This document shows, piece by piece, positions 1-64,000 of a DNA stretch of 64,000 nucleotides. The notes beneath the pieces are model-generated. The model saw only the letters and a list, made by a program, of their open reading frames with translations, was not told the origin of the DNA and made no database searches. The stretch lies in IMG/VR virus record IMGVR_UViG_3300005613_000002, positions 257,625 to 321,624 of that record, one strand, 5' to 3'. Each line of letters begins with the position of its first letter. Position 1 is the first letter of the stretch. Both the position numbers and the translations under genes were made by a program.

Positions 1-52
1 GTAATTCCTTATACCAAATAGCACTACATATGACTTTCTCTATTTCTACCAT
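1..52 (-). CDS. 5' end of a hypothetical protein running off the window start
   Basis: Manual translation MVEIEKVICSAIWYKEL, open to position 1; A-rich leader. Confidence 0.5.
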   Translation of the reverse strand, partial: MVEIEKVICSAIWYKEL

Positions 53-75
53 TATTTATTTTTTGATTCTACACA

Positions 76-231
76 TCAATTAAATGGAATTTCATTTTCA
101 TCTAATTCCACATAACCTTCTTTTGAAAGTTTATCAATTTTATCAGGTGTATCAATAACGAAAACAACAATACTACCAGTGTGTGGGCATCTAAAATGTT
201 TGAACGTATCTGAAAATTCTTCTTTCTTCAT
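76..231 (-). CDS. small hypothetical protein (51 aa), not in ORF track
   Basis: Manual translation MKKEEFSDTFKHFRCPHTGSIVVFVIDTPDK...IPFN-stop; fills the gap in a co-directional gene array. Confidence 0.55.
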   Translation of the reverse strand: MKKEEFSDTFKHFRCPHTGSIVVFVIDTPDKIDKLSKEGYVELDENEIPFN

Positions 232-248
232 ATTACTTGTTTTCAATT

Positions 249-560
249 TTAAATATTTTTCACATAAAAATAATTAAAATCACCATTAATACCATATAAT
301 GTATAGACTCTATTTTTCACAAATTTTTGACGATTTTCATTAATTTCAGGAATTGCAATAAACTTATCTGTATCAGTTTCAAGTAAAACTTCACCAATAA
401 TAACAAATTCTCCATCACGACTATTATATACTGGCGTAATACTTCCAACTAATTTCTCACTAATTGGAAATGTGTTATCATCTTTAGTTCTTATTTTGAA
501 TTCTTCATACCACTTATTTGATACTAAAGTCCCATAAATTATATATTGGTTTTTTTTCAT
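249..560 (-). CDS. hypothetical protein
   Basis: 103 aa ORF, tightly packed in minus-strand array. Confidence 0.65.
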   Translation of the reverse strand: MKKNQYIIYGTLVSNKWYEEFKIRTKDDNTFPISEKLVGSITPVYNSRDGEFVIIGEVLLETDTDKFIAIPEINENRQKFVKNRVYTLYGINGDFNYFYVKNI

Positions 561-955
561 TTAAATAGTTCTTTAAATTCTACCCAAGTTGGTTTAGTGT
601 TTTCTTCAACAAAAAATTCAATCCCTTCTTCATAAATATCATGTTGAGTATCTAAGTAATTTGGGTCTGACTTATCAATATATTTCAATGTTGGGATTTT
701 ATCGATAATATGAAGATATGCAGAATCATAAGATGCACCATCCATAAAGAAATGGTCTACACTTGATGATTGAGTGAAATGTGGTTCAGTTTTAGAAAGT
801 TCTGTAAGCATGAATTTTCTCATATCATACCAATCTTTCACAAAATTACCACTATTAAATATTCTCTCACCTATCTTCCCATAAGAAATCTTAACTGATT
901 CATATCCAAGATTCTCTTTATTCCCTTCATCATAATTTATACGAATTATAGCCAT
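557..955 (-). CDS. hypothetical protein
   Basis: Track ORF 557-1000; start moved to MAIIRINY (955), which has an A-rich leader and avoids overlap with the HD gene. Confidence 0.65.
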   Translation of the reverse strand: MAIIRINYDEGNKENLGYESVKISYGKIGERIFNSGNFVKDWYDMRKFMLTELSKTEPHFTQSSSVDHFFMDGASYDSAYLHIIDKIPTLKYIDKSDPNYLDTQHDIYEEGIEFFVEENTKPTWVEFKELFK

Positions 956-972
956 TTTTATTTTTATTAAAT

Positions 973-1536
973 TTACATTCCAACCATATCCATAAACCAA
1001 TCAAAATCATCGTTGGATTTATTTCCTGTTGCATTATCACAATAATAAAACTTAGTAAATAATTCTAAACAATCTTCAGTTAGTAATATTCCAATTAATT
1101 TAGTTGCTTTTTTATTTGCACCATCCCAATCATTACGTCTATTACCTTTAGACCAAGCATTATAACCATCATCGTGATGTTGAAGAACAGTTAAAATATC
1201 GTTTTGAACTTTAAGATAATTTTCAAATTTTTCAGCAAATCTTCTAGCAATCATTCCATGATGATTTTCACCACTTTTTGATTTGCTTCGATCAACCTTA
1301 TGTTTAAAGGTATCGTGTAATATTGCGATTATTCTGAGTTTAGACCTTTGATAATCATCCTTATAATGTTTATCAATATTTTTTAAGACTTCTCCAATAT
1401 GATAAACTACTTTACCTTCAGGATGTCCATTTCTTTTTTTACCCCAACTAGCTCCCTCAATAAATATGGGGTCATTAACAATTTCTGTTTCCAGATTGTT
1501 TTCGGGTTTTATAATATCTATAATTAATTTGTTCAT
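973..1536 (-). CDS. HD-domain phosphohydrolase
   Basis: HPEGKVVYH...IIAILHDTFK (H...HD), later HGM, HHDD and YCD motifs. Confidence 0.8.
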   Translation of the reverse strand: MNKLIIDIIKPENNLETEIVNDPIFIEGASWGKKRNGHPEGKVVYHIGEVLKNIDKHYKDDYQRSKLRIIAILHDTFKHKVDRSKSKSGENHHGMIARRFAEKFENYLKVQNDILTVLQHHDDGYNAWSKGNRRNDWDGANKKATKLIGILLTEDCLELFTKFYYCDNATGNKSNDDFDWFMDMVGM

Positions 1537-1545
1537 ATTTATTAA

Positions 1546-1571
1546 TACGTAATTTTTGAAATTTTGTTACA
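1546..1571 (-). promoter_or_regulatory. ECF-type (phage middle) promoter TGTAAC-N16-CGTA
   Basis: Exact motif and 16-nt spacer upstream of the HD gene; one of five copies. Confidence 0.8.
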
Positions 1572-1725
1572 AAATATTAGAATTAAAACCAAGTTGTGGT
1601 CTAATTAATATTCTATGATGATTAATTTTTGCACTAACAACAAGAAAATCTGAAAAATCATGTTTTGGTTTATTATTATATCTTTCACAATATTCATCAT
1701 ATAGTTTGGAGTAACTTTTTATCAT
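1567..1725 (-). CDS. small hypothetical protein (52 aa), not in ORF track
   Basis: Manual translation MIKSYSKLYDEYCERYNNKPKHDF...NSNIL-stop; fills gap. Confidence 0.45.
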   Translation of the reverse strand: MIKSYSKLYDEYCERYNNKPKHDFSDFLVVSAKINHHRILIRPQLGFNSNIL

Positions 1726-1727
1726 TA

Positions 1728-1982
1728 TTATTTTTCATTATTTAACAAGACATATTTAACTAAGTCTATTGCTAACTGTCTTTCCTCACCATACAAAGGA
1801 TGTCTTACTCTTGATGGGTGTTCACCTCTAATAATCATTAACTTATCTAATGCTTGTTCTATTATGCTCTCATGAGGTAATGAATATTGAATGCGTAAGT
1901 CAAAAAGTAAATTAGCTGTATCACCAATACAATTTTCTCCAGACTGCATCTTTAACAGTAAATCATTTATTTTCTTTTTCAT
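1728..1982 (-). CDS. hypothetical protein
   Basis: 84 aa ORF in array. Confidence 0.6.
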   Translation of the reverse strand: MKKKINDLLLKMQSGENCIGDTANLLFDLRIQYSLPHESIIEQALDKLMIIRGEHPSRVRHPLYGEERQLAIDLVKYVLLNNEK

Positions 1983-1994
1983 AATATTAACAAT

Positions 1995-2204
1995 TTAAAA
2001 ATCAATTATATTAAAATTTATATTAATATAATTGACAGGTTTTACAGGTTTAAAATAAATATCAAGAACATTATCATTCAATTTTTCATTTATTTCACCA
2101 ATAAATTCGTCTTTATGGAAACATTTATTACCATCAATTTTATAATCCTTCGCATTTTGTAAATCATTACAAAGATATGCTAATGTTATATTATTTGTTA
2201 TCAT
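1995..2204 (-). CDS. hypothetical protein
   Basis: 69 aa ORF in array. Confidence 0.55.
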   Translation of the reverse strand: MITNNITLAYLCNDLQNAKDYKIDGNKCFHKDEFIGEINEKLNDNVLDIYFKPVKPVNYININFNIIDF

Positions 2205-2207
2205 TTA

Positions 2208-3632
2208 TTAGTGATCTATTTTTGTTGTAAGTACTGTAGCATTAATGCTTGGACGAGTAAATGCCACATATTTTATTTGATTTCTTTCTTTAATCACCCA
2301 ATTTTCATTAATATCATTTTCCATAACAAAAACGTGCGAATATGTACTACCCTGACTTTTATGACCAGTAATTGCATAACCATAATCCAAGTCCTTCACA
2401 ATTATATCACCAGAACTTCTATATAACCCATTCTTATGTTTATCTATGGTCACCATTATCATATTGTCACGTCTAAACGCATAATACTTTTTCCAGTTCC
2501 TTTTATTTGATTTACCCATATCACGGAAAAAATCATGCATTTGAGCATATAAATGTAAATTTTCATAATCATTACAATCAACAATAAAAACATCTTGGAA
2601 TTTAAATTGACCTTTAGATAAATTTTCCCTTATTTTTACACGATAACCTAAAATCCCATATTCATTTTCTTCTCTTTTTGACTTATCAGTAATTAGATAA
2701 TCACCAGAATTTTCAATAATGTTTACAGTTTGTCTTTCATTACTAATTGAGCGATAACCCATTAACATATCACCTACTTCAACAATATCAATATCACCAC
2801 TAAATAATTCACTACGAATTACCTTATTAGCATCTTTAACTGTATCGTTTTTCCATGCAATAACTTTTGCAAAGTCAGTATCTTTCTTAAATTCACTTGA
2901 TGAATATTTATCAAGAATTTCAGTCCTAAATTCTTTTTTCTTAACGGTGAAAAGTATACCCTCACCTAAATCGTTCATATTGGTACGTCTATCAAAACCA
3001 CCATCAATCCTATTAAGATTATTCCTAAGTGCATCATATATGAATGCTAGTGGATTTGTATCATTTTGTCTTTCGATTTTAGTTAATTGATGATACAAAT
3101 TTGTCATATTATTAAACACAGCACTTTCCTTTTCACCAACAGGTGGAATTTGAGCAGGGTCACCCATAAAGATAACTTTAGTTCTAATGTCTTTAACCTT
3201 ATCCAGAATCATTTCATATAATTCTAAATTAATCATCGATGCTTCATCAATTATCACAAAATTATAATCACCAATTCTTGGAATTGCTATTGGATTAAAT
3301 TTGGGGTCATTTGGATTGAAATTATCTAAATCAACATCAGGTCTTAAACCTAGTAAACTATGTAATGTTCTACCTTCTTTACCTGTAGTGTTCATCACTA
3401 CCTTTTTTGCTTTATGAGTTGGTGCTGATACTACAACACCATAACGATAATTATCAAGAATCTTTTTTATAATGGTCGATTTACCTGTACCAGCATATCC
3501 AGCTAGGGTAAATAGTGTCTCACCATTTTTTAACCAATTTCTGATTTTATTAACACCATCGAATTGTTCTTTGTTAAACGTAATAAGTTTACCATTAGGT
3601 AGTATTAATTGATTATCTTGAATTTTATTCAT
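2208..3632 (-). CDS. dda: Dda/RecD-like SF1B DNA helicase
   Basis: Walker A GYAGTGKST, SAPTHKA, IIDEASM, GDPAQIPPV, LTKIERQ, YAITGHKSQGSTY, YVAFTRP. Confidence 0.92.
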   Translation of the reverse strand: MNKIQDNQLILPNGKLITFNKEQFDGVNKIRNWLKNGETLFTLAGYAGTGKSTIIKKILDNYRYGVVVSAPTHKAKKVVMNTTGKEGRTLHSLLGLRPDVDLDNFNPNDPKFNPIAIPRIGDYNFVIIDEASMINLELYEMILDKVKDIRTKVIFMGDPAQIPPVGEKESAVFNNMTNLYHQLTKIERQNDTNPLAFIYDALRNNLNRIDGGFDRRTNMNDLGEGILFTVKKKEFRTEILDKYSSSEFKKDTDFAKVIAWKNDTVKDANKVIRSELFSGDIDIVEVGDMLMGYRSISNERQTVNIIENSGDYLITDKSKREENEYGILGYRVKIRENLSKGQFKFQDVFIVDCNDYENLHLYAQMHDFFRDMGKSNKRNWKKYYAFRRDNMIMVTIDKHKNGLYRSSGDIIVKDLDYGYAITGHKSQGSTYSHVFVMENDINENWVIKERNQIKYVAFTRPSINATVLTTKIDH

Positions 3633-3644
3633 AAATTATAATTA

Positions 3645-4133
3645 TTACTTTATTTTAGCTAACCTTTTTTTTAATGTTATTATTCTCATTACACCCAATC
3701 GTGCTAATTTAAATTGTTCTTCTTGTGTCCATTTAAAAAAATCTTTTCGAATAGGGGCATTTATTGTATAATATACTTTATTATTTCTCACATATCCCAA
3801 TCCTGCATTTTTTGGTAGATTGTTTTTTGCAAACTCATGTAATTCATATGGAACAATATAATAAAGTCTTTTAATAAACTTACTATCATGTGAGTGTTTC
3901 TTTTTAAAATCTGCCTTAAAATCACCTTTACTGATTTTAATTTCATATTCGGTAGCATAACCAGCAGGTGTAACTTTTAATATATCACATTCATGTAATT
4001 CATCATATTCTCTATGATTTTTTTTATTAAAATACCGAACAATTCCATAACTAACATTTGGAACTACAATATTTTGTCGAAAATTGCAATCTTTAATTAA
4101 TGCAATTTCAATATCAATTGTTCTTAATTTCAT
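3645..4133 (-). CDS. MmcB-like PD-(D/E)xK nuclease
   Basis: ECDILKV...EYEIKISKGDFKADFKK motif. Confidence 0.7.
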   Translation of the reverse strand: MKLRTIDIEIALIKDCNFRQNIVVPNVSYGIVRYFNKKNHREYDELHECDILKVTPAGYATEYEIKISKGDFKADFKKKHSHDSKFIKRLYYIVPYELHEFAKNNLPKNAGLGYVRNNKVYYTINAPIRKDFFKWTQEEQFKLARLGVMRIITLKKRLAKIK

Positions 4134-4137
4134 TACA

Positions 4138-4168
4138 CAAATATATTAAATTATTCCATCAAAACAAA
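4138..4168 (-). promoter_or_regulatory. Bacteroidota primary-sigma promoter (TTTG-N19-TATATTTG)
   Basis: Matches the Bacteroides -33/-7 consensus, 4 nt upstream of the ATG at 4133. Confidence 0.6.
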
Positions 4169-4209
4169 CATACTAACAATAAATACATCAAACTAATTTT
4201 TAATTGGTA

Positions 4210-4218
4210 ACTATTTAT
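4210..4218 (+). promoter_or_regulatory. late-promoter-like motif ACTATTTAT
   Basis: Variant of AGTATTTAT, 15 nt upstream of the GIY-YIG start. Confidence 0.45.
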
Positions 4219-4233
4219 ATTAAATAAAATATT

Positions 4234-5010
4234 ATGAAAAAAATAATTGGAATATATAAAATAACTAATCAAAAAAATCAAATTTATATTGGACAATCAA
4301 CTAATATTTCTCGAAGAAAATATCAATATTCAAAAAAACAATGTAAAAGACAATATAAAATTTATAATTCAATAAATAAATATGGTTGGGTGAATCATAT
4401 ATTTGAAATAATAAAAGAATGTGAAATAAATGATTTAAATAAATTTGAAGAATTATACATAAATCAATATAATACTTTTAACACACTACATGGTTTAAAT
4501 TTAACAAGTGGTGGTGATTCAAAAAAACACACAAAAGAAACTATTGAAAAGTTATCGAAAAGAATGAAAGGTAATAAAATTTGGTTAGGAAAAACACATA
4601 CCATAACTACAAAGCAAAAAATTTCAGAATCAAATAAAGGGAAAACATTTAGTAATGAAACAAGAAAAAAAATGAGTAATTCAGCAAAAAATAAGAAGGT
4701 ATCTAATGAAACAAGAAAAAAAATGAGTTTAAATAAAATTGGTAAGAAAAAACCACAAAATGAAATTGATAAAATGTTAAAAACTAAATTAAAAAAATAT
4801 GGGTCATGTACTAATAATATGAAACGTAATCCATATACTTATGAAATTTATGATAATAATAATTTATTAAAATATAAATTTACTGATAATTTTTATAAGA
4901 AAACTAAAGAACTAAACTTACCATATGATGGTTTAAAATCAACAATAAAAAATAACAACAAAATGATTAGAGGTAAATATAAAAATTGGTATGCACGAGT
5001 TATTAAATAA
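4234..5010 (+). mobile_element. freestanding GIY-YIG homing endonuclease with NUMOD3 repeats
   Basis: IGIYKIT...IYIGQS, conserved R and E, repeated HT/S-xETxxKMS-xxKG motifs; opposite strand to neighbours. Confidence 0.88.
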
Positions 5011-5028
5011 ATCTTACACACCAATTTT

Positions 5029-5298
5029 TCAATGCATTTGTATTGGTAAGGAATTTAATTGTGCTTCTTTCAAAATAATTTTTGTGTTTGCTTTAATCTT
5101 TTCTGATTTTTCTTTAAAAAATTGTTCTTCTTTATTTCGAAAATGAAAACTATTTTTTAAAGAAAAATCAGGGTGTCCTTTAAATGACAACTGAACATCA
5201 TACCCATTTTCTTTTAATGTTTTTTCTATTTGTAACATTAATGTTGATTTTCCACTATTTACTTCACCTGCAATAATTATACTCAATTCATTTCCCAT
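5029..5298 (-). CDS. small P-loop protein
   Basis: IIIAGEVNSGKST Walker A; only 89 aa, no clear Walker B. Confidence 0.55.
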   Translation of the reverse strand: MGNELSIIIAGEVNSGKSTLMLQIEKTLKENGYDVQLSFKGHPDFSLKNSFHFRNKEEQFFKEKSEKIKANTKIILKEAQLNSLPIQMH

Positions 5299-5303
5299 AT
5301 TAC

Positions 5304-5861
5304 TTATTTAAAAATAGATTTATAATGTTTTTTTAATTTACGAAGTTTTAATGTTTCAGCACTAGTATGTCTACTTAATTTGTATATTGTTTCAGCATGA
5401 CAATCATTAAAAACACCAATAGCTTCCATTTTCCAATCTTTTTCTTTTTCATTTGGATTATTAAGAATTTCAGTGAGATAATTTAATGCTAATTTTAATA
5501 TTTGTGCTTTTGTGACTGGTTTTGATTTAAATTTTTTCCATTCATTACCACATTTATTACAATGGTTAACTTCATGGGTATCAACAGTTGTTAAACTATT
5601 TATTTTTTTAAATCCAAATGCATGTAAATTTGTTACATTAACTTTACCTTGAACATCAGATATTTTATCTACAATATCTTTTTCTTTGGCATGACATTTG
5701 GGACAATTGTGATTGTGGTAATTTTTTGAATCTTTTTGTTCTTTATTTTCTCGTTGTGAAATTAAGAGACAATTATTTGTAATTATATTAATATCATTAA
5801 TAATTAATAATCGCAATTTTTTATTTAATACATATATAATATACAATAATAAATTTATCAT
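5304..5861 (-). CDS. zinc-ribbon hypothetical protein
   Basis: CPKC...CNKCGNEW; start uncertain. Confidence 0.55.
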   Translation of the reverse strand: MINLLLYIIYVLNKKLRLLIINDINIITNNCLLISQRENKEQKDSKNYHNHNCPKCHAKEKDIVDKISDVQGKVNVTNLHAFGFKKINSLTTVDTHEVNHCNKCGNEWKKFKSKPVTKAQILKLALNYLTEILNNPNEKEKDWKMEAIGVFNDCHAETIYKLSRHTSAETLKLRKLKKHYKSIFK

Positions 5862-6452
5862 TTATGCTAACTTTTTTCCACTAATAAGTTCACGAAGAAA
5901 TACATTTTTTAGTCCTCCTAATGACCTAACCCATTCTTTATAATCATTATTATAATATTCACGAATTTCATCATTAGTGCATCCCTCTAAAATTATTCTA
6001 AGTTCATCATTTTTTAATGAATTATTAATATTTTGTCTCTCAATATAAAAATCAATAAAGTCTGGATACTCTTTTTTATTAAATACTCTTTCATCTAAAA
6101 TAAAACAAAGTGCAGTTAATGAATTATTTAAATCTGGTTCACGAAAAAATGAAAAATTAATTTCGTTTTCATTTAATTTATCACCAATTTGATTTAAAGT
6201 TCCCACGGTATTTTCATTAATATCAATTTCATCATTGGTTGTACCACCATTAAGAATAATCCATGTTTTCCAATTCTTAATAAAATCTAAATATTCAGTA
6301 TTATCCCAATATTTAGCAGCATATTCTAATGCAGCATGACCACACTGAATACCTTTCTGAATACCAGTTAATTGATATATTGTAAAGAAATACATTCTAA
6401 GTTCAAGATGTTTTTCTTCTATTACTTCATTCTGTTTGATTTTTTCTTCCAT
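5862..6452 (-). CDS. Pth2-like peptidyl-tRNA hydrolase fold protein
   Basis: RMYFF...GIQKGIQCGHAALEY, WKTWIILNGG, FREPDLNNSLTALCF pattern. Confidence 0.65.
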   Translation of the reverse strand: MEEKIKQNEVIEEKHLELRMYFFTIYQLTGIQKGIQCGHAALEYAAKYWDNTEYLDFIKNWKTWIILNGGTTNDEIDINENTVGTLNQIGDKLNENEINFSFFREPDLNNSLTALCFILDERVFNKKEYPDFIDFYIERQNINNSLKNDELRIILEGCTNDEIREYYNNDYKEWVRSLGGLKNVFLRELISGKKLA

Positions 6453-6465
6453 AATTTATCTTATT

Positions 6466-7248
6466 TTAATTTTTTTTCAATATATCAATAATTTCATCAA
6501 TTGGGGTAGTTTTTGATATTTCTTCACATCTACTCCATTTATTAAATTCATTAAATTTATCCCAAAGAATATTTTCACATCCATTAGAATAACCTTGAAA
6601 ATCATTTTTAAATGAACTAAAACCAATTTTCTTACCATAACCATAAGCAATTGCTATTTCACCATCAATTGTGGAATCAATAAAATTTCCTTTACCAGTT
6701 ATCGCACTTGCAGTATTAACCATATCCATTAAAAATGAACTATTTTTAATAATTCTAACAATAAAACCGTTTTTCCTTAATTCATTTGTTAATTCTTTAG
6801 AATATTCACAATTACTAAAATGAGCAGAATAACTAGGTAAATTGATTTGATATTCAGGATTAAAACTATTTTCTTTTTTTACTTTAAATTTAAATGAATT
6901 ATCAATATTTTTTCCTACATAATACCAACTTTTATTAAAACTAACAGTTGTTCCAATTGGGATGTTTTTACATTTAAGTGTTTTACGAATACATGCTTTT
7001 AATGAAATATCTTTAAATCTTGTCCAATATAATTTTGCACTATGGTAAAAATTTAATCCATCTTGATATCTCCCATCAGTGTAATGACAAGGTAATGCAT
7101 TATATTGTTTTTCTTTTTCAATTTCAGGATTATACACAAAATTATGTGAATCACAATAAGCAAAATCACCATTAATTTCAATAGAATTAAATTTGTTTAT
7201 TCTACATCCTTTAGGTGCTTGATGACCTAATTTATTAATATTCCTCAT
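6466..7248 (-). CDS. hypothetical protein
   Basis: 260 aa ORF. Confidence 0.75.
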   Translation of the reverse strand: MRNINKLGHQAPKGCRINKFNSIEINGDFAYCDSHNFVYNPEIEKEKQYNALPCHYTDGRYQDGLNFYHSAKLYWTRFKDISLKACIRKTLKCKNIPIGTTVSFNKSWYYVGKNIDNSFKFKVKKENSFNPEYQINLPSYSAHFSNCEYSKELTNELRKNGFIVRIIKNSSFLMDMVNTASAITGKGNFIDSTIDGEIAIAYGYGKKIGFSSFKNDFQGYSNGCENILWDKFNEFNKWSRCEEISKTTPIDEIIDILKKN

Positions 7249-7253
7249 TTTTA

Positions 7254-7466
7254 TTATAATTTTTGAACAAATGTATTATTATCTAATGCTTTTTGTGCAA
7301 CATGTGGGTCTCTAAAATAATTACTTTCTCTTGAATATGGTTCTGATTCATAATTTGATGTCAAATATAATCTACCAATATAATATCCTGCTGCTGATTG
7401 TAACACTTTTAACTCACTAATTTTAGGATAAACCACTATTTCATCTTCTTTTAATTCAAGCTCCAT
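7254..7466 (-). CDS. small hypothetical phage protein
   Basis: 70 aa; SAAGYYIG...EPYSRES motif. Confidence 0.65.
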   Translation of the reverse strand: MELELKEDEIVVYPKISELKVLQSAAGYYIGRLYLTSNYESEPYSRESNYFRDPHVAQKALDNNTFVQKL

Positions 7467-7469
7467 ATT

Positions 7470-7664
7470 TTATTTTTTTTCATCGAATCCCAATATTTGT
7501 CTTTCTAAACAATCAATAACTTCATTGGTTTTATTTAATGTTGCTTTTCTAATTCTAACATAGTACCTATGAAACCATAACATATTTTGAACTCTAACAA
7601 TAGTAGCTGTTTCATCAAAAAGTAATTTTACTCTATCACCCTTTTTATATTTAGGTTTATTCAT
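7470..7664 (-). CDS. small hypothetical protein (KOW/SH3-like)
   Basis: KYKKGDRVKL start typical of SH3-barrel/YorP-like proteins. Confidence 0.5.
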   Translation of the reverse strand: MNKPKYKKGDRVKLLFDETATIVRVQNMLWFHRYYVRIRKATLNKTNEVIDCLERQILGFDEKK

Positions 7665-7678
7665 AACGTATCTATATT

Positions 7679-7867
7679 TTATTTTTTTAATTTTTCAAAA
7701 TTTTTACAATATTTAGAACAATTATTTTTATTTCTTGATCTAAAAATTTTGAAAAATTCTGTGAATAAAACAGCAATAAAAACAAGACAGCCATTCAATA
7801 ATATTATAAACCCAATAAAACGCCAGAAACCAGAAAATATGTATTTTAAAAATTCAATTAATTCCAT
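7679..7867 (-). CDS. small membrane protein
   Basis: One hydrophobic segment FIGFIILLNGCLVFIAVLF. Confidence 0.55.
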   Translation of the reverse strand: MELIEFLKYIFSGFWRFIGFIILLNGCLVFIAVLFTEFFKIFRSRNKNNCSKYCKNFEKLKK

Positions 7868-8024
7868 TTCTCATTTTTTTAATTTTTTTATTTCCTTTTT
7901 GTTTGATGTTTTTACCTAGAACAACATCCTTTCCTTCATCTTCCAAACAATCCCAACAAACATCATCGGGTGCGCCATGCATGGTTAGATTAATATTACA
8001 ATCACAATATTTACATTTTTTCAT
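7854..8024 (-). CDS. small zinc-finger protein (56 aa), not in ORF track
   Basis: Manual translation MKKCKYCDCNINLTMHGAPDDVCWDCLEDEG...; CxxC...CxxC. Confidence 0.55.
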   Translation of the reverse strand: MKKCKYCDCNINLTMHGAPDDVCWDCLEDEGKDVVLGKNIKQKGNKKIKKMRNGIN

Positions 8025-8385
8025 TTATTAATGTTTTTTCTTTTTTTGCCAACTCTAGTGCTAATTTACAACTTAATGATTGATATTCCAATATATTTTT
8101 CCTTTTTTCCGTTCTTTTAATAAAATTAATTAATGCTTCTCCTTTTGTGGGATATGCATAACGTTTCTTTGCTGTCTTAGATACCCATCTACCTTCATCA
8201 CGCAATAAACCATCATTTAGATAACCACTACCAATCCAATAACCTTTTGGTGTTTCTTTAAATAAATTATAGCTATGACAAATTAATGAAGGGATTGGGA
8301 ATCTATTCCTCAAACTATTACCATATTCACCATCAGTATCTAATGATGCATATTGAATTATTTCATATCTATAAAATTTCATCAT
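8011..8385 (-). CDS. hypothetical protein
   Basis: 124 aa ORF; ETPKGYWI motif. Confidence 0.65.
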   Translation of the reverse strand: MMKFYRYEIIQYASLDTDGEYGNSLRNRFPIPSLICHSYNLFKETPKGYWIGSGYLNDGLLRDEGRWVSKTAKKRYAYPTKGEALINFIKRTEKRKNILEYQSLSCKLALELAKKEKTLINEKM

Positions 8386-8915
8386 TAATTTTCAATTGAA
8401 TATTTACATTTTAAAACTTTTGTTTTTCCATCATCATCTATAAATGTAATATTATCAGCTTTACAAATATTTTTTCTAGTTAAAGATGTTGCCTTAAAAT
8501 TAAAGCAATTAATTTTATTTAATGGAGTTAATTTATCTTCCTTTCTTAAATCAGAACGCTTTAATAAAATCCTATAAAAATCACCACCAAAACGTTCAAT
8601 ATATTCTTCAAAAGTACCACCTTTAGCATTACCATGTCCATCATTTCTACATGACCAAGATAACCATTTATTATGTGTTTTATTTTTTTCAATATATAAA
8701 TCAAGATCATTTTCATTTATAGGAAAAAAATCATAATTTATTGTGAGATTATCAAAAGTAAAATGTAACATAGCATTTGGTCTTGTACCATCTTGATACG
8801 TTACTTTTTTTGTAGACCAAGAACGATAACAACCATTTGATTCATCTAAATCAAAAATGTGAAAATCACGTGGTCTTACTAAATATTTAGGTTTGCTTTT
8901 CATTATGTTCCTCAA
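8385..8915 (-). CDS. hypothetical protein
   Basis: 176 aa ORF. Confidence 0.65.
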   Translation of the reverse strand: MRNIMKSKPKYLVRPRDFHIFDLDESNGCYRSWSTKKVTYQDGTRPNAMLHFTFDNLTINYDFFPINENDLDLYIEKNKTHNKWLSWSCRNDGHGNAKGGTFEEYIERFGGDFYRILLKRSDLRKEDKLTPLNKINCFNFKATSLTRKNICKADNITFIDDDGKTKVLKCKYSIEN

Positions 8916-9117
8916 TTTCTTTCATTAAATGTTCGGTATGTTTTTCTGAATATTCCATTAACTTAGCTAATAATTCGTCTTCATCAGGAGTCCACATTTT
9001 ATTTTCTCGAAAACCTAATTCACTTAATAATGTAATGAATGCCATTTCATTTAAAACTTTTATCTTAGTTTTAAGTGGGATTCTTTTCAAAAGATTATTT
9101 AAGGTATTACTTTTCAT
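8887..9117 (-). CDS. hypothetical protein
   Basis: 76 aa ORF. Confidence 0.55.
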   Translation of the reverse strand: MKSNTLNNLLKRIPLKTKIKVLNEMAFITLLSELGFRENKMWTPDEDELLAKLMEYSEKHTEHLMKEIEEHNEKQT

Positions 9118-9126
9118 TTAATAAAT

Positions 9127-10020
9127 TTAACCTTTTCTGATTTCACTCAATTTTTTATTACCTGTCAACCATTCACGAATTTCTTCAACACTATACCAAC
9201 CAGAATTATTATCATTATCACTATAATTAACCCAATACATTATATTATATTTAGTATTGTATTTTTTCTTCTCTGCTTCACGGTTTTCATCATCATCATA
9301 ATCAATCCATTTTGGTGAACATGCCATAAAATATTTATCACCTTGATAACCGTTTTTATTTCCATGTTTTTCAATAATTTTCTTCATTCCGATTTTTTTC
9401 TCATAATCGATACGATCAAATAATTCTTTATCAGCATCAAACATTTCTTTTCTTGCTTCTTCTGGAATACGATCACTTATTAATATACTTAAAGAAGCTC
9501 TACTAAATGGATTATTAGGTGTTAAATTAATAAATGCAATTGTGACATTTTTATTTTCTAAAGCAACTTTAAGTTCTTTTAAATATTGAACATCTTTTTC
9601 TCCCATGAGACCAATACCAAAACCATCTTCATCCCATGCTGTTACAATATTTTCCCTATTTTTTTCATTTGGATGGTCTTTTATCCACTTGGAAGTCCAC
9701 TCTAAATCACTAACATAGTTCTCTAAATCACTTGGGGTGTATTTTTCATTTTCCTCAACACTTCTCCAAGACAAACCTGAATATAATAGTGCAAATTTAT
9801 TTTTTTTATGTGTTTCTTCTTTAAAAATAAGTGGTGAGCACTTAGTTATAGTGCGAGATTTAATTCCCATATTTCTCTTTGTTGATTCAGGAATACCAAA
9901 ATTTCTTTTTATCCCTTTAATACCCCACTCATGTTCTGCTGTAAAATCAAAACCTAAAGAAACACCAATGAATTTATCATCAATAATTATTGTACCATTA
10001 TTTTGACCTGCTTTTTTCAT
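9127..10020 (-). CDS. hypothetical protein
   Basis: 297 aa ORF. Confidence 0.75.
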   Translation of the reverse strand: MKKAGQNNGTIIIDDKFIGVSLGFDFTAEHEWGIKGIKRNFGIPESTKRNMGIKSRTITKCSPLIFKEETHKKNKFALLYSGLSWRSVEENEKYTPSDLENYVSDLEWTSKWIKDHPNEKNRENIVTAWDEDGFGIGLMGEKDVQYLKELKVALENKNVTIAFINLTPNNPFSRASLSILISDRIPEEARKEMFDADKELFDRIDYEKKIGMKKIIEKHGNKNGYQGDKYFMACSPKWIDYDDDENREAEKKKYNTKYNIMYWVNYSDNDNNSGWYSVEEIREWLTGNKKLSEIRKG

Positions 10021-10021
10021 T

Positions 10022-10456
10022 TTATTTTAGTTTTAATGTTTTTATTTTATTTTCAACATTATCCAATTTAACTTTAGCATCATTAAAATGTATTCTAGCA
10101 TATTCACTACCATGCCTATCAAGTTCACGTTTAGCTTTATCGTATTTTGTTTGTAATGGGTATAGGATTTTTTCTAATTCTCTAATTTCCTTTTTTCTTA
10201 AAGCATCAGCAACTCTATCATCCTGATTTAATGGTTCACCCATTGTTGTATGTAATGGGATTACATCTGGAATTCCAAATTCAGGATAATTACCTGCCCA
10301 AAATGTGACTTGTCTATTAGCATTACCTAGTTTAGTATATACTTTAGCTTTATTTATGTTATCAACCCAATTATCACCATAACCACTATAGCCTTTAGGA
10401 CGAAAATACTTTCCTTCTTTATTTCTAATTACGTAAAATGTTAAATTTTCCATCAT
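10022..10456 (-). CDS. hypothetical protein with C-terminal coiled coil
   Basis: 144 aa ORF directly downstream of an ECF-type promoter. Confidence 0.7.
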   Translation of the reverse strand: MMENLTFYVIRNKEGKYFRPKGYSGYGDNWVDNINKAKVYTKLGNANRQVTFWAGNYPEFGIPDVIPLHTTMGEPLNQDDRVADALRKKEIRELEKILYPLQTKYDKAKRELDRHGSEYARIHFNDAKVKLDNVENKIKTLKLK

Positions 10457-10466
10457 TTTTATTTTA

Positions 10467-10492
10467 TACGAAAACTGTCCCGAATTGTTACA
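10467..10492 (-). promoter_or_regulatory. ECF-type promoter TGTAAC-N16-CGTA
   Basis: Exact motif; -35 box lies in the loop of the 10476-10504 hairpin. Confidence 0.8.
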
Positions 10493-10504
10493 AAATTCGG
10501 GACA
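10476..10504 (-). terminator. intrinsic terminator / inverted repeat after thg1
   Basis: 11-bp perfect stem TGTCCCGAATT/AATTCGGGACA, 7-nt loop, short T run on minus strand. Confidence 0.6.
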
Positions 10505-10508
10505 AATA

Positions 10509-11309
10509 TTAAATATCTTTAGGTATTCTACTTGTTAGAAAATCTCTATCTTTAGTAAATGTTGGACATTCATCTGCAACCCAAACATTTCTACTATAAG
10601 CAAATTGTGCTTTATCTTTACTAACATATGGTGTTTCCATATCAACTTTTACTTTAGAAATAAATCTACCTCGTTTTTGTGTTGCTGGATAATCATTCCA
10701 ATTTTTACCTTTTTTGTGAATCATTTCCTGCTGAACACTACCATTCTTATTTTTTAATTCTTCGGTACTATACAGACTTTGAGCAACACTTGAAATTGAG
10801 TTACGTACACAATCTTGTTGCCTCCAGATAAAATAGTTCTCAACTTCAACATCCATTGGAATTGTAAAAGTGCGTGCATCAAAATCAGCAAGTTTAATTA
10901 AATCAATAACATCAGGAGTTAAAATATTATTATTATTTATACATCTTCTACTTATCCTCAATTGATTAAATTTACTTGCAGCAAGACTTGATGAAATACT
11001 TACAATTTTCTGAATATTTCCATCAAACCAAGCATCAGTGCCAATTTTTTCGAAATCTGTAACAAGAATTGAAATCTCGTCAGATTGAACATAAGCGAAT
11101 TTAGCACCCTGAATATTTTTACAAAGGTAACATGCAGTTTCATTCATATCTTCGATCAAATCATCATCAAATGGTCTTACACAACCTTTTGTGTATGTAT
11201 GAAATGCTTTCCCATCTATACGAATAATTGTATATGTTCTACGAGGTAAAAGGATTCTTGTCCTATTCTCGTAATTTTTTTTCATTCTATCACCTAATTC
11301 GTCTTTCAT
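10509..11309 (-). CDS. thg1: tRNA(His) guanylyltransferase Thg1 family
   Basis: IIRIDGKAFHTYT, YVQSDEISIL, FDARTF, YFIWRQQDCVRNSIS. Confidence 0.92.
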   Translation of the reverse strand: MKDELGDRMKKNYENRTRILLPRRTYTIIRIDGKAFHTYTKGCVRPFDDDLIEDMNETACYLCKNIQGAKFAYVQSDEISILVTDFEKIGTDAWFDGNIQKIVSISSSLAASKFNQLRISRRCINNNNILTPDVIDLIKLADFDARTFTIPMDVEVENYFIWRQQDCVRNSISSVAQSLYSTEELKNKNGSVQQEMIHKKGKNWNDYPATQKRGRFISKVKVDMETPYVSKDKAQFAYSRNVWVADECPTFTKDRDFLTSRIPKDI

Positions 11310-11311
11310 TT

Positions 11312-11491
11312 TTATTTTAGTAATTTATTTAATATAATACCATTTTCTGCGTAGAAATCTGATAATTCATAACCACGTTTTTTACAACCAACTTCAATTA
11401 GTTTATCTTGAGCAGCTTCACCATCATACCAACCAGTTTTACTTTTGGCTGATCTTACAATACTTCTTCTTTCTTTATGTGTCATTAACAT
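11312..11491 (-). CDS. small hypothetical protein (59 aa), not in ORF track
   Basis: Manual translation MLMTHKERRSIVRSAKSKTGWYDGEAAQ...KLLK-stop, ends 2 nt before thg1 start. Confidence 0.55.
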   Translation of the reverse strand: MLMTHKERRSIVRSAKSKTGWYDGEAAQDKLIEVGCKKRGYELSDFYAENGIILNKLLK

Positions 11492-11537
11492 TTATTCTTT
11501 TTCATTATAATCATTATGGTAACACTCCTAAAAAATA

Positions 11538-12233
11538 TTAATTTTCCACTTTTTCTTTTTTCTTTTTATCGTCCCAAAATTTTTCACTATTTTCGAAAAA
11601 TATTTCAGAGAAAATTATTAAACCATCTTTAATTGTTTTCATTGATTTATTTTTTCTTTCAAAAACTTTGGAAGCATGAGTTAATCTGTTTTGTAGTGAA
11701 ATAAATCTCTTATTCTTAGCTTCAATTTCTTGTTCTAAGTCAACAATTTTTAGTCTTAATTTATTAATTTCTTTTTTTTGTAATTCAACAATTGTTGGAG
11801 AATTATTTTCTTTTCTTAGAACAACAGTATCATTTTCAAATTCAATTGAACTTTGTGTATCAATATTACTTGATTCATTTGCTTTTTTTTGTTTTAGTTT
11901 TTCACATGAAATACGTTTCACATTATAAACATGAGTATGTAATTCATTAGCAACTTTAAGTAATTCATTTTCATTTGATAAATCTGCACCTATCCATTTA
12001 TAATATTTAACACCATCAATTACTTTTTCATGTAGTAATTCTTTTCTTAAAAATAATTTAAGAGAATAATCATCTGCAATTTTATGTTTTTTTGTTAACA
12101 AAATACCATCTGGTTTAAAAATAACATCCCTAAGAACTAAGGATTCATTTTTTGTAACATTAAAAACATCTAATAAGAATAATTCGACTTTTTTTGTCGT
12201 ACTTTTACGTTTACTACTTTTAACTGTTCTCAT
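11538..12233 (-). CDS. hypothetical protein with coiled coil
   Basis: 231 aa; heptad-rich C-terminal half. Confidence 0.7.
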   Translation of the reverse strand: MRTVKSSKRKSTTKKVELFLLDVFNVTKNESLVLRDVIFKPDGILLTKKHKIADDYSLKLFLRKELLHEKVIDGVKYYKWIGADLSNENELLKVANELHTHVYNVKRISCEKLKQKKANESSNIDTQSSIEFENDTVVLRKENNSPTIVELQKKEINKLRLKIVDLEQEIEAKNKRFISLQNRLTHASKVFERKNKSMKTIKDGLIIFSEIFFENSEKFWDDKKKKEKVEN

Positions 12234-12249
12234 TTTATTTTGTTTTATG

Positions 12250-12636
12250 TTAATCTTTCCAAGTTGTTTTTGGTAAATATTTATCGTATGATTCTTTCTT
12301 ACCTATCGCACTGTTAACTGCATTCCAATCATCATCACTTAAACCTTTTTTCCAACCATCCCAGAACCGATACCATTTCCAATAATCACCATTTTCTGAA
12401 TCTTTAGCGGATTCTGGGTCAACACCAAATCGCATTAAGTTATCAACAGCAAATTGTTGAAGTTCCCTAACATTTGTAACATCAGCAGAAATTGCTTCAT
12501 GTGATTCTACTGGGATTCTACCATTAGCCATATCATGAGTCATTCTCCAAATAAATGCACCACATTCATCAATTAAAAAATACGTATCAATTTCATTCGA
12601 TTCAAGTATTTTAGTTTTTTCTTTTTCTTCAATCAT
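12250..12636 (-). CDS. hypothetical protein
   Basis: 128 aa ORF. Confidence 0.7.
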   Translation of the reverse strand: MIEEKEKTKILESNEIDTYFLIDECGAFIWRMTHDMANGRIPVESHEAISADVTNVRELQQFAVDNLMRFGVDPESAKDSENGDYWKWYRFWDGWKKGLSDDDWNAVNSAIGKKESYDKYLPKTTWKD

Positions 12637-12647
12637 TTTAATTTATT

Positions 12648-13670
12648 TTAAAGATTATACACGTTATCATCTAAATATTTAAACCAGAATACTCTAGCTT
12701 TTGCTGAAATAGCTGAACCAATTTTCTTAGGGTCAATACCACTTTCAACCATAGTATCACTTTCCTCTTTAATTACATCATGATAAACCCATCTAAGATA
12801 ATCACCAGTAGTTGTTTCATCAATTGGTTTACCTAATTCTTTCATTTTATCAACACCCTGTGACATTCTGTTCTCAGTTACAGCGTATTCAATAAATTCC
12901 TGAATATTTTTTATTGCTTCAACATCAACAGTTACTAATTTTTTTATTTTACTACTTTGATGTTTTTCACCTTTAACCTTAAAAACATATTTAACATCAT
13001 TATTGATATATTCCCAAACAATTCCTTCTCCCCTTCCTTCAATTCCAAAATATTTTGCAACTGGACATTCATTTTCAACTTGAAGCATTAATTCAATTAA
13101 ATCATTTTGAATAAGTTGTGGGTTATTAAAATCAATAACCATTTCAAATGTTCCAAATTGAAGTATGTTGAAAATTCTTTCATCTTCACTAATTAATTGC
13201 GGGAATTCATCAATATTATGATAAACATCATCAATTCTAATAGCAAAAATAACAAGCATTTTAGGTAGATGTGTAATTCCTACTTTTTTCTGAATACTAC
13301 TTCCACACCATTCACCATAAATTCCACATGATTCATTAAATTCAATACCATCAAATAGCTTTTTATAATCTTTTGCTAACATTTCTTTAGCAAAATCATA
13401 ATTATCATCATCAGGTAAATCATTAATATCAATAACTCTTTCCCTTGTTTGGAAATCATAACGTTCAATATTACCATCAGAATCTTTCCAAGCTACAATC
13501 CCTGAATTAGTACCATGTAACTTTACTGTTCCTCTAAACCTAAGTGTTGGGTATGGCGTATCATGTTTAAATCTTGCCTTATTATTTTCATCCCTACCAC
13601 AATAATCATGACGTTCTCTAACTGATTTAATGGTATTTCTAAATTGACCTATATCTGTATAACTTTTCAT
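12648..13670 (-). CDS. RNA ligase, Rnl2-like
   Basis: Nucleotidyltransferase motifs TVKLHGTN, IYGEW, EGIVW, FKVKGEKH, plus a helical C-terminal domain. Confidence 0.85.
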   Translation of the reverse strand: MKSYTDIGQFRNTIKSVRERHDYCGRDENNKARFKHDTPYPTLRFRGTVKLHGTNSGIVAWKDSDGNIERYDFQTRERVIDINDLPDDDNYDFAKEMLAKDYKKLFDGIEFNESCGIYGEWCGSSIQKKVGITHLPKMLVIFAIRIDDVYHNIDEFPQLISEDERIFNILQFGTFEMVIDFNNPQLIQNDLIELMLQVENECPVAKYFGIEGRGEGIVWEYINNDVKYVFKVKGEKHQSSKIKKLVTVDVEAIKNIQEFIEYAVTENRMSQGVDKMKELGKPIDETTTGDYLRWVYHDVIKEESDTMVESGIDPKKIGSAISAKARVFWFKYLDDNVYNL

Positions 13671-13946
13671 TTATAATTTTTCAAATAAATTTAATTCTTT
13701 TTTTACTGAATTTGGGTAATTCACAAATTCCTTTTCACCCATATCGTTAATTATTCTACTATAAGTTTCATCATCACAAAAAACTAATTTTGGAGTATCA
13801 TACCTCCAATAACATTCTGATGAACCACCACTAGATTTTTCAATTGGTTCTTTCATTCCTTCAACTGTTTTACCTATCATAAAACCATCAGGTCTTTGAC
13901 CAAACTCATACTCAGTGCAATAACTAATGTAAATTGGATTATTCAT
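13671..13946 (-). CDS. hypothetical protein
   Basis: 91 aa ORF downstream of ECF promoter. Confidence 0.7.
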   Translation of the reverse strand: MNNPIYISYCTEYEFGQRPDGFMIGKTVEGMKEPIEKSSGGSSECYWRYDTPKLVFCDDETYSRIINDMGEKEFVNYPNSVKKELNLFEKL

Positions 13947-13962
13947 AACTTTTTATTTATTA

Positions 13963-13988
13963 TACGTAATTAATAATATTTTGTTACA
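13963..13988 (-). promoter_or_regulatory. ECF-type promoter TGTAAC-N16-CGTA
   Basis: Exact motif; would drive 13671 ORF and RNA ligase. Confidence 0.8.
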
Positions 13989-13991
13989 ATA

Positions 13992-14231
13992 TTAATTATT
14001 TAATTGTTTTTTATGCTTTTGTCTTTCCTTATCTTTCAATATTTTTCCGTTCCTTCCTAAATGATATTTATAACATTTTTTACATTTATATGGAACAACT
14101 TTATGAATTACATGGTCTTTAGAATTAATGATTTTAGCAACTTCAATTGCTTCATCTTGTGTATCATAACTCTTTTTTTGTCGATATATAGGTTTCCCAT
14201 CTTCATATCTCTCAACTCTACTACAATCCAT
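13992..14231 (-). CDS. small zinc-binding hypothetical protein
   Basis: KKSYDTQDEA...YKCKKCYKYHLG. Confidence 0.6.
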   Translation of the reverse strand: MDCSRVERYEDGKPIYRQKKSYDTQDEAIEVAKIINSKDHVIHKVVPYKCKKCYKYHLGRNGKILKDKERQKHKKQLNN

Positions 14232-14235
14232 TGGT

Positions 14236-14517
14236 TTATTTCTTTTTTAATCTAAAACTTTTATTTTGTTTCTTAGCTCTTAACTTCCAAGCTAATATAA
14301 TTTCTTTACCAATTTTTTCTGCCATATGTTGAGCATTTACACAATATGGTAAACATTTATGTTCAATATCCTTCCCATTAGCAGTTGCAGTGGCATAATA
14401 AACATTTTGACCAGCATCAATTAAACCTTCATTTTTATGGAGTTTAGCTTCTACAATCAATTCTTTAGCTTCTCTATCGATTGTATACTTCTGTTTATAT
14501 GCACCTTTAAATACCAT
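14236..14517 (-). CDS. hypothetical protein
   Basis: 93 aa ORF coupled to ligase stop. Confidence 0.6.
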   Translation of the reverse strand: MVFKGAYKQKYTIDREAKELIVEAKLHKNEGLIDAGQNVYYATATANGKDIEHKCLPYCVNAQHMAEKIGKEIILAWKLRAKKQNKSFRLKKK

Positions 14518-15917
14518 TATGTTAATAACTTTGATGCGTTTTCAATTAGTTTAATCTGTTCAAATGTATCTGCAACAGTCTTATCATCTCTAAGCACTTT
14601 AAATACTGGATGAAACATTGAGAACTCACCTTTTGAATTATGTGATATCCCACATGATTTAACTTCTACAATGGTATTTAATAATGAATCTTGATTTTCT
14701 TCAATCAACTTCATAGTGTATTCATCAATTCCTGTTGGTTTTGATTTAAGTTTACCACATTCGGAAATACATGTTAATGATGAAACCACCTCTGAGTTTT
14801 TACCAGTGCCATAATTAAAACCAATAATTTTTAAATCAACATTGATTTCAAGTTTCATTTTAATTTGCCATTTATCTTTCCCATCTTTCCATACTCCTTC
14901 AATATCTTTAAGAATTGTACCTTCAAGACCACTACTTAATGCTTCTTGGAAATGTTCAACAGCTTCACCATATGAATAAACTAATTTACTTTCAACAATA
15001 CGTATATTTTTACAACCACTATCATTGATAATTTTAATCAATAAATCACGCCTATCATCATACTTTACTGTGCTTTTAATTTTACTACCTTTTAAGAAAT
15101 ATTCTTCAATTTCTATCCTATCCCACACAGTATAAGCGATTCTTTTAACAAAAGATTGATAATCACCATGTTTCTTAGTAAAGTTTGCTATTTTTTTATT
15201 TGTTTCAGCTTCGGTACGTTTTTTCCTTTTTCCTTCAATATCAACAATTGAAGCTATAATGCCATTTGCTACTAAACGACTTGGTTCACCATCAATAGTT
15301 AATTCACCATTGAATACACCATCAGATAATTGTGCTAATTCTTTAAGGAATGTAGCATCACCTACAGGTGTTTCTTCTCCTTGTCTTGTAACCAATTGAA
15401 CTTGACCATTTTGTATAATTGCGTTTTGATAACGACCATCCATTTTAATATCTGAACGAACTGCTCTACCATTTTTAAATAAATTCCTAGCTAATTCTTC
15501 GGTAAATGGTTTAGCACCCATATATGGTGTCTTTTCAATTAGTTCAGGGAAAATTTTATTAATATTACTAGTACCCATTCCAATTTTACAATCTTTTTCA
15601 ATAATGCGTTCAATAATATATGCATCATCAGACTCACAACACATTAGAATCTCTCTAAGATGCTTAATTGCTTCATGACCAGTAACTGATCTTTTAGTTA
15701 ATAGTTCTAAACCATTTAACGCACCTGCTAATGGATGGGAATGTGTTTCCAATCTACTATATTCAGGAATTTGTTTTATGTAGAATTTAACTCTAGGTGA
15801 GTTGGCTAAATATAGAACACGTTTTAAAAGTTCATTATCCTTATACTTTGAAAGTATATTCATTTTTTCATTAGTGCTTGATTCAGTAGCAATTTCATCA
15901 AAAATTTGTTTTATCAT
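14517..15917 (-). CDS. lig: ATP-dependent DNA ligase (T4 gp30-like)
   Basis: DIKMDGRY motif I, FNGEL, EGTILK, KMK, OB-fold FHPVFKVLRDDK. Confidence 0.92.
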   Translation of the reverse strand: MIKQIFDEIATESSTNEKMNILSKYKDNELLKRVLYLANSPRVKFYIKQIPEYSRLETHSHPLAGALNGLELLTKRSVTGHEAIKHLREILMCCESDDAYIIERIIEKDCKIGMGTSNINKIFPELIEKTPYMGAKPFTEELARNLFKNGRAVRSDIKMDGRYQNAIIQNGQVQLVTRQGEETPVGDATFLKELAQLSDGVFNGELTIDGEPSRLVANGIIASIVDIEGKRKKRTEAETNKKIANFTKKHGDYQSFVKRIAYTVWDRIEIEEYFLKGSKIKSTVKYDDRRDLLIKIINDSGCKNIRIVESKLVYSYGEAVEHFQEALSSGLEGTILKDIEGVWKDGKDKWQIKMKLEINVDLKIIGFNYGTGKNSEVVSSLTCISECGKLKSKPTGIDEYTMKLIEENQDSLLNTIVEVKSCGISHNSKGEFSMFHPVFKVLRDDKTVADTFEQIKLIENASKLLT

Positions 15918-15937
15918 TATAGTTGTTTTATTTATTA

Positions 15938-15963
15938 TACGAAATTATTAAAAAAATGTTACA
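15938..15963 (-). promoter_or_regulatory. ECF-type promoter TGTAAC-N16-CGTA
   Basis: Exact motif upstream of DNA ligase. Confidence 0.8.
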
Positions 15964-16713
15964 TTAAATGTTTTTAATATATGATTTAAACCAACGATAA
16001 AACATGAATGGTAAGATTCTATGGTCAGCAAAACCATAAAGACCACATGAAAAGAAGTCATGACATTCGATAACAAAATTTCTATCGTCATGAATTCCAA
16101 TATCCAATGTATATGCAACTGGTGCTGATTTATATGCTTTAATCATGTTTTCAATATCTTCAACACATGGAAACATTTTAAAATCTCCACTATAATATTG
16201 CATACCGACCAATTCACCCATATAAACGAAACAACGCCACTCGCTTTCAATGTCGATTAATTCTGATAGTTGATAGTTTCCAGCAGGTATTTTAGGTATA
16301 TCACCAATAACTTTTAAATGAATTTCTTCGGTAAGTCCTTTAATTTTATCATTACTTTTAAGAAAAAATTTACCAATTTCATTTTCCAAATCCATGTGGT
16401 TAATATTTTTTATGTCACGACAAGCATAGCTGAATAATTCTTCTGGAATATTAATGGGTTTTGGTTTAACACAATGAAATTGATTAAGAAATGCTAAAAC
16501 AAATTCAACACTACCAATCGGCACATAGTTAATATGAAATTCTTTAAATTCGAAATCACCATTATAATGACAATTCAAATATTTAACACTACATTTGGAA
16601 TCATTATTAACGTTTACCCAATTAAAATATTCGATTGACTTTAATAAAGTAAAACTAAAATCATGTTGGACTTTTCCATCAATTTTTTGTATTAAAAATT
16701 TCATAGTTTTCAA
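15964..16713 (-). CDS. ATP-grasp protein (DUF4343/R2K-like)
   Basis: VPIGSVEFV, FFLKS, SEWRCFVY, YTLDIG, VIECHDFFSCGLY. Confidence 0.75.
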   Translation of the reverse strand: MKTMKFLIQKIDGKVQHDFSFTLLKSIEYFNWVNVNNDSKCSVKYLNCHYNGDFEFKEFHINYVPIGSVEFVLAFLNQFHCVKPKPINIPEELFSYACRDIKNINHMDLENEIGKFFLKSNDKIKGLTEEIHLKVIGDIPKIPAGNYQLSELIDIESEWRCFVYMGELVGMQYYSGDFKMFPCVEDIENMIKAYKSAPVAYTLDIGIHDDRNFVIECHDFFSCGLYGFADHRILPFMFYRWFKSYIKNI

Positions 16714-16785
16714 TATATTAACATTAATTTATTACAAAACTAATTAAAATATTTAAAAGGTCAAATATTTCTCAAAAACAATTAC

Positions 16786-16816
16786 TTGTATTTATGAATC
16801 ATTAATCATATCTTTG
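16786..16816 (+). promoter_or_regulatory. Bacteroidota primary-sigma promoter (TTG-N20-TATCTTTG)
   Basis: Matches consensus; heads the plus-strand block. Confidence 0.65.
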
Positions 16817-16839
16817 TTTCAAATTTTAAATAAAAACAA

Positions 16840-17391
16840 ATGGAAAATAGAAATTTAGGTCATCTTATGCTAGACCTTGAAACAATGGGAAATAAGAGTA
16901 ATGCTGCTATTGTTTCAATCGGTGCTGTTGAATTTGATATTAACACTGGAGAAATAGGTAAAAAGTTTTACGAAAGAGTTGATTTACAATCAGCACTCGA
17001 TGTTGGTCTTAAAATTGATGCAAGCACTCTTTTATGGTGGTTACAACAAAATGAGAAAGCACGTAATGAACTCTGTAAAAGTGGTTTAAATATTTCAATA
17101 GCACTATTACGTTTAGAGAAATTCATGAAATCTCTTGGGAATTTCTTTATTTGGGGTAGAGGTGTGAGATTTGATATTGGGTTAATTGAAAATGCTTATG
17201 TTGCCGTTGGTTCTCATGAAATGCCTTGGAATTTCAGAAATGAAAGAGATGTTCGTACTCTTGAAGCACTAGCACCTGAAATCAAAAAGAATTGTATTTT
17301 TACTGGTGTTGAACACAATCCGATTGATGATAGTGTTTATCAAATTAAATACTGTACAGCAATATGGAAAAAATTATACAACATAAAATAG
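16840..17391 (+). CDS. DEDDh 3'-5' exonuclease (Rv2179c/ExoVIII N-terminal-like)
   Basis: LMLDLETMG, FDIG, RDVRT, HNPIDD; catalytic set intact. Confidence 0.85.
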   Translation: MENRNLGHLMLDLETMGNKSNAAIVSIGAVEFDINTGEIGKKFYERVDLQSALDVGLKIDASTLLWWLQQNEKARNELCKSGLNISIALLRLEKFMKSLGNFFIWGRGVRFDIGLIENAYVAVGSHEMPWNFRNERDVRTLEALAPEIKKNCIFTGVEHNPIDDSVYQIKYCTAIWKKLYNIK

Positions 17392-17392
17392 T

Positions 17393-17770
17393 ATGGTAAA
17401 CTGGCAAGAAGAATTAAAAAAATACACAGCAAAAAACATTAAAGCCAAATTAGGTGTAGATGTTTCAACTGAACAGATTGAAAATATTACCATTAGTATT
17501 GATGATTTAGATTTACCTAATCTTGAAAACAAAGATTTATCAATGATATATGCTTTTGCTATCATGGATGAAAATTTCGAACAAGCAAACATAATATTAA
17601 ATGAGTTAAAAAATAGAAATTGTTCAGTAAGAATTGACACTAATGATGTCGAAAAGTCAGCAATTATTGCCTTATTTAAAATTTCCGAACCAAATATTGT
17701 TTTATATGACATAAAAATGAAGATTTTACTTGATGGAATGATAATTGATTTCGAAAAACAAAATTTTTAA
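17393..17770 (+). CDS. hypothetical protein
   Basis: 125 aa, abuts upstream gene on the same strand. Confidence 0.65.
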   Translation: MVNWQEELKKYTAKNIKAKLGVDVSTEQIENITISIDDLDLPNLENKDLSMIYAFAIMDENFEQANIILNELKNRNCSVRIDTNDVEKSAIIALFKISEPNIVLYDIKMKILLDGMIIDFEKQNF

Positions 17771-17798
17771 AAATAAACAATAAAATAAAAAGATAAAA

Positions 17799-18158
17799 AT
17801 GGAAAATTTAACAATAGAAAGTTTTAAAGAAAAAGTATTTGATTATAGTGATAATAAAGAGTGGAAATTTATCGGTAACAAACCAACTGTTATTGATTTT
17901 TATGCAGATTGGTGTGCGCCGTGTAAAACAATTACGCCTATTCTTGAAGAATTAGATGTGGAATTAGAAAATGTTGATTTTTTTAAAGTCGATATTGAAG
18001 CACAAAGTGAACTAGCTCAAGTATTTCAAATTAGAAGTATTCCTTCAATACTATTTATCCCAATAGATGATAAACCACAAATGGCAATGGGTAGTCAAAC
18101 AAAAGAAACATATATTAATATAATGAAAGACACATTTAAATTGGAATTAATCGGGTAA
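17799..18158 (+). CDS. trxA: thioredoxin
   Basis: IDFYADWCAPCK, KVDIE, IRSIP. Confidence 0.92.
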   Translation: MENLTIESFKEKVFDYSDNKEWKFIGNKPTVIDFYADWCAPCKTITPILEELDVELENVDFFKVDIEAQSELAQVFQIRSIPSILFIPIDDKPQMAMGSQTKETYINIMKDTFKLELIG

Positions 18159-18162
18159 ATTT

Positions 18163-18188
18163 TGTAACAATTAATTCTGGGATTCGTA
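18163..18188 (+). promoter_or_regulatory. ECF-type promoter TGTAAC-N16-CGTA
   Basis: Exact motif, on the plus strand in front of a plus-strand gene. Confidence 0.82.
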
Positions 18189-18203
18189 TAATGAAATAAA
18201 AAG

Positions 18204-19010
18204 ATGGCTAAGAAAAATAAAATAACACCAGAAGAACAAGCGAATTTCCTGCTAAAAAGTAGTATTAAAGACATCGAAGAAAGAATCTCATTTGGTCAAA
18301 TTTCAGACCCAACGAGATTCTTTTCTATTGGTGACCGTGTGCATTATGGTGCTCACAAAGAAGTCTATGTAGAAGAAATTCATCGTAATGGAATGTATTA
18401 TACGCTACGTTGTAAAAATGTTCAACGTACTAGAGAAGTTAAACGACAGGATGAATTACAGATTGTTGCATGGCATGACACATTTTTATATAATGCACAT
18501 AAACAAACTTCCTTTAAAAAAGAAGAATTATATAGAATAACACAATCTAATTCTAGTATTGATTCTTTATTATGTATGGTATATAATTCTGGTGTTGATT
18601 TTGATGTAGAATACCAAAGAGATCATGTTTGGGAAATTTCTGATAAAGAAAATCTTATTGATAGTATTTTTAATAATATTGATATTGGTAAATTTGTATT
18701 TGTTCAACGTAGTTTTAGTGTAAATGAAAAACAATATGAAATTATTGATGGAAAACAAAGATTAACAGCTATTTGTGAATTCTATGAAGATAGATTCCAA
18801 TATAAAGGTTATTATTTTTCAGAATTATCATTTGCTGATAAAAATAAATTTGAAGGTCATAGTATTTCTTATGGTTATTTAACTGAACCAACCAAAACAA
18901 TGATTTATGATGCATTTATTAAATTAAACACATGTGGGAAACCAATGGATATTAAACACATCAAAAAAGTAAATAAGTTATTAATGATAGAATTAAATAA
19001 AAATAAATAA
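18204..19010 (+). CDS. DUF262 (GmrS-like ParB/Srx fold) protein with N-terminal extension
   Basis: YQRDHVW, LIDSIF, IIDGKQRLTAI, FIKLNTCG. Confidence 0.85.
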   Translation: MAKKNKITPEEQANFLLKSSIKDIEERISFGQISDPTRFFSIGDRVHYGAHKEVYVEEIHRNGMYYTLRCKNVQRTREVKRQDELQIVAWHDTFLYNAHKQTSFKKEELYRITQSNSSIDSLLCMVYNSGVDFDVEYQRDHVWEISDKENLIDSIFNNIDIGKFVFVQRSFSVNEKQYEIIDGKQRLTAICEFYEDRFQYKGYYFSELSFADKNKFEGHSISYGYLTEPTKTMIYDAFIKLNTCGKPMDIKHIKKVNKLLMIELNKNK

Positions 19011-19238
19011 ATGGGAAGATACGTAAAAGAAAATTCAAGAATCAATGTACAGTTTATTGATTCTGACACCGAAGAAGTGTTATTAGAAATAAATAATAGG
19101 AATCATTTAGATGTTGGTGAAATTTTTCCATCTAGTACTGTTAATGGAATTCTACAAAGAGAATTAGAAAAGAAAGGAAAAGAATTACCAGAAAATATTA
19201 TGGTAATAGCAGTAAGTGAATATAAATTAAATGATTAA
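19011..19238 (+). CDS. hypothetical protein
   Basis: 75 aa ORF. Confidence 0.6.
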   Translation: MGRYVKENSRINVQFIDSDTEEVLLEINNRNHLDVGEIFPSSTVNGILQRELEKKGKELPENIMVIAVSEYKLND

Positions 19239-19656
19239 GGCTGTACCATTTATTGAAACAATAGGTTGTGATAGATTCAAGAAATTTATTTCACAACCAT
19301 TTAAATTATCTATGTTATGTCAATTAGATGATACTGATAAACCAGTATTTTCACAATGGCGACATAAAAATATGGGTTCTTGGGATAAATTTACTAATGA
19401 TGATAATATTGTTCTTGAATTTTATTCAAATCAATATGATATAATACTACCTAAATGTAAAATGAGTATTATGTCTATTCCACAAACATTAGATGAATTT
19501 GTTTGTGATATGAAAAGGTACAATGTGCAACTATTTTGGGACGATATAATCGATTTAAAGTTTGAACCTAAAGAATACCTTCATAAGGACGAGATAAGTG
19601 CTTATTTCATTAATTTATTGGGTCAAATGGATAAATCTAAAGAATTACGATTATGA
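19231..19656 (+). CDS. hypothetical protein
   Basis: 141 aa ORF, overlapping start/stop coupling. Confidence 0.65.
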   Translation: MIKAVPFIETIGCDRFKKFISQPFKLSMLCQLDDTDKPVFSQWRHKNMGSWDKFTNDDNIVLEFYSNQYDIILPKCKMSIMSIPQTLDEFVCDMKRYNVQLFWDDIIDLKFEPKEYLHKDEISAYFINLLGQMDKSKELRL

Positions 19657-20393
19657 ATACAGAGGATATAAAATTTTGGGATAAGATTTCAACTAAAACT
19701 ACATTATATCATAAAAATTTTGATATGGTAGTTCCTAGTGATAATATTGTGAGTGAATATGATGGGAATATTTCTAAATTAAGAATAGAAGAACATAAGC
19801 GACCATTAATAATGGGAGAATTCACATTTTCGGTTTGGAATATCAATATGTCTAAGATACAAAACACTGATGTTTATGATATGATTAAGAAATATTCAAA
19901 TGAAGACACATATTTTGAATTTAATAAAATTCTTAATAATACAAATTTTGATTATACTAAATACAAAAAAATCATATTCATTCATTCGTTAATTATTAAA
20001 CCAGAATTTAGAAAATCTGGTGTTACCGAAGAATTTGTTGAATTTATATATAGAAACTTCTATGATAAAGATAACATTATTTTCGCATTGGTTAAACCTA
20101 TACAAGACAATAAACTCAACTGTGTATTTTATTCAAATGAGAAAATGATTAGATATGTTACATATGATGAAAATGGTAGAATCCAACACAAAAAAACATC
20201 TGCGTTTAAATTCTATTCATTAGATAAAGAATATGAAAAAACAGATTCTGAGATGAATGAATATAAGTTATTTTCAGTTGCAAGTAAATGTGGGTTTACT
20301 AGAATCGATGATACATTTTTATTCAAATTTGAACCAGAAAAAACAATAAAAAGACTATTTAATAAAACAAAGATAAATAATTTAGTAATTTAA
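19653..20393 (+). CDS. putative GNAT-fold acetyltransferase
   Basis: IFIHSLIIKPEFRKSGV (motif A-like) and LFSVASKCGF (motif B-like). Confidence 0.55.
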   Translation: MNTEDIKFWDKISTKTTLYHKNFDMVVPSDNIVSEYDGNISKLRIEEHKRPLIMGEFTFSVWNINMSKIQNTDVYDMIKKYSNEDTYFEFNKILNNTNFDYTKYKKIIFIHSLIIKPEFRKSGVTEEFVEFIYRNFYDKDNIIFALVKPIQDNKLNCVFYSNEKMIRYVTYDENGRIQHKKTSAFKFYSLDKEYEKTDSEMNEYKLFSVASKCGFTRIDDTFLFKFEPEKTIKRLFNKTKINNLVI

Positions 20394-20402
20394 ATAATAA
20401 AT

Positions 20403-20996
20403 ATGAAAAGAATAATAACAATATTATTAATATTATTAACATCATTAAATGTTACTAGTAATAATTATGAAAACATTATATCTAAAATTGAAGAAGAATC
20501 TGATGTTAAAATCCCTAAACACAGTAATATTGATGACATCATTTACATGTATAATACAGCAAATGAGCTTGAAATACCTATAAGAATTGCATTTAGATTA
20601 GTCTTTCGAGAATCATCATTTATTGCTGAACATGAAAATGAACAAGGTTATATGCAAGTAATCCCAACTACATTTAATTCTTATTATGAAAAACTTAATT
20701 TAACTAATTTAGATAGTTTAAATAGTGAACAAATTAATATATTAATTGGGATGACCTATTTAAAAGAAATGCATAATTATTGGGAAGATAAACAATTTTA
20801 TTGGAAAAATAAATATGATAAAGAAAATTTATGGGTTAGTTGGGATTCATGGAAGTTTGCTGTTGCTTCTTATAATGGTGGAAAAAATAGGGTAATTGAT
20901 TGTATAAAATTTGGTTATTTACCCGAATCAAAATTAAGAATTTATTACATTAATTTTATTATAAAAAAGAAAGAAAAAAATGCAGACAAAAATTAG
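20403..20996 (+). CDS. lytic transglycosylase (SLT) with N-terminal signal/anchor
   Basis: FRESSF (catalytic E), GYMQVIP, NILIGMTYL, ASYNGG; N-terminus MKRIITILLILLTSLNV. Confidence 0.82.
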   Translation: MKRIITILLILLTSLNVTSNNYENIISKIEEESDVKIPKHSNIDDIIYMYNTANELEIPIRIAFRLVFRESSFIAEHENEQGYMQVIPTTFNSYYEKLNLTNLDSLNSEQINILIGMTYLKEMHNYWEDKQFYWKNKYDKENLWVSWDSWKFAVASYNGGKNRVIDCIKFGYLPESKLRIYYINFIIKKKEKNADKN

Positions 20997-21285
20997 AACA
21001 GCACATGAAGAAGATTATAGACAAAGCGATAATAAGACTAAAACTATTGGTGTTTTAGAAAATTATTCAGTAGGTAGTGATAAATTCTGGAAAGAGAGTT
21101 TTGTTTATGTCTATAATGATGGAATGTATATCTTTTTTGATAGTATTATCAACATGTTTGATTACTTATTATATGGAAGTGATAAAATGAATAGAGCATA
21201 CATGGAAGAAGTTGAATTCGATAAATATTATGATGCTGAAACAATTGATGATATTTTCAAAGAAAAGTTAGAATGGGTTAACTAA
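20980..21285 (+). CDS. hypothetical protein
   Basis: 101 aa, last gene of plus-strand block. Confidence 0.6.
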   Translation: MQTKIRTAHEEDYRQSDNKTKTIGVLENYSVGSDKFWKESFVYVYNDGMYIFFDSIINMFDYLLYGSDKMNRAYMEEVEFDKYYDAETIDDIFKEKLEWVN

Positions 21286-21286
21286 T

Positions 21287-21320
21287 AAAAAAAGGTGTGA
21301 AAAATTTCACACCTTTTTTT
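21287..21320. terminator. bidirectional intrinsic terminator
   Basis: AAAAAAAGGTGTGAAA-A-TTTCACACCTTTTTTT perfect inverted repeat between convergent genes. Confidence 0.85.
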
Positions 21321-21651
21321 ATTTATCTTTTTCTTTTAATTCTTTAAAATATTCTTCCCATGTTATTCCACATAAACGTTGATATTCTTTAGTTGAATCA
21401 ATCAATTCATTAATTGAATAACCCGAAGCAACACAAGATTCTTGCACATAATCAAAATCAAATCTTTCACCATCATTATTAATCCATTCACCCTCGTCTT
21501 GTTTAGTGTTTCGATTAAACCCAATTATGAGAAACATTTTCCCCTCTTTTAATGGTTTACTTATTCTAGCAGTATCACATTTCACATAATTCATACATTC
21601 TTTAGCTAAATCACTTAAAGAATTATCTATATTTATTCTTGATATAGTCAT
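21319..21651 (-). CDS. hypothetical protein
   Basis: 110 aa ORF. Confidence 0.65.
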   Translation of the reverse strand: MTISRINIDNSLSDLAKECMNYVKCDTARISKPLKEGKMFLIIGFNRNTKQDEGEWINNDGERFDFDYVQESCVASGYSINELIDSTKEYQRLCGITWEEYFKELKEKDK

Positions 21652-21655
21652 AATA

Positions 21656-22447
21656 TTAATAATGTCTTAATTCATTCATTAACTGAATCACAAAGTTAGT
21701 TTGTGTTGCTGATTGTAATGAAATATAATCTAATGTTTCTTTTTCTTTTTTATTAATATTATTCCAATAATATTGAGATAATTCATCATTAGGCAACAAT
21801 TCCACAGTTCTTTTAAGTCCTAGATAATCTGATATTAACATCAATGAGGTATTATCAAAACCATTAAATTTCCAAACATTAACGATATCAATTAAACCAG
21901 ATTCCCAAGGTTTAATATCTAAACCTCTTTTTAAAATTAAAGGTAATTTATCTATTAATACAAAATTACTTCGTAATGCTGCAAATCTTTTAATTAATAA
22001 TGGAATATCATAGCTAATAATATTATGACCACATAAAGGTGGGAAGAAATGTGGTGTTGATTTAACTGCTGAACTTGATAAATAAGTTAATTCAGTCATA
22101 AATGTTTCAATAACTAATGCTTCATTCATATTAACAATCTTCTTAAATTCCCTTTTAAGTTGACCATCTTCGGTATATAATGTTGCATATGTTATTGCTA
22201 TAATTTTACAAAATTCATGATGTTTAACAGCTTTTGTTAAATAAGTAAATTCCATTTCATCTTCACTATTTAATGTGTCCGAAGAAACATTAAATTTTCT
22301 TTTTGATATTTCCAACCATTGTTTATACATTGGTTCATCATTTGCTTTAAGGTCAGCAAGTGTTGGATGTTGTAATACTGCTTTCACATTAAAGAACATC
22401 ATTTCATAAATGCTACCCTTATTAAAAACTTCTTCGAATAATGCCAT
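21656..22447 (-). CDS. PolB-exonuclease-like (DnaQ fold) protein with degenerate active site
   Basis: GHNIISYDIPLL (ExoII), IKPWE...IDIVNVWKF, LISDYLGL; ExoI reads FFNVKAV instead of DxE. Confidence 0.7.
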   Translation of the reverse strand: MALFEEVFNKGSIYEMMFFNVKAVLQHPTLADLKANDEPMYKQWLEISKRKFNVSSDTLNSEDEMEFTYLTKAVKHHEFCKIIAITYATLYTEDGQLKREFKKIVNMNEALVIETFMTELTYLSSSAVKSTPHFFPPLCGHNIISYDIPLLIKRFAALRSNFVLIDKLPLILKRGLDIKPWESGLIDIVNVWKFNGFDNTSLMLISDYLGLKRTVELLPNDELSQYYWNNINKKEKETLDYISLQSATQTNFVIQLMNELRHY

Positions 22448-22497
22448 TATTTTTTTATTTAAATTATTAGTGTATAAATTAAAGAATTATTTTTTAT

Positions 22498-22854
22498 TTA
22501 AACAAATAATTGATAGAGAAAGTTGAAGAATCTTCCAATTAGTGATAATTTCTCAGCTTTTAATTCTTCATAGATATTTTTTACATCCTCAAAACTATAT
22601 GATTTAAGTTTATTTTCTGTATATTGTCTTGATGAATTTTTTAAAATATATTCAATATATTCGTTTTTGATTGGTTCTTTTAATCGCTTCTTTTCATCAA
22701 TTTCCAATAAATATGTTTCACCCATTTCCTCAATGTCTAAATGAGTTTTATTTTTTCTTCTTTCAACATCATCATTTAAATGTTTCAAAAATTCGTCATA
22801 ATTATTGTTATCATCATCACTATCAATTGATAATATGTTTTTCTTGTCTACCAA
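22498..22854 (-). CDS. hypothetical protein
   Basis: 118 aa ORF. Confidence 0.65.
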   Translation of the reverse strand: MVDKKNILSIDSDDDNNNYDEFLKHLNDDVERRKNKTHLDIEEMGETYLLEIDEKKRLKEPIKNEYIEYILKNSSRQYTENKLKSYSFEDVKNIYEELKAEKLSLIGRFFNFLYQLFV

Positions 22855-23355
22855 TTATTTGTCTTTTGTTGTAGTTTTTTCTTCGTTTGTTATTGTAATA
22901 GTTTCTTTTGGTGGTAGATTATCTTGTTTTTTTGGTGGTCTACCCCTTCTTTTCTTTTCTTTATTTTCACCTAAATCTTTGAATGAATTTTCTTTTAGTT
23001 TATCAAGTTCTTCATAAAAACTCTTTGCTTCATTTTCTAAAACATTTTTCATTTCATTCATTTTATCAGTAAACTCTTTTTCTTTTATTGCTATTTTTTC
23101 ATTTGTCATAATAATTAATTCAACAAAATGAAATAATTCATCAACAATTATTTTATCGTTTTTCGGTGATATTTTAATTATTTTTCCAGCATCGAATTCA
23201 TTAAGTATTTCACACTTAATATCATCATTCTCACTAAATACCCAATTATTAGGAATTCCTACTTCAAGATCATATCTTCCATTAACTGTGTCCCTAGTCA
23301 TTCTCATTACATACCCACTTGTAGGTTTTAATGCATTATCGATTATATTACTCAT
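22855..23355 (-). CDS. hypothetical protein with coiled coil and AT-hook-like RRGRPPK
   Basis: 166 aa ORF. Confidence 0.65.
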   Translation of the reverse strand: MSNIIDNALKPTSGYVMRMTRDTVNGRYDLEVGIPNNWVFSENDDIKCEILNEFDAGKIIKISPKNDKIIVDELFHFVELIIMTNEKIAIKEKEFTDKMNEMKNVLENEAKSFYEELDKLKENSFKDLGENKEKKRRGRPPKKQDNLPPKETITITNEEKTTTKDK

Positions 23356-23549
23356 TTTATTATATATGTTAAAAATATTGATAAAGAAATTATTGTTATT
23401 ATTTTTTCAATATTGGTTTGTTTAAAACGATCATCAGTTTTTAATCTAATTCTACCATAAAGCTTCATTAATAAATCACCAAATACCAACAATAAATATA
23501 TTATTGATGCTATGAATAAGAATTGATATATTTCATCTATTATTACCAT
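23352..23549 (-). CDS. small two-TM membrane protein (possible holin)
   Basis: Two hydrophobic segments; within about 700 bp downstream of the amidase; holin role is a guess. Confidence 0.45.
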   Translation of the reverse strand: MVIIDEIYQFLFIASIIYLLLVFGDLLMKLYGRIRLKTDDRFKQTNIEKIITIISLSIFLTYIIK

Positions 23550-23550
23550 A

Positions 23551-23775
23551 TTATTTTTCCTCTTTTTCTTGTTTAGGTTTTGGTTCTCTGAAATATTGTT
23601 CCAGAAGACCTAATTTAATGTTTATTAACGCAATATTAGTTAATACTACATCCATTAAATCAATTTTCTTTTTATATTCAATGTGTGGTTCTTCCGAAAG
23701 ACGAACTAGTTCAAGTTCTTCGAAATATTTATCATTGGTTAGTTTATTTACAATATCGATTTTAAGACTTCCCAT
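23551..23775 (-). CDS. hypothetical protein
   Basis: 74 aa ORF. Confidence 0.6.
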   Translation of the reverse strand: MGSLKIDIVNKLTNDKYFEELELVRLSEEPHIEYKKKIDLMDVVLTNIALINIKLGLLEQYFREPKPKQEKEEK

Positions 23776-23827
23776 ATTTTTTTATTTAAGTAAAAATAGT
23801 TAAATCTATCAATAGTTGCAAGGTTTT

Positions 23828-24259
23828 TTACGCAATTTCTAATATATTTTTTTTCGTATTAATTGTTTTATCAAAAATTAAATATATTTCAACCAATATT
23901 GATATAATATTCTTATTTTTCTGATTATCAACATTAAATATATTTCTCCAGAATTTTTCATGGAATTCTAGTGATGTCCCATATTTATTATTATATGATT
24001 TATAATATTGATGATAGTAATATTTATGATAATATTCTTTAAGTTCTTTATTATTTTTAAAATCAATACCTTCCTTTAAAAATTCATCACATACTTTATT
24101 ATAACAAAAACTGAAATGATTATATATATCGTCATCAGTATTAATAGATTCATAATCAAGATAATAATGATCTATATAATAAAGTAAATTAATTGAAAAA
24201 TCTTTAAATGTTTCAACTCTACCCATTAATAATACATATTGTTGAGTATTACTATTCAT
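23828..24259 (-). CDS. hypothetical protein
   Basis: 143 aa, coupled to amidase stop. Confidence 0.65.
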   Translation of the reverse strand: MNSNTQQYVLLMGRVETFKDFSINLLYYIDHYYLDYESINTDDDIYNHFSFCYNKVCDEFLKEGIDFKNNKELKEYYHKYYYHQYYKSYNNKYGTSLEFHEKFWRNIFNVDNQKNKNIISILVEIYLIFDKTINTKKNILEIA

Positions 24260-25011
24260 TAGGTTAATGATTTTAACATTTCAACTAATTCTTTTTGTGG
24301 GTGTATGTCACTTTTATCTTTTCTAAATGATGTATGTGACCACACACCAGCTTTTCCAGATAATGCATCTTGTGATAATCTAAACATATCATGATTATAT
24401 TTTAATGGTATTTTATATTTTTCACCCCAAAATACTAATAATTGACGAACTGATTCAATTTGAGCATCAGTATATTTTTCATATCCATAAAAACCTCTAA
24501 ATTTATTTGGGTATTCTACAACATTTTTAATTGGTTTTACTTTTGTGTTGGCTACCATCTTCCTTAAACTAGTATCCCACTTTGCTGGATACCATTTACC
24601 TTTTAACTCAACTAAACCACCCCAAGCATCAATTTCAATACCAATACTACCTTCATTTAATGCTTTACTATTTGATGTTTTAGTTCCTAAATGATATGCC
24701 CAATATTTACTTGAAAAGCATTGGTATATTTTACCATCCCAACCAATAATAATTGCTGTTCCAACTCTTGCTTTTGTTTTTCTCCACCACGAAATATCAC
24801 CATTAACACCTAGTCCACTAACTGTATGATGTAATACAATTTGTTTTTTATTTGTTTGTCGTCTAATATATTGATTTATTGGAAAATCGACAACTTTAAT
24901 TTCTTTAAGATTTAATTTCTTTAAGATTACTCTCTCTTTTGTTTTTATATTATCAGCATATTTAACACTATCATTAAACAAACCCATTGAACATTTATTA
25001 GTACTAATCAT
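24259..25011 (-). CDS. N-acetylmuramoyl-L-alanine amidase (Amidase_2), probable endolysin
   Basis: IVLHHT, SIGIEID, YTDAQ, WSHTSFRKDKSDIHP (Zn ligands H/H/D and catalytic E present); late motif upstream; start may be MGLF at 24987. Confidence 0.85.
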   Translation of the reverse strand: MISTNKCSMGLFNDSVKYADNIKTKERVILKKLNLKEIKVVDFPINQYIRRQTNKKQIVLHHTVSGLGVNGDISWWRKTKARVGTAIIIGWDGKIYQCFSSKYWAYHLGTKTSNSKALNEGSIGIEIDAWGGLVELKGKWYPAKWDTSLRKMVANTKVKPIKNVVEYPNKFRGFYGYEKYTDAQIESVRQLLVFWGEKYKIPLKYNHDMFRLSQDALSGKAGVWSHTSFRKDKSDIHPQKELVEMLKSLT

Positions 25012-25025
25012 AACTCATTTTTTTT

Positions 25026-25034
25026 ATAAATACT
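25026..25034 (-). promoter_or_regulatory. late promoter motif AGTATTTAT
   Basis: Recurrent motif upstream of late genes. Confidence 0.65.
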
Positions 25035-25043
25035 TAGTATACA

Positions 25044-25076
25044 AAAAATGGAATGTTATAATAACATTCCATTTTT
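25044..25076. terminator. intrinsic terminator
   Basis: 15-bp stem AAAAATGGAATGTTA/TAACATTCCATTTTT, 3-nt loop. Confidence 0.8.
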
Positions 25077-25093
25077 AATATGTCTTTAATGAT

Positions 25094-25456
25094 TTATGAT
25101 GCGTATAAAATAACTAAATTATCATATTCATCTTTATCAATATCTAATTCTCCACAAATCTTTTTTATTCTTAGATAATTTAATATTATTATACTTAACA
25201 CATATGATGATAACCCAAACAATGTTACATTATATATAATACATGGAATTACCAATATTGAATTAATTATATTAATTAAACTACCCAACATTAATATAGC
25301 AAGAATTGCGTAAATGATATTATTCTTTATTTTCTCACTATCCGATAATATTGTTTTTGATAAACATTTAAAACCAAATTTAACCCACTTTGATTGTGGA
25401 TATTTATTACTTGCATCAATAAATTGAATTTTTGTAATTCCAGTAATTTCACTCAT
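25094..25456 (-). CDS. membrane protein
   Basis: Two hydrophobic segments. Confidence 0.65.
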   Translation of the reverse strand: MSEITGITKIQFIDASNKYPQSKWVKFGFKCLSKTILSDSEKIKNNIIYAILAILMLGSLINIINSILVIPCIIYNVTLFGLSSYVLSIIILNYLRIKKICGELDIDKDEYDNLVILYAS

Positions 25457-25458
25457 AA

Positions 25459-28400
25459 TTAAAACCCTCTATTTTTTTTAATGTTATTAGTATCCACAAA
25501 ATTATCTGGTTTATAACCAAGTAAATGTTTCATTTTATTAACTTCTTCATTAATAATTGGTTTTGATGTTTCTTCATTTTCATTTAAACTTACAGTTGGA
25601 TTCTTTGTTGCAAAAATAGCTTTTCCATCTGTGTAGAATTTATGTGAACCAATTGCTGCTGAAACTGTTTCATTTACTTTAACTTTATTGTTTTCAGTTT
25701 TTCTATTATATGTATTACCTAAACCAGTAAAATCTAACTCAAACAAATCATCAGTTTTATCAATGTCAACCATTTTTACCTCATTCAATGTAAATTCAAT
25801 AAGTTTTCTTTTATTTAGAATATTATGGAATCTACCAGTAATCATTGATTCACCTAATCCTTCTCTTTCATTCCATTTTGATTCTTCTTTATTAAACTGT
25901 ACTTTTTTATCACCAGTTTCCATTGGTTGTGTATCTTTATTATACATAGGTGCTTTACCCCTAAATTTTAATTTTTCTTGTCTTTGTTTATATAGTTCGT
26001 CACCCATATCAGCTTTCATTCGTTCTTCAAAACGTTCATCTGGTTTATTATCATAAACCAAATCACCTTGACCTAAACGATACATATCAACTTCATCTTG
26101 TTCATCAGTAGTTAAATTACGTTTTGGAACTTCATCACCCTTTTCATTAGTTGAATTACCAACATTCTTTAAAGCAGTCTCTTTATTAATCTTAACAGCT
26201 TTTTTCTCAATGTCTTGACCTAATTTTTGTGGGTCTTCACCAACATCTGTTTGTTGATCTTTCCACATCAATTCTTTTTCAGTATCAATAATTTCTTTAG
26301 TACCACTATGTTTCAAATCACCTTTAAAATTGGTTTTATTTTCAGCACCTAAACGATCTTTCAATACTAAAGCTGAAGGTTTTCTATCTTCTGACATTTT
26401 TTCTAATTTTGCTTGATGAATTGAATATGCATTCAATTCGTTATTTAGTTCTTCTAACATATTTATATTTTCATTCATATCATTTAAACCAGTTTCAACA
26501 TTACCAGCACTTACTGTTCCAACTGGTGCTGCTGAATTAGACATACTTGTTGGATTATCATCAATCATTGATGATTCGGTTTCATTTATATTCATAGCTT
26601 CTCTCCATTTTTCATAATTATATACAATATCTTGTCCAAATCTATAAACACCAATATCAGTTTTTCCATCTGGATATTTAGCATTCACAAATTGCCATTT
26701 ATTACCACCTAATTCAAAAGGGTCTTCACCATTTCTATCAGATACATATTCAACAGCATCATGCACACTTAATTCATTTAAGACTTTACCTTCTGATGAA
26801 TTTTCATTCAATTCTTTTCCGTTTTCAAAACTAATGATTGTAGTATCTTCATCATACCAATCTGAAACATTAAAATTATTATCGGAAACTTGATTAACAT
26901 GTTGAGCCACACCTTCTTCCTTACTAATGCGTTGTGCTTCAAATTTTGCTTGTTCTAAACTACTTTCATTAACCTTTTCTGGTTTTCCTTTATGTTTTGT
27001 TGATGCAAAATCTTTAACATCACTTTGTGACATAGAATCAGCAGCATTAGAAACGCTATCACCAACTTCATCTGGACTTAAATCACCTTTTTGAACAGCA
27101 TGAACCATACCCATAAAACGTTGTTGTGATTTTGATTTAGCTTTTTCATTTAAATCATTAGGTAATTTACCATGTTGAACAAATAGTTCATATGCAATAC
27201 TTTCAGGAACTACATAATTGTCAAATCTTTTTTTAATTAACGATTCCTGTGAAGATAAAAGATTTGTTACTTCCTCATTACTCATTTTATAAGTGTCTTC
27301 CAATATATTCCAAATATTCGCAACAAAATCATCAAATTTAGAAAAATGATTATTTAAATTTGGATTAATTGTTCCTTCTTCAACATGCTGTCCATTAATT
27401 GTTCCTGCTTGTATGTCGTTTTTTATGATTTTCTGATTTGTTGGATTCATATTATCAACATTTCCATAGGCATCACTATTATTCAACACAAAATCAGCAT
27501 CGGTTTGTTCATTTAATTCATCAACGTATTTTTCAAATCCAGTTGATTCAGTTAAATAATCAGTTTCTTGAATTATTTTACCACCATCCCATATAGGTTT
27601 ACTCATTACTGGTGCTTTTTTTCCTTTCATTATATCACCATCTCCCCAAGCAGCAGGACCAACATACGCACCACTTGATGCTGATGTTGTTGTTTCATCA
27701 ACTTGTTTATTATAACCTAATGCAGGTGCAAATGCTCCAGCACCACCACCTCCAGCACTAGTTGTTTCATTGGTATTATTTAACACCTCTAAGTTATATC
27801 CTAGACCTTCAAGTTCGTTTTTTAAATTTTGATATTCTTCAGGTAATGCATTTCTACATTCAGCAGCATAATTTGGGTCAATAGCAGAATGTTGTCCAAT
27901 ATGTGCATATCCAGTTTTATATTTACCACTAATATCATGATTTTCTTCTGGAAAATAAGCAAACACATCATCATCATTTGGATGAATTAAAAACATTACT
28001 TTAGTTATTTGCTCACTATTTTCATCGACATTTGATTTTGGTTGATTTGCCATTTTTTTAATTCCAGTTTTTTTCAATTGATTTATACCGCTTTTATCCC
28101 TTCTTTTCTTTTCTTTCGGTATTGCCATTTTATATTTTTGTAGATACTTTGGACTATTTAAAACATAATCATTAAATATCATATTTTGAATAGTCTCATT
28201 ATAATGGTAACCATATTTTTCTTCACCATTTTCAGCCATTTCTTCATAAACAGATGATAATTTTGGGTCAGAGAATACTAATGACTCCATTTTAGCTAAA
28301 CTAAAAATTTTCTTTTTTAATGATTGTTCTTTTTCATTTAACATACCAGCTTCATTTAAATTAAGACCATTAATATTCATAGTTTTATTAAAGTCTTTAT

Positions 28401-28467
28401 CAAACTTTTTAGCTTGGTCGCTAACTGGTTTTCTAAACGTTGGTTTCATTGTTGTATCTTCGTTCAT
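25459..28467 (-). CDS. large acidic multi-module protein, putative internal head/core protein
   Basis: 1002 aa; about 13 [LIVM]-N-E sites delimiting small modules, including a DUF3008-like KAKSKSQQRFMG...FAST module; downstream of a late promoter. Confidence 0.55.
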   Translation of the reverse strand: MNEDTTMKPTFRKPVSDQAKKFDKDFNKTMNINGLNLNEAGMLNEKEQSLKKKIFSLAKMESLVFSDPKLSSVYEEMAENGEEKYGYHYNETIQNMIFNDYVLNSPKYLQKYKMAIPKEKKRRDKSGINQLKKTGIKKMANQPKSNVDENSEQITKVMFLIHPNDDDVFAYFPEENHDISGKYKTGYAHIGQHSAIDPNYAAECRNALPEEYQNLKNELEGLGYNLEVLNNTNETTSAGGGGAGAFAPALGYNKQVDETTTSASSGAYVGPAAWGDGDIMKGKKAPVMSKPIWDGGKIIQETDYLTESTGFEKYVDELNEQTDADFVLNNSDAYGNVDNMNPTNQKIIKNDIQAGTINGQHVEEGTINPNLNNHFSKFDDFVANIWNILEDTYKMSNEEVTNLLSSQESLIKKRFDNYVVPESIAYELFVQHGKLPNDLNEKAKSKSQQRFMGMVHAVQKGDLSPDEVGDSVSNAADSMSQSDVKDFASTKHKGKPEKVNESSLEQAKFEAQRISKEEGVAQHVNQVSDNNFNVSDWYDEDTTIISFENGKELNENSSEGKVLNELSVHDAVEYVSDRNGEDPFELGGNKWQFVNAKYPDGKTDIGVYRFGQDIVYNYEKWREAMNINETESSMIDDNPTSMSNSAAPVGTVSAGNVETGLNDMNENINMLEELNNELNAYSIHQAKLEKMSEDRKPSALVLKDRLGAENKTNFKGDLKHSGTKEIIDTEKELMWKDQQTDVGEDPQKLGQDIEKKAVKINKETALKNVGNSTNEKGDEVPKRNLTTDEQDEVDMYRLGQGDLVYDNKPDERFEERMKADMGDELYKQRQEKLKFRGKAPMYNKDTQPMETGDKKVQFNKEESKWNEREGLGESMITGRFHNILNKRKLIEFTLNEVKMVDIDKTDDLFELDFTGLGNTYNRKTENNKVKVNETVSAAIGSHKFYTDGKAIFATKNPTVSLNENEETSKPIINEEVNKMKHLLGYKPDNFVDTNNIKKNRGF

Positions 28468-28468
28468 T

Positions 28469-28675
28469 TTATTTAATATCAGCTTTCCAGAATTCTTTCT
28501 TCATCCACAATAATTTATATACAGAATCTAAAGCATTTTTCATTGTACTAATTAGCTCACCTCTTGACTGGCTATTAGAATTATGTAAAATTTTCTTCAT
28601 TTCTTTATCCAAGGAATCGTTAACTAATTTTTTTATTTCACTATTAACAATTGCTTTAACTTCGTTTTTATCCAT
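28469..28675 (-). CDS. small hypothetical late protein
   Basis: Start moved to MDKNEVK (28675) because the late motif at 28697-28705 lies inside the longer ORF. Confidence 0.6.
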   Translation of the reverse strand: MDKNEVKAIVNSEIKKLVNDSLDKEMKKILHNSNSQSRGELISTMKNALDSVYKLLWMKKEFWKADIK

Positions 28676-28696
28676 GTTAAGTACATTCTGTTGGTA

Positions 28697-28705
28697 ATAA
28701 ATACT
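28697..28705 (-). promoter_or_regulatory. late promoter motif AGTATTTAT
   Basis: TACTAAGTATTTAT context shared with the 25026 copy. Confidence 0.65.
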
Positions 28706-28758
28706 TAGTACACTCAAAAAAATAAAAAACTATCATTATAATTTAACAACTGTTTTAT

Positions 28759-29586
28759 TTATTGTGTTAAAATGATATAACTTCCAATACCTAATGCACC
28801 ACCAACACCAATGTAGACCAATTTTTGACTATTTCTATCAAAAAAACTTGTAAATTTTTGCCAACCAGTTGGATTCACTAATTCCTTCTTTAAATTAGGG
28901 ATTGCATAACTATCAATATTGGTTGTCTTATAAAAACCATTTGAATTAGAAACACTAAAAGAGATTGGATAACCTTTTTTCTTCTCATTATTCCAATGAA
29001 AATCAACGAATTGTTCATTTGGAAAATAAAGAGAATCAACAAATAAAGTTGGTTTGACTAATGGATTTACAGGTAATACATTCCCTATTGTTAAACTATA
29101 ATTCACATTATAATTAATATCATTAATGGTGTTTTCATATTTATCTGAAAAGACAATTAATTTAGATGTGGTATCAACAACTGTTTCACCAACATGTGAT
29201 AATGAATCAACAACTATTTTTGTTTGAAGTAATGCTGCTGCTATTACTTCTTTTTCTTTTTTTATTTTCTCCTTTTCTTTTTCAACATTAAGAACTCTTG
29301 CCATCAATTCTTTTTGTGATTTAGTAAGTTGTACCTTATCTTTTTCCAACTCACTAATTGATGTCTGTATAGTTAGTTTCTCCGAGACCCATTCATTTTT
29401 TTCGTTTTTATAGCTTGAAACACTATCGACTAATGCGTTTTTTAAATTTTCCTCACTAACTAATTTATCCTCTAATTTATTGATTTTATTTTTTTGCAAC
29501 CCAAATCCACCACCTAATACGATGAAAACAACTACACCTATTAATATAATTGTCCCTAGATTAATATTTAATTTTATGTTTCCCAT
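28759..29586 (-). CDS. membrane-anchored coiled-coil protein (possible spanin-like lysis protein)
   Basis: N-terminal TM, long coiled coil, C-terminal hydrophobic tail; late motif at 29602. Confidence 0.5.
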   Translation of the reverse strand: MGNIKLNINLGTIILIGVVVFIVLGGGFGLQKNKINKLEDKLVSEENLKNALVDSVSSYKNEKNEWVSEKLTIQTSISELEKDKVQLTKSQKELMARVLNVEKEKEKIKKEKEVIAAALLQTKIVVDSLSHVGETVVDTTSKLIVFSDKYENTINDINYNVNYSLTIGNVLPVNPLVKPTLFVDSLYFPNEQFVDFHWNNEKKKGYPISFSVSNSNGFYKTTNIDSYAIPNLKKELVNPTGWQKFTSFFDRNSQKLVYIGVGGALGIGSYIILTQ

Positions 29587-29601
29587 TTTTTGTATTTTTT
29601 T

Positions 29602-29610
29602 ATAAATACT
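29602..29610 (-). promoter_or_regulatory. late promoter motif AGTATTTAT
   Basis: 15 nt upstream of ATG 29586. Confidence 0.65.
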
Positions 29611-29651
29611 TATAAAAAAGGAAACGGTTACAATTGATATTCAATTGATTA

Positions 29652-30140
29652 TTATTGTTGAACCATATTATTTCTCCAGAACTTATAGAAAATATCGTAA
29701 TATTCTTCAAGTTTTTTTATAATTAAATCATTTTCTGGATTATCAGGTGAAAAATCTTCAGAATAATCAAAAACTACATTACTAGTATCTTCATTTGGTG
29801 TAACAGTATATACAAATTTAATAATTCCATCAACAGTCCCACCCCAAAATACTAAATTATCGTAAACTTCTAATTCAACGAATTTTAAATTCACATTCAT
29901 TTCCTTAAAAAAGTTTAACATTTTTTGTTCTTCTTCTGTTTGGTCAAACACCGTTTTTTTATTTTCACCAGTGTCTTCATTTAAATTACGTGTGATTTTC
30001 ATCATATCACGCATATTTAAATCATTTTTTGGTGTATCAGGTGTATTAAATTCAGTAGTATCGTATGTACCTTCACGCATTCTTTTAAGAAAAACCCTCA
30101 TTTGGTTTGGTGCGTTTTTTTTATTTAAATTGTTGTTCAT
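29652..30140 (-). CDS. hypothetical late protein
   Basis: 162 aa; LNE site after an N-terminal segment; ACTATTTAT at 30155-30163. Confidence 0.65.
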   Translation of the reverse strand: MNNNLNKKNAPNQMRVFLKRMREGTYDTTEFNTPDTPKNDLNMRDMMKITRNLNEDTGENKKTVFDQTEEEQKMLNFFKEMNVNLKFVELEVYDNLVFWGGTVDGIIKFVYTVTPNEDTSNVVFDYSEDFSPDNPENDLIIKKLEEYYDIFYKFWRNNMVQQ

Positions 30141-30180
30141 GTTTTAGTTTAATTATAAATAGTATTATTCACTAGAATCA

Positions 30181-30801
30181 TTAATCTAGCATTTCATGTC
30201 GGTCTTCAACTAATTTTTCAAGTAAATCTTTAAGCCATACCCAACAATTCTTTTCATCAGCATCTGTTATTTCTGCTAGTTTTTTATCTTCCTTAGTCAT
30301 ATCATTATCTTGATATGCAAACCAGTCATAATCTTTTCCAGTGTAATCATCATTTTTTTTGATGATTTTATTACCAACTTCTGCTGGTGGAATAATAACA
30401 AAATCATCATTTAATTTTGATTTTGGTTTTTTATCTAAGTCCCAAATAAATTCAGGATTATCTCTAAATCTTTTATTACCATAAAAATAATCATGAGTAA
30501 ATTCTAATCTAAAATACATTACAGGATATTCCCAATCACCTCCAGCTTTCATTAACTCAGCATTAAATTCATATTTGATTGGTTGATCTTTTCTTAGATT
30601 TTCTTTGACATAAAAAGTTTTCTTTTGACCAGAACTATCGTTATTTTCTAAATCAAAATTAATTCTTTGAAATTTTTGTGCTTCAAACACTTTGTCACGC
30701 CAAACATCATTAATTATGGTATTATAATTAAATATTTCCACATCTTTATCTTTTTTTATTGCAGAAATTTCTTCATTAATAATTTCTATTATTCTAGTCA
30801 T
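30181..30801 (-). CDS. hypothetical late protein with N-terminal IINEE motif
   Basis: MTRIIEIINEEISAIKK; AGTATTTAT at 30806-30814. Confidence 0.7.
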   Translation of the reverse strand: MTRIIEIINEEISAIKKDKDVEIFNYNTIINDVWRDKVFEAQKFQRINFDLENNDSSGQKKTFYVKENLRKDQPIKYEFNAELMKAGGDWEYPVMYFRLEFTHDYFYGNKRFRDNPEFIWDLDKKPKSKLNDDFVIIPPAEVGNKIIKKNDDYTGKDYDWFAYQDNDMTKEDKKLAEITDADEKNCWVWLKDLLEKLVEDRHEMLD

Positions 30802-30839
30802 GTTAATAAATACTAAATAATTTCATAATTAACTAACAA

Positions 30840-31025
30840 TTAAAAGGTAACTGTCTTACACTCTGTTGAACTACTGAACCTACCTATAGTCCCATTTCTA
30901 TATTTAACTGTGATTAGAATACCTTTATCTATAATTTGAACTGAATCATCATCCCATTTATTTATCCCAATACACCATAGAACAACAAAATCATTAACAT
31001 CACAATCTTCCAATTTTTTATACAT
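30840..31025 (-). CDS. small hypothetical protein
   Basis: 61 aa ORF. Confidence 0.5.
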   Translation of the reverse strand: MYKKLEDCDVNDFVVLWCIGINKWDDDSVQIIDKGILITVKYRNGTIGRFSSSTECKTVTF

Positions 31026-31035
31026 AAAATTTATT

Positions 31036-31638
31036 TTATAAATTTAACATTTCATTAAATTCTGTTATACTAATATTTGGGTTAACATCGCCTGATTCCT
31101 CAAAATAATTACTTCTAAAAACAATACCTTTAAATTTTATTGTGTCCTTATGATAATTTCTAAACTCAATTAAATTTTCAGCAATCCCAAATTCTTTACA
31201 AAGTTTTTTACATAATTCAATTGTACTAGCTATTTGTTCATCAGTATATTTCTCCCAATAATTATAACCCATCCATTTTCGTTTAAGAACATTAGCTTCA
31301 TCACAACTTTCGTTAATCCAATTAGTATATTTCCCATTCGAACTTTCAATTAGATATCCCATGTTTTCCAAAACAATTGATATGGATTGTTTATCTGATT
31401 GTTTGATACTTATAAAATCAGTATAATTTTTTGGGTCATAATGCTGGTAAACCAAACCATTTCTTGTTATAGTAAACGTATTCCATTGTTTAGATTTACC
31501 AAAATCTTTATGTTTTAATCTTACTAAATGATTACTATCTTTTCTCAAACTAGACGCTAATATGATTTGTGTTTTATTATGTTTAGTTTTATAATAATTC
31601 TTTGATTCAATTTGATGTGTTTTAGTATCTATCTTCAT
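31036..31638 (-). CDS. Amidase_2-fold protein lacking Zn ligands (pseudo-amidase)
   Basis: Collinear with the 24259 amidase (QIIL, ITRNGLVYQ, SISIVLE, YTDEQI, DVNP) but HH to AS, E to V, H to R. Confidence 0.7.
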   Translation of the reverse strand: MKIDTKTHQIESKNYYKTKHNKTQIILASSLRKDSNHLVRLKHKDFGKSKQWNTFTITRNGLVYQHYDPKNYTDFISIKQSDKQSISIVLENMGYLIESSNGKYTNWINESCDEANVLKRKWMGYNYWEKYTDEQIASTIELCKKLCKEFGIAENLIEFRNYHKDTIKFKGIVFRSNYFEESGDVNPNISITEFNEMLNL

Positions 31639-31646
31639 TTTTATTC

Positions 31647-32135
31647 TTATCGATTTGCTTTAAAATTCATATATATAATTTTGACCATACCCTCAATTAA
31701 TTTTTTCTTTGCAATTATATGGTCAGCAGTCCAAGCATTATCTACAGTCCAATCTGGTTCTTTGTCACAAAATATACGTTTAATTCCAGCATTAACTATC
31801 TGACCTGCACAACGACTACATGGAAACCAATTAACATACATATCACCACCAAATGTTTTTTGTCCTTGTCTTGCTGCATTAACAATTGCGTTTTCTTCAG
31901 CATGTAAAACCCATGAATATTTTGCTGGTCTTTCATGTCTTTCTTCTAAATCATCATCACAACCCCTTGGAAATCCATTATACCCCATTGATATTGGGTT
32001 TTTATCTGATACGATAACAGCACCAACTTTACTAGAACGATCTTTACTCCATTGTGCAACATGGTCTGCAAGTTGCATAAATCTTAAATCCCATTTATTA
32101 GGTTCAAGTTTAAAATTTTTTACTTCTTTAGCCAT
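31647..32135 (-). CDS. dCMP deaminase
   Basis: GYNGFPRG, HAEENAI, PCSRC. Confidence 0.9.
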   Translation of the reverse strand: MAKEVKNFKLEPNKWDLRFMQLADHVAQWSKDRSSKVGAVIVSDKNPISMGYNGFPRGCDDDLEERHERPAKYSWVLHAEENAIVNAARQGQKTFGGDMYVNWFPCSRCAGQIVNAGIKRIFCDKEPDWTVDNAWTADHIIAKKKLIEGMVKIIYMNFKANR

Positions 32136-32142
32136 AATTTTT

Positions 32143-32298
32143 TTATTTTAGTCTCCATAATGAATTTCTTTTTAATTTATTAGCATTTTCAATCAGTTCC
32201 TCAATATCATCTTTATCAACATCAATATCCAAATCTGCCAATTTATCTACTAATAATAAACCTTCTTTAATTAACCTTGCTTTTTCTAATTCATACAT
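32143..32298 (-). CDS. small hypothetical protein (51 aa), not in ORF track
   Basis: Manual translation MYELEKARLIKEGLLLVDKLADLD...WRLK-stop; AGTATTTAT at 32303-32311 directly upstream. Confidence 0.6.
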   Translation of the reverse strand: MYELEKARLIKEGLLLVDKLADLDIDVDKDDIEELIENANKLKRNSLWRLK

Positions 32299-32314
32299 AA
32301 CAATAAATACTTAA

Positions 32315-35300
32315 TTACTCAATAGCAACAGATGAAATTCCATCATCACTCAATTGTACATCTAAAATATAATCAGGTTCAATATTAACTCTATGTTCAA
32401 TAATTAAAACCTTTTTCATGTTTGATTTAATCAACTGTAGAATTTCAATAAATTCTTCAATACTATCTTCACTTAATTTACCCATTACTTCATCTAATAA
32501 GAATATTGATGGTTTTGACTTAACATTAATCTGATTTAATGCAAACTTTAATACAACACTTGAAAATGTTCTTTCTTTACCTGATGCACTAATACAATCA
32601 ATAATTGCTGTTGGTCTATCGTGATATGCTAATTTAGGTCTTAAATCATCAACATCAAGCCAAATTTTAAATGGTGCAACACTTAATATGTTTTCAAGAG
32701 TAACATTTATTTTTGGTAGAATATAATTACTTAACATTTGTCTTGGAATACCATCTCTATGAACACATTTCTTATAAAGGTTCATTACGTTATCACGATA
32801 TTCTTGTAATTTAAACTCAGCCAATAATAACTCATTATTTTTTATTTTAAGTTGTTTTTCACCTATATTAGTCTTTAAAATAAAAATATTTTCTCTTTCA
32901 TCAGCTTCATTTCCTTCAAGTATTTCTAATTTCTTTTTAGCTGCCTCAATACCCTTATTAATGTTATTATTTTCTTCAATTTGTTTTAAACTATTATCAT
33001 AGTTATCAATTTTTTGTTGTAATATGTCAATTTTTAATTCCTCATTCTGTATTTTAGTTGGGATTAAATTTGATTCATCAACATATGTTTTTCTTTTCTC
33101 TACATCATTTTTATCATTATTTAATTCACCAATTTCTTTTAAAACTTCTACCATTCCTAGTGAATCCTTTTCAATATTCTCATTAATAATATCAATTTCA
33201 GTATTTTTATTATTAATATCTTCAACTAATTTTATTTTCTCAATATTATTGATATTTTTTATAGAGTCTGCAACACCAAACATGTTAGTTTCAATTTCAC
33301 TAATTTCTTCATTTATACCAGAAATTTCTTCATCAATATGAGTTTGATGTTCTTTTGTTAATTCTTGTCCACATGTTGGACAAGTTTTACTAGTTTTTAA
33401 ATCATTTATTTTAGTCTTTAATTTAACTATAGAGTCTTTATAATCAGAACCACTCTTTTTGAGAGTAAAAACTTTCCCATTTAAAATCTCAATATTATGT
33501 TCAATATCACGAATTTCTTGTTCAATTGATTTTATTTTAAGTTTTAATTCGTGTTCATTTGTCTTGTGAGTATCTTTTTTCTTTGTTAAATCGATTAATC
33601 TTTGTTCATCATACGTTTCCTTCAAATTCTCAATACTCACTGTTAAAACGCCTCTACGTGCTTCTAGTTTAAGTATTTCATCATTATGTGATTTAATTGT
33701 TTCTTTAGTTTCTTTAATATCTAAATTATATATTTCTGGGTCTATTGTATATAATTTTTTTGTTAAATCTTCAACATATTTTCGACCAATTGTAATTTTT
33801 TTCTGAACACCAACTAAAGTAACTGTTTCAATTTCATCCATTTCAGTTTTGGTGATACCAATTTCTTCTTTAAGTGTTTTGTTTTGTTCAGTAACCAATT
33901 CAACATTACAAGTTACTCTTGTTTTTTCACTAATTCTTTTTTGATATTTTTTAAATACATCAAGTTTAACATCAAAAATATCTAAGCCACTATCAAATAA
34001 TAATGAATCAATAAATTCAGCCATATCATTAGACAAAATTTTATTCAATGTATCTGATGTGGTCATAACAATACGCATGAAGTTATTATATGTACCAATA
34101 ATCCTATTAAGTTTTTCTTGTGTTTTAGCTCGTTTATCACCATCTAATGTTTCAAATGAAGTAGTATCATCCATCACTTCATCAGGACTAGACAATAAAT
34201 AATAACTTAAAGTTGTTGGTGCACCATTAATTTCACCATCTTTAGAATATTTAATTATTGTTTTCTTTTTAATACCATAATACTCACCATTGGCTTCAAT
34301 TACTAAATATCCTTCACAAGATTTAGCACCATTTCTATTATTAACAAAACGTTTATCACCAAATTTAGTTCTACTCTCAGTTTCAATAGTTTTTCCGAAT
34401 AATAAATATGATATTAATTTAATTATTGTTGTTTTTCCTGCTGTATTTATTCCAGTAATTTGAAATAAACCATCCATATCAATCCAATTAATATCAACAT
34501 CACCATAAGACATAAAATTCTTTCCACCAAACTTAACAATATTCCATTCAATATTGCTGCTTTCATCTAATTCGATTTCATTAAAGATTTCTTCATCAAG
34601 AGCAATAACATCCTTAATAACTTCTTCATCAGTACCAATTTTACTCAAATACTCATTAAATATTTCATGTTGTACTGTTTTTTCGGTAATATTTTCTAAT
34701 GTTACACTTTCATTTATATCAACATCCTCAGTTGCAAGGAATTGATTTTTATGGGAAATAACACAATTTGGATATAATTTTTTAATGTAAGTAGATAAAG
34801 ACCTTTCACTATCTTTGTTTCTTGATTGTGGTAAAGTATTCCATACAAATCTTACCTTCATATGTTTACTTGGATTATCAATTTCAAAATCCAAATCATC
34901 AAAATCTATAAATGGAGTAATGTTCACATTTTTAAATGACCAATCATTTTTTATTGAAACTTCTTCAACTGCTTTTGTTTTGATATTCCATAATAAATAT
35001 CCATGAAAATTATCATCACCTTCAGCAAAATCTTGAGCGATTAATGAACCACAATATGCTTTAGTTTTATCAGCGAAATATTGTTTTTTATGAATATCAC
35101 CCAAAAAAGAAAAATCACCAATATAATCAGAAATTTTATAATATGATTTACTTTTCATATCAAACCCAGTTACTGATTTACAACCATTAATTGGGTCATG
35201 AAACAAATCTATTAACGTACAATCATTTTCATTTCTATATGCATTTATTTTTTTTCCTTCTTTTGTTTTCCAAGGATTATTTTTCGTATCACCGTGATGC

Positions 35301-35683
35301 CATACTACCCAAATAATATTATCATCAGTATAAAATCCTGTTTTATCGTAATACACAATATTTGAATTCTTAATCGTATTAACCATTGCTTTAATAGAAT
35401 CAGTCCTTTTGATATTCTTTTTACGCATATCATGATTACCCCTTGTTATCCTAACTGGAGCAATATCAGCTAATTCATTTAACAACATTGAAATTAATTC
35501 AATTTGTTCTGGTTGTAAATCCAGATAATCATTAACTAAATCACCAACAATAACAATCCTATCTGGTTTTTTTTGTTTTAATGATGTTATTAATTTTTTT
35601 AACACTTTGGTATATTCCTCGTTTCGAGTAGGTGTCTTACGAACATGTATATCAGCAAGATGTGCTATTTTTATTATACTCAT
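32315..35683 (-). CDS. SbcD/Mre11 nuclease fused to SbcC/Rad50 ATPase (gp47-gp46 fusion)
   Basis: HLADIH, GDLVND, GNHD, GDIH; Walker A GINTAGKTT, zinc hook CPTCG, SASGKE, LLDE; start moved to MSIIKI (35683). Confidence 0.9.
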   Translation of the reverse strand: MSIIKIAHLADIHVRKTPTRNEEYTKVLKKLITSLKQKKPDRIVIVGDLVNDYLDLQPEQIELISMLLNELADIAPVRITRGNHDMRKKNIKRTDSIKAMVNTIKNSNIVYYDKTGFYTDDNIIWVVWHHGDTKNNPWKTKEGKKINAYRNENDCTLIDLFHDPINGCKSVTGFDMKSKSYYKISDYIGDFSFLGDIHKKQYFADKTKAYCGSLIAQDFAEGDDNFHGYLLWNIKTKAVEEVSIKNDWSFKNVNITPFIDFDDLDFEIDNPSKHMKVRFVWNTLPQSRNKDSERSLSTYIKKLYPNCVISHKNQFLATEDVDINESVTLENITEKTVQHEIFNEYLSKIGTDEEVIKDVIALDEEIFNEIELDESSNIEWNIVKFGGKNFMSYGDVDINWIDMDGLFQITGINTAGKTTIIKLISYLLFGKTIETESRTKFGDKRFVNNRNGAKSCEGYLVIEANGEYYGIKKKTIIKYSKDGEINGAPTTLSYYLLSSPDEVMDDTTSFETLDGDKRAKTQEKLNRIIGTYNNFMRIVMTTSDTLNKILSNDMAEFIDSLLFDSGLDIFDVKLDVFKKYQKRISEKTRVTCNVELVTEQNKTLKEEIGITKTEMDEIETVTLVGVQKKITIGRKYVEDLTKKLYTIDPEIYNLDIKETKETIKSHNDEILKLEARRGVLTVSIENLKETYDEQRLIDLTKKKDTHKTNEHELKLKIKSIEQEIRDIEHNIEILNGKVFTLKKSGSDYKDSIVKLKTKINDLKTSKTCPTCGQELTKEHQTHIDEEISGINEEISEIETNMFGVADSIKNINNIEKIKLVEDINNKNTEIDIINENIEKDSLGMVEVLKEIGELNNDKNDVEKRKTYVDESNLIPTKIQNEELKIDILQQKIDNYDNSLKQIEENNNINKGIEAAKKKLEILEGNEADERENIFILKTNIGEKQLKIKNNELLLAEFKLQEYRDNVMNLYKKCVHRDGIPRQMLSNYILPKINVTLENILSVAPFKIWLDVDDLRPKLAYHDRPTAIIDCISASGKERTFSSVVLKFALNQINVKSKPSIFLLDEVMGKLSEDSIEEFIEILQLIKSNMKKVLIIEHRVNIEPDYILDVQLSDDGISSVAIE

Positions 35684-35697
35684 ATATGATTTTTTTA

Positions 35698-35728
35698 CAA
35701 ATATATTAAATTTGAAACAATATATCAA
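35698..35728 (-). promoter_or_regulatory. Bacteroidota primary-sigma promoter (TTG-N20-TATATTTG)
   Basis: Consensus match 14 nt upstream of ATG 35683. Confidence 0.65.
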
Positions 35729-35878
35729 TCATTTTTATTTTTTAAATGACTATTAAACTATAATGTCATAATTACAGTTAATTATTTATGTATCTGACGA
35801 AATTACATGATTTAATTAATTGGCACGAATATCGTAATATTTTAAATCTAAAAATTATAATAATAAAATTTAAAAATT

Positions 35879-36298
35879 ATGTACAAAAATTCTAAAATTA
35901 ATTTATTTGATGCCATTATGGGTGATTTAGTTACTGATGATTTTTTCACATTCACAACATTTGACATGCCTAAAACAACTAAACCAGTTCATGACGTAAT
36001 TGAAAATGATAGTGAATATATTATTGATTTCCATTTGACTGGTATAAAAAAAGATGATGTATCAATTACTGTTGAAAATAATGTTTTATCAATTAAAGCT
36101 GAACGTCATATTGATGATGAAATAAAATATACACACAAAGAATCATTTTCTGGTGTTTATGAAAAATCATTTGAACTCCCAGATACAGTTAAAACTGATA
36201 AAATTAATGCTACGTTTATTGATGGTATTGTTAGTGTGAAAATCCCAAAAAAATCTGAAAAAAATAAGTCAGGCATTAAAAAGATAAAAATAAATTAA
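35879..36298 (+). CDS. hsp20: small heat-shock protein Hsp20
   Basis: GIKKDDVSITVENNVLSIKAER, YEKSFELP, DKINATFIDGIVSVKIPK, C-terminal IKI motif. Confidence 0.9.
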   Translation: MYKNSKINLFDAIMGDLVTDDFFTFTTFDMPKTTKPVHDVIENDSEYIIDFHLTGIKKDDVSITVENNVLSIKAERHIDDEIKYTHKESFSGVYEKSFELPDTVKTDKINATFIDGIVSVKIPKKSEKNKSGIKKIKIN

Positions 36299-36322
36299 AA
36301 AAAGGGGTATTACCCCTTTTTT
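36298..36322. terminator. bidirectional intrinsic terminator
   Basis: AAAAAAGGGG-TATTA-CCCCTTTTTT between convergent genes. Confidence 0.8.
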
Positions 36323-36540
36323 CTTTTATCTCTTTTATTCTTACAACAATAATTTTTACATACTTCAGGTTTTATTTCATGAATATCACACAAACCATCC
36401 ACTAAATGTCCACAATCATAATTATAAATGTATCTACCATGTATTATTTTTTCTTTATCAAATAAAGCAATTTCTCTAGCATCTTTTAATTTAAGTAACA
36501 TCCCATTAGTACAACAATCACTACATTTTTCACATTCCAT
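36310..36540 (-). CDS. YkgJ/CxxCxxCC cysteine-cluster protein
   Basis: CEKCSDCC...C...C.IHEIKPEVC. Confidence 0.75.
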   Translation of the reverse strand: MECEKCSDCCTNGMLLKLKDAREIALFDKEKIIHGRYIYNYDCGHLVDGLCDIHEIKPEVCKNYCCKNKRDKRKKG

Positions 36541-36551
36541 ATTTCTTTTTA

Positions 36552-37118
36552 TTAATCTTCAATTAATTCAGTATAATTTCTTTTAAGTTTGGTTTTTATA
36601 TAGTTAACCTTATTACTAACAGTACTGCTAGTTAGATTAAACTCTTGTCCAATCTCATTATAATCATACCCTTGTAAATACTTCATGTCTAATAATATGA
36701 ATTCAGAAGGAGTTAATTTTGTTGATATAAAATTAATTGACTTATCATTTTCGAAATCTGTATTATTCGATGTATAATAATCACTATTAATTGTTTGAGT
36801 ATCAGACACTAATTCTTCATTAGAATATGATGTAAAGGAAACTTCATCACATCTCCATTTATCAATCATATAATTTTTAGTTATTGATAATACCCATGTT
36901 TTAAATTTAGATTTTGTTTCATCAAATTTTTTCAAATTTAAAAACACTTTAATCATTATTTCAGAAATATAATCATCAATATCACCACAATGTGTATACT
37001 TACTCCTAATAAAATCACTTACCGTTTTTTTATATTTATTATAAATGATTTTTTGTGCTGCCTGATTTCCATTCAAAATACTTTGAATTAGAATCATATC
37101 TTTCGTTTCTTCTTTCAT
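36552..37118 (-). CDS. ECF-type RNA polymerase sigma factor
   Basis: Region 2 DDYISEIMIKVF...FKTWVLSITKNYMIDKWR; region 4 LTPSE...GYDYNEIG...STVSNKV. Confidence 0.88.
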   Translation of the reverse strand: MKEETKDMILIQSILNGNQAAQKIIYNKYKKTVSDFIRSKYTHCGDIDDYISEIMIKVFLNLKKFDETKSKFKTWVLSITKNYMIDKWRCDEVSFTSYSNEELVSDTQTINSDYYTSNNTDFENDKSINFISTKLTPSEFILLDMKYLQGYDYNEIGQEFNLTSSTVSNKVNYIKTKLKRNYTELIED

Positions 37119-38127
37119 AATATGGTTTCTGTACCTTACTCACAAAATAATCGTCAACAACTAAACCTCTTGCACTATATAAAGACTTAATAACAACATC
37201 AATACCTTGCTTCTTTCTTAATTCATCTAAATCATCACTGGTTGGTAATTTAACTATTTTGATTTTTTCTTCATGACCTGCATATATTTTTTCTAAAATA
37301 TAAAACAATTCAATACTATTTTTATATGCATCTGGGTCTAATAAAACAACAACATCTGGTTTTAATTCTTTTAATTTCATAAATAGTGTTGTTGAAATTG
37401 TTTTCCCTAACATTGGAATTATATTAACTGGAAATGATAACATCTCAAAAACTCCTTCAACTAAATAAACTGTAGAATCCCAATTTATTAAACCCTCATT
37501 ATAAATAATTTTATCTTTATCAGCATCAGGATTAAGATATGGTAATTTTTTCTTTATTTTTTTATCACTTCCATAGTATCTCCCAACAAAATAATTCACA
37601 TCGCCATCATCATTGAATGATGGAATAATAATTCTTTTAGAATATTTTCCAGTAATACAAAAACCAAGCCGATATTTTAAAATTATTTCTCTTGATATTT
37701 TACGGTCATTTACTAAATAATTATATGCTTCAAAATGGTCAGGATTTCCAACTTCCATTTGTGAAAATAATATCATTTCATCTGGAAGTTTGACTTCAAG
37801 TTCCTCAATTTCTTCATCTTCATTATTATACACATAATCATCTATTGAACCAACAAACGATTTATATAAAACATAATCACTATATGAACCATATAATCTA
37901 ATTAATTTCTTTAATGAACCAGAAAATCTAGGTTCATCACATTTCCAACATCTAAAAACTCTTTTTGCTGTATTAATCTCAAGATTATATTTTCCATCAG
38001 GGTATGATAATCCATCACGTTCCATACACCTTGGACAATTAACTTGTAATTGTGAACCAGTATTTAAACCGTTAACATCTTCAAAAATGTTTTGAATTAT
38101 ACTATGGTATTCCTGACCTTTAATCAT
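37039..38127 (-). CDS. dnaG: DNA primase (zinc finger + Toprim)
   Basis: CPRC...CWKC, RIIIPSF, YLVEGVFE, DPD, DDLDE; start moved to MIKGQEY (38127). Confidence 0.85.
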   Translation of the reverse strand: MIKGQEYHSIIQNIFEDVNGLNTGSQLQVNCPRCMERDGLSYPDGKYNLEINTAKRVFRCWKCDEPRFSGSLKKLIRLYGSYSDYVLYKSFVGSIDDYVYNNEDEEIEELEVKLPDEMILFSQMEVGNPDHFEAYNYLVNDRKISREIILKYRLGFCITGKYSKRIIIPSFNDDGDVNYFVGRYYGSDKKIKKKLPYLNPDADKDKIIYNEGLINWDSTVYLVEGVFEMLSFPVNIIPMLGKTISTTLFMKLKELKPDVVVLLDPDAYKNSIELFYILEKIYAGHEEKIKIVKLPTSDDLDELRKKQGIDVVIKSLYSARGLVVDDYFVSKVQKPYYERRNERYDSNSKYFEWKSGSTKNHL

Positions 38128-38133
38128 ATATGA

Positions 38134-38164
38134 CAAATATAAAAAAAAATAGCTTCAAAAGCAA
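38134..38164 (-). promoter_or_regulatory. Bacteroidota primary-sigma promoter (TTG-N20-TATATTTG)
   Basis: Consensus match; -33 TTG lies in the loop of the overlapping hairpin. Confidence 0.6.
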
Positions 38165-38183
38165 TGTGTTTTGAAGCTATTTT
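38146..38183. terminator. intrinsic terminator
   Basis: 15-bp stem AAAATAGCTTCAAAA/TTTTGAAGCTATTTT, 8-nt loop, T run on minus strand. Confidence 0.8.
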
Positions 38184-38199
38184 AAAAAGTGTTGAAATT

Positions 38200-38760
38200 T
38201 TAAAACTTTTTATATTGTTCTGTAAATGGAAAGAACAATATCATCTGTTTTAACAGATAGTCAATCTTCACAATATCATGTGGTGTTCTTTCAGGATTTC
38301 TACCAGTCATGTTATTTTGTAGTTCATTAAACATTGCTAAAACATTCTCAATTAACGTTTCATTTAATAAATCATTTGGTTTACTATTTTTATTTTGTAA
38401 CTCTTGATAAATTTTAGTGTAGTCTTCTTTAGATTGACCCAATTCACTTCTGAGTAGTTCAACCTGTTCAGATAATAATCCTACTTGTTCTTCAAGCCAT
38501 TCTTTACCTTCTGTTTTTCCAGTTACAACATCAGTTTCTGTTTTTCCAGTTATCCCATCTTTATTTGGGATTAAAGAAACTCCTTCTAATAACTTTTCAA
38601 CAGTTTTTTTAGCTTTAATATCTCTTTTTTCTTCAGGACTTTTAACTTTTTCTATTACCTTTTCAGGTTTTTTTCTTGTTGTGGTTTGTCTTTTGACTTT
38701 AGCTTTAGTATTACTACCTTTTCCACCCTTTGCTATATTTGCTAAATTTTTCTTTGCCAT
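38200..38760 (-). CDS. hypothetical protein, basic N-terminus plus coiled coil
   Basis: 186 aa ORF. Confidence 0.7.
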   Translation of the reverse strand: MAKKNLANIAKGGKGSNTKAKVKRQTTTRKKPEKVIEKVKSPEEKRDIKAKKTVEKLLEGVSLIPNKDGITGKTETDVVTGKTEGKEWLEEQVGLLSEQVELLRSELGQSKEDYTKIYQELQNKNSKPNDLLNETLIENVLAMFNELQNNMTGRNPERTPHDIVKIDYLLKQMILFFPFTEQYKKF

Positions 38761-38762
38761 AA

Positions 38763-40256
38763 TTATTTATCTATTATTAAATTTGAATTTAAATGCGCAA
38801 TCAATCCAGTTTCATCATTCCAAATAAATGCTTCACCTGCTTTTGTTGCACCAATAAAACCTTTTTTATGATGCCATTCTTCAGTGCCTGTAAGACTTGA
38901 TAAATACCTTACTGTAACACCTAAATCTTCATCAGTCATCCTATTTTTATCTAGTGTAACATATTTCATATTTCTTTTACGATGAATATGTCCTAAATGC
39001 CATTCATGAAATAATGTTTCACTCCACAATGGTTTTGATTCAATATCGCTTGCCATTAATAATGGTAAACTACTTTCTTTTTCCTCTGAACCATGTGTTA
39101 TCCCTAGTAATACTTTTCCAAATCGATAATATTTTCTTGGTGATGCACCATTATTTATATTTACCATTTGGTCATTATTAAACCATGCACCTAAAAATTC
39201 ACCCAAATAATAACTTCGTTCGAAATCATGATTCCCGGGAACTACCATAACATCAACAGGCACACCTGTTTCTTTTAACATATTAATTGCATCAACTAAT
39301 AAACTACAACCAACCTGAAAAGTTTTTTGCCAACGCAAATCTTCATCTTGTGGAGTTCCTTTTGTTGTTGTGTTTAACATAGTATCACTATTAAAGAAAT
39401 CACTACCAATTGGAAAGAATATCTTTGAAAATTCAAAACCACTTGCCCTTTCAATCAATTTCTTAATTGTTTTTAAATATCGAGTACGAGCAATTTTCGT
39501 ATCATAATTTTCACCAGTTTCACCACCCCATGCAAGTTTACCAATATGTAAATCGAATAATGTGACTTCGAAAAGATTATTTTCCTTATTATCTTTTGTT
39601 TGTTTAGGTGTATAATATGTGACAGGTGGTTTATAATTCTGAGTCATTTCTTGAAATATCTCACCAATTCCTCTTTCCCTAACTGTCTTAATATCTCGTT
39701 CTAATCTTGCTTTAACTTGCCAATTTTGGTATGTTCTAGGTATTAACTCACCACCTTCATTGACTTTCATTGTCACATCCCATTTATTTACCACATGAGA
39801 CACTGGTTTCCATACTTCGGTATCTACATTAGTTGCTGCTAATAATTGCTCTAAAGTCCTTACATGGTCTTTAGGATAGTTACTACCACCAACCCACTCA
39901 TACTCTGCTTCATTACCATTTTTTTGATTAAAAGTCTCACGATTACCAACTTTAGGAATATCTCTTGGTTTATTCTTTTCGCCTACCATATTTGAATTAG
40001 ATGTAGTTGTTGAGACTTTTTTTGTTTTTTTATGTAGATATTCTTCATATGGGATTTGAAACTTATTATAAAGATTCACATCAAGTTCACCTACGTCAAA
40101 TCGCTGATGAACCATTGCTTTTATATTTTTTACATAAGTGTCGGAAAATCCAGCTTTCACAGAAGCTACTTTTACCGACACATCATTTTCTATAGCAAAT
40201 CCAATAATTTTAACAGCATTATCAATTCTCTCAAAAATTGTTGTTCTTTTTGTCAT
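38763..40256 (-). CDS. calcineurin-like metallophosphoesterase with N-terminal extension
   Basis: DLHIG, GSDFFN, GNHD, THG, GHIH. Confidence 0.85.
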   Translation of the reverse strand: MTKRTTIFERIDNAVKIIGFAIENDVSVKVASVKAGFSDTYVKNIKAMVHQRFDVGELDVNLYNKFQIPYEEYLHKKTKKVSTTTSNSNMVGEKNKPRDIPKVGNRETFNQKNGNEAEYEWVGGSNYPKDHVRTLEQLLAATNVDTEVWKPVSHVVNKWDVTMKVNEGGELIPRTYQNWQVKARLERDIKTVRERGIGEIFQEMTQNYKPPVTYYTPKQTKDNKENNLFEVTLFDLHIGKLAWGGETGENYDTKIARTRYLKTIKKLIERASGFEFSKIFFPIGSDFFNSDTMLNTTTKGTPQDEDLRWQKTFQVGCSLLVDAINMLKETGVPVDVMVVPGNHDFERSYYLGEFLGAWFNNDQMVNINNGASPRKYYRFGKVLLGITHGSEEKESSLPLLMASDIESKPLWSETLFHEWHLGHIHRKRNMKYVTLDKNRMTDEDLGVTVRYLSSLTGTEEWHHKKGFIGATKAGEAFIWNDETGLIAHLNSNLIIDK

Positions 40257-40331
40257 TTTATATTGATTAGATTAAATTATTTAATTCTTATTTCATCAAA
40301 AATACTACGAAATAATCAAAACCACAAGGTT

Positions 40332-40640
40332 TTATATAAATACATTACCACTTTTTTTCAATAATACTAAGTTTTCTTCAATTTTTTTACACATTTCGAT
40401 AAAATTAACTTCAACATCAACAGACAAATCAAACCATTCACCCTCTTTTTTATAATGAGCAAATCTTCTTTTTAATGTTCCCTCAATTTTATAAGCTAAA
40501 TCAGTACTATACACCTCAATTAATTTTAATGGTGATGGATTACCCGTCTGATGTTCAGATAATCGTTTTTGTGGATGTTTAGATACACCAATTTTATAAT
40601 AACTGTCTTCTAATGATTGAATTAAATATACACAATTCAT
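40332..40640 (-). CDS. T5orf172/GIY-YIG-like domain protein
   Basis: VYLIQ...YKIGVSKHPQKRLSEHQTGNP...E...GEWF. Confidence 0.85.
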   Translation of the reverse strand: MNCVYLIQSLEDSYYKIGVSKHPQKRLSEHQTGNPSPLKLIEVYSTDLAYKIEGTLKRRFAHYKKEGEWFDLSVDVEVNFIEMCKKIEENLVLLKKSGNVFI

Positions 40641-40644
40641 AAAT

Positions 40645-41313
40645 TTATATCGATAAATATTTATTTTCCCAATATTCCTTGGATATTATCCCTAATTTAA
40701 TTAAACCTGCAATACCAACAACAAAACTATCACTCATATCAAAATTCATATCTTTAGGTGTTCCGTTTCTTTTATAAAACCATTCAATTTGTGGTTCTAA
40801 TTTACAAACTTTTTCCCAAATAAACAACTTCTTTTTCTTTCTATATTCAACAGGGAATGATAATGTTTCAACTTTCTCACCTTTTCTATATGATGTTTTA
40901 ATTAAATCAACACAAAATTCTTTTCTGGAATCATGTACACTAATCTTCATCGAATAATAATTAAATATTTGGTATATTATATATGAACAAATACCATTAA
41001 AACCAAATAATAAAGATGCTGTTGTTGGATTAACACTTCCACCTAATGGTTCTTCGATGATAACATGTTCAATTTCTCCATTTAATTCTTTTAATACTCG
41101 TTCTTTAAACTCTAACACATATTCCTTAAAAATTTCAGCCTTATGAATAATTCTATCTTTAATTGGTACGTCTTTACTTAATTTCAACTCAAGATGTTTT
41201 AATTCAATTAATTTCCCATTAGAATCCCACAATGCGCTACCAATGTTTGTAGTACTTATATCAAGTGACCATATATATTTTTCCATATTATGAATTGTCT
41301 TTATATTCATCAA
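40645..41313 (-). CDS. ruvC: RuvC-like Holliday junction resolvase
   Basis: SLDISTTNIG, IIEEP, DMSDS catalytic acidic set. Confidence 0.78.
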   Translation of the reverse strand: MMNIKTIHNMEKYIWSLDISTTNIGSALWDSNGKLIELKHLELKLSKDVPIKDRIIHKAEIFKEYVLEFKERVLKELNGEIEHVIIEEPLGGSVNPTTASLLFGFNGICSYIIYQIFNYYSMKISVHDSRKEFCVDLIKTSYRKGEKVETLSFPVEYRKKKKLFIWEKVCKLEPQIEWFYKRNGTPKDMNFDMSDSFVVGIAGLIKLGIISKEYWENKYLSI

Positions 41314-41485
41314 TCATTTTCTGCAATTTTTTTGGACTATCTAAATATAATCCAATTAAATCTTCTATTACTCCACCAATTTTCATACTTTTACCTTTAC
41401 ATAAGGTTTTAAAATCTTTATGTAGGTCACCATTAATTATAACAGATTTTGGTTTAGTTACATTAATTATCATTGAGTCTTTCAT
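41288..41485 (-). CDS. small ribbon-helix-helix-like DNA-binding protein
   Basis: KSVIINGDLHKDFKTLCKGKSMKIGGVIEDLI pattern; AGTATTTAT at 41518-41526. Confidence 0.55.
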   Translation of the reverse strand: MKDSMIINVTKPKSVIINGDLHKDFKTLCKGKSMKIGGVIEDLIGLYLDSPKKLQKMIDEYKDNS

Positions 41486-41563
41486 TTATTATATTTTTTT
41501 AGTTAAAATAATTTATAATAAATACTAAGAAATTATAAAAAAATATAAAAATTTAGATTTTAA

Positions 41564-42310
41564 TTAAAAATCAACTGCGAAGACTATTGTTCTTGAAATT
41601 GATGAATCTTTATCTATTGGATTATTTAGTTTACCAATTGCAACTAAATTTTTATTTTCATCATAAATACCGATTTCACTTATAACTACTTTATCACCAT
41701 CCCAAGTCTCATTAGTGGATGAATTAAATTCATTTAATGGTAGTACTACTGATATATTTGTCGTATATGCAATTGCTTTAATTTCAGTAGATACATTTCC
41801 TAAGAAAAATTCTTCATCACCAAAAGCCATTTCATCTTCATCATTAAATGTTGGATAATCAATATAATCATGTAAGACATACGTAGTAAATGAATCGTAA
41901 TTCAATAATGGGATTTTAAATGTTTGTTGTGTTAATTCAGCAGCAGTTAATGCATTACCTTCAAATGGTTCACCAGAACCATGACCATGTATTTGTGTAG
42001 TTAAATCGTATTCTTTCCATAAAGCAGGGTCAGATTTAACTTCATCTAATGTTGTAAAACCAGAATTATTAACAATTTGTACTAAAGCATAAATATTATG
42101 TATTGTATATCCACCAGTATTATTGTTAATGTCATCATTTAAAAATTTAAAATCATTAATATCATCAAAAGCTATTGATACCTCTTGTAAGTACGGGTCA
42201 CCAGTTTCTAAATATAATGATTTAATATAATTGCAATGTATTGACTTACTTTGCCCATTATTTGGGACTAATATGTATGTTGTATATACTGTATAACCGC
42301 TTGCTGCCAT
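41564..42310 (-). CDS. virion structural protein (tail-collar/baseplate-type C-terminal motif)
   Basis: C-terminal ISEIGIYDENKNLVAIGKL resembles DUF3751-type collar motif; AGTATTTAT at 42326-42334. Confidence 0.55.
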   Translation of the reverse strand: MAASGYTVYTTYILVPNNGQSKSIHCNYIKSLYLETGDPYLQEVSIAFDDINDFKFLNDDINNNTGGYTIHNIYALVQIVNNSGFTTLDEVKSDPALWKEYDLTTQIHGHGSGEPFEGNALTAAELTQQTFKIPLLNYDSFTTYVLHDYIDYPTFNDEDEMAFGDEEFFLGNVSTEIKAIAYTTNISVVLPLNEFNSSTNETWDGDKVVISEIGIYDENKNLVAIGKLNNPIDKDSSISRTIVFAVDF

Positions 42311-42350
42311 TGTTTAATATTTTCTATAAATACTATCAAAATAATATTTT

Positions 42351-43151
42351 TTAATTATGCACAAATAGTATCTTTTTTATCTTCACAATTTTTTCATCAG
42401 GGAAATTTTTTATGAACTTCTTAACATATTTTGAATCAGCACTATATGATTTAGTTAAATCAATTTGTTGTGATAAATCCCTTCTTGTTGCAAATGCTCC
42501 CATATCTATATAACCATCATTAATGCGAGTATTAAAATGTTTATAGTTATATCCATTATGAATCATATCCCAATATATTAGACCAACTTTTTCATTACTA
42601 ATTATTTGATTTAACTCACTAATAAATGTTGGGACATAATAATTATCATCACCTGTTAAAATTATATAATCACTACTACTTGCTTGTTTTCCAATATTTC
42701 TTGGTGTATGACCCCAATCATTATATCTTTTTCCTAAAAACATATAATGAATATTTTTCGAATCAAATTTAGAAACAATATCTTTAACTCTATTATTTTC
42801 CACATCATCTACAACAATTGTTGCTTTCCAATTATCATCAATTTGTGCTACTAATGATGATAATATTACATATAATTGTTTTACCCTATTATAGGTTGGA
42901 ATAATAAATTCAATAGTCGATGGTTTGGTTGTGACAGTATTAGAATCAAACACTAAACCTCTTTCCTTAACAACAATATGTTTCGTAACATTATCTTCAA
43001 TATAATCAACAATTAAAACCTTGCGAATATTTTTATTAGTATCACCAAATGTATCGTTGTTTGCATGAATTTTTTTATTAGAATTAACTAAAGTTTGTAA
43101 TTTTTTACTCACATCAACACCACCATATTTTGCTTTAATAATTTTAATCAT
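42351..43151 (-). CDS. GT2 glycosyltransferase with N-terminal SUEL/Gal-lectin-like domain
   Basis: N-term IKAKYG...ANNDTFGD...KVLIVDY; then IIPTYNR, VVDD, RNIG, TGDDNYY. Confidence 0.85.
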   Translation of the reverse strand: MIKIIKAKYGGVDVSKKLQTLVNSNKKIHANNDTFGDTNKNIRKVLIVDYIEDNVTKHIVVKERGLVFDSNTVTTKPSTIEFIIPTYNRVKQLYVILSSLVAQIDDNWKATIVVDDVENNRVKDIVSKFDSKNIHYMFLGKRYNDWGHTPRNIGKQASSSDYIILTGDDNYYVPTFISELNQIISNEKVGLIYWDMIHNGYNYKHFNTRINDGYIDMGAFATRRDLSQQIDLTKSYSADSKYVKKFIKNFPDEKIVKIKKILFVHN

Positions 43152-43160
43152 TCTTAAATA

Positions 43161-44033
43161 TTATTTAAACAAATACATATAATCAGCATGATTTCCCCAA
43201 TATGAATGATTTTTATAAGTATTGGTTTGTTTATATATTGAATTATGTGATGTAAAATGGACACCATGATTAATATGAATTGCTTCATTTTTACAATTCC
43301 ATTGATTTCTTTTTAATGTTTGAGTTTCAATCATACCACTATTTGTTCTTAATGCATTAGGCAATATACGTTCACAATGTTTAATCGCATCATTAAACCT
43401 CATAGTCATTTGATGAAACGGTTCATCATTTTGTCCTCTACGTTGCCATCCATTAGTGTTTATACCACCATAATTCATGTTAGTTAATACTTGACCATCT
43501 TCAAACTCTGGATAATCAAAATAACCTTCTGGATACATTACATCATGTTCTAAAAAAGAAACATATTCATAATTATTCATTTCTTCTGCATTATATAAAC
43601 ATTGCATAATCTGAAGCAACTGATTTAAATGAGATTGTGATGTATACCAACTCTTAATTTCATGGAAAGGATTATTAGGAATATGATTCCAAACACATGA
43701 TATAATATCTACTTTTTGTTCACTGGCTTTTTTTATTGTATCTAATGATTTATCAATTGCTGTATAAATTTTTGGTTTATTATTATTCGAATAAAATATA
43801 CCCAAACGGTTAGTGTTTAATTTTGGAATAGTTAATAAACTACCTTCTCTAACTTTTTCATTAAATTCAACACCATTAATTTCACCACTTATTTCAAGAA
43901 ATTTAACTTGATTAACTTTAGGGTCGCCAATAATTCTATTATCTGCACGTATTACTAATCTATTATTTATTATTCTTGACCGTATGGCAGATAAACAATC
44001 CTTATTACCGTATGTTGCTTTTGTTATTTTCAT
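43161..44033 (-). CDS. GT-A glycosyltransferase with N-terminal SUEL/Gal-lectin-like domain
   Basis: N-term ITKATYG...ADNRIIGDP...KFLEI; YVSFLEHDVMYP (DxD-like), HINHG. Confidence 0.7.
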   Translation of the reverse strand: MKITKATYGNKDCLSAIRSRIINNRLVIRADNRIIGDPKVNQVKFLEISGEINGVEFNEKVREGSLLTIPKLNTNRLGIFYSNNNKPKIYTAIDKSLDTIKKASEQKVDIISCVWNHIPNNPFHEIKSWYTSQSHLNQLLQIMQCLYNAEEMNNYEYVSFLEHDVMYPEGYFDYPEFEDGQVLTNMNYGGINTNGWQRRGQNDEPFHQMTMRFNDAIKHCERILPNALRTNSGMIETQTLKRNQWNCKNEAIHINHGVHFTSHNSIYKQTNTYKNHSYWGNHADYMYLFK

Positions 44034-44042
44034 ATTTTAAAA

Positions 44043-45014
44043 TTATAAAAGTACTGATTTTTTCCCAACTTTTTGAACATATTGATAATAATGCCAACTT
44101 GCTGTATTGGGTTTAATTTTCAAATTTTCATTATATGGCAATTTGTTCATATATGCAGATTTATAAAATAAACCACTTTTTGCATTAACAACACCAGCAT
44201 TATGGAATATGTTATATTTATACCATAAATTTTCACCTGATGAACCCCAACTAAATTGTAAATCATCATGACATACAGTTTCTTTACCCATTTTCCAAGC
44301 ATTCCACAAAACTGCCCACATATCTGAACACCAAATTTGTATAGTGTGATATGGTGGTTTTTTTTCTTCAGGATGTGCTTTCCTATATTCTTCGTCAGCA
44401 GCTACTTTTATTTTATTTAATTGTGTTATTTCTTTAAATAATTTTTCACTATCTTTTTCAACAGTATCCCAGAATTTCCAATCAATATCTTTTAAAATAT
44501 ATTGAGCACCAATAGCATTTAGTTCATTATCTTTAACTACTTGTTTATCAATATCAATAATTTCACACATTTTATCTAAAACATCAACACCTTTACCTAA
44601 AATATAGTCATGCGCAATATACCAACGAGTATCAGAACCATACCATTTATCATCATTTAAAAACTGTTCCCAATTAATTTTATTTTTAAATATTATATCA
44701 TTATCATGATAAAAAATTGCATCATTTTTTAATTCGGGTCTAGCTAACCAGTGTTGTTTTAATATATTTGGTCTGATAGATGAAGTATAATGTTTAGTTT
44801 CTCTAGTATCATTATAGAAAAACCAACGAACATATTTATAATGATTAGCGAGTTTTCGCCATTCTGGTGGAGTAACACCATCTTTAATTTGACATACAAT
44901 ATCAATATTATTTGGAAATATTCCCATTTCCAAAAAATTATTAATCATTACTTCAACCTGCCATGTATAATATGGTGTAGCAGGTTGAGCACAAACAAAT
45001 CTTAAATTTCTCAT
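44043..45014 (-). CDS. peptidyl O-glycosyltransferase-like protein (plant HPAT GT95 / SGT1 GT96-like)
   Basis: Collinear motifs YYTWQVEVM, Y...RP...Q, IFYHDNDIIF, IG, WCSDMWA, IFHNAG, FYKSAY. Confidence 0.68.
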   Translation of the reverse strand: MRNLRFVCAQPATPYYTWQVEVMINNFLEMGIFPNNIDIVCQIKDGVTPPEWRKLANHYKYVRWFFYNDTRETKHYTSSIRPNILKQHWLARPELKNDAIFYHDNDIIFKNKINWEQFLNDDKWYGSDTRWYIAHDYILGKGVDVLDKMCEIIDIDKQVVKDNELNAIGAQYILKDIDWKFWDTVEKDSEKLFKEITQLNKIKVAADEEYRKAHPEEKKPPYHTIQIWCSDMWAVLWNAWKMGKETVCHDDLQFSWGSSGENLWYKYNIFHNAGVVNAKSGLFYKSAYMNKLPYNENLKIKPNTASWHYYQYVQKVGKKSVLL

Positions 45015-45064
45015 ACTAATAAAATTATACTTTTTTTTTGACTGTTCAAAGTGTTTTATAAAAT

Positions 45065-46771
45065 TTAATTCACAAAAACAGTACCTGTTGAATGTACTTC
45101 ACCATCTATTTCTAATACCCATAAACGTGTAGTTGATATTATTACACCATTAACTTTTCCATCCCAAGGATTTTCAACATAATCATTTGTTCTTTGATAT
45201 AATAAACTACCATCTCTAGTAAATATTGACATTCTATGAACTGGATAACAATCTAAATTCCAAACCTCAAAATAATCATGAATTCCATCATTTAATGTTG
45301 GTGAAAAACCTTCAGGTACAAATATAACACAATCGGATGGTTCAGGAGGTCCTTCAGTAGTTGTTGGTGTAACACAATAACTCACATTAAATGTAATTGT
45401 TGCTGTATTACTCCAATTTGGATTATTATCTGTTCTAACTTGAAATTCAACAGTATCCACATATGAACCCGTCATTAATCCAGATGTTCTATAAAAAATA
45501 CGACTATCAAATTCAAATGGATATGGTATTATTTCATTTTCAACAATTGGCACTATCGCACCTTTGCTAAATTCACCATATTGTGGTAAAGTAGTTATTT
45601 TTATTGCATTAATTGAGTCACCATCATAATCGCTATATGGAAACCAACTAAGGTCTGGATATGATGATACTGATGATGAACATACCGTAATCCATCTAGT
45701 AATAGTAACTGTGTTATCATATGCAACTGGTGGTTGATTAACCCCACAATCAATAATATCATTGCAACAGGTAGTACAAATATCATCAATCCATTCTACA
45801 TCAAAAAATTCAAAACCTGAAGTCCCATATTTGTATGATGGTTCAATCGTACTACAAATTTTTATTCTAATACCATCAACATATCCACCATCATCTTCAA
45901 ATTCTACCCAACTTAATGAATTAGAACCACCACCAACTAAATAATACGTAATATATAATTCATCAAACGCTTCGTCTTCTAAATCATCATATGGAATATC
46001 TAATGTGTAACAATTAGCTAAATATATTGGTGGTTCAGTTGTTGTTGGTTCTATTGTTGTAGTTGTTGTAGGTTCTAATGTAGTTGGCTCAACAGTTGTT
46101 GTTGGCTCTGCTGTAGTTGTTGGTTCAACCGTTGTAGTTGATGAACAAATAACCTCAATCATTTTAGCAACAATATTTGTTGGATTATTAACATCTCTTA
46201 CAACTGCCCAATAAATACCATCTGATATAGCTAAATATGAATATGGATTAAGACCAACATCAAATGATGTTGTGTTTAATGCTTGAGATTCTGTTAAGCT
46301 TAAATAACTTCCAACTTCATAAACACCAGAACCACCATAATAATTTTCTAATATTACCTCAGATAAAAATGGTGTACATTCAAATCTTATATCATAGTCT
46401 ATTGGTGTTTGTGGTTCTACTGTCGTTGTTGGCTCAATTGTAGTTGTAGTTGGTGGTGTTACATTTGGGTCACACTCAATTGGGTCATATTCAATATTAT
46501 CATTAACTTGACTTTCATCAATTGAAATTTCTTCTATTTCATTAACATATAATATAAAAATACTCACTAAATTATTATATGTTGTAGCTGACATATATGA
46601 TAATTCATTATCATTAGGAATTGTATACTGAACACCATGATACGTAAAATATCCGTTAGCAATATCAGTTGCTGTTGGATATGTTTTAGGATATCCATCA
46701 TCAATAATTCCATCAGTTCTTTTTGTTACTGAAACATATAATGACCTTTTATATCCTGAATATTCTGACAT
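45065..46771 (-). CDS. virion fibre-like protein: shared N-terminal anchor, Thr-rich linkers, Ig/cadherin-like domain, T9SS type-B CTD
   Basis: MSEYSGYKRSL anchor; TTTVEP repeats; NQPPVAYD...ATITFNV; VPEGFSP..NDGIHDYF...IFTRDG...WDG. Confidence 0.7.
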   Translation of the reverse strand: MSEYSGYKRSLYVSVTKRTDGIIDDGYPKTYPTATDIANGYFTYHGVQYTIPNDNELSYMSATTYNNLVSIFILYVNEIEEISIDESQVNDNIEYDPIECDPNVTPPTTTTIEPTTTVEPQTPIDYDIRFECTPFLSEVILENYYGGSGVYEVGSYLSLTESQALNTTSFDVGLNPYSYLAISDGIYWAVVRDVNNPTNIVAKMIEVICSSTTTVEPTTTAEPTTTVEPTTLEPTTTTTIEPTTTEPPIYLANCYTLDIPYDDLEDEAFDELYITYYLVGGGSNSLSWVEFEDDGGYVDGIRIKICSTIEPSYKYGTSGFEFFDVEWIDDICTTCCNDIIDCGVNQPPVAYDNTVTITRWITVCSSSVSSYPDLSWFPYSDYDGDSINAIKITTLPQYGEFSKGAIVPIVENEIIPYPFEFDSRIFYRTSGLMTGSYVDTVEFQVRTDNNPNWSNTATITFNVSYCVTPTTTEGPPEPSDCVIFVPEGFSPTLNDGIHDYFEVWNLDCYPVHRMSIFTRDGSLLYQRTNDYVENPWDGKVNGVIISTTRLWVLEIDGEVHSTGTVFVN

Positions 46772-46786
46772 CTAATTCTTTTTATT

Positions 46787-46795
46787 TTAAATACT
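46787..46795 (-). promoter_or_regulatory. late promoter variant AGTATTTAA
   Basis: Within a ~30-nt leader identical to that at 51156-51185. Confidence 0.55.
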
Positions 46796-46817
46796 TTATT
46801 TATTATTATTAAAACAA

Positions 46818-48863
46818 TTATCCACAATTTACATATGATTCATTATTATCATAAGCACAATAACCCTCAGTTGTTAGGTTCTTCCACGCAGTATTATCAG
46901 TTACTTTTGTAATTGAATCACTATTAGCATACTGAGTTTCTGCTAAATTTTCAGACATCCAAACTTGTGTACCAATTTTAACTGTTGGATATACCCTACC
47001 ATTATTTCCAGTCATTGTACCAGTATCTGTTGAATCGTCTTTAATTAACCTTAATGACAGACCATACGCATATAACCATAATGATATATTTGATGTTCCA
47101 CTAAAATTTACTAATTGTAATGCTCTCGTGAACATTCCAAATTCAGTAGTTGATGAACCAAATATTCCAAACTCATTAAATTTTGTGAAATTTCCATTTA
47201 CTGTTTCTCTATGACCACCACCAAATGCTGTGAATCCATATTCATCAGTAGCACCAGCATTAGGTGTTAACCAATGAGTTAAACCAACTTCTTTAAGTTT
47301 ACCACCAGCAACGGTACTACCACTAGCATATGTTTCTAATGTTTGAAATTCTGCTTGTGTAGGTACATGCCATCCAGAAGGTGCGATATTTCTTACATCA
47401 TTAATTGCATATTGATTATATAAATAACCATAACATTTTACACTACTTGGCTCAACAGTTGTAGTTGGTTCTAATGTTGTAGTTGGTTCTAATGTTGTAG
47501 TTGGTTCTAATGTTGTAGTTGGTTCTAATGTCGTGGTAGGCTCAACCGTAGTAGTTGGCTCTAATGTAGTTGTTGTAATTCCAGTTTCACCACAACCAAC
47601 ATTATTATAATCATTATTAAACGCACACATAGCACCAGTCGTTAAACCTGACCAAGTTTCATCATTTTCAATAATTGATATTAAATCATTATTAGCATAC
47701 TGAGTTTCCGCTAAATTTTCAGATAAATATTCTTGTGTCCCAATACAAATTGTACCATAAACTTTCCCATCATTACCAGTATATGTGCTAGTTTCACCAC
47801 TACTTAATGTTGTTGAATCTTTAATTAATCTTATACCTAAACCATGATTTCTATCTACTCCAGCATACACATTTGATTGAGTATTAGATGCATAAGAAGT
47901 AATTGTCCAATTTTGTAATGGATATCCACTTCTAACAGTTGATGTCCATAATGACCCATTTTCAAGTAAATTCACAAAATCACCAGTTGAACCATCACGT
48001 CTACCACTACCAACTAATGTCATTCCATATTCATCAGTAGCACCAGCATTAGGTGTTAACCAATGGTCTAAACCAACTTCTTTAAGTTTACCACCAGCAA
48101 CACTACCACCACCAGCAAGTGCAACTAACACTAAATATTCAGCTTGTGTAGGTACATGCCATCCAGTATTAGCTAAATCTCTACTATCATTAATGGTATG
48201 ACCATTATACAAATAACCATATTCAACACAACCAACAAATGGTTCAACTGTTGTTGTAGGTTCTAATGTAGTTGGCTCAACCGTTGTAGTTGGTTCTAAT
48301 GTAGTTGGTTCAACCGTTGTAGTTGGCTCAACCGTTGTAGTTGGTTCAACCGTTGTAGTTGGTTCTAATGTAGTACTAGGTTCAACCGTAGTGGTTGGCT
48401 CTAATGTAGTACTAGGTTCAACCGTTGTAGTTGGCTCTAATGTAGTACTAGGTTCTACTGTTGTAGTTGGCTCTAATGTAGTAGTTACTGTGCCTGATTT
48501 TTCAATAACACAATTAAATAAATCCCATTCAGATTCAACACTAAATGTTGGTACAACACCCGAACAATTTTCAGGGTCATATTCAACATTATCATTACTG
48601 AATTCAGTACCAAATGATATATCTTCATAACTATTCACATAAGAAATAAAAACATCAACAAGATTATTATATTCGGTTTCTGACATATTTGCAAGTGTAT
48701 CATCATCAGGTATTGAATATTGGATACCATTAACAATAAAGTATCCATTATACACATCAGTTGGTAGTGGGTATATTTTAGGATACCCAACAGCAATATC
48801 ATCTCCAATCATTTTAGTGATTGAAACTTTTAGCGACCTTTTATATTCTGTGTATTGACTCAT
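46818..48863 (-). CDS. virion fibre-like protein with two circularly permuted FISUMP (Fib_succ_major) domains and Thr-rich linkers
   Basis: YGYLYN...GWHVPT...GGKLKE...RLIKD followed by GNDGKVY.T..IGTQ...ENL. Confidence 0.75.
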   Translation of the reverse strand: MSQYTEYKRSLKVSITKMIGDDIAVGYPKIYPLPTDVYNGYFIVNGIQYSIPDDDTLANMSETEYNNLVDVFISYVNSYEDISFGTEFSNDNVEYDPENCSGVVPTFSVESEWDLFNCVIEKSGTVTTTLEPTTTVEPSTTLEPTTTVEPSTTLEPTTTVEPSTTLEPTTTVEPTTTVEPTTTVEPTTLEPTTTVEPTTLEPTTTVEPFVGCVEYGYLYNGHTINDSRDLANTGWHVPTQAEYLVLVALAGGGSVAGGKLKEVGLDHWLTPNAGATDEYGMTLVGSGRRDGSTGDFVNLLENGSLWTSTVRSGYPLQNWTITSYASNTQSNVYAGVDRNHGLGIRLIKDSTTLSSGETSTYTGNDGKVYGTICIGTQEYLSENLAETQYANNDLISIIENDETWSGLTTGAMCAFNNDYNNVGCGETGITTTTLEPTTTVEPTTTLEPTTTLEPTTTLEPTTTLEPTTTVEPSSVKCYGYLYNQYAINDVRNIAPSGWHVPTQAEFQTLETYASGSTVAGGKLKEVGLTHWLTPNAGATDEYGFTAFGGGHRETVNGNFTKFNEFGIFGSSTTEFGMFTRALQLVNFSGTSNISLWLYAYGLSLRLIKDDSTDTGTMTGNNGRVYPTVKIGTQVWMSENLAETQYANSDSITKVTDNTAWKNLTTEGYCAYDNNESYVNCG
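47450..47578 (-). repeat. 18-bp coding tandem repeat (TTTLEP units)
   Basis: GTAGTTGGTTCTAATGTT repeated in tandem from 47461. Confidence 0.9.
48241..48487 (-). repeat. 15/18-bp coding tandem repeat (TTT[VL]EP/STTLEP)
   Basis: In-frame repeat tract within the 46818-48863 ORF. Confidence 0.9.
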
Positions 48864-48884
48864 TTATTTTATATCTTATTAATT

Positions 48885-51155
48885 TTATGCATTATTTTCA
48901 ACATCATCATAAGCACATAAAGCACTTGTTGTTAATGCATCCCAAGTACTATCACCTATTGGTGTATAAACACCACCATCATAACCATCTATCCATGAGT
49001 TATTTCTCCATTGAGTTTCTTTTAAATTATCAGCAAGCCATTCTTGTGTTCCAATACAAATAGTTCTATATAATTTACCATCATTTCCTTGATAAGTACC
49101 TGATTCACCATGTGATAATGTCGTAGAATCTTTAACTAATCTTATACAATTACCTATTTTTTTAAATTGTGTTATAAATGATGAAACACCTAACCATACT
49201 CTAAAAACTATGGTATTATGGTATAATTCGCCAAAAAATGCTTGTGTTGTATCATATGGGTTTTCTGTTGTTGTCCATAAATTTGAAAATTCATACTTCC
49301 CATTATATGCACCACCACTAAATCTTTGTCCACTACCCCTTGCATTAAAACCATAAGTGTTTGTAGCACCAATATTTGGGTTTTCCCAATGTGTTAACCC
49401 TGTTTCTTTTAAATGTCCACTTGCATCATTAACATCTCTAGTACCATCAGGGTCAATATATAACAATAATGTACCTAATTCATCATTAGTTGGGACATGC
49501 CATCCAGTATTTGCTATATTTCTAGCATCATCAACTGTTAACCAATTATATAGAAAACCTAAATTAACTGTTTCAATTGGTTGGACTGTTGTTGTACCAG
49601 TAATTGGCTCTAATGTAGTTGTTGTACCAGTAATTGGCTCAATCGTTGTGGTAGTTGGCTCTAATGTAGTTGTTGGCTCAATCGTTGTGGTAGTGACACC
49701 ACTATCAATAATACAAACATAATCTAACCAACTACCAAAATATGTTGTTTCACCAGTAAAACATGGCTCAACTGTGGCTTTAACACAGGTGAATGGTTCA
49801 TCACATGTGTTTAATGCATAATCAATTGGACAAACATATCCATGATATCCATTAGTTGCTGAATATTCATAATGTAATGCTGTACCAACTAAATCAATAG
49901 AATCAAATATTTTCTTATCGCCTAAATCTTCATCACTAGTTGCATTTATTAAATCATATGGAGTTGCATCATATATATGAATACCAACACCAGCAACATT
50001 AGTTTCATTATGACCAATAACTTCAATAAAATTTTCACCTGCTGGTAATTCAATTGGATAAATAAACCAATATCTAAAAGGTATTCTTCCAGTATCTCCA
50101 CCACCAGTTGGGTCACCATTTGCTGCAAACATAGTTGCTAGTGCTGAAATATCTTGTTCAAGAATTAAACTACCATTTAGTTTGACTTTACCTAAATTAT
50201 CACAACCAAAACCTACATAATATGTTTTAGGTACTGCAATATTAAAACAAAAAGAAAAACCAATATCTTGATTATCACGAGTCACATTACCCCAAACACA
50301 TGAACGATTTAAAGGTCCTTCTAATGAAGGATATGGTGTATTTATCCAATATTGATTACTTGTTGGTATCCTCTCATAATCACCAGTACCATCATAATTC
50401 CAATCATCGAAAATTACTGCGCCATAGAGACCATAAGAAGAATGTTCTGCTTTTCTAACTACAGTATATGTTGAAGAATAATATGTTGGGTCAATTGTCT
50501 CATAAAGCACACAATCATCACCAATTGGTGTATAACCTTCTTCACATGTTTCACACCATGATAAATTTTCAAATCTACTACAATCAGGAATACCTAAATC
50601 AGTAAATACAATTTGATATTCATCACCTATTGGTACATCAGTAAAATAATTAGTTATAGGTGTTGTGTGTTCAAGATTAGTCCCAATAACACCACCAGAA
50701 CTACCAATTAATTCAACCATAATTGAACCAGTTCCACTTGTTAGCGTGTATGAAACAGTAACAGTACTCCCACTAAATTCATGCGGTAATATCGTATAAT
50801 TAATATTACATACTGGTGCTAATGTTGTGCTTGTAGTTGTTGGTGTTTCACCACTACAATTTATTGGGTCATATTCTACATTTACATTAATTTCATCATC
50901 AATAAATGACACATTTTCAATATCTTCAACATATGATTCAAATGCTGACACTAATTCATTATAATCAGTATCTGACATATATGATAATTCATTATCATCA
51001 GGAATTGGATATTCTTCATAATTATATATGAAATACCCACGAGCAATATCAGTTGCAGTTGGGTATGTTTTAGGATATCCAACTATAACCTCACCACCTA
51101 TAGCTTTCGTAACCGAAACATATAACGACCTTTTATATCCTGAATATTCTGACAT
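48885..51155 (-). CDS. virion fibre-like protein: shared anchor, Cys-flanked beta-sandwich (PA14-like) domain, permuted FISUMP domain
   Basis: MSEYSGYKRSL anchor; VGFGCDNLGKVKLNG; LGFLYN...RLVKD...GNDGKLYRTICIGTQEW. Confidence 0.72.
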   Translation of the reverse strand: MSEYSGYKRSLYVSVTKAIGGEVIVGYPKTYPTATDIARGYFIYNYEEYPIPDDNELSYMSDTDYNELVSAFESYVEDIENVSFIDDEINVNVEYDPINCSGETPTTTSTTLAPVCNINYTILPHEFSGSTVTVSYTLTSGTGSIMVELIGSSGGVIGTNLEHTTPITNYFTDVPIGDEYQIVFTDLGIPDCSRFENLSWCETCEEGYTPIGDDCVLYETIDPTYYSSTYTVVRKAEHSSYGLYGAVIFDDWNYDGTGDYERIPTSNQYWINTPYPSLEGPLNRSCVWGNVTRDNQDIGFSFCFNIAVPKTYYVGFGCDNLGKVKLNGSLILEQDISALATMFAANGDPTGGGDTGRIPFRYWFIYPIELPAGENFIEVIGHNETNVAGVGIHIYDATPYDLINATSDEDLGDKKIFDSIDLVGTALHYEYSATNGYHGYVCPIDYALNTCDEPFTCVKATVEPCFTGETTYFGSWLDYVCIIDSGVTTTTIEPTTTLEPTTTTIEPITGTTTTLEPITGTTTVQPIETVNLGFLYNWLTVDDARNIANTGWHVPTNDELGTLLLYIDPDGTRDVNDASGHLKETGLTHWENPNIGATNTYGFNARGSGQRFSGGAYNGKYEFSNLWTTTENPYDTTQAFFGELYHNTIVFRVWLGVSSFITQFKKIGNCIRLVKDSTTLSHGESGTYQGNDGKLYRTICIGTQEWLADNLKETQWRNNSWIDGYDGGVYTPIGDSTWDALTTSALCAYDDVENNA

Positions 51156-51170
51156 CTAATTCTTTTTATT

Positions 51171-51179
51171 TTAAATACT
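51171..51179 (-). promoter_or_regulatory. late promoter variant AGTATTTAA
   Basis: Duplicated leader, see 46787. Confidence 0.55.
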
Positions 51180-51189
51180 TTATTATTTA

Positions 51190-54100
51190 TTATATTTCTA
51201 ATGTTGTTGTAGGTTCTAATGTTGTCGTAGGCTCAACAGTGGTTGTTGGCTCTACTGTTGTTGTTACCGCATCAACAATTATACAATTATATAAATCCCA
51301 TTCAATTTGCGCTTCTGTTGGAAGTGTTGTTGTAGGTTCTACTGTTGTAGTAGTTCCAGTAATTGGTTCTAATGTCGTTGTTGTCGTAGGTTCAACTGTT
51401 GTAGTTGGAACAGGACAATCCATTTTAAAATACCAACCAACACCAGTTAAATATAATTCAACCATTGCTATAGTTGTTGATGTTGATTTATAAAATTCAT
51501 TAATACCAGAACTATCTGTAATTACCACAGGATAACCATCTGGTTCTAATTCTGGGTCACCAATATTCGGATAAATGAATGTTGATGTTGGGTCTAATTT
51601 ACCTGTTAATGCATTAGTAAATATATTTCTTGCTGATTCACCATAACCATACGCTGCATCACCAACAAAACCACTATCAATTTCGGTATTATTATCATAT
51701 TTCACAATAAATCTATCAGGATAACCACTCACATCATAATTAAAGACAATATTTCCAGTATCTGAACCTAAATCAATTTCATAAATATTTTTATATCCAA
51801 CTTCACCACCATCATATTCTACTAAATCACCACATAATGCATCATATATTGGTTGAACTGTAGTTGTTGGTTCAACCGTTGTGGTAGGTTCTAATGTAGT
51901 ACTAGTAATAGCACTAACAACAATACAACTATAATCAATCCATTCATAAGTCACAGTATCACCAATTGTGGTTGTAGTTGGCTCTAATGTTGTTGGCTCA
52001 ATTGTAGTTGTAGGTTCAACTGTTGTAGTTGGCTCACAAGGAATTAAATCTGCTTTAACACAGGTAAATGGTTCGTCACATGTATTTAACGAATATCCAC
52101 TTGGACAAACATATCCATGATATCCAAAATCATCAGAATTCTCATAATGTATAGGTGTTGTTGGGTTAGTAACTAATTGGTCTGATGTAAATAATATTTT
52201 TTCACCCAAATCTTCATCACTAGTTGCATTTTCTAAATCATAAGGTGTTGCATCATATATCTGAATACCAACTGCTGCAACACTATATTCGTTATGACCA
52301 TAAATTTCGATCACATTCTTACCAGCAGGTAGATGCATTGGATAAATAAACCAATATCTATAAGGTATTCTATCAGGGAAACCACCACCAGTTGGGTCAC
52401 CATTTGCCGTAAACATAGCAGTTAATGATGGAATATCTTGCTCAAGAACCATCTCACCATTAAGTTTTATTTTTCCCCAATTATCACAACCAAAACCTAC
52501 ATAATATGTTTTGGCAACAGCAATATCAATACAATATGAAAAACCAATATCTTGTTTATTTCGTGTTACATTACCCCAAATAGATGTACGATTTAAAGGT
52601 CCTTGGTCACTATATGGGTTTACCCAATATGGATTACTTAAATCAAATCTACTATAATTTCCAGTACCATCATAATTCCAACTATCAAATAATACAGCAC
52701 CATAAACACCATATGATGTATCATCAGTTTTTTTAACAACATAATATGATGAAGCATAATATGTTGGGTCAATTACATCATAAAGAACACATTCATCATC
52801 ACCAACTGGGTCATATCCTTCTTCACATGTTTTACACCATGATATAATCTCAAGAGCATTACAACTTGGGTCATTTAATTCTGTGAAAGACATCAAATAA
52901 TCATCATTAAATGGTACATTAAGAAATGAATAAACACCAGTACTATATGCTATGTTAGAATAATAACTAGTACCAGTTTCACCAGATAGTTGAACAACCA
53001 TTGGGAATGTACCACTAGTTATTTCATAAAATATATTAACACTATTTCCACTAAACTCATATGGTAATATTGAATAATTTATATTACATACTGGTTCAAT
53101 AGTCGTTGTTGTATCAACAACAATACAACTATAATCAATCCATTCATAGGTTACACTATCACCAACCGTTGTAGTAGGTGCTACCGTAGTTGTAGGTTCA
53201 ACTGTTGTAGTTGGCTCAATTGTAGTTGTTGGCTCTAATGTAGTACTAGTAATAGCACTAACAACAATACAACTATAATCAATCCATTCATAGGTTACAC
53301 TATCACCAACTGTAGTCGTTGGCTCAACTGTTGTAGTTGGCTCTAATGTAGTACTAGGTTCAACCGTTGTAGTTGGTTCTACTGTAGTCGTTGGCTCAAC
53401 TGTTGTAGTTGGCTCTAATGTAGTACTAGGTTCAACCGTTGTAGTTGGTTCAATCGTAGTACTAGGTTCAACCGTTGTAGTTGGTTCTACTGTAGTCGTT
53501 GGCTCTAATGTCGTTGGTTCAATCGTAGTACTAGGTTCAACCGTTGTCGTTGGTTCTACCGTAGTACTAGGTTCAACCGTTGTAGTAGTAGGTTCTACCG
53601 TAGTACTAGGTTCAACCGTTGTAGTAGTAGGTTCTACCGTAGTACTAGGTTCTAATGTCGTAGTAGTAGGTTCTACCGTAGTAGTAGGTTCTAATGTCGT
53701 AGTAGTAGGTTCTACCGTAGTAGTAGGTTCTAATGTCGTTGTTGTACTAGTAGTTGTTGGCTCTAGTGTAGTTGTTGTACTAGTAGTTGTTGGCTCTAGT
53801 GTAGTTGTTGTGGTTGTATCTCCCGGACATGGAGGACAGCATGGACATGGAATTAAACTACCAAACATAGTCATTTCATAATCAGGAATAGTCCAAGACC
53901 TATTTGACTTATATGACATAGCAAACAATAATTCTTGGTCTTCGATAATAAACATTTTTAGTGTATTAAACACTTTTCCAACAATGTTACCATCTAAATC
54001 AGCTAAATCATAATATCTAACATCTAATGATTTTACTGTGCCTGTTAATATTTTACTACTTCCTGTTGGTATTAAAGTAATACCTAATGTTCTAGTGCTT

Positions 54101-55128
54101 GATTTATGCCACATAATTGTTGGCATTTCAAGTTTAGGTGTTTTTAAATAAAATTCCTCACCATAAACATTTTTATCCGAATCATTACTATAATGAATTA
54201 CACCTAATTTTTTATAAACAGGTGCTTGATTTTGAATATATGAAACAAAACCACCATATGTTCTAGTTTCAAAATTACCATATTTTATATCAGTAGCTTG
54301 AACACCTGCAACTTCTTCTGTATATATCACAGATAAATCCCAAAATGGAAATATTGTATTATTGGTATTATAATTAGCAAAATAACTAATAATACTATCA
54401 GCACTATAATCACCAGTAAAACTATAATTTGATGATACACCGCTATAATATATTAGTGCACCAGCAATTGCAGTTGGTGTGTATAATGAAAAATCTGGCA
54501 ATTCTCTATCAACATTAACAACAATATTATCATTCAATAAATTACCAGTTTTACTAATAATTTTATATGTTAAATATGGTGTAGGTAAATCCCTATTAAT
54601 TGTATGTCCAGTAGTATTAGTATCATGAGCATATTTAATAAACAACAAATCCCCAACTAAAGGTTCTTCAGTATTTGAACCATATGTTGGTGCTTTTCTT
54701 AAAGATATTGAATTCCCACCTGTAACACCACTCATATACACCATTAAATCAGGCTGTCTAGTGTGTAATTCATCAGTAATAAATGTTGTTCCACTATCAC
54801 TAAAAAAACCTAAAGAATGTGCATCATTAACTATATCATATGGTTCAGATATTGGTTTAATTTCATTATATTCATCACCTTCATATGTTTTTGGAATAAA
54901 TGAAATTATTTTAGGGTTTTTATCTCTAGGTCTTAAAATACTAATGTCTGAAGAATTGAAATCTGGTTCAACACTAGTATTAATTTCATTAATAAAGTTA
55001 TAATCAATCTCACTATCGCCAACAGCAAAGTATTTAAACGTTAAATCACCCTTAGATAGTTGTTCTCTACCTTTGGATGTCAACATTATATTTAATACTA
55101 CAGGGTCTGTCTTTTCAATGAGTGCCAT
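51190..55128 (-). CDS. large baseplate/fibre-associated protein with long mucin-like Thr-rich region
   Basis: N-term LNIMLTSKGREQLSKG...YFAVGDSEIDY (collar-like); about 170 aa TT[VLI]EP tract; PA14-like and PDRFIV modules; AGTATTTAT at 55143-55151. Confidence 0.7.
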   Translation of the reverse strand: MALIEKTDPVVLNIMLTSKGREQLSKGDLTFKYFAVGDSEIDYNFINEINTSVEPDFNSSDISILRPRDKNPKIISFIPKTYEGDEYNEIKPISEPYDIVNDAHSLGFFSDSGTTFITDELHTRQPDLMVYMSGVTGGNSISLRKAPTYGSNTEEPLVGDLLFIKYAHDTNTTGHTINRDLPTPYLTYKIISKTGNLLNDNIVVNVDRELPDFSLYTPTAIAGALIYYSGVSSNYSFTGDYSADSIISYFANYNTNNTIFPFWDLSVIYTEEVAGVQATDIKYGNFETRTYGGFVSYIQNQAPVYKKLGVIHYSNDSDKNVYGEEFYLKTPKLEMPTIMWHKSSTRTLGITLIPTGSSKILTGTVKSLDVRYYDLADLDGNIVGKVFNTLKMFIIEDQELLFAMSYKSNRSWTIPDYEMTMFGSLIPCPCCPPCPGDTTTTTTLEPTTTSTTTTLEPTTTSTTTTLEPTTTVEPTTTTLEPTTTVEPTTTTLEPSTTVEPTTTTVEPSTTVEPTTTTVEPSTTVEPTTTVEPSTTIEPTTLEPTTTVEPTTTVEPSTTIEPTTTVEPSTTLEPTTTVEPTTTVEPTTTVEPSTTLEPTTTVEPTTTVGDSVTYEWIDYSCIVVSAITSTTLEPTTTIEPTTTVEPTTTVAPTTTVGDSVTYEWIDYSCIVVDTTTTIEPVCNINYSILPYEFSGNSVNIFYEITSGTFPMVVQLSGETGTSYYSNIAYSTGVYSFLNVPFNDDYLMSFTELNDPSCNALEIISWCKTCEEGYDPVGDDECVLYDVIDPTYYASSYYVVKKTDDTSYGVYGAVLFDSWNYDGTGNYSRFDLSNPYWVNPYSDQGPLNRTSIWGNVTRNKQDIGFSYCIDIAVAKTYYVGFGCDNWGKIKLNGEMVLEQDIPSLTAMFTANGDPTGGGFPDRIPYRYWFIYPMHLPAGKNVIEIYGHNEYSVAAVGIQIYDATPYDLENATSDEDLGEKILFTSDQLVTNPTTPIHYENSDDFGYHGYVCPSGYSLNTCDEPFTCVKADLIPCEPTTTVEPTTTIEPTTLEPTTTTIGDTVTYEWIDYSCIVVSAITSTTLEPTTTVEPTTTVQPIYDALCGDLVEYDGGEVGYKNIYEIDLGSDTGNIVFNYDVSGYPDRFIVKYDNNTEIDSGFVGDAAYGYGESARNIFTNALTGKLDPTSTFIYPNIGDPELEPDGYPVVITDSSGINEFYKSTSTTIAMVELYLTGVGWYFKMDCPVPTTTVEPTTTTTLEPITGTTTTVEPTTTLPTEAQIEWDLYNCIIVDAVTTTVEPTTTVEPTTTLEPTTTLEI
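53310..53817 (-). repeat. longest coding Thr-rich tandem tract
   Basis: Continuous (T/S)TT[VLI]EP units, 15-21 bp period. Confidence 0.92.
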
Positions 55129-55175
55129 TATTATTTTTTTATATAAATACTTATTTTCATAAAGTTTTATATCAG

Positions 55176-58100
55176 TTAATTGATATTACCCTGTTTAATT
55201 AAAAACACACTACTATCATCTCCCAAATACTTCACCATTTCACGTCCTCTAATATCAACATTTGTTGAATCTTCAGAATATAAATTAACACCAATACGAT
55301 ACATAAATTTTTGTTTAGTGAACACCGTGTTTCTAATTTCAGACACACCTTCACCATTACCCATTATAATTATAGTAGCTGGTAATAATTGTAAAATAAA
55401 TTTTTGGAAAAATGAATTATATTTTCCTAAAAATAAATACAAATTATGAAATGAATAACCATTCGATTTTAATGGGTCATCATCAGGTAATTTACTTCTT
55501 TTTAAATATTCAATATATATTTTTAATAATGTTGGATACCAACCACCTTTAAAATCAGATATTGTTTTTCTATTTCTAACATTAATTAATCTTTTTTGCA
55601 TGAATACTATAAATTCAAGAAATGTCATATTTTCAATGTCTTCATCAGGTAAAATATCATCAGCCATTGATGTAAAATAAGCATTATTTGCAACTAAATA
55701 ATATACACTAATTACACTACCATATTTTAACCCTTTAGGTAAAAATATCTCATATTTATTTTGAGCATTAACAGTATAATCCATATTAGGTTCTAAAGCA
55801 ATTCCATCAATAAGAATTTTAACATTTGAAGCATCAACTACTTTATAGTTTAATTTATAAACATATTTATTAAATGATGTGTTATAATATATTTTACTAC
55901 TATTAAAACTGTCAATTCTAATTACCTCATTTCTTGCTGAAATATCATCACTACCAATAACATCAACATAAGCTATTTGTATTTCTGGATTAACCTGTAA
56001 AAAAGAAATAACATCAGTATTTTGTATTATTATTTGACTCGAACCTGTTGTATTATTTGGGTCTAAAATATAATCACCATTAAATTGTGATGTTCCTTTA
56101 GTAAGTGCAACACCATTTATTGTTACTTGTATATCACCACGTGGATATGATGGCAATGGTACTATTGTACCATTTGGATTTGCTCTAACTCTTGTCACAA
56201 CATATTGAACAGTAATACCACTTACTGGACTAGTAGCACCACTATACACAAATGTTGCTTGTACAACATCCCTTCTCGATGAATTATTCTTTGCATATGC
56301 TCCGCTTGTTAATGTAAATGTTTTTGTAACACTATCAATAGTGTAATCAGCTTCATATGAAGTAATAGTTGTACCAGTTGTATTGCCAGTGCTTGGTGGA
56401 TTTAATAAAGTCCCATTAAAACGAACTTCTAGGTCACCCTGAACTTTGGGTGAATCGTATGATGATGGTAAAGGGAATGTATTTTCACTACCAGTAAAAC
56501 TCATTGAAATATTAACATAAGAATAAGGAAGTGTATATCCAGCAGAATTAATTGCATAATCTTTTTTCACATATTCATAAATATCATATTCAACACCACG
56601 TGATGCATCAAGAGAAATTCCAACTTCTTTAGTGTTAATAACTAATTTACTGTCTTCCTGATAATATTGTGGTGTTGTATCATCAATTCTTATTGTTTCA
56701 CCACTTTGTGACCAAGATTTTTTATTATCAACAGTTTTAGTTAAATTAAATCCAGCCATTCTAAACGCATCTAAATATGCTTGACCACTATCTGTATTAC
56801 CTGACATTTGAAAATAAAAATCATTTGTTTCCAAAGGTGCAGAAGGATAACCATCAGAATCATATGGTAATGAATTCGATGGGAATTCATCTATTGTTAA
56901 TGGTACAGTATTTGGATTAATTTTTCCTTCAACAGTATAAACATGTTCCGTTATATTAATAAATGGTTCTGGAATACCAATTAATAAAAACATTGCTTTA
57001 ATTGCTTCTCTAGTACCTTTAGTTTTCCAAAAATAACTAGTGTTCATTAAAATTCTACGCCAAAGTTCAATATCAATCTCACTTGGCATTAAATCAGAAT
57101 TAAGATTTCTTTCATCTTCATCAATACTAAAAAAACTACTAACTAATTCTTGCTCATTCACTAATGAGAAATAATCCCAACCAAATGTTCTTGATAAGTT
57201 TTTTATTAATTGGTCTGGTATATTATCTTTCTTATCATAAGTAACTTTATTAATATTTGCTAACGAATCAATAAACATTCTCAATTGGTCAAATTCTCTA
57301 CCATATATTCTTAATAATTTAGTCATTTTACCATCTTCGGTAAGATCATAAGCTTTTAATGAGGCAGGTGTTAAAAATCTAGCAATTAAATCGGTTTTAA
57401 TTTTATCATATTTTGAACCAATCGTTAATAATATTTCTAAAAATTTATTATAATCAGGAGTATTAATATCAATATTATAACCATCACTTGTCTTCCAGAG
57501 TAAAGAAGTATCTGAATATATAATATTACCATCATCAAGTAATGTCGGGTCTTTAATTTCAAAATTAAAACCATCAATACCATCTCTTTCAGAAATAATA
57601 TATCTTTCATATTGAGTTAAAGACATTCTAAATTCCTCAAAAACGACACTATTTGGTTTTAAATGAAAATCTAACGATGATGAATCTGTTGTTATCATTG
57701 AAAATGGATTTCCATTAACTTTAAATCTAACATTTTTATCAACACTAGTATTTCCAGTATATCCAATTACATTCGAAGTACTATTATCAGGATTTGATGG
57801 AATCCAAATAATATATTTATCATATGATAAATTAATGTTTTTTAAGTCTTCATCATCAGGACTACTTGTGTTACCATAATTATAAACTAAACCAAACGTA
57901 TTTACAATACAATTAGTTGGCACTGTAAATGTTGACGTGTCAGAAATTGAATCATAAACATAATCATAATATGTAATGTTATTATTTCTTGAAATTTGGG
58001 AACTCATGAAAAGACTTGCCTTATAACTAGTAATTATATTTTCAATACTAACCCTTAAATATTCATATCCTGAACCAAATCTAATAAATGTATTTAAATC

Positions 58101-58367
58101 TGATTTATCGAGATTTAACACAGCATTTGTTGTATAATCGTATATTATTTCTGATTCAGTTTCTGAAACATCCATTGTTTCTAATGTTACAGTTTTAACA
58201 AAAGAAGTTAAAGTATCACTATAATCAATAGGAATTCTTTTATCAAAATTTGATGTGACTGTAAATCCACCAAATGAAAATATTGTTTGAGAAGTAGTAT
58301 TATTAAAATTACTACCATTTAGATTCGAATCAAGATAATTATTATTTACAACTTTAACTTTTCCCAC
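55176..58367 (-). CDS. baseplate wedge-like protein (P2 gpI-like segment plus beta-rich domains)
   Basis: IPDQLIKNLSRTFGWD...WRRILMN...KTKGTREAIKAMFLLIG; GTG start; late motif at 58383-58390. Confidence 0.6.
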   Translation of the reverse strand: MGKVKVVNNNYLDSNLNGSNFNNTTSQTIFSFGGFTVTSNFDKRIPIDYSDTLTSFVKTVTLETMDVSETESEIIYDYTTNAVLNLDKSDLNTFIRFGSGYEYLRVSIENIITSYKASLFMSSQISRNNNITYYDYVYDSISDTSTFTVPTNCIVNTFGLVYNYGNTSSPDDEDLKNINLSYDKYIIWIPSNPDNSTSNVIGYTGNTSVDKNVRFKVNGNPFSMITTDSSSLDFHLKPNSVVFEEFRMSLTQYERYIISERDGIDGFNFEIKDPTLLDDGNIIYSDTSLLWKTSDGYNIDINTPDYNKFLEILLTIGSKYDKIKTDLIARFLTPASLKAYDLTEDGKMTKLLRIYGREFDQLRMFIDSLANINKVTYDKKDNIPDQLIKNLSRTFGWDYFSLVNEQELVSSFFSIDEDERNLNSDLMPSEIDIELWRRILMNTSYFWKTKGTREAIKAMFLLIGIPEPFINITEHVYTVEGKINPNTVPLTIDEFPSNSLPYDSDGYPSAPLETNDFYFQMSGNTDSGQAYLDAFRMAGFNLTKTVDNKKSWSQSGETIRIDDTTPQYYQEDSKLVINTKEVGISLDASRGVEYDIYEYVKKDYAINSAGYTLPYSYVNISMSFTGSENTFPLPSSYDSPKVQGDLEVRFNGTLLNPPSTGNTTGTTITSYEADYTIDSVTKTFTLTSGAYAKNNSSRRDVVQATFVYSGATSPVSGITVQYVVTRVRANPNGTIVPLPSYPRGDIQVTINGVALTKGTSQFNGDYILDPNNTTGSSQIIIQNTDVISFLQVNPEIQIAYVDVIGSDDISARNEVIRIDSFNSSKIYYNTSFNKYVYKLNYKVVDASNVKILIDGIALEPNMDYTVNAQNKYEIFLPKGLKYGSVISVYYLVANNAYFTSMADDILPDEDIENMTFLEFIVFMQKRLINVRNRKTISDFKGGWYPTLLKIYIEYLKRSKLPDDDPLKSNGYSFHNLYLFLGKYNSFFQKFILQLLPATIIIMGNGEGVSEIRNTVFTKQKFMYRIGVNLYSEDSTNVDIRGREMVKYLGDDSSVFLIKQGNIN

Positions 58368-58391
58368 TGTTTTTGTTTTAATATAAATACG

Positions 58392-58438
58392 TTAAAACAA
58401 AAAATCCCAATTAATAACATCGGGATTTTTTGTTTTAA
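58392..58438. terminator. intrinsic terminator
   Basis: 17-bp stem TTAAAACAAAAAATCCC/GGGATTTTTTGTTTTAA, 13-nt loop. Confidence 0.8.
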
Positions 58439-58450
58439 TTAAATTGTATC

Positions 58451-59356
58451 TTATATATCAGAAATAATTTCTTCAAAATCTTGTGATTCATCAATATTTG
58501 TCCTTTTTTGTCTTACTTCATATAGTGAAACATCAGTAACATCATCTTTAATTTCAAATAAATCAACTTGCCTTGTAATTACTCTATTTTTATCGTAATA
58601 TGTTAATATTCCATTTTGAACATCTTTTGTTTGTTCACCAACTACAATATCTGATAATGTATCAATTGTGTTTTCAACTAAATCAACCTCAACAACTAAT
58701 GGTGAAAAATATGTGTTACTCAATAATATTGTCTGACCAATATTCCCAATAAATGGTGTTGCATTTGGTTTAACATCTGATGAACTACTTGGTGTTAATT
58801 GTAAAAATAATTGTGTTCCAGAATCATCAAAACGATATCTTTGTGTTTTTTGACTCGTATCACCAACATTGTCTGAAGATATCGATACTCTATTAGAGGT
58901 AACAACATATCTAACAACATTTCTTAATTTAGTCCCATCAGCATTAACATATTCAATACGATAACCCTGTAACGCATTGTTTGTTTTCATTGCTTCTGGT
59001 AATGTGTTAATGTCTAAAACAATTCCTTTTACTGTTGGTAATGCGGATAATACACTACAATCATTAATTACTGTTGCAGTTGTTTTAGGTTTAATATAAA
59101 TGGTATAAATTCCTAATTGATTGAATGTTGTTGCTGGTAATTTCAAATTATATAAACCCTCTAACAAATTTTCAACACCAACAGCGTTTTCATCATCATC
59201 AGGTAAATAACAATATTCAAGCATATCGCTAGTATTTGATATTTTAAAAATATCAATATTTTCTGTATATCTATCTGGTGTGTAGTTGTAATAGATTTCA
59301 ATATCATCTATACTTACATCAGCAGGTCTTGTTATTCCTATTGTTCCAATTGCCAT
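58451..59356 (-). CDS. putative virion structural protein
   Basis: 301 aa beta-rich protein inside the baseplate cluster. Confidence 0.55.
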   Translation of the reverse strand: MAIGTIGITRPADVSIDDIEIYYNYTPDRYTENIDIFKISNTSDMLEYCYLPDDDENAVGVENLLEGLYNLKLPATTFNQLGIYTIYIKPKTTATVINDCSVLSALPTVKGIVLDINTLPEAMKTNNALQGYRIEYVNADGTKLRNVVRYVVTSNRVSISSDNVGDTSQKTQRYRFDDSGTQLFLQLTPSSSSDVKPNATPFIGNIGQTILLSNTYFSPLVVEVDLVENTIDTLSDIVVGEQTKDVQNGILTYYDKNRVITRQVDLFEIKDDVTDVSLYEVRQKRTNIDESQDFEEIISDI

Positions 59357-59383
59357 TTTATATTAAAGATATATTTTTTTCAT

Positions 59384-59833
59384 TTATGTATTTTTTACAA
59401 TATTAAAATAATTTCCACCTGCATACGTATTCAAATCATTTAAATTTTTCACATATTCAAGTCTATAATTATTTTCAAAGGCAGATAATTCTTGTCTTAT
59501 AATAAATACATCATCATTAATTTTTGGCTCACTAATTATATTTTCCTTATTTGGGTCTTTATAATATGGAACATTAATGAAATTTAATGTATTTCCAGTT
59601 CCCAATGGTGTGTATACAGTATATGTCATTCCAGAAGATTCACCAGAAATTTCATCAACATATTTAATACCACCAATATAATAAATTATACGAGTTGTTT
59701 CAATTGAATTTCCATAATCAACACCATCATTATTAATATCACCATTAGCTACATATTTATTTAAAAAAACATTAGTTATAGTGTATTTACGTAATTCACT
59801 TAGTCTACTTATTGATGTGCCAGTAATTTCCAT
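59384..59833 (-). CDS. putative virion structural protein
   Basis: 149 aa inside the baseplate cluster. Confidence 0.5.
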   Translation of the reverse strand: MEITGTSISRLSELRKYTITNVFLNKYVANGDINNDGVDYGNSIETTRIIYYIGGIKYVDEISGESSGMTYTVYTPLGTGNTLNFINVPYYKDPNKENIISEPKINDDVFIIRQELSAFENNYRLEYVKNLNDLNTYAGGNYFNIVKNT

Positions 59834-59842
59834 TTCAAATTA

Positions 59843-61105
59843 TTAAGTTATTGATGAATTTGTTAATCCTACTTGATAATATTTTTTTCCACCATTAATA
59901 ATATATTCTCTGCTATCCAAACCACTTACTACTAATTCTTCAACTGTCGAACTTGAATATTCTGGTGTTGTTCCATCCCATGCACGTATATTTAATTCAT
60001 CAGCAACATTATCAATTCTACATGCAATTCCATAAAGAGTTTGACCTAATCCATTTTCACTACCAGCAAAGACTAAACCAACTATTTTTTCAACACCACC
60101 AATATCAGCAATTAATGCAGACCCAGAATCACCACCAGATATTGGGTCAAAACAAGCTGAACCACTTGGTGTTGTAGAAGCACTAGCAATAAATTTAATA
60201 CAATCAGTAAATGAAACAGTTTGACTACCACCTTGTTTATAATATGAAATGTTAAGTGATTGAGTTACACTTGTTGATAATAATTTCATTCTACCCTCAC
60301 CTTTTGCACCAGTTGTTCTACCAGCACTATATAATCTATTATACATTAATAATGCATCAATTTCTGCTGTTGTAGCAAATGGAAGTGCCGTTGTTATACC
60401 AGTTAACCCATAATACTTATAACTTTCACTGGTTGATACAACACCACTATCAATTGTTGTTAAAGCACCATCAACTTTATTCGAAGCAGAAGATGTTAAT
60501 GGAACATATCTTTTAACTTTACCAATATAATTAATTCCATATCCATAATTATAACCACTCCCCGGTTCACTTGGATGTGGTTGCACATCACCATCACCAG
60601 AAACACTAGTAATTATGCTTGGGTTTGTCCTTTCTGTTGCAATAAAAGCATCATCAACTAACACGTGATTATTAGAAACACCAACTAATGTATCATCATC
60701 ATTATCAATAGCTAAAAACCCTAGTGTCCCAACTGTAGATGGTGCTGATTGATAATTAGTTGTAGAAACTCCCCCTTTTAATGGTCTAATCATTCTTCTA
60801 TTATCTGGAGGTGTTGCTGGATTCTGCCATGTATAGAATTCAATTGGACAATCTTCTAATAATACAAAATTTCCCTGTACTACATCAGTATTAAACTTTT
60901 CACCATAATAAGTAATTTCTTCAGGTATTACTTGATTTGATTTTAATTTATCTATTGGTAATTTTTCCTTCACAGTAAAAGAAAGAACCATTTCATCAGT
61001 AATTTTACCCCCAACAATATTATGAGTATAAGAAACCCCAACAATATTATCATCGGTTTCTTTTAAATATTTCTCAGTTAATTTTGATAATGTTTTATTT
61101 TTCAT
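59843..61105 (-). CDS. trypsin-like (S1, Nal1-like) serine protease with N-terminal prodomain
   Basis: GTLG...SNNHVL (H), VDGAL (D), GGDSGS (S), VGLVFAG. Confidence 0.85.
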   Translation of the reverse strand: MKNKTLSKLTEKYLKETDDNIVGVSYTHNIVGGKITDEMVLSFTVKEKLPIDKLKSNQVIPEEITYYGEKFNTDVVQGNFVLLEDCPIEFYTWQNPATPPDNRRMIRPLKGGVSTTNYQSAPSTVGTLGFLAIDNDDDTLVGVSNNHVLVDDAFIATERTNPSIITSVSGDGDVQPHPSEPGSGYNYGYGINYIGKVKRYVPLTSSASNKVDGALTTIDSGVVSTSESYKYYGLTGITTALPFATTAEIDALLMYNRLYSAGRTTGAKGEGRMKLLSTSVTQSLNISYYKQGGSQTVSFTDCIKFIASASTTPSGSACFDPISGGDSGSALIADIGGVEKIVGLVFAGSENGLGQTLYGIACRIDNVADELNIRAWDGTTPEYSSSTVEELVVSGLDSREYIINGGKKYYQVGLTNSSIT

Positions 61106-61109
61106 TTTA

Positions 61110-63098
61110 TTATATTGTTGGTATATGTATAAATAATGTGTTAACTGTTGGACTTGGTGCTAATGTTGTCGTTGTTGTAGTCCCTGTTGGTGCTAATGTT
61201 GTCGTTGTTGTGGTCACAATTGGTGTGTCAGGGCAAGACATAATATAATTCCATGCTGTACCATTCATTGGTGCATAAACTTCAATTCTGGCAGTTTGTG
61301 TTATTGTATTTTTATTAAAACTATCATTACCTGATGGACTTCCATCAATCCAAGGATAACCATCTGGAGCATAATTTAAATTACCAACATCTGGATATGT
61401 CACACCTAATATTGGGTCAACTTTACCAGTTAATGAATCCGTAAATCTTACTCTATTTAACCCACCATAATTAAAATAAGAATCACCTCTATAACCAGTA
61501 TCAATTACTGTATTATTATCAAAGAAGACAATAAACCTATCTGGAATTCCAATAGCATTGTATTCTAATATTACATTACCACCATATTGACCCAAGAATA
61601 CGTTTTGTGTTGTAGGATAACTAATTCCACCACTAAATGAAGTTGAATCATCACACTGAATTAACCCAGATGTTGTTGGTGGTACTGGTTCTAATGTTGT
61701 GGTAGTTGTTGTTGGTTCTAATGTCGTTGTTGGACAAGGTGGGCAAGGAGGACATTCTTTTAAACCACCAAAACCTCCAACACCATAATCAGGAAGCGTC
61801 CAAGACCTATTTGATTTATATGATATGGCATTTAATATTTCTTGGTCTTCTATAACAAAGACCTTTAAACCAATAAACACTTTTCCAATAATATTTAAAT
61901 TATCATCAGCTAAATCATAATATTCAATATCTAATGATTTTGTTTCACCAGTTAATATTTTAACATCACCAGTAGCCTTAAACATCGCACCTAATGTCCT
62001 TGTGCTTGATTTATGCCACATAATTGTTGGTAAGTTTAGTGTTGGTGTGTCTGAATGAAATTCTTCACCATAGACATTAGCTGGTGAACTATTTGTATAA
62101 TGGATTAAACCTAATTTTTTATAAACAGGTGCTTGATTTTGAATATATGAGACAAAACCACCAACTGTTCTACTTTTAAATTGCCCAAAAACTTTATCTC
62201 CTGCTTGAATACCTGCAACTTCTTCAGTAAAAATTACATGCATGTTCCAATAAGGGAACACATCAATTGGATATTGATAATTAGCTATAAATTGTAATAC
62301 TTCATCACTTAAATAATCAGTTGAATATTCATGTTGATATGTTAATCCACTATAATATACTAGTGCACCAGCAATTGCAGTTGGTGAATATAAAGTAAAG
62401 TCTGGTAATTCTCTATCTACTTGAACCAATAAATCATCATTATTAGTATCACCACTCACACCAGCAATACGGTACATTAAATGTGCTGTTGGTAGTGTTT
62501 TATTTATTATATGTCCAGTAGTATCAGTATCTTGAGTATACTTAATAAACAATAAATCATTAATTGCTGGCTCATATCCGCTTGTTCCAAAAGTCGGTGC
62601 TTTTCTTAGTGATATTAAATCACCACCTGTGACTCCACTCATATATACCATTAAATCAGGTTGTTTAACATGTAAACCATCAGTAAGATATGTTGTTATT
62701 GTTTCATCGAAAAACCCTAAAGAAACAGCAGATGTTGTCGCAGTATATCCAGTTCCAAGTAAAATTGCTGTAGTTGCACTTGTACCAGTAGTTGCTGTTG
62801 TTCCAGTAATAATCTCAATATAACCATCAGTATTTCCTGTAGTACCAGTATCACCAGTAATTGGAATTATCGATAAAATCTTAGGATTCTTGTCTTTTGG
62901 CTTTAAAATACTTGAATCAACAGAATTATAATCTGGGTCAATTTCATCATTAATCTCATTAATAAATTCATAATCGATTTCACTATCACCAAGTGCTAAA
63001 TATTTAAACGTTAATTCACCCTTAGATATTTGCTCCCTACCTTTAGATGTTAACATTATATTTAATAAAACCGTTTCTTTCCTATCAATGAATGCCAT
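61110..63098 (-). CDS. shorter paralog of the 51190-55128 baseplate/fibre-associated protein
   Basis: Same N-terminal ~450 aa, CPPCP hinge, Thr-rich linker, PDRFIV module; AGTATTTAT at 63114-63122. Confidence 0.7.
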   Translation of the reverse strand: MAFIDRKETVLLNIMLTSKGREQISKGELTFKYLALGDSEIDYEFINEINDEIDPDYNSVDSSILKPKDKNPKILSIIPITGDTGTTGNTDGYIEIITGTTATTGTSATTAILLGTGYTATTSAVSLGFFDETITTYLTDGLHVKQPDLMVYMSGVTGGDLISLRKAPTFGTSGYEPAINDLLFIKYTQDTDTTGHIINKTLPTAHLMYRIAGVSGDTNNDDLLVQVDRELPDFTLYSPTAIAGALVYYSGLTYQHEYSTDYLSDEVLQFIANYQYPIDVFPYWNMHVIFTEEVAGIQAGDKVFGQFKSRTVGGFVSYIQNQAPVYKKLGLIHYTNSSPANVYGEEFHSDTPTLNLPTIMWHKSSTRTLGAMFKATGDVKILTGETKSLDIEYYDLADDNLNIIGKVFIGLKVFVIEDQEILNAISYKSNRSWTLPDYGVGGFGGLKECPPCPPCPTTTLEPTTTTTTLEPVPPTTSGLIQCDDSTSFSGGISYPTTQNVFLGQYGGNVILEYNAIGIPDRFIVFFDNNTVIDTGYRGDSYFNYGGLNRVRFTDSLTGKVDPILGVTYPDVGNLNYAPDGYPWIDGSPSGNDSFNKNTITQTARIEVYAPMNGTAWNYIMSCPDTPIVTTTTTTLAPTGTTTTTTLAPSPTVNTLFIHIPTI

Positions 63099-63133
63099 TG
63101 TTTATTTTTTTATATAAATACTTAATTAATTAT

Positions 63134-64000
63134 TTATATAGGCAAGACTTGTATTATCATACTTTGTAAATCACTATTTTTGACTGATGAAAAACTATAT
63201 GTTGGTGTAACACCATCAGATGGTTGTTTAATTACTTCCACACTATAACGATTTCTATTACCAGAATTTAGACCTTGAATTCTTATCCAACCTAATTTTG
63301 ATTCATTAATACCTGTACCTGAAAATTCTGTAGGGTCAAGAATATTAGTCTTAAACACTACTTCTAATGAGTTAGTTATTCCACTAGCCAATGATGCTTC
63401 TAATGTTGAAGTAGTGTGTGCACTATATGAATAATTTTCAGATGTAACAGTTGAGAAATATGGTGCTGATGTCTTTCCTAATATTGTAACTTTTGTACCC
63501 CAACAAGCACTTGCTGTCCCAAAGTTCATAGTTGATGTTGGACTTGATAAATCACTAGCTTCAACAATTTTCCACCATAAAGATAAACTAGGTAAATCAC
63601 TATCGCTTTCAACTTTTTTAATTAATGTCCAACTACCAGATGGGTCTGAAATTGTTGTGTTATTAACGCAACCAACAAATAAAAACATAATTTCACCAAC
63701 TGTTGCACCCGATGGTGTTACAACATCAATTGAACTAACTGGTGTAACTATATCAGTATCTGATGATGTCATTACTGCTGGTGTTCTACTTAGAAAATCT
63801 AATTCAAGTATTTCCTGTTGAATATCACACTCTAATGTTGTAGGTGCTACCGTTGTAGTAGGTTCTAATGTAGTTGGCTCAACCGTTGTAGTTGGTTCAA
63901 CTGTTGTAGTTGGTTCTAATGTAGTTGGTTCAACTGTTGTAGTTGGTTCTACCGTTGTAGTAGGTTCTAATGTAGTTGGCTCAACCGTTGTAGTTGGTTC
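63134..64000 (-). CDS. 3' part of another Thr-rich virion protein (start beyond window end)
   Basis: Frame of track ORF 63134-63772 stays open to 64000 through ...TTVAPTTLECDIQQ...; C-terminal beta-sandwich with PSG..GE...SWTL...LWWK pattern. Confidence 0.75.
   Translation of the reverse strand, partial: EPTTTVEPTTLEPTTTVEPTTTVEPTTLEPTTTVEPTTTVEPTTLEPTTTVAPTTLECDIQQEILELDFLSRTPAVMTSSDTDIVTPVSSIDVVTPSGATVGEIMFLFVGCVNNTTISDPSGSWTLIKKVESDSDLPSLSLWWKIVEASDLSSPTSTMNFGTASACWGTKVTILGKTSAPYFSTVTSENYSYSAHTTSTLEASLASGITNSLEVVFKTNILDPTEFSGTGINESKLGWIRIQGLNSGNRNRYSVEVIKQPSDGVTPTYSFSSVKNSDLQSMIIQVLPI
63830..64000 (-). repeat. coding Thr-rich tandem repeat, truncated by window end
   Basis: TTTVEP/TTLEP units. 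Confidence 0.88.

What the first reader, a model, noticed from the sequence alone, without database searches (positions are those of the whole stretch)
44043..45014. Plant-type peptidyl O-glycosyltransferase homolog (HPAT GT95 / SGT1 GT96-like) in a phage
Its motifs are collinear along the full length with the plant hydroxyproline O-arabinosyltransferase pattern as I recall it (phage versus plant): YYTWQVEVM vs YNTWQCRVM, YTSSIRPNILKQ vs YVVLNRPWAFVQ, IFYHDNDIIF vs ILMSEPDHII, IWCSDMWA vs GWVLEMYA, IFHNAG vs IIHYTYG, FYKSAY vs FDKRSY. These enzymes glycosylate Pro-rich cell-wall extensins. A soluble phage version next to Pro/Thr repeats suggests a prokaryotic or viral branch of the family acting on Thr. 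This alignment was made from memory, not computed.
Basis: partly seen in the sequence, partly recalled or inferred. Interest (0 to 1): 0.82.

Follow-up and report, generated by a model that had tools for sequence, protein, structure and literature searches.

The report
Phage sugar-adding enzyme for threonine tails
This gene encodes a soluble glycosyltransferase of a large, uncharacterised phage family that sits almost always right behind genes for capsid, tail or fibre proteins carrying threonine-rich tracts, so it most likely coats the virus particle with sugars, which would extend virion glycosylation to phages of many bacterial groups.

Summary
The ORF is real: 44043-45014, minus strand, 323 aa. 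It is conserved in over 2500 metagenome proteins and about 1000 clusters at 50% identity, and it models confidently as a GT-A glycosyltransferase (pLDDT 96.8) with an invariant YxDxD motif, a His and a Lys.

The link to plant HPAT is only partly supported. Pfam's HPAT model (PF23452) hits none of 135 family members. However, HPAT-domain proteins are the closest named family by predicted structure (TM 0.71-0.74, against 0.60 for GT8) and by language-model features.

The strongest result is genomic context. The gene directly upstream has a poly-Thr or Ser/Thr run in 100 of 144 loci, against 1 of 144 directly downstream. In Bacillota prophages the capsid and tail-tube proteins end in poly-Thr tails. 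Seven relatives that lack the enzyme also lack these tails.

In this window, five fibre-like proteins with TTTxEPTTT-type linkers (four adjoining the cluster) precede a cluster of three GT-A genes.

Best reading: an initiating, cytoplasmic Thr O-glycosyltransferase for virion proteins. No glycan has been shown.

The parts
44043..45014 (-). Target gene: 323-aa soluble GT-A glycosyltransferase (phrog_4417). Proposed initiating Thr O-glycosyltransferase for virion proteins. Invariant Y102-x-D104-x-D106, H271, K285.
43161..44033 (-). Partner gene: 290 aa, with a small N-terminal beta domain (aa 1-70) and a GT-A domain (aa 72-290) carrying an invariant E162-H163-D164. Proposed glycan-extending transferase.
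   Evidence: It co-occurs with the target in 45 of 89 loci at 52-70% identity. AF2 model pLDDT 89.9. Foldseek hits are BoGT6a and SpsA. It is not BLAST-similar to the target.
42351..43151 (-). Third glycosyltransferase: 266 aa, the same N-terminal small domain plus a GT2 domain.
   Evidence: Pfam PF00535 at 1.4e-11 and NCBIfam GT2-type hits. The N-terminal domain is shared with the partner (E 0.002). GT2 genes recur downstream of the target in other loci (cluster 8).
45065..46771 (-). 568-aa protein directly upstream, with a TTTVEPTTT linker (aa 212-245, window 46037-46138) and a CHU_C (T9SS-type) C-terminal domain. Candidate acceptor.
46818..48863 (-). 681-aa fibre-like protein with two Fib_succ_major domains, each preceded by a TTTxEPTTT linker (window 48249-48485 and 47457-47576). 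Candidate acceptor.
48885..51155 (-). 756-aa fibre-like protein with a Fib_succ_major domain and a Thr/Pro linker (window 49644-49694). Candidate acceptor.
51190..55128 (-). 1312-aa protein with five Thr/Pro linker tracts. The longest is 169 aa (window 53311-53817). Candidate acceptor.
   Evidence: no Pfam or PHROG hit
61110..63098 (-). 662-aa protein with a PTTTLEPTTTTTTLEP tract. It is the fifth and last Ser/Thr/Pro-rich ORF among the 78 ORFs of the window. Candidate acceptor.

Best explanation
The gene encodes a cytoplasmic, metal-dependent (DxD) GT-A glycosyltransferase. I propose that it starts O-glycosylation of threonine-rich tracts on the phage's own virion proteins.

Proposed steps, all inferred unless marked:
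1. The enzyme binds a nucleotide sugar whose identity is unknown.
2. It transfers the first sugar to Thr hydroxyls in unstructured tracts. In this jumbo phage these are the TTTxEPTTT linkers of the fibre-like proteins encoded just upstream. In Bacillota phages they are the poly-Thr C-terminal tails of the capsid, tail-tube and small decoration proteins.
3. The two neighbouring GT-A enzymes then extend the glycan. In other phages the extending partners vary: GT2, GT6, GT7C, GT25, GT29, GT32, methyltransferases or a radical-SAM protein.
4. The result would be a mucin-like glycan coat on the particle.

Shown here: the fold, the conserved catalytic-type residues, the size of the family, and the position-specific coupling to Thr tracts. 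Inferred: the acceptor, the initiating role, the donor sugar and the biological benefit. The benefit could be protection of linkers from proteases, hydration, or shielding from recognition.

The fold is closest to the HPAT/SGT1-type peptide glycosyltransferases of plants and algae, but the family is a separate, sequence-distinct branch.
For: 1. It is a real, conserved enzyme.
- 2503 homologs at E<=1e-3.
- 1005 clusters at 50% identity, 608 of them at E<=1e-30.
- AF2 pLDDT 96.8; Foldseek PDB hits are all GT-A transferases: WbbM, UGGT (GT24), XXYLT1, LARGE1 and glycogenin (GT8), AgtA, GT6.
- Invariant YxDxD, H271 and K285; no transmembrane segment.

2. Position-specific coupling to Thr tracts.
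- A run of T5+ or [ST]7+ occurs in 100 of 144 genes at position -1, 1 of 144 at +1, and 58 of 1317 elsewhere.
- A 30-aa window with >=80% Ser/Thr/Pro occurs in 44 of 74 genes at -1 and 0 of 75 at +1 in viral contigs.
- The -1 proteins fall into 58 unrelated clusters, and 34 of these carry the runs.

3. The carriers are virion proteins.
- The ~605-aa proteins directly upstream of the target in aquatic phage contigs (upstream cluster 1) have a Phage_tail_2 / major tail protein N-terminus.
- Named examples: phiCTP1 tail tube gp18, phage 1706 major structural protein orf13, the bIL285 and VPE25 major tail proteins, Bacchae gp069 and LP65 gp050/gp051.
- In a Metabacillus prophage the capsid, a 106-aa protein and the tail protein all end in TTTTTTTV/I.
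- In Bacillota-type loci, 42 of 42 runs end within 12 aa of the C-terminus.

4. Presence/absence control.
- Seven relatives of the bIL285 tail protein (45-56% identity) come from phages without the enzyme. None has a poly-Thr at the capsid or tail-protein C-terminus.
- Three whole enzyme-negative genomes have no such run in any reading frame.

5. Thr codons inside the runs are mixed (ACA, ACT, ACG, ACC). Selection is therefore on the protein, not on a DNA repeat.

6. In the small Bacillota phages examined, the annotated structural module shows no other gene named as a glycosyltransferase, which argues for an initiating role.

7. Fusions and neighbours.
- Fusion partners are mostly second glycosyltransferase domains.
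- Relatives associate with peptide-modification proteins: PqqD, radical SAM/SPASM, LanC-like.

8. HPAT-domain proteins, which are peptide O-glycosyltransferases, are the nearest named family.
Against: - No glycan, glycopeptide or enzyme activity has been observed. All evidence is comparative.
- About a third of the loci show no Thr run in the adjacent gene. Examples are the L033-type and L013-type aquatic loci. In the L013 type the nearby fibre carries GSS/GTS collagen-like repeats instead.
- Chromosomal two-domain copies in Mucilaginibacter and Pedobacter have no Thr-rich neighbour. The family may therefore have other acceptors.
- The loci are phylogenetically related, so the raw counts overstate independence.
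- ORFs were called with a simple longest-ORF rule, and the thresholds for a 'run' were my own choice.
- The upstream proteins in this window have no proven virion role (no PHROG or Pfam structural hit).
- Pfam's HPAT model does not hit the family.
Confidence: 0.7

Rival explanations
1. The enzyme does glycosylate virion glycoproteins, but it extends a sugar that another transferase has already placed on Thr. In this window that other enzyme could be the partner or the GT2. The target would then be an elongating enzyme, not the initiating one.
For: The window carries three GT-A genes in a row, and none has an assigned order of action. The structural neighbours in the PDB (GT8, GT24, XXYLT1, LARGE1) mostly act on sugar acceptors.
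Against: The target is the one constant component, while the accompanying transferases vary or are absent. In the structural modules of phiCTP1, 1706 and bIL285 no other gene is annotated as a glycosyltransferase. The nearest named family transfers directly to amino-acid hydroxyls.
Confidence: 0.13
2. It modifies a host surface polymer such as teichoic acid, cell-wall polysaccharide or O-antigen. This would be a lysogenic-conversion or superinfection-exclusion function, like prophage TarP or the Gtr systems.
For: Many copies are in prophages of Bacillota. Prophage-encoded GT-A enzymes that alter wall polymers are known; TarP appears among the partner's Foldseek hits.
Against: The gene lies inside the late structural operon, between capsid or tail-tube genes and connector or chaperone genes. 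It has no membrane segment or flippase partner. It occurs in Herelleviridae phages, a group generally regarded as lytic, and in large and jumbo phage contigs. Its presence tracks poly-Thr tails on virion proteins.
Confidence: 0.07
3. It glycosylates phage DNA bases (hydroxymethyl-pyrimidine hypermodification) to evade restriction.
For: Phage glycosyltransferases are best known for this role. The window holds a dCMP deaminase and a GmrSD_N-domain protein.
Against: Known DNA arabinosyl- and glucosyltransferases, including those of RB69 and DLP3, are GT-B-like and sit in nucleotide-metabolism modules. This gene sits in structural modules of small temperate phages; no hydroxymethylase was seen in the parts of those genomes read here. 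The coupling to Thr tracts has no explanation under this model.
Confidence: 0.04
4. The adjacency to Thr-rich genes reflects shared ancestry or hitch-hiking of a mobile cassette, with no enzyme-substrate relation. The true acceptor would be something else, for example a small peptide.
For: The loci are related, and some relatives sit next to peptide-modification genes (PqqD fusions, radical SAM/SPASM, LanC-like) rather than virion genes. About a third of the loci lack an adjacent Thr run.
Against: 34 unrelated upstream protein clusters carry the tract. The enzyme sits after the capsid gene in some phages and after the tail-tube gene in others, yet the poly-Thr proteins persist. Homologous tail proteins in enzyme-free phages lack the tail.
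Confidence: 0.06

Closest known systems
Plant and algal hydroxyproline O-arabinosyltransferase (HPAT, CAZy GT95) and peptidyl-serine alpha-galactosyltransferase (SGT1, GT96); Pfam PF23452 HPAT domain
   Same: Both have a GT-A-type fold. HPAT-domain proteins are the nearest named family by predicted structure (TM 0.71-0.74 over about 280 residues) and by language-model features. Both act, or are proposed to act, on hydroxyls of residues in repetitive, proline- or hydroxy-amino-acid-rich structural proteins. The plant functions are from established knowledge, not tested here.
   Different: The Pfam HPAT profile gives no hit in any of 135 members tested. The phage enzyme is soluble and lacks a Golgi membrane anchor. 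The acceptor tracts are Thr-rich, and no prolyl hydroxylase was seen in the window. The donor sugar is unknown. The host is a phage, not a eukaryotic secretory pathway.
Virion glycosylation of actinobacteriophages (Freeman et al. 2023, Cell Host Microbe 31:1216, as cited in PMC12619734 and PMC13313380)
   Same: Phage-encoded glycosyltransferases, often with a methyltransferase, decorate the C-termini of capsid and tail-tube subunits. The family studied here is likewise coupled to C-terminal tails of capsid and tail-tube proteins.
   Different: The hosts differ (Bacillota, Bacteroidota and others). The enzyme family was not compared with the mycobacteriophage enzymes, because the primary paper is not held. 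The acceptor signature here is an explicit poly-Thr tail or a TTTxEP linker. Here glycosylation is predicted, not demonstrated.
Retaining GT-A families GT8 and GT24 (glycogenin, XXYLT1, LARGE1, UGGT catalytic domain) and WbbM
   Same: These are the best solved-structure matches (Foldseek E 1e-7 to 1e-5, TM 0.41-0.53). They share the DxD-containing GT-A core.
   Different: Sequence identity is only 6-11%. There is no Pfam GT8 hit. TM scores are lower than to HPAT-domain models. These families mostly use sugar acceptors.
Cytoplasmic O-glycosylation of serine-rich-repeat adhesins in Gram-positive bacteria (GtfA/GtfB plus extending GT-A enzymes) and mucin-type initiation by ppGalNAc-transferases
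   Same: The logic is the same. An initiating transferase acts on long Ser/Thr repeats, and variable transferases then extend the glycan. In the SRRP case this also happens in the cytoplasm. This comparison rests on established knowledge.
   Different: The enzyme families are unrelated (GtfA/B is GT-B; ppGalNAc-T is GT27 with a lectin domain). This is a functional analogy only and was not tested here.
Chlorovirus PBCV-1 capsid glycosylation enzymes (for example the A64R GT-A domain, PDB 2p6w)
   Same: A virus encodes its own soluble GT-A enzymes to glycosylate its major capsid protein. 2p6w appears among the Foldseek hits of the partner protein (rank 45).
   Different: PBCV-1 is a eukaryotic virus that makes N-linked atypical glycans. 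No specific similarity to the target was found.

Membership tests
GT95 HPAT / GT96 SGT1 (Pfam PF23452 HPAT domain) | Significant match to the family's sequence profile | tested here: not met
   No Pfam hit at E<=1 for the target. 0 of 12 and 0 of 31 diverse relatives hit at E<=1. 0 of 92 representatives hit at E<=0.01. The precomputed Pfam column is empty for all 244 listed homologs.
GT95 HPAT / GT96 SGT1 (Pfam PF23452 HPAT domain) | The overall fold is that of the HPAT domain, closer than to any other named family | tested here: met
   ESM Atlas structure search gives TM 0.71-0.74 (277-284 aligned residues) to chlorophyte proteins in which 99-100% of cluster members carry PF23452, and TM 0.72 to bacterial PqqD+HPAT proteins. 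Plant GT8 gives 0.60. A haptophyte HPAT cluster shares 179 of 256 features. Caveats: both sides are predicted models, no E-value is given, and the alignment cannot be inspected.
   No HPAT sequence or alignment could be obtained by reference. The hit lists show only the best 120-150 proteins, and all of these were family members. The phage halves of the motifs are confirmed.
GT95 HPAT / GT96 SGT1 (Pfam PF23452 HPAT domain) | Type II membrane anchor and secretory-pathway location | tested here: not met
   No hydrophobic segment: the maximum 19-residue Kyte-Doolittle mean is 0.87. The first strand of the fold starts at residue 4.
GT95 HPAT / GT96 SGT1 (Pfam PF23452 HPAT domain) | The acceptor is hydroxyproline, which requires a prolyl 4-hydroxylase (HPAT), or Ser next to Hyp (SGT1) | tested here: inconclusive
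   No 2OG-Fe(II) oxygenase family appears among the Pfam hits of 46 further window ORFs (25 of 29 families listed). However, only 64 kb of a 321-kb contig was available. The poly-Thr tails of the Bacillota phages are Pro-poor or Pro-free.
GT95 HPAT / GT96 SGT1 (Pfam PF23452 HPAT domain) | Donor is UDP-beta-L-arabinofuranose (HPAT) or UDP-galactose (SGT1) | not testable with these tools
   No sugar-nucleotide synthesis genes were seen in the window. The donor cannot be inferred from sequence.
GT-A fold nucleotide-sugar glycosyltransferases | Rossmann-like alpha/beta/alpha core with a DxD motif after a central strand and a C-terminal His | tested here: met
   AF2 pLDDT 96.8. Strand 99-103 is followed by D104-N-D106, and H271 follows strand 269-271. 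There are 167 PDB matches at E<=0.001, led by GT-A enzymes.
GT8 (Pfam PF01501) | Match to the GT8 sequence profile | tested here: not met
   No PF01501 hit. Structural similarity only, TM 0.4-0.53.
Phage virion-glycosylation systems (actinobacteriophage type) | Phage-encoded glycosyltransferase(s), with acceptor tails at the C-termini of capsid and tail-tube subunits | tested here: met
   In relatives: 42 of 42 Thr runs in Bacillota-type loci end within 12 aa of the C-terminus of the -1 protein. Capsid and tail proteins both carry them. In this window the tracts are internal linkers of fibre-like proteins.
Phage virion-glycosylation systems (actinobacteriophage type) | Glycans demonstrated on virion proteins | not testable with these tools
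   This needs mass spectrometry or glycan staining of virions. No report for these phages was found in the held library.
PHROG phrog_4417 (unknown function) | Full-length profile match | tested here: met
   E 1.5e-58, residues 5-316 matched to profile positions 2-291 of 293.

The most novel reading that the evidence does not exclude
A widespread phage-encoded, mucin-like O-glycosylation system. An HPAT/SGT1-like initiating enzyme would write sugars onto genetically encoded poly-Thr 'glyco-tags' on capsid, tail-tube, decoration and fibre proteins, in phages of Bacillota, Bacteroidota and other phyla. These include laboratory and dairy phages such as VPE25, bIL285, 1706 and the Lactobacillus Herelleviridae. 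The family would be the prokaryotic/viral sister, and possibly the source, of the plant extensin-glycosylating enzymes.
Probability: 0.45. Interest if true: 0.85.

Novelty: new variant of a known kind. Interest (0 to 1): 0.77.

Why it matters
- **Scope of virion glycosylation.** If the prediction holds, virion glycosylation is not a peculiarity of actinobacteriophages. It would be a common trait of phages of Gram-positive bacteria, Bacteroidota and aquatic hosts.
- **A readable signature.** A poly-Thr tail next to this enzyme would allow glycosylated virion proteins to be predicted from sequence alone.
- **Practical relevance.** This bears on phage therapy and on dairy and fermentation phages, through antibody recognition, stability and adsorption. 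It also bears on cryo-EM interpretation of disordered C-terminal tails, and on glyco-engineering, as a soluble bacterial-cytoplasm enzyme plus a short tag.
- **Annotation and evolution.** It would give a function to phrog_4417 and about 1000 protein clusters now annotated as hypothetical. It would also give the plant HPAT/SGT1 fold a large microbial relative.

Tried and rejected
- **DNA arabinosyltransferase idea.** The RB69 and DLP3 enzymes are GT-B-like and sit in nucleotide-metabolism clusters. Rejected as a model.
- **Direct sequence tests for HPAT membership.** Pfam scans of the target and of 12, 31 and 92 relatives gave no PF23452 hit.
- **NCBIfam and PDB sequence searches.** NCBIfam gave nothing for the target. 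PDB searches with the single sequence and with the profile gave nothing useful.
- **Attempts to reach HPAT-domain sequences for a profile-profile test.** I tried a profile search of 1.84 billion representatives and word-index searches from an Enterococcus prophage member and from the divergent LP65 Orf49. All listed hits were family members without Pfam labels, so the hhalign test could not be run.
- **Paralogy of target and partner.** BLAST shows no similarity. They had been linked only through a fusion protein during single-linkage clustering.
- **Literature.** Searches for phage HPAT, GT95 in bacteria, poly-threonine phage proteins and glycosylated capsid or tail proteins found no report on this family. 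The Freeman 2023 paper is not held.
- **Failed look-up.** Exact-sequence look-up of the L051 protein failed, probably because the database calls a different start codon.
Full report
**1. The observation**

The six phage motifs lie at aa 15-23, 76-87, 100-109, 227-234, 269-274 and 283-288.

In an alignment of 31 relatives reaching down to 24% identity, the invariant columns are W18, Y67, Y76, P82, Y102, D104, D106, Y132, Y137, G169, Q226, W228, M232, W233, H271, N272, G274, F283, K285, P293 and Y309.

The plant halves of the motif pairs were quoted from memory and could not be checked. No HPAT sequence was obtainable by reference.

**2. The source genome**

The window is part of IMGVR_UViG_3300005613_000002, a 321,624-bp viral contig. 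G+C content is about 27%. No cultured phage is similar at the DNA level.

Neighbouring proteins carry Fib_succ_major and CHU_C (type IX secretion) domains. The best cultured relative of the enzyme is in a Chryseobacterium phage. A Bacteroidota host is therefore likely; this is an inference.

**3. The protein is a conserved GT-A glycosyltransferase**

Standard family libraries do not name it:
- Pfam and NCBIfam give no hit at E<=1.
- PHROGs places it in phrog_4417, of unknown function (1.5e-58).

The family is large:
- 2503 homologs, all named 'hypothetical'.
- At least 560 viral contigs.
- 67 bacterial genome loci, mostly prophages of Bacilli plus Bacteroidota and assorted MAGs.
- 77 cultured phage records: Lactobacillus, Enterococcus, Staphylococcus, Lactococcus, Clostridium, Chryseobacterium.
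- A profile search of 1.84 billion representatives finds 1005 clusters at E<=1e-3 and 608 at E<=1e-30.

AlphaFold2 gives a very confident model (pLDDT 96.8, pTM 0.92). Foldseek against the PDB returns only GT-A enzymes, at TM 0.41-0.53: WbbM, the UGGT catalytic domain (GT24), XXYLT1, LARGE1 and glycogenin (GT8), Skp1 galactosyltransferase, and alpha-1,3-galactosyltransferase (GT6).

D104-x-D106 follows strand 99-103, and H271 follows strand 269-271. This is the usual GT-A metal and nucleotide-sugar site. There is no hydrophobic segment, so the enzyme is soluble and cytoplasmic.

**4. Is it HPAT-like?**

By sequence profile, no. PF23452 is not hit by the target, by 12 and 31 diverse relatives at E<=1, or by 92 representatives at E<=0.01. 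No listed homolog has a precomputed Pfam domain.

By predicted structure and language-model features, yes:
- TM 0.71 and 0.74 (284 and 277 aligned residues) to chlorophyte clusters in which 99-100% of members carry PF23452.
- TM 0.72 to a Pseudomonadota cluster of PqqD+HPAT proteins.
- TM 0.60 to plant GT8, for comparison.
- A few of the family's own Atlas clusters have PF23452 in 10% of members.
- A haptophyte HPAT/ShK cluster shares 179 of 256 features, above the 170 the tool gives as typical of same-family pairs.

No GT95 or GT96 structure is in the PDB search set; a profile of the family hit nothing. GT95 was only predicted to be GT-A-like in PMC8476585.

My reading: this is a distinct family whose nearest named relative is the HPAT domain. 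It is probably remotely homologous, but it is not a GT95/GT96 member by the sequence criterion. A profile-profile test could not be run.

**5. Genomic context: the main finding**

I called ORFs in 153 loci and looked at what lies next to the enzyme gene.

Thr-run statistics:

| Measure | Position -1 | Position +1 | Other positions |
|---|---|---|---|
| Run of five or more Thr, or seven or more Ser/Thr (all loci) | 100 of 144 | 1 of 144 | 23 of 260 at -2/-3; 58 of 1317 elsewhere |
| 30-aa window >=80% Ser/Thr/Pro (viral contigs) | 44 of 74 | 0 of 75 | 16 of 64 at -2 |

After low-complexity masking, the -1 proteins fall into 58 unrelated clusters, and 34 of these contain run-bearing members. Thr codons inside the runs are mixed (ACA 1402, ACT 1209, ACG 331, ACC 238). 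The tract is therefore selected at the protein level.

The carriers are virion proteins:
- The commonest aquatic -1 protein has a Phage_tail_2 / major-tail-protein N-terminus, followed by a long Ser/Thr/Pro extension.
- In phiCTP1 the enzyme follows the tail tube protein gp18, which ends ...ETTTTTNAPITTTTTT.
- In phage 1706 it follows the major structural protein orf13, which ends in ten Thr.
- In bIL285 it follows the major head protein. The major tail protein five genes downstream ends ...KTTTTTTTTTRHD.
- In VPE25 the tail protein ends ...TTTDTTTTTTTTTTAGK.
- In Lactobacillus phages Bacchae and LP65 the -1 gene is a small protein made of a short N-terminal domain plus Thr repeats. LP65 gp051, a structural protein identified by 2-D gel and MS according to its record, also ends Thr-rich.
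- In a Metabacillus prophage the capsid, a 106-aa protein and the 205-aa tail protein all end ...TTTTTTTV/I.
- In Bacillota-type loci, all 42 runs in -1 proteins end within 12 residues of the C-terminus.

**6. A presence/absence control**

The bIL285 tail protein has 203 homologous records in the phage collection, mostly Streptococcus phages. None of those genera appears among the 77 enzyme-positive records.

I read seven enzyme-negative relatives at 45-56% identity: Javan73, phiRg507T2_2, vB_EauS-123, GBSV1, PH10, Javan590 and Bacillus phage 11143.
- Their capsid and tail proteins end without any poly-Thr.
- Their module has no gene at the position where the enzyme gene sits.
- The three genomes read whole have no such run in any reading frame.

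The sample is small but clean.

**7. The module in this window**

Three GT-A genes lie in a row:
- The target.
- A 290-aa partner at 43161-44033. It has a small N-terminal beta domain and a GT-A domain with invariant E162-H163-D164. AF2 pLDDT is 89.9, and the Foldseek hits are BoGT6a and SpsA.
- A GT2 at 42351-43151, carrying the same N-terminal domain.

Of the 78 ORFs in the window, only five have Ser/Thr/Pro-rich tracts. All five lie in the block just upstream: 45065-46771, 46818-48863, 48885-51155, 51190-55128 and 61110-63098. The linkers are of the TTT(V/L/I)EPTTT type and reach 169 aa.

The partner accompanies the target in 45 of 89 loci. Elsewhere the companions vary:
- GT2 and GT32-type (Gly_transf_sug) transferases, and FkbM-like methyltransferases.
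- A radical SAM/SPASM protein, which is fused to the target in L023.
- Among the 150 best representatives, 86 are longer than 400 aa. Their extra domains include GT7C, GT2, GT6, GT25, GT29, GT32 and GT61.

One constant domain plus variable transferases, and no other annotated glycosyltransferase in the small Bacillota modules examined, argues that the target places the first sugar. This is an inference.

**8. Mechanism proposed, and its limits**

The proposal is a cytoplasmic, DxD-dependent transfer of a sugar from an unknown NDP-sugar to Thr hydroxyls. The acceptors would be disordered poly-Thr tails or Thr/Pro linkers of virion proteins. Companion enzymes would then extend the glycan, giving a mucin-like coat.

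Nothing here shows a glycan. Further limits:
- About a third of the loci lack an adjacent Thr run.
- In the L013 type the nearby fibre has GSS/GTS collagen-like repeats, and a GT1 and a methyltransferase are present.
- Chromosomal two-domain copies in Mucilaginibacter and Pedobacter sit next to a LanC-like protein and near an M60 enhancin-like peptidase, with no Thr-rich neighbour.
- The loci are related, so the counts are not independent events.
- My ORF calling and thresholds are simple.

**9. Rival explanations**

- DNA base glycosylation. Known phage DNA arabinosyl- and glucosyltransferases are GT-B-like and sit in nucleotide-metabolism modules.
- Host wall-polymer modification. The gene is in the late structural operon, has no membrane part, and occurs in Herelleviridae and jumbo-phage genomes.
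- Hitch-hiking without an enzyme-substrate relation. This is countered by the 34 independent carrier clusters and by the presence/absence control.
- An elongating rather than initiating role. This remains a live alternative for this window.

**10. Comparison with what is known, and novelty**

Virion glycosylation by phage enzymes is established for actinobacteriophages, at the C-termini of capsid and tail-tube subunits (Freeman et al. 2023, as cited in PMC12619734). Chloroviruses also glycosylate their own capsid. HPAT and SGT1 are established peptide O-glycosyltransferases of plants; this rests on my own knowledge.

I found no paper in the held library on this family, or on poly-Thr tails of phage proteins as glycosylation sites. 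The library is incomplete, so prior work cannot be excluded.

I file this as a new variant of a known kind: a new enzyme family and a new acceptor signature for virion glycosylation, with a fold link to the plant enzymes.

Noticed in passing
window 43161-44033 (aa 1-70) and 42351-43151 (aa 1-70): The partner GT-A and the GT2 share a small N-terminal beta domain (I.KA.YG ... N...GD ... K.L; BLAST E 0.002 over 46 aa). It has no Pfam hit. It might dock these extending enzymes to the substrate or to the target enzyme.
   Followed up: partly
L023:6001-8007 and L019:6918-8003: In several aquatic phages the gene next to the enzyme encodes a radical SAM/SPASM protein (342-361 aa). In L023 the two are fused into one 668-aa protein. 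Its role (sugar or peptide modification) is unknown.
   Followed up: partly
L105:7725-8705, L106:8481-10769; Atlas rows: Cellular relatives sit next to peptide-related genes: a LanC-like protein in Mucilaginibacter and an M60 enhancin-like (mucinase-type) peptidase in Pedobacter. The Atlas lists Pseudomonadota proteins that fuse a PqqD peptide-binding domain to an HPAT domain. This hints at a wider role in peptide glycosylation.
   Followed up: no
window 45065-46771, 46818-48863, 48885-51155: The three fibre-like proteins share a paralogous N-terminal region of about 100 aa (MSEYSGYKRSLYVSVTK...). They carry bacterial surface-protein modules: a CHU_C type IX secretion sorting domain and Fibrobacter succinogenes major paralogous domains. 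These are unusual in a phage and point to a Bacteroidota host.
   Followed up: partly
L108 genes -6, -5 and -1 relative to the enzyme gene: In a Metabacillus prophage three different virion proteins end with the same kind of tag: seven to nine Thr followed by one or two hydrophobic residues (TTTTTTTV, TTTTTTTTTVI). This suggests a defined C-terminal recognition signal.
   Followed up: partly
L164:1-1882: In a locus type without poly-Thr neighbours, the nearby fibre carries GSS/GTS collagen-like triplet repeats. A GT1-family gene and a methyltransferase-like gene lie on the opposite strand beside the enzyme.
   Followed up: no
P0052 (N-terminal 85 aa) and L013:7438-8517 (C-terminal about 70 aa): A Cys-rich segment (C..C...C.LCGC...AKVF.P....CP) appears at the N-terminus of some target-family members and at the C-terminus of some partner proteins. 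Pfam DUF6171 is hit weakly in a few members.
   Followed up: no
window 1-41313: The rest of the window holds an eclectic set of Pfam domains: tRNA-His guanylyltransferase (Thg1), a GmrSD_N domain protein, two R2K ATP-grasp proteins, dCMP deaminase, HSP20, thioredoxin, DNA and RNA ligases, PIF1-like helicase, two amidases, and GIY-YIG/T5orf172 nucleases. There is also a RuvC-like resolvase (40645-41313) and an exonuclease (38763-40256).
   Followed up: no
window 41564-42310: A 248-aa ORF just downstream of the three transferases has no family hit. However, it recurs after the transferase cluster in the related 246-kb contig (cluster 34 in L012). It may belong to the module.
   Followed up: no
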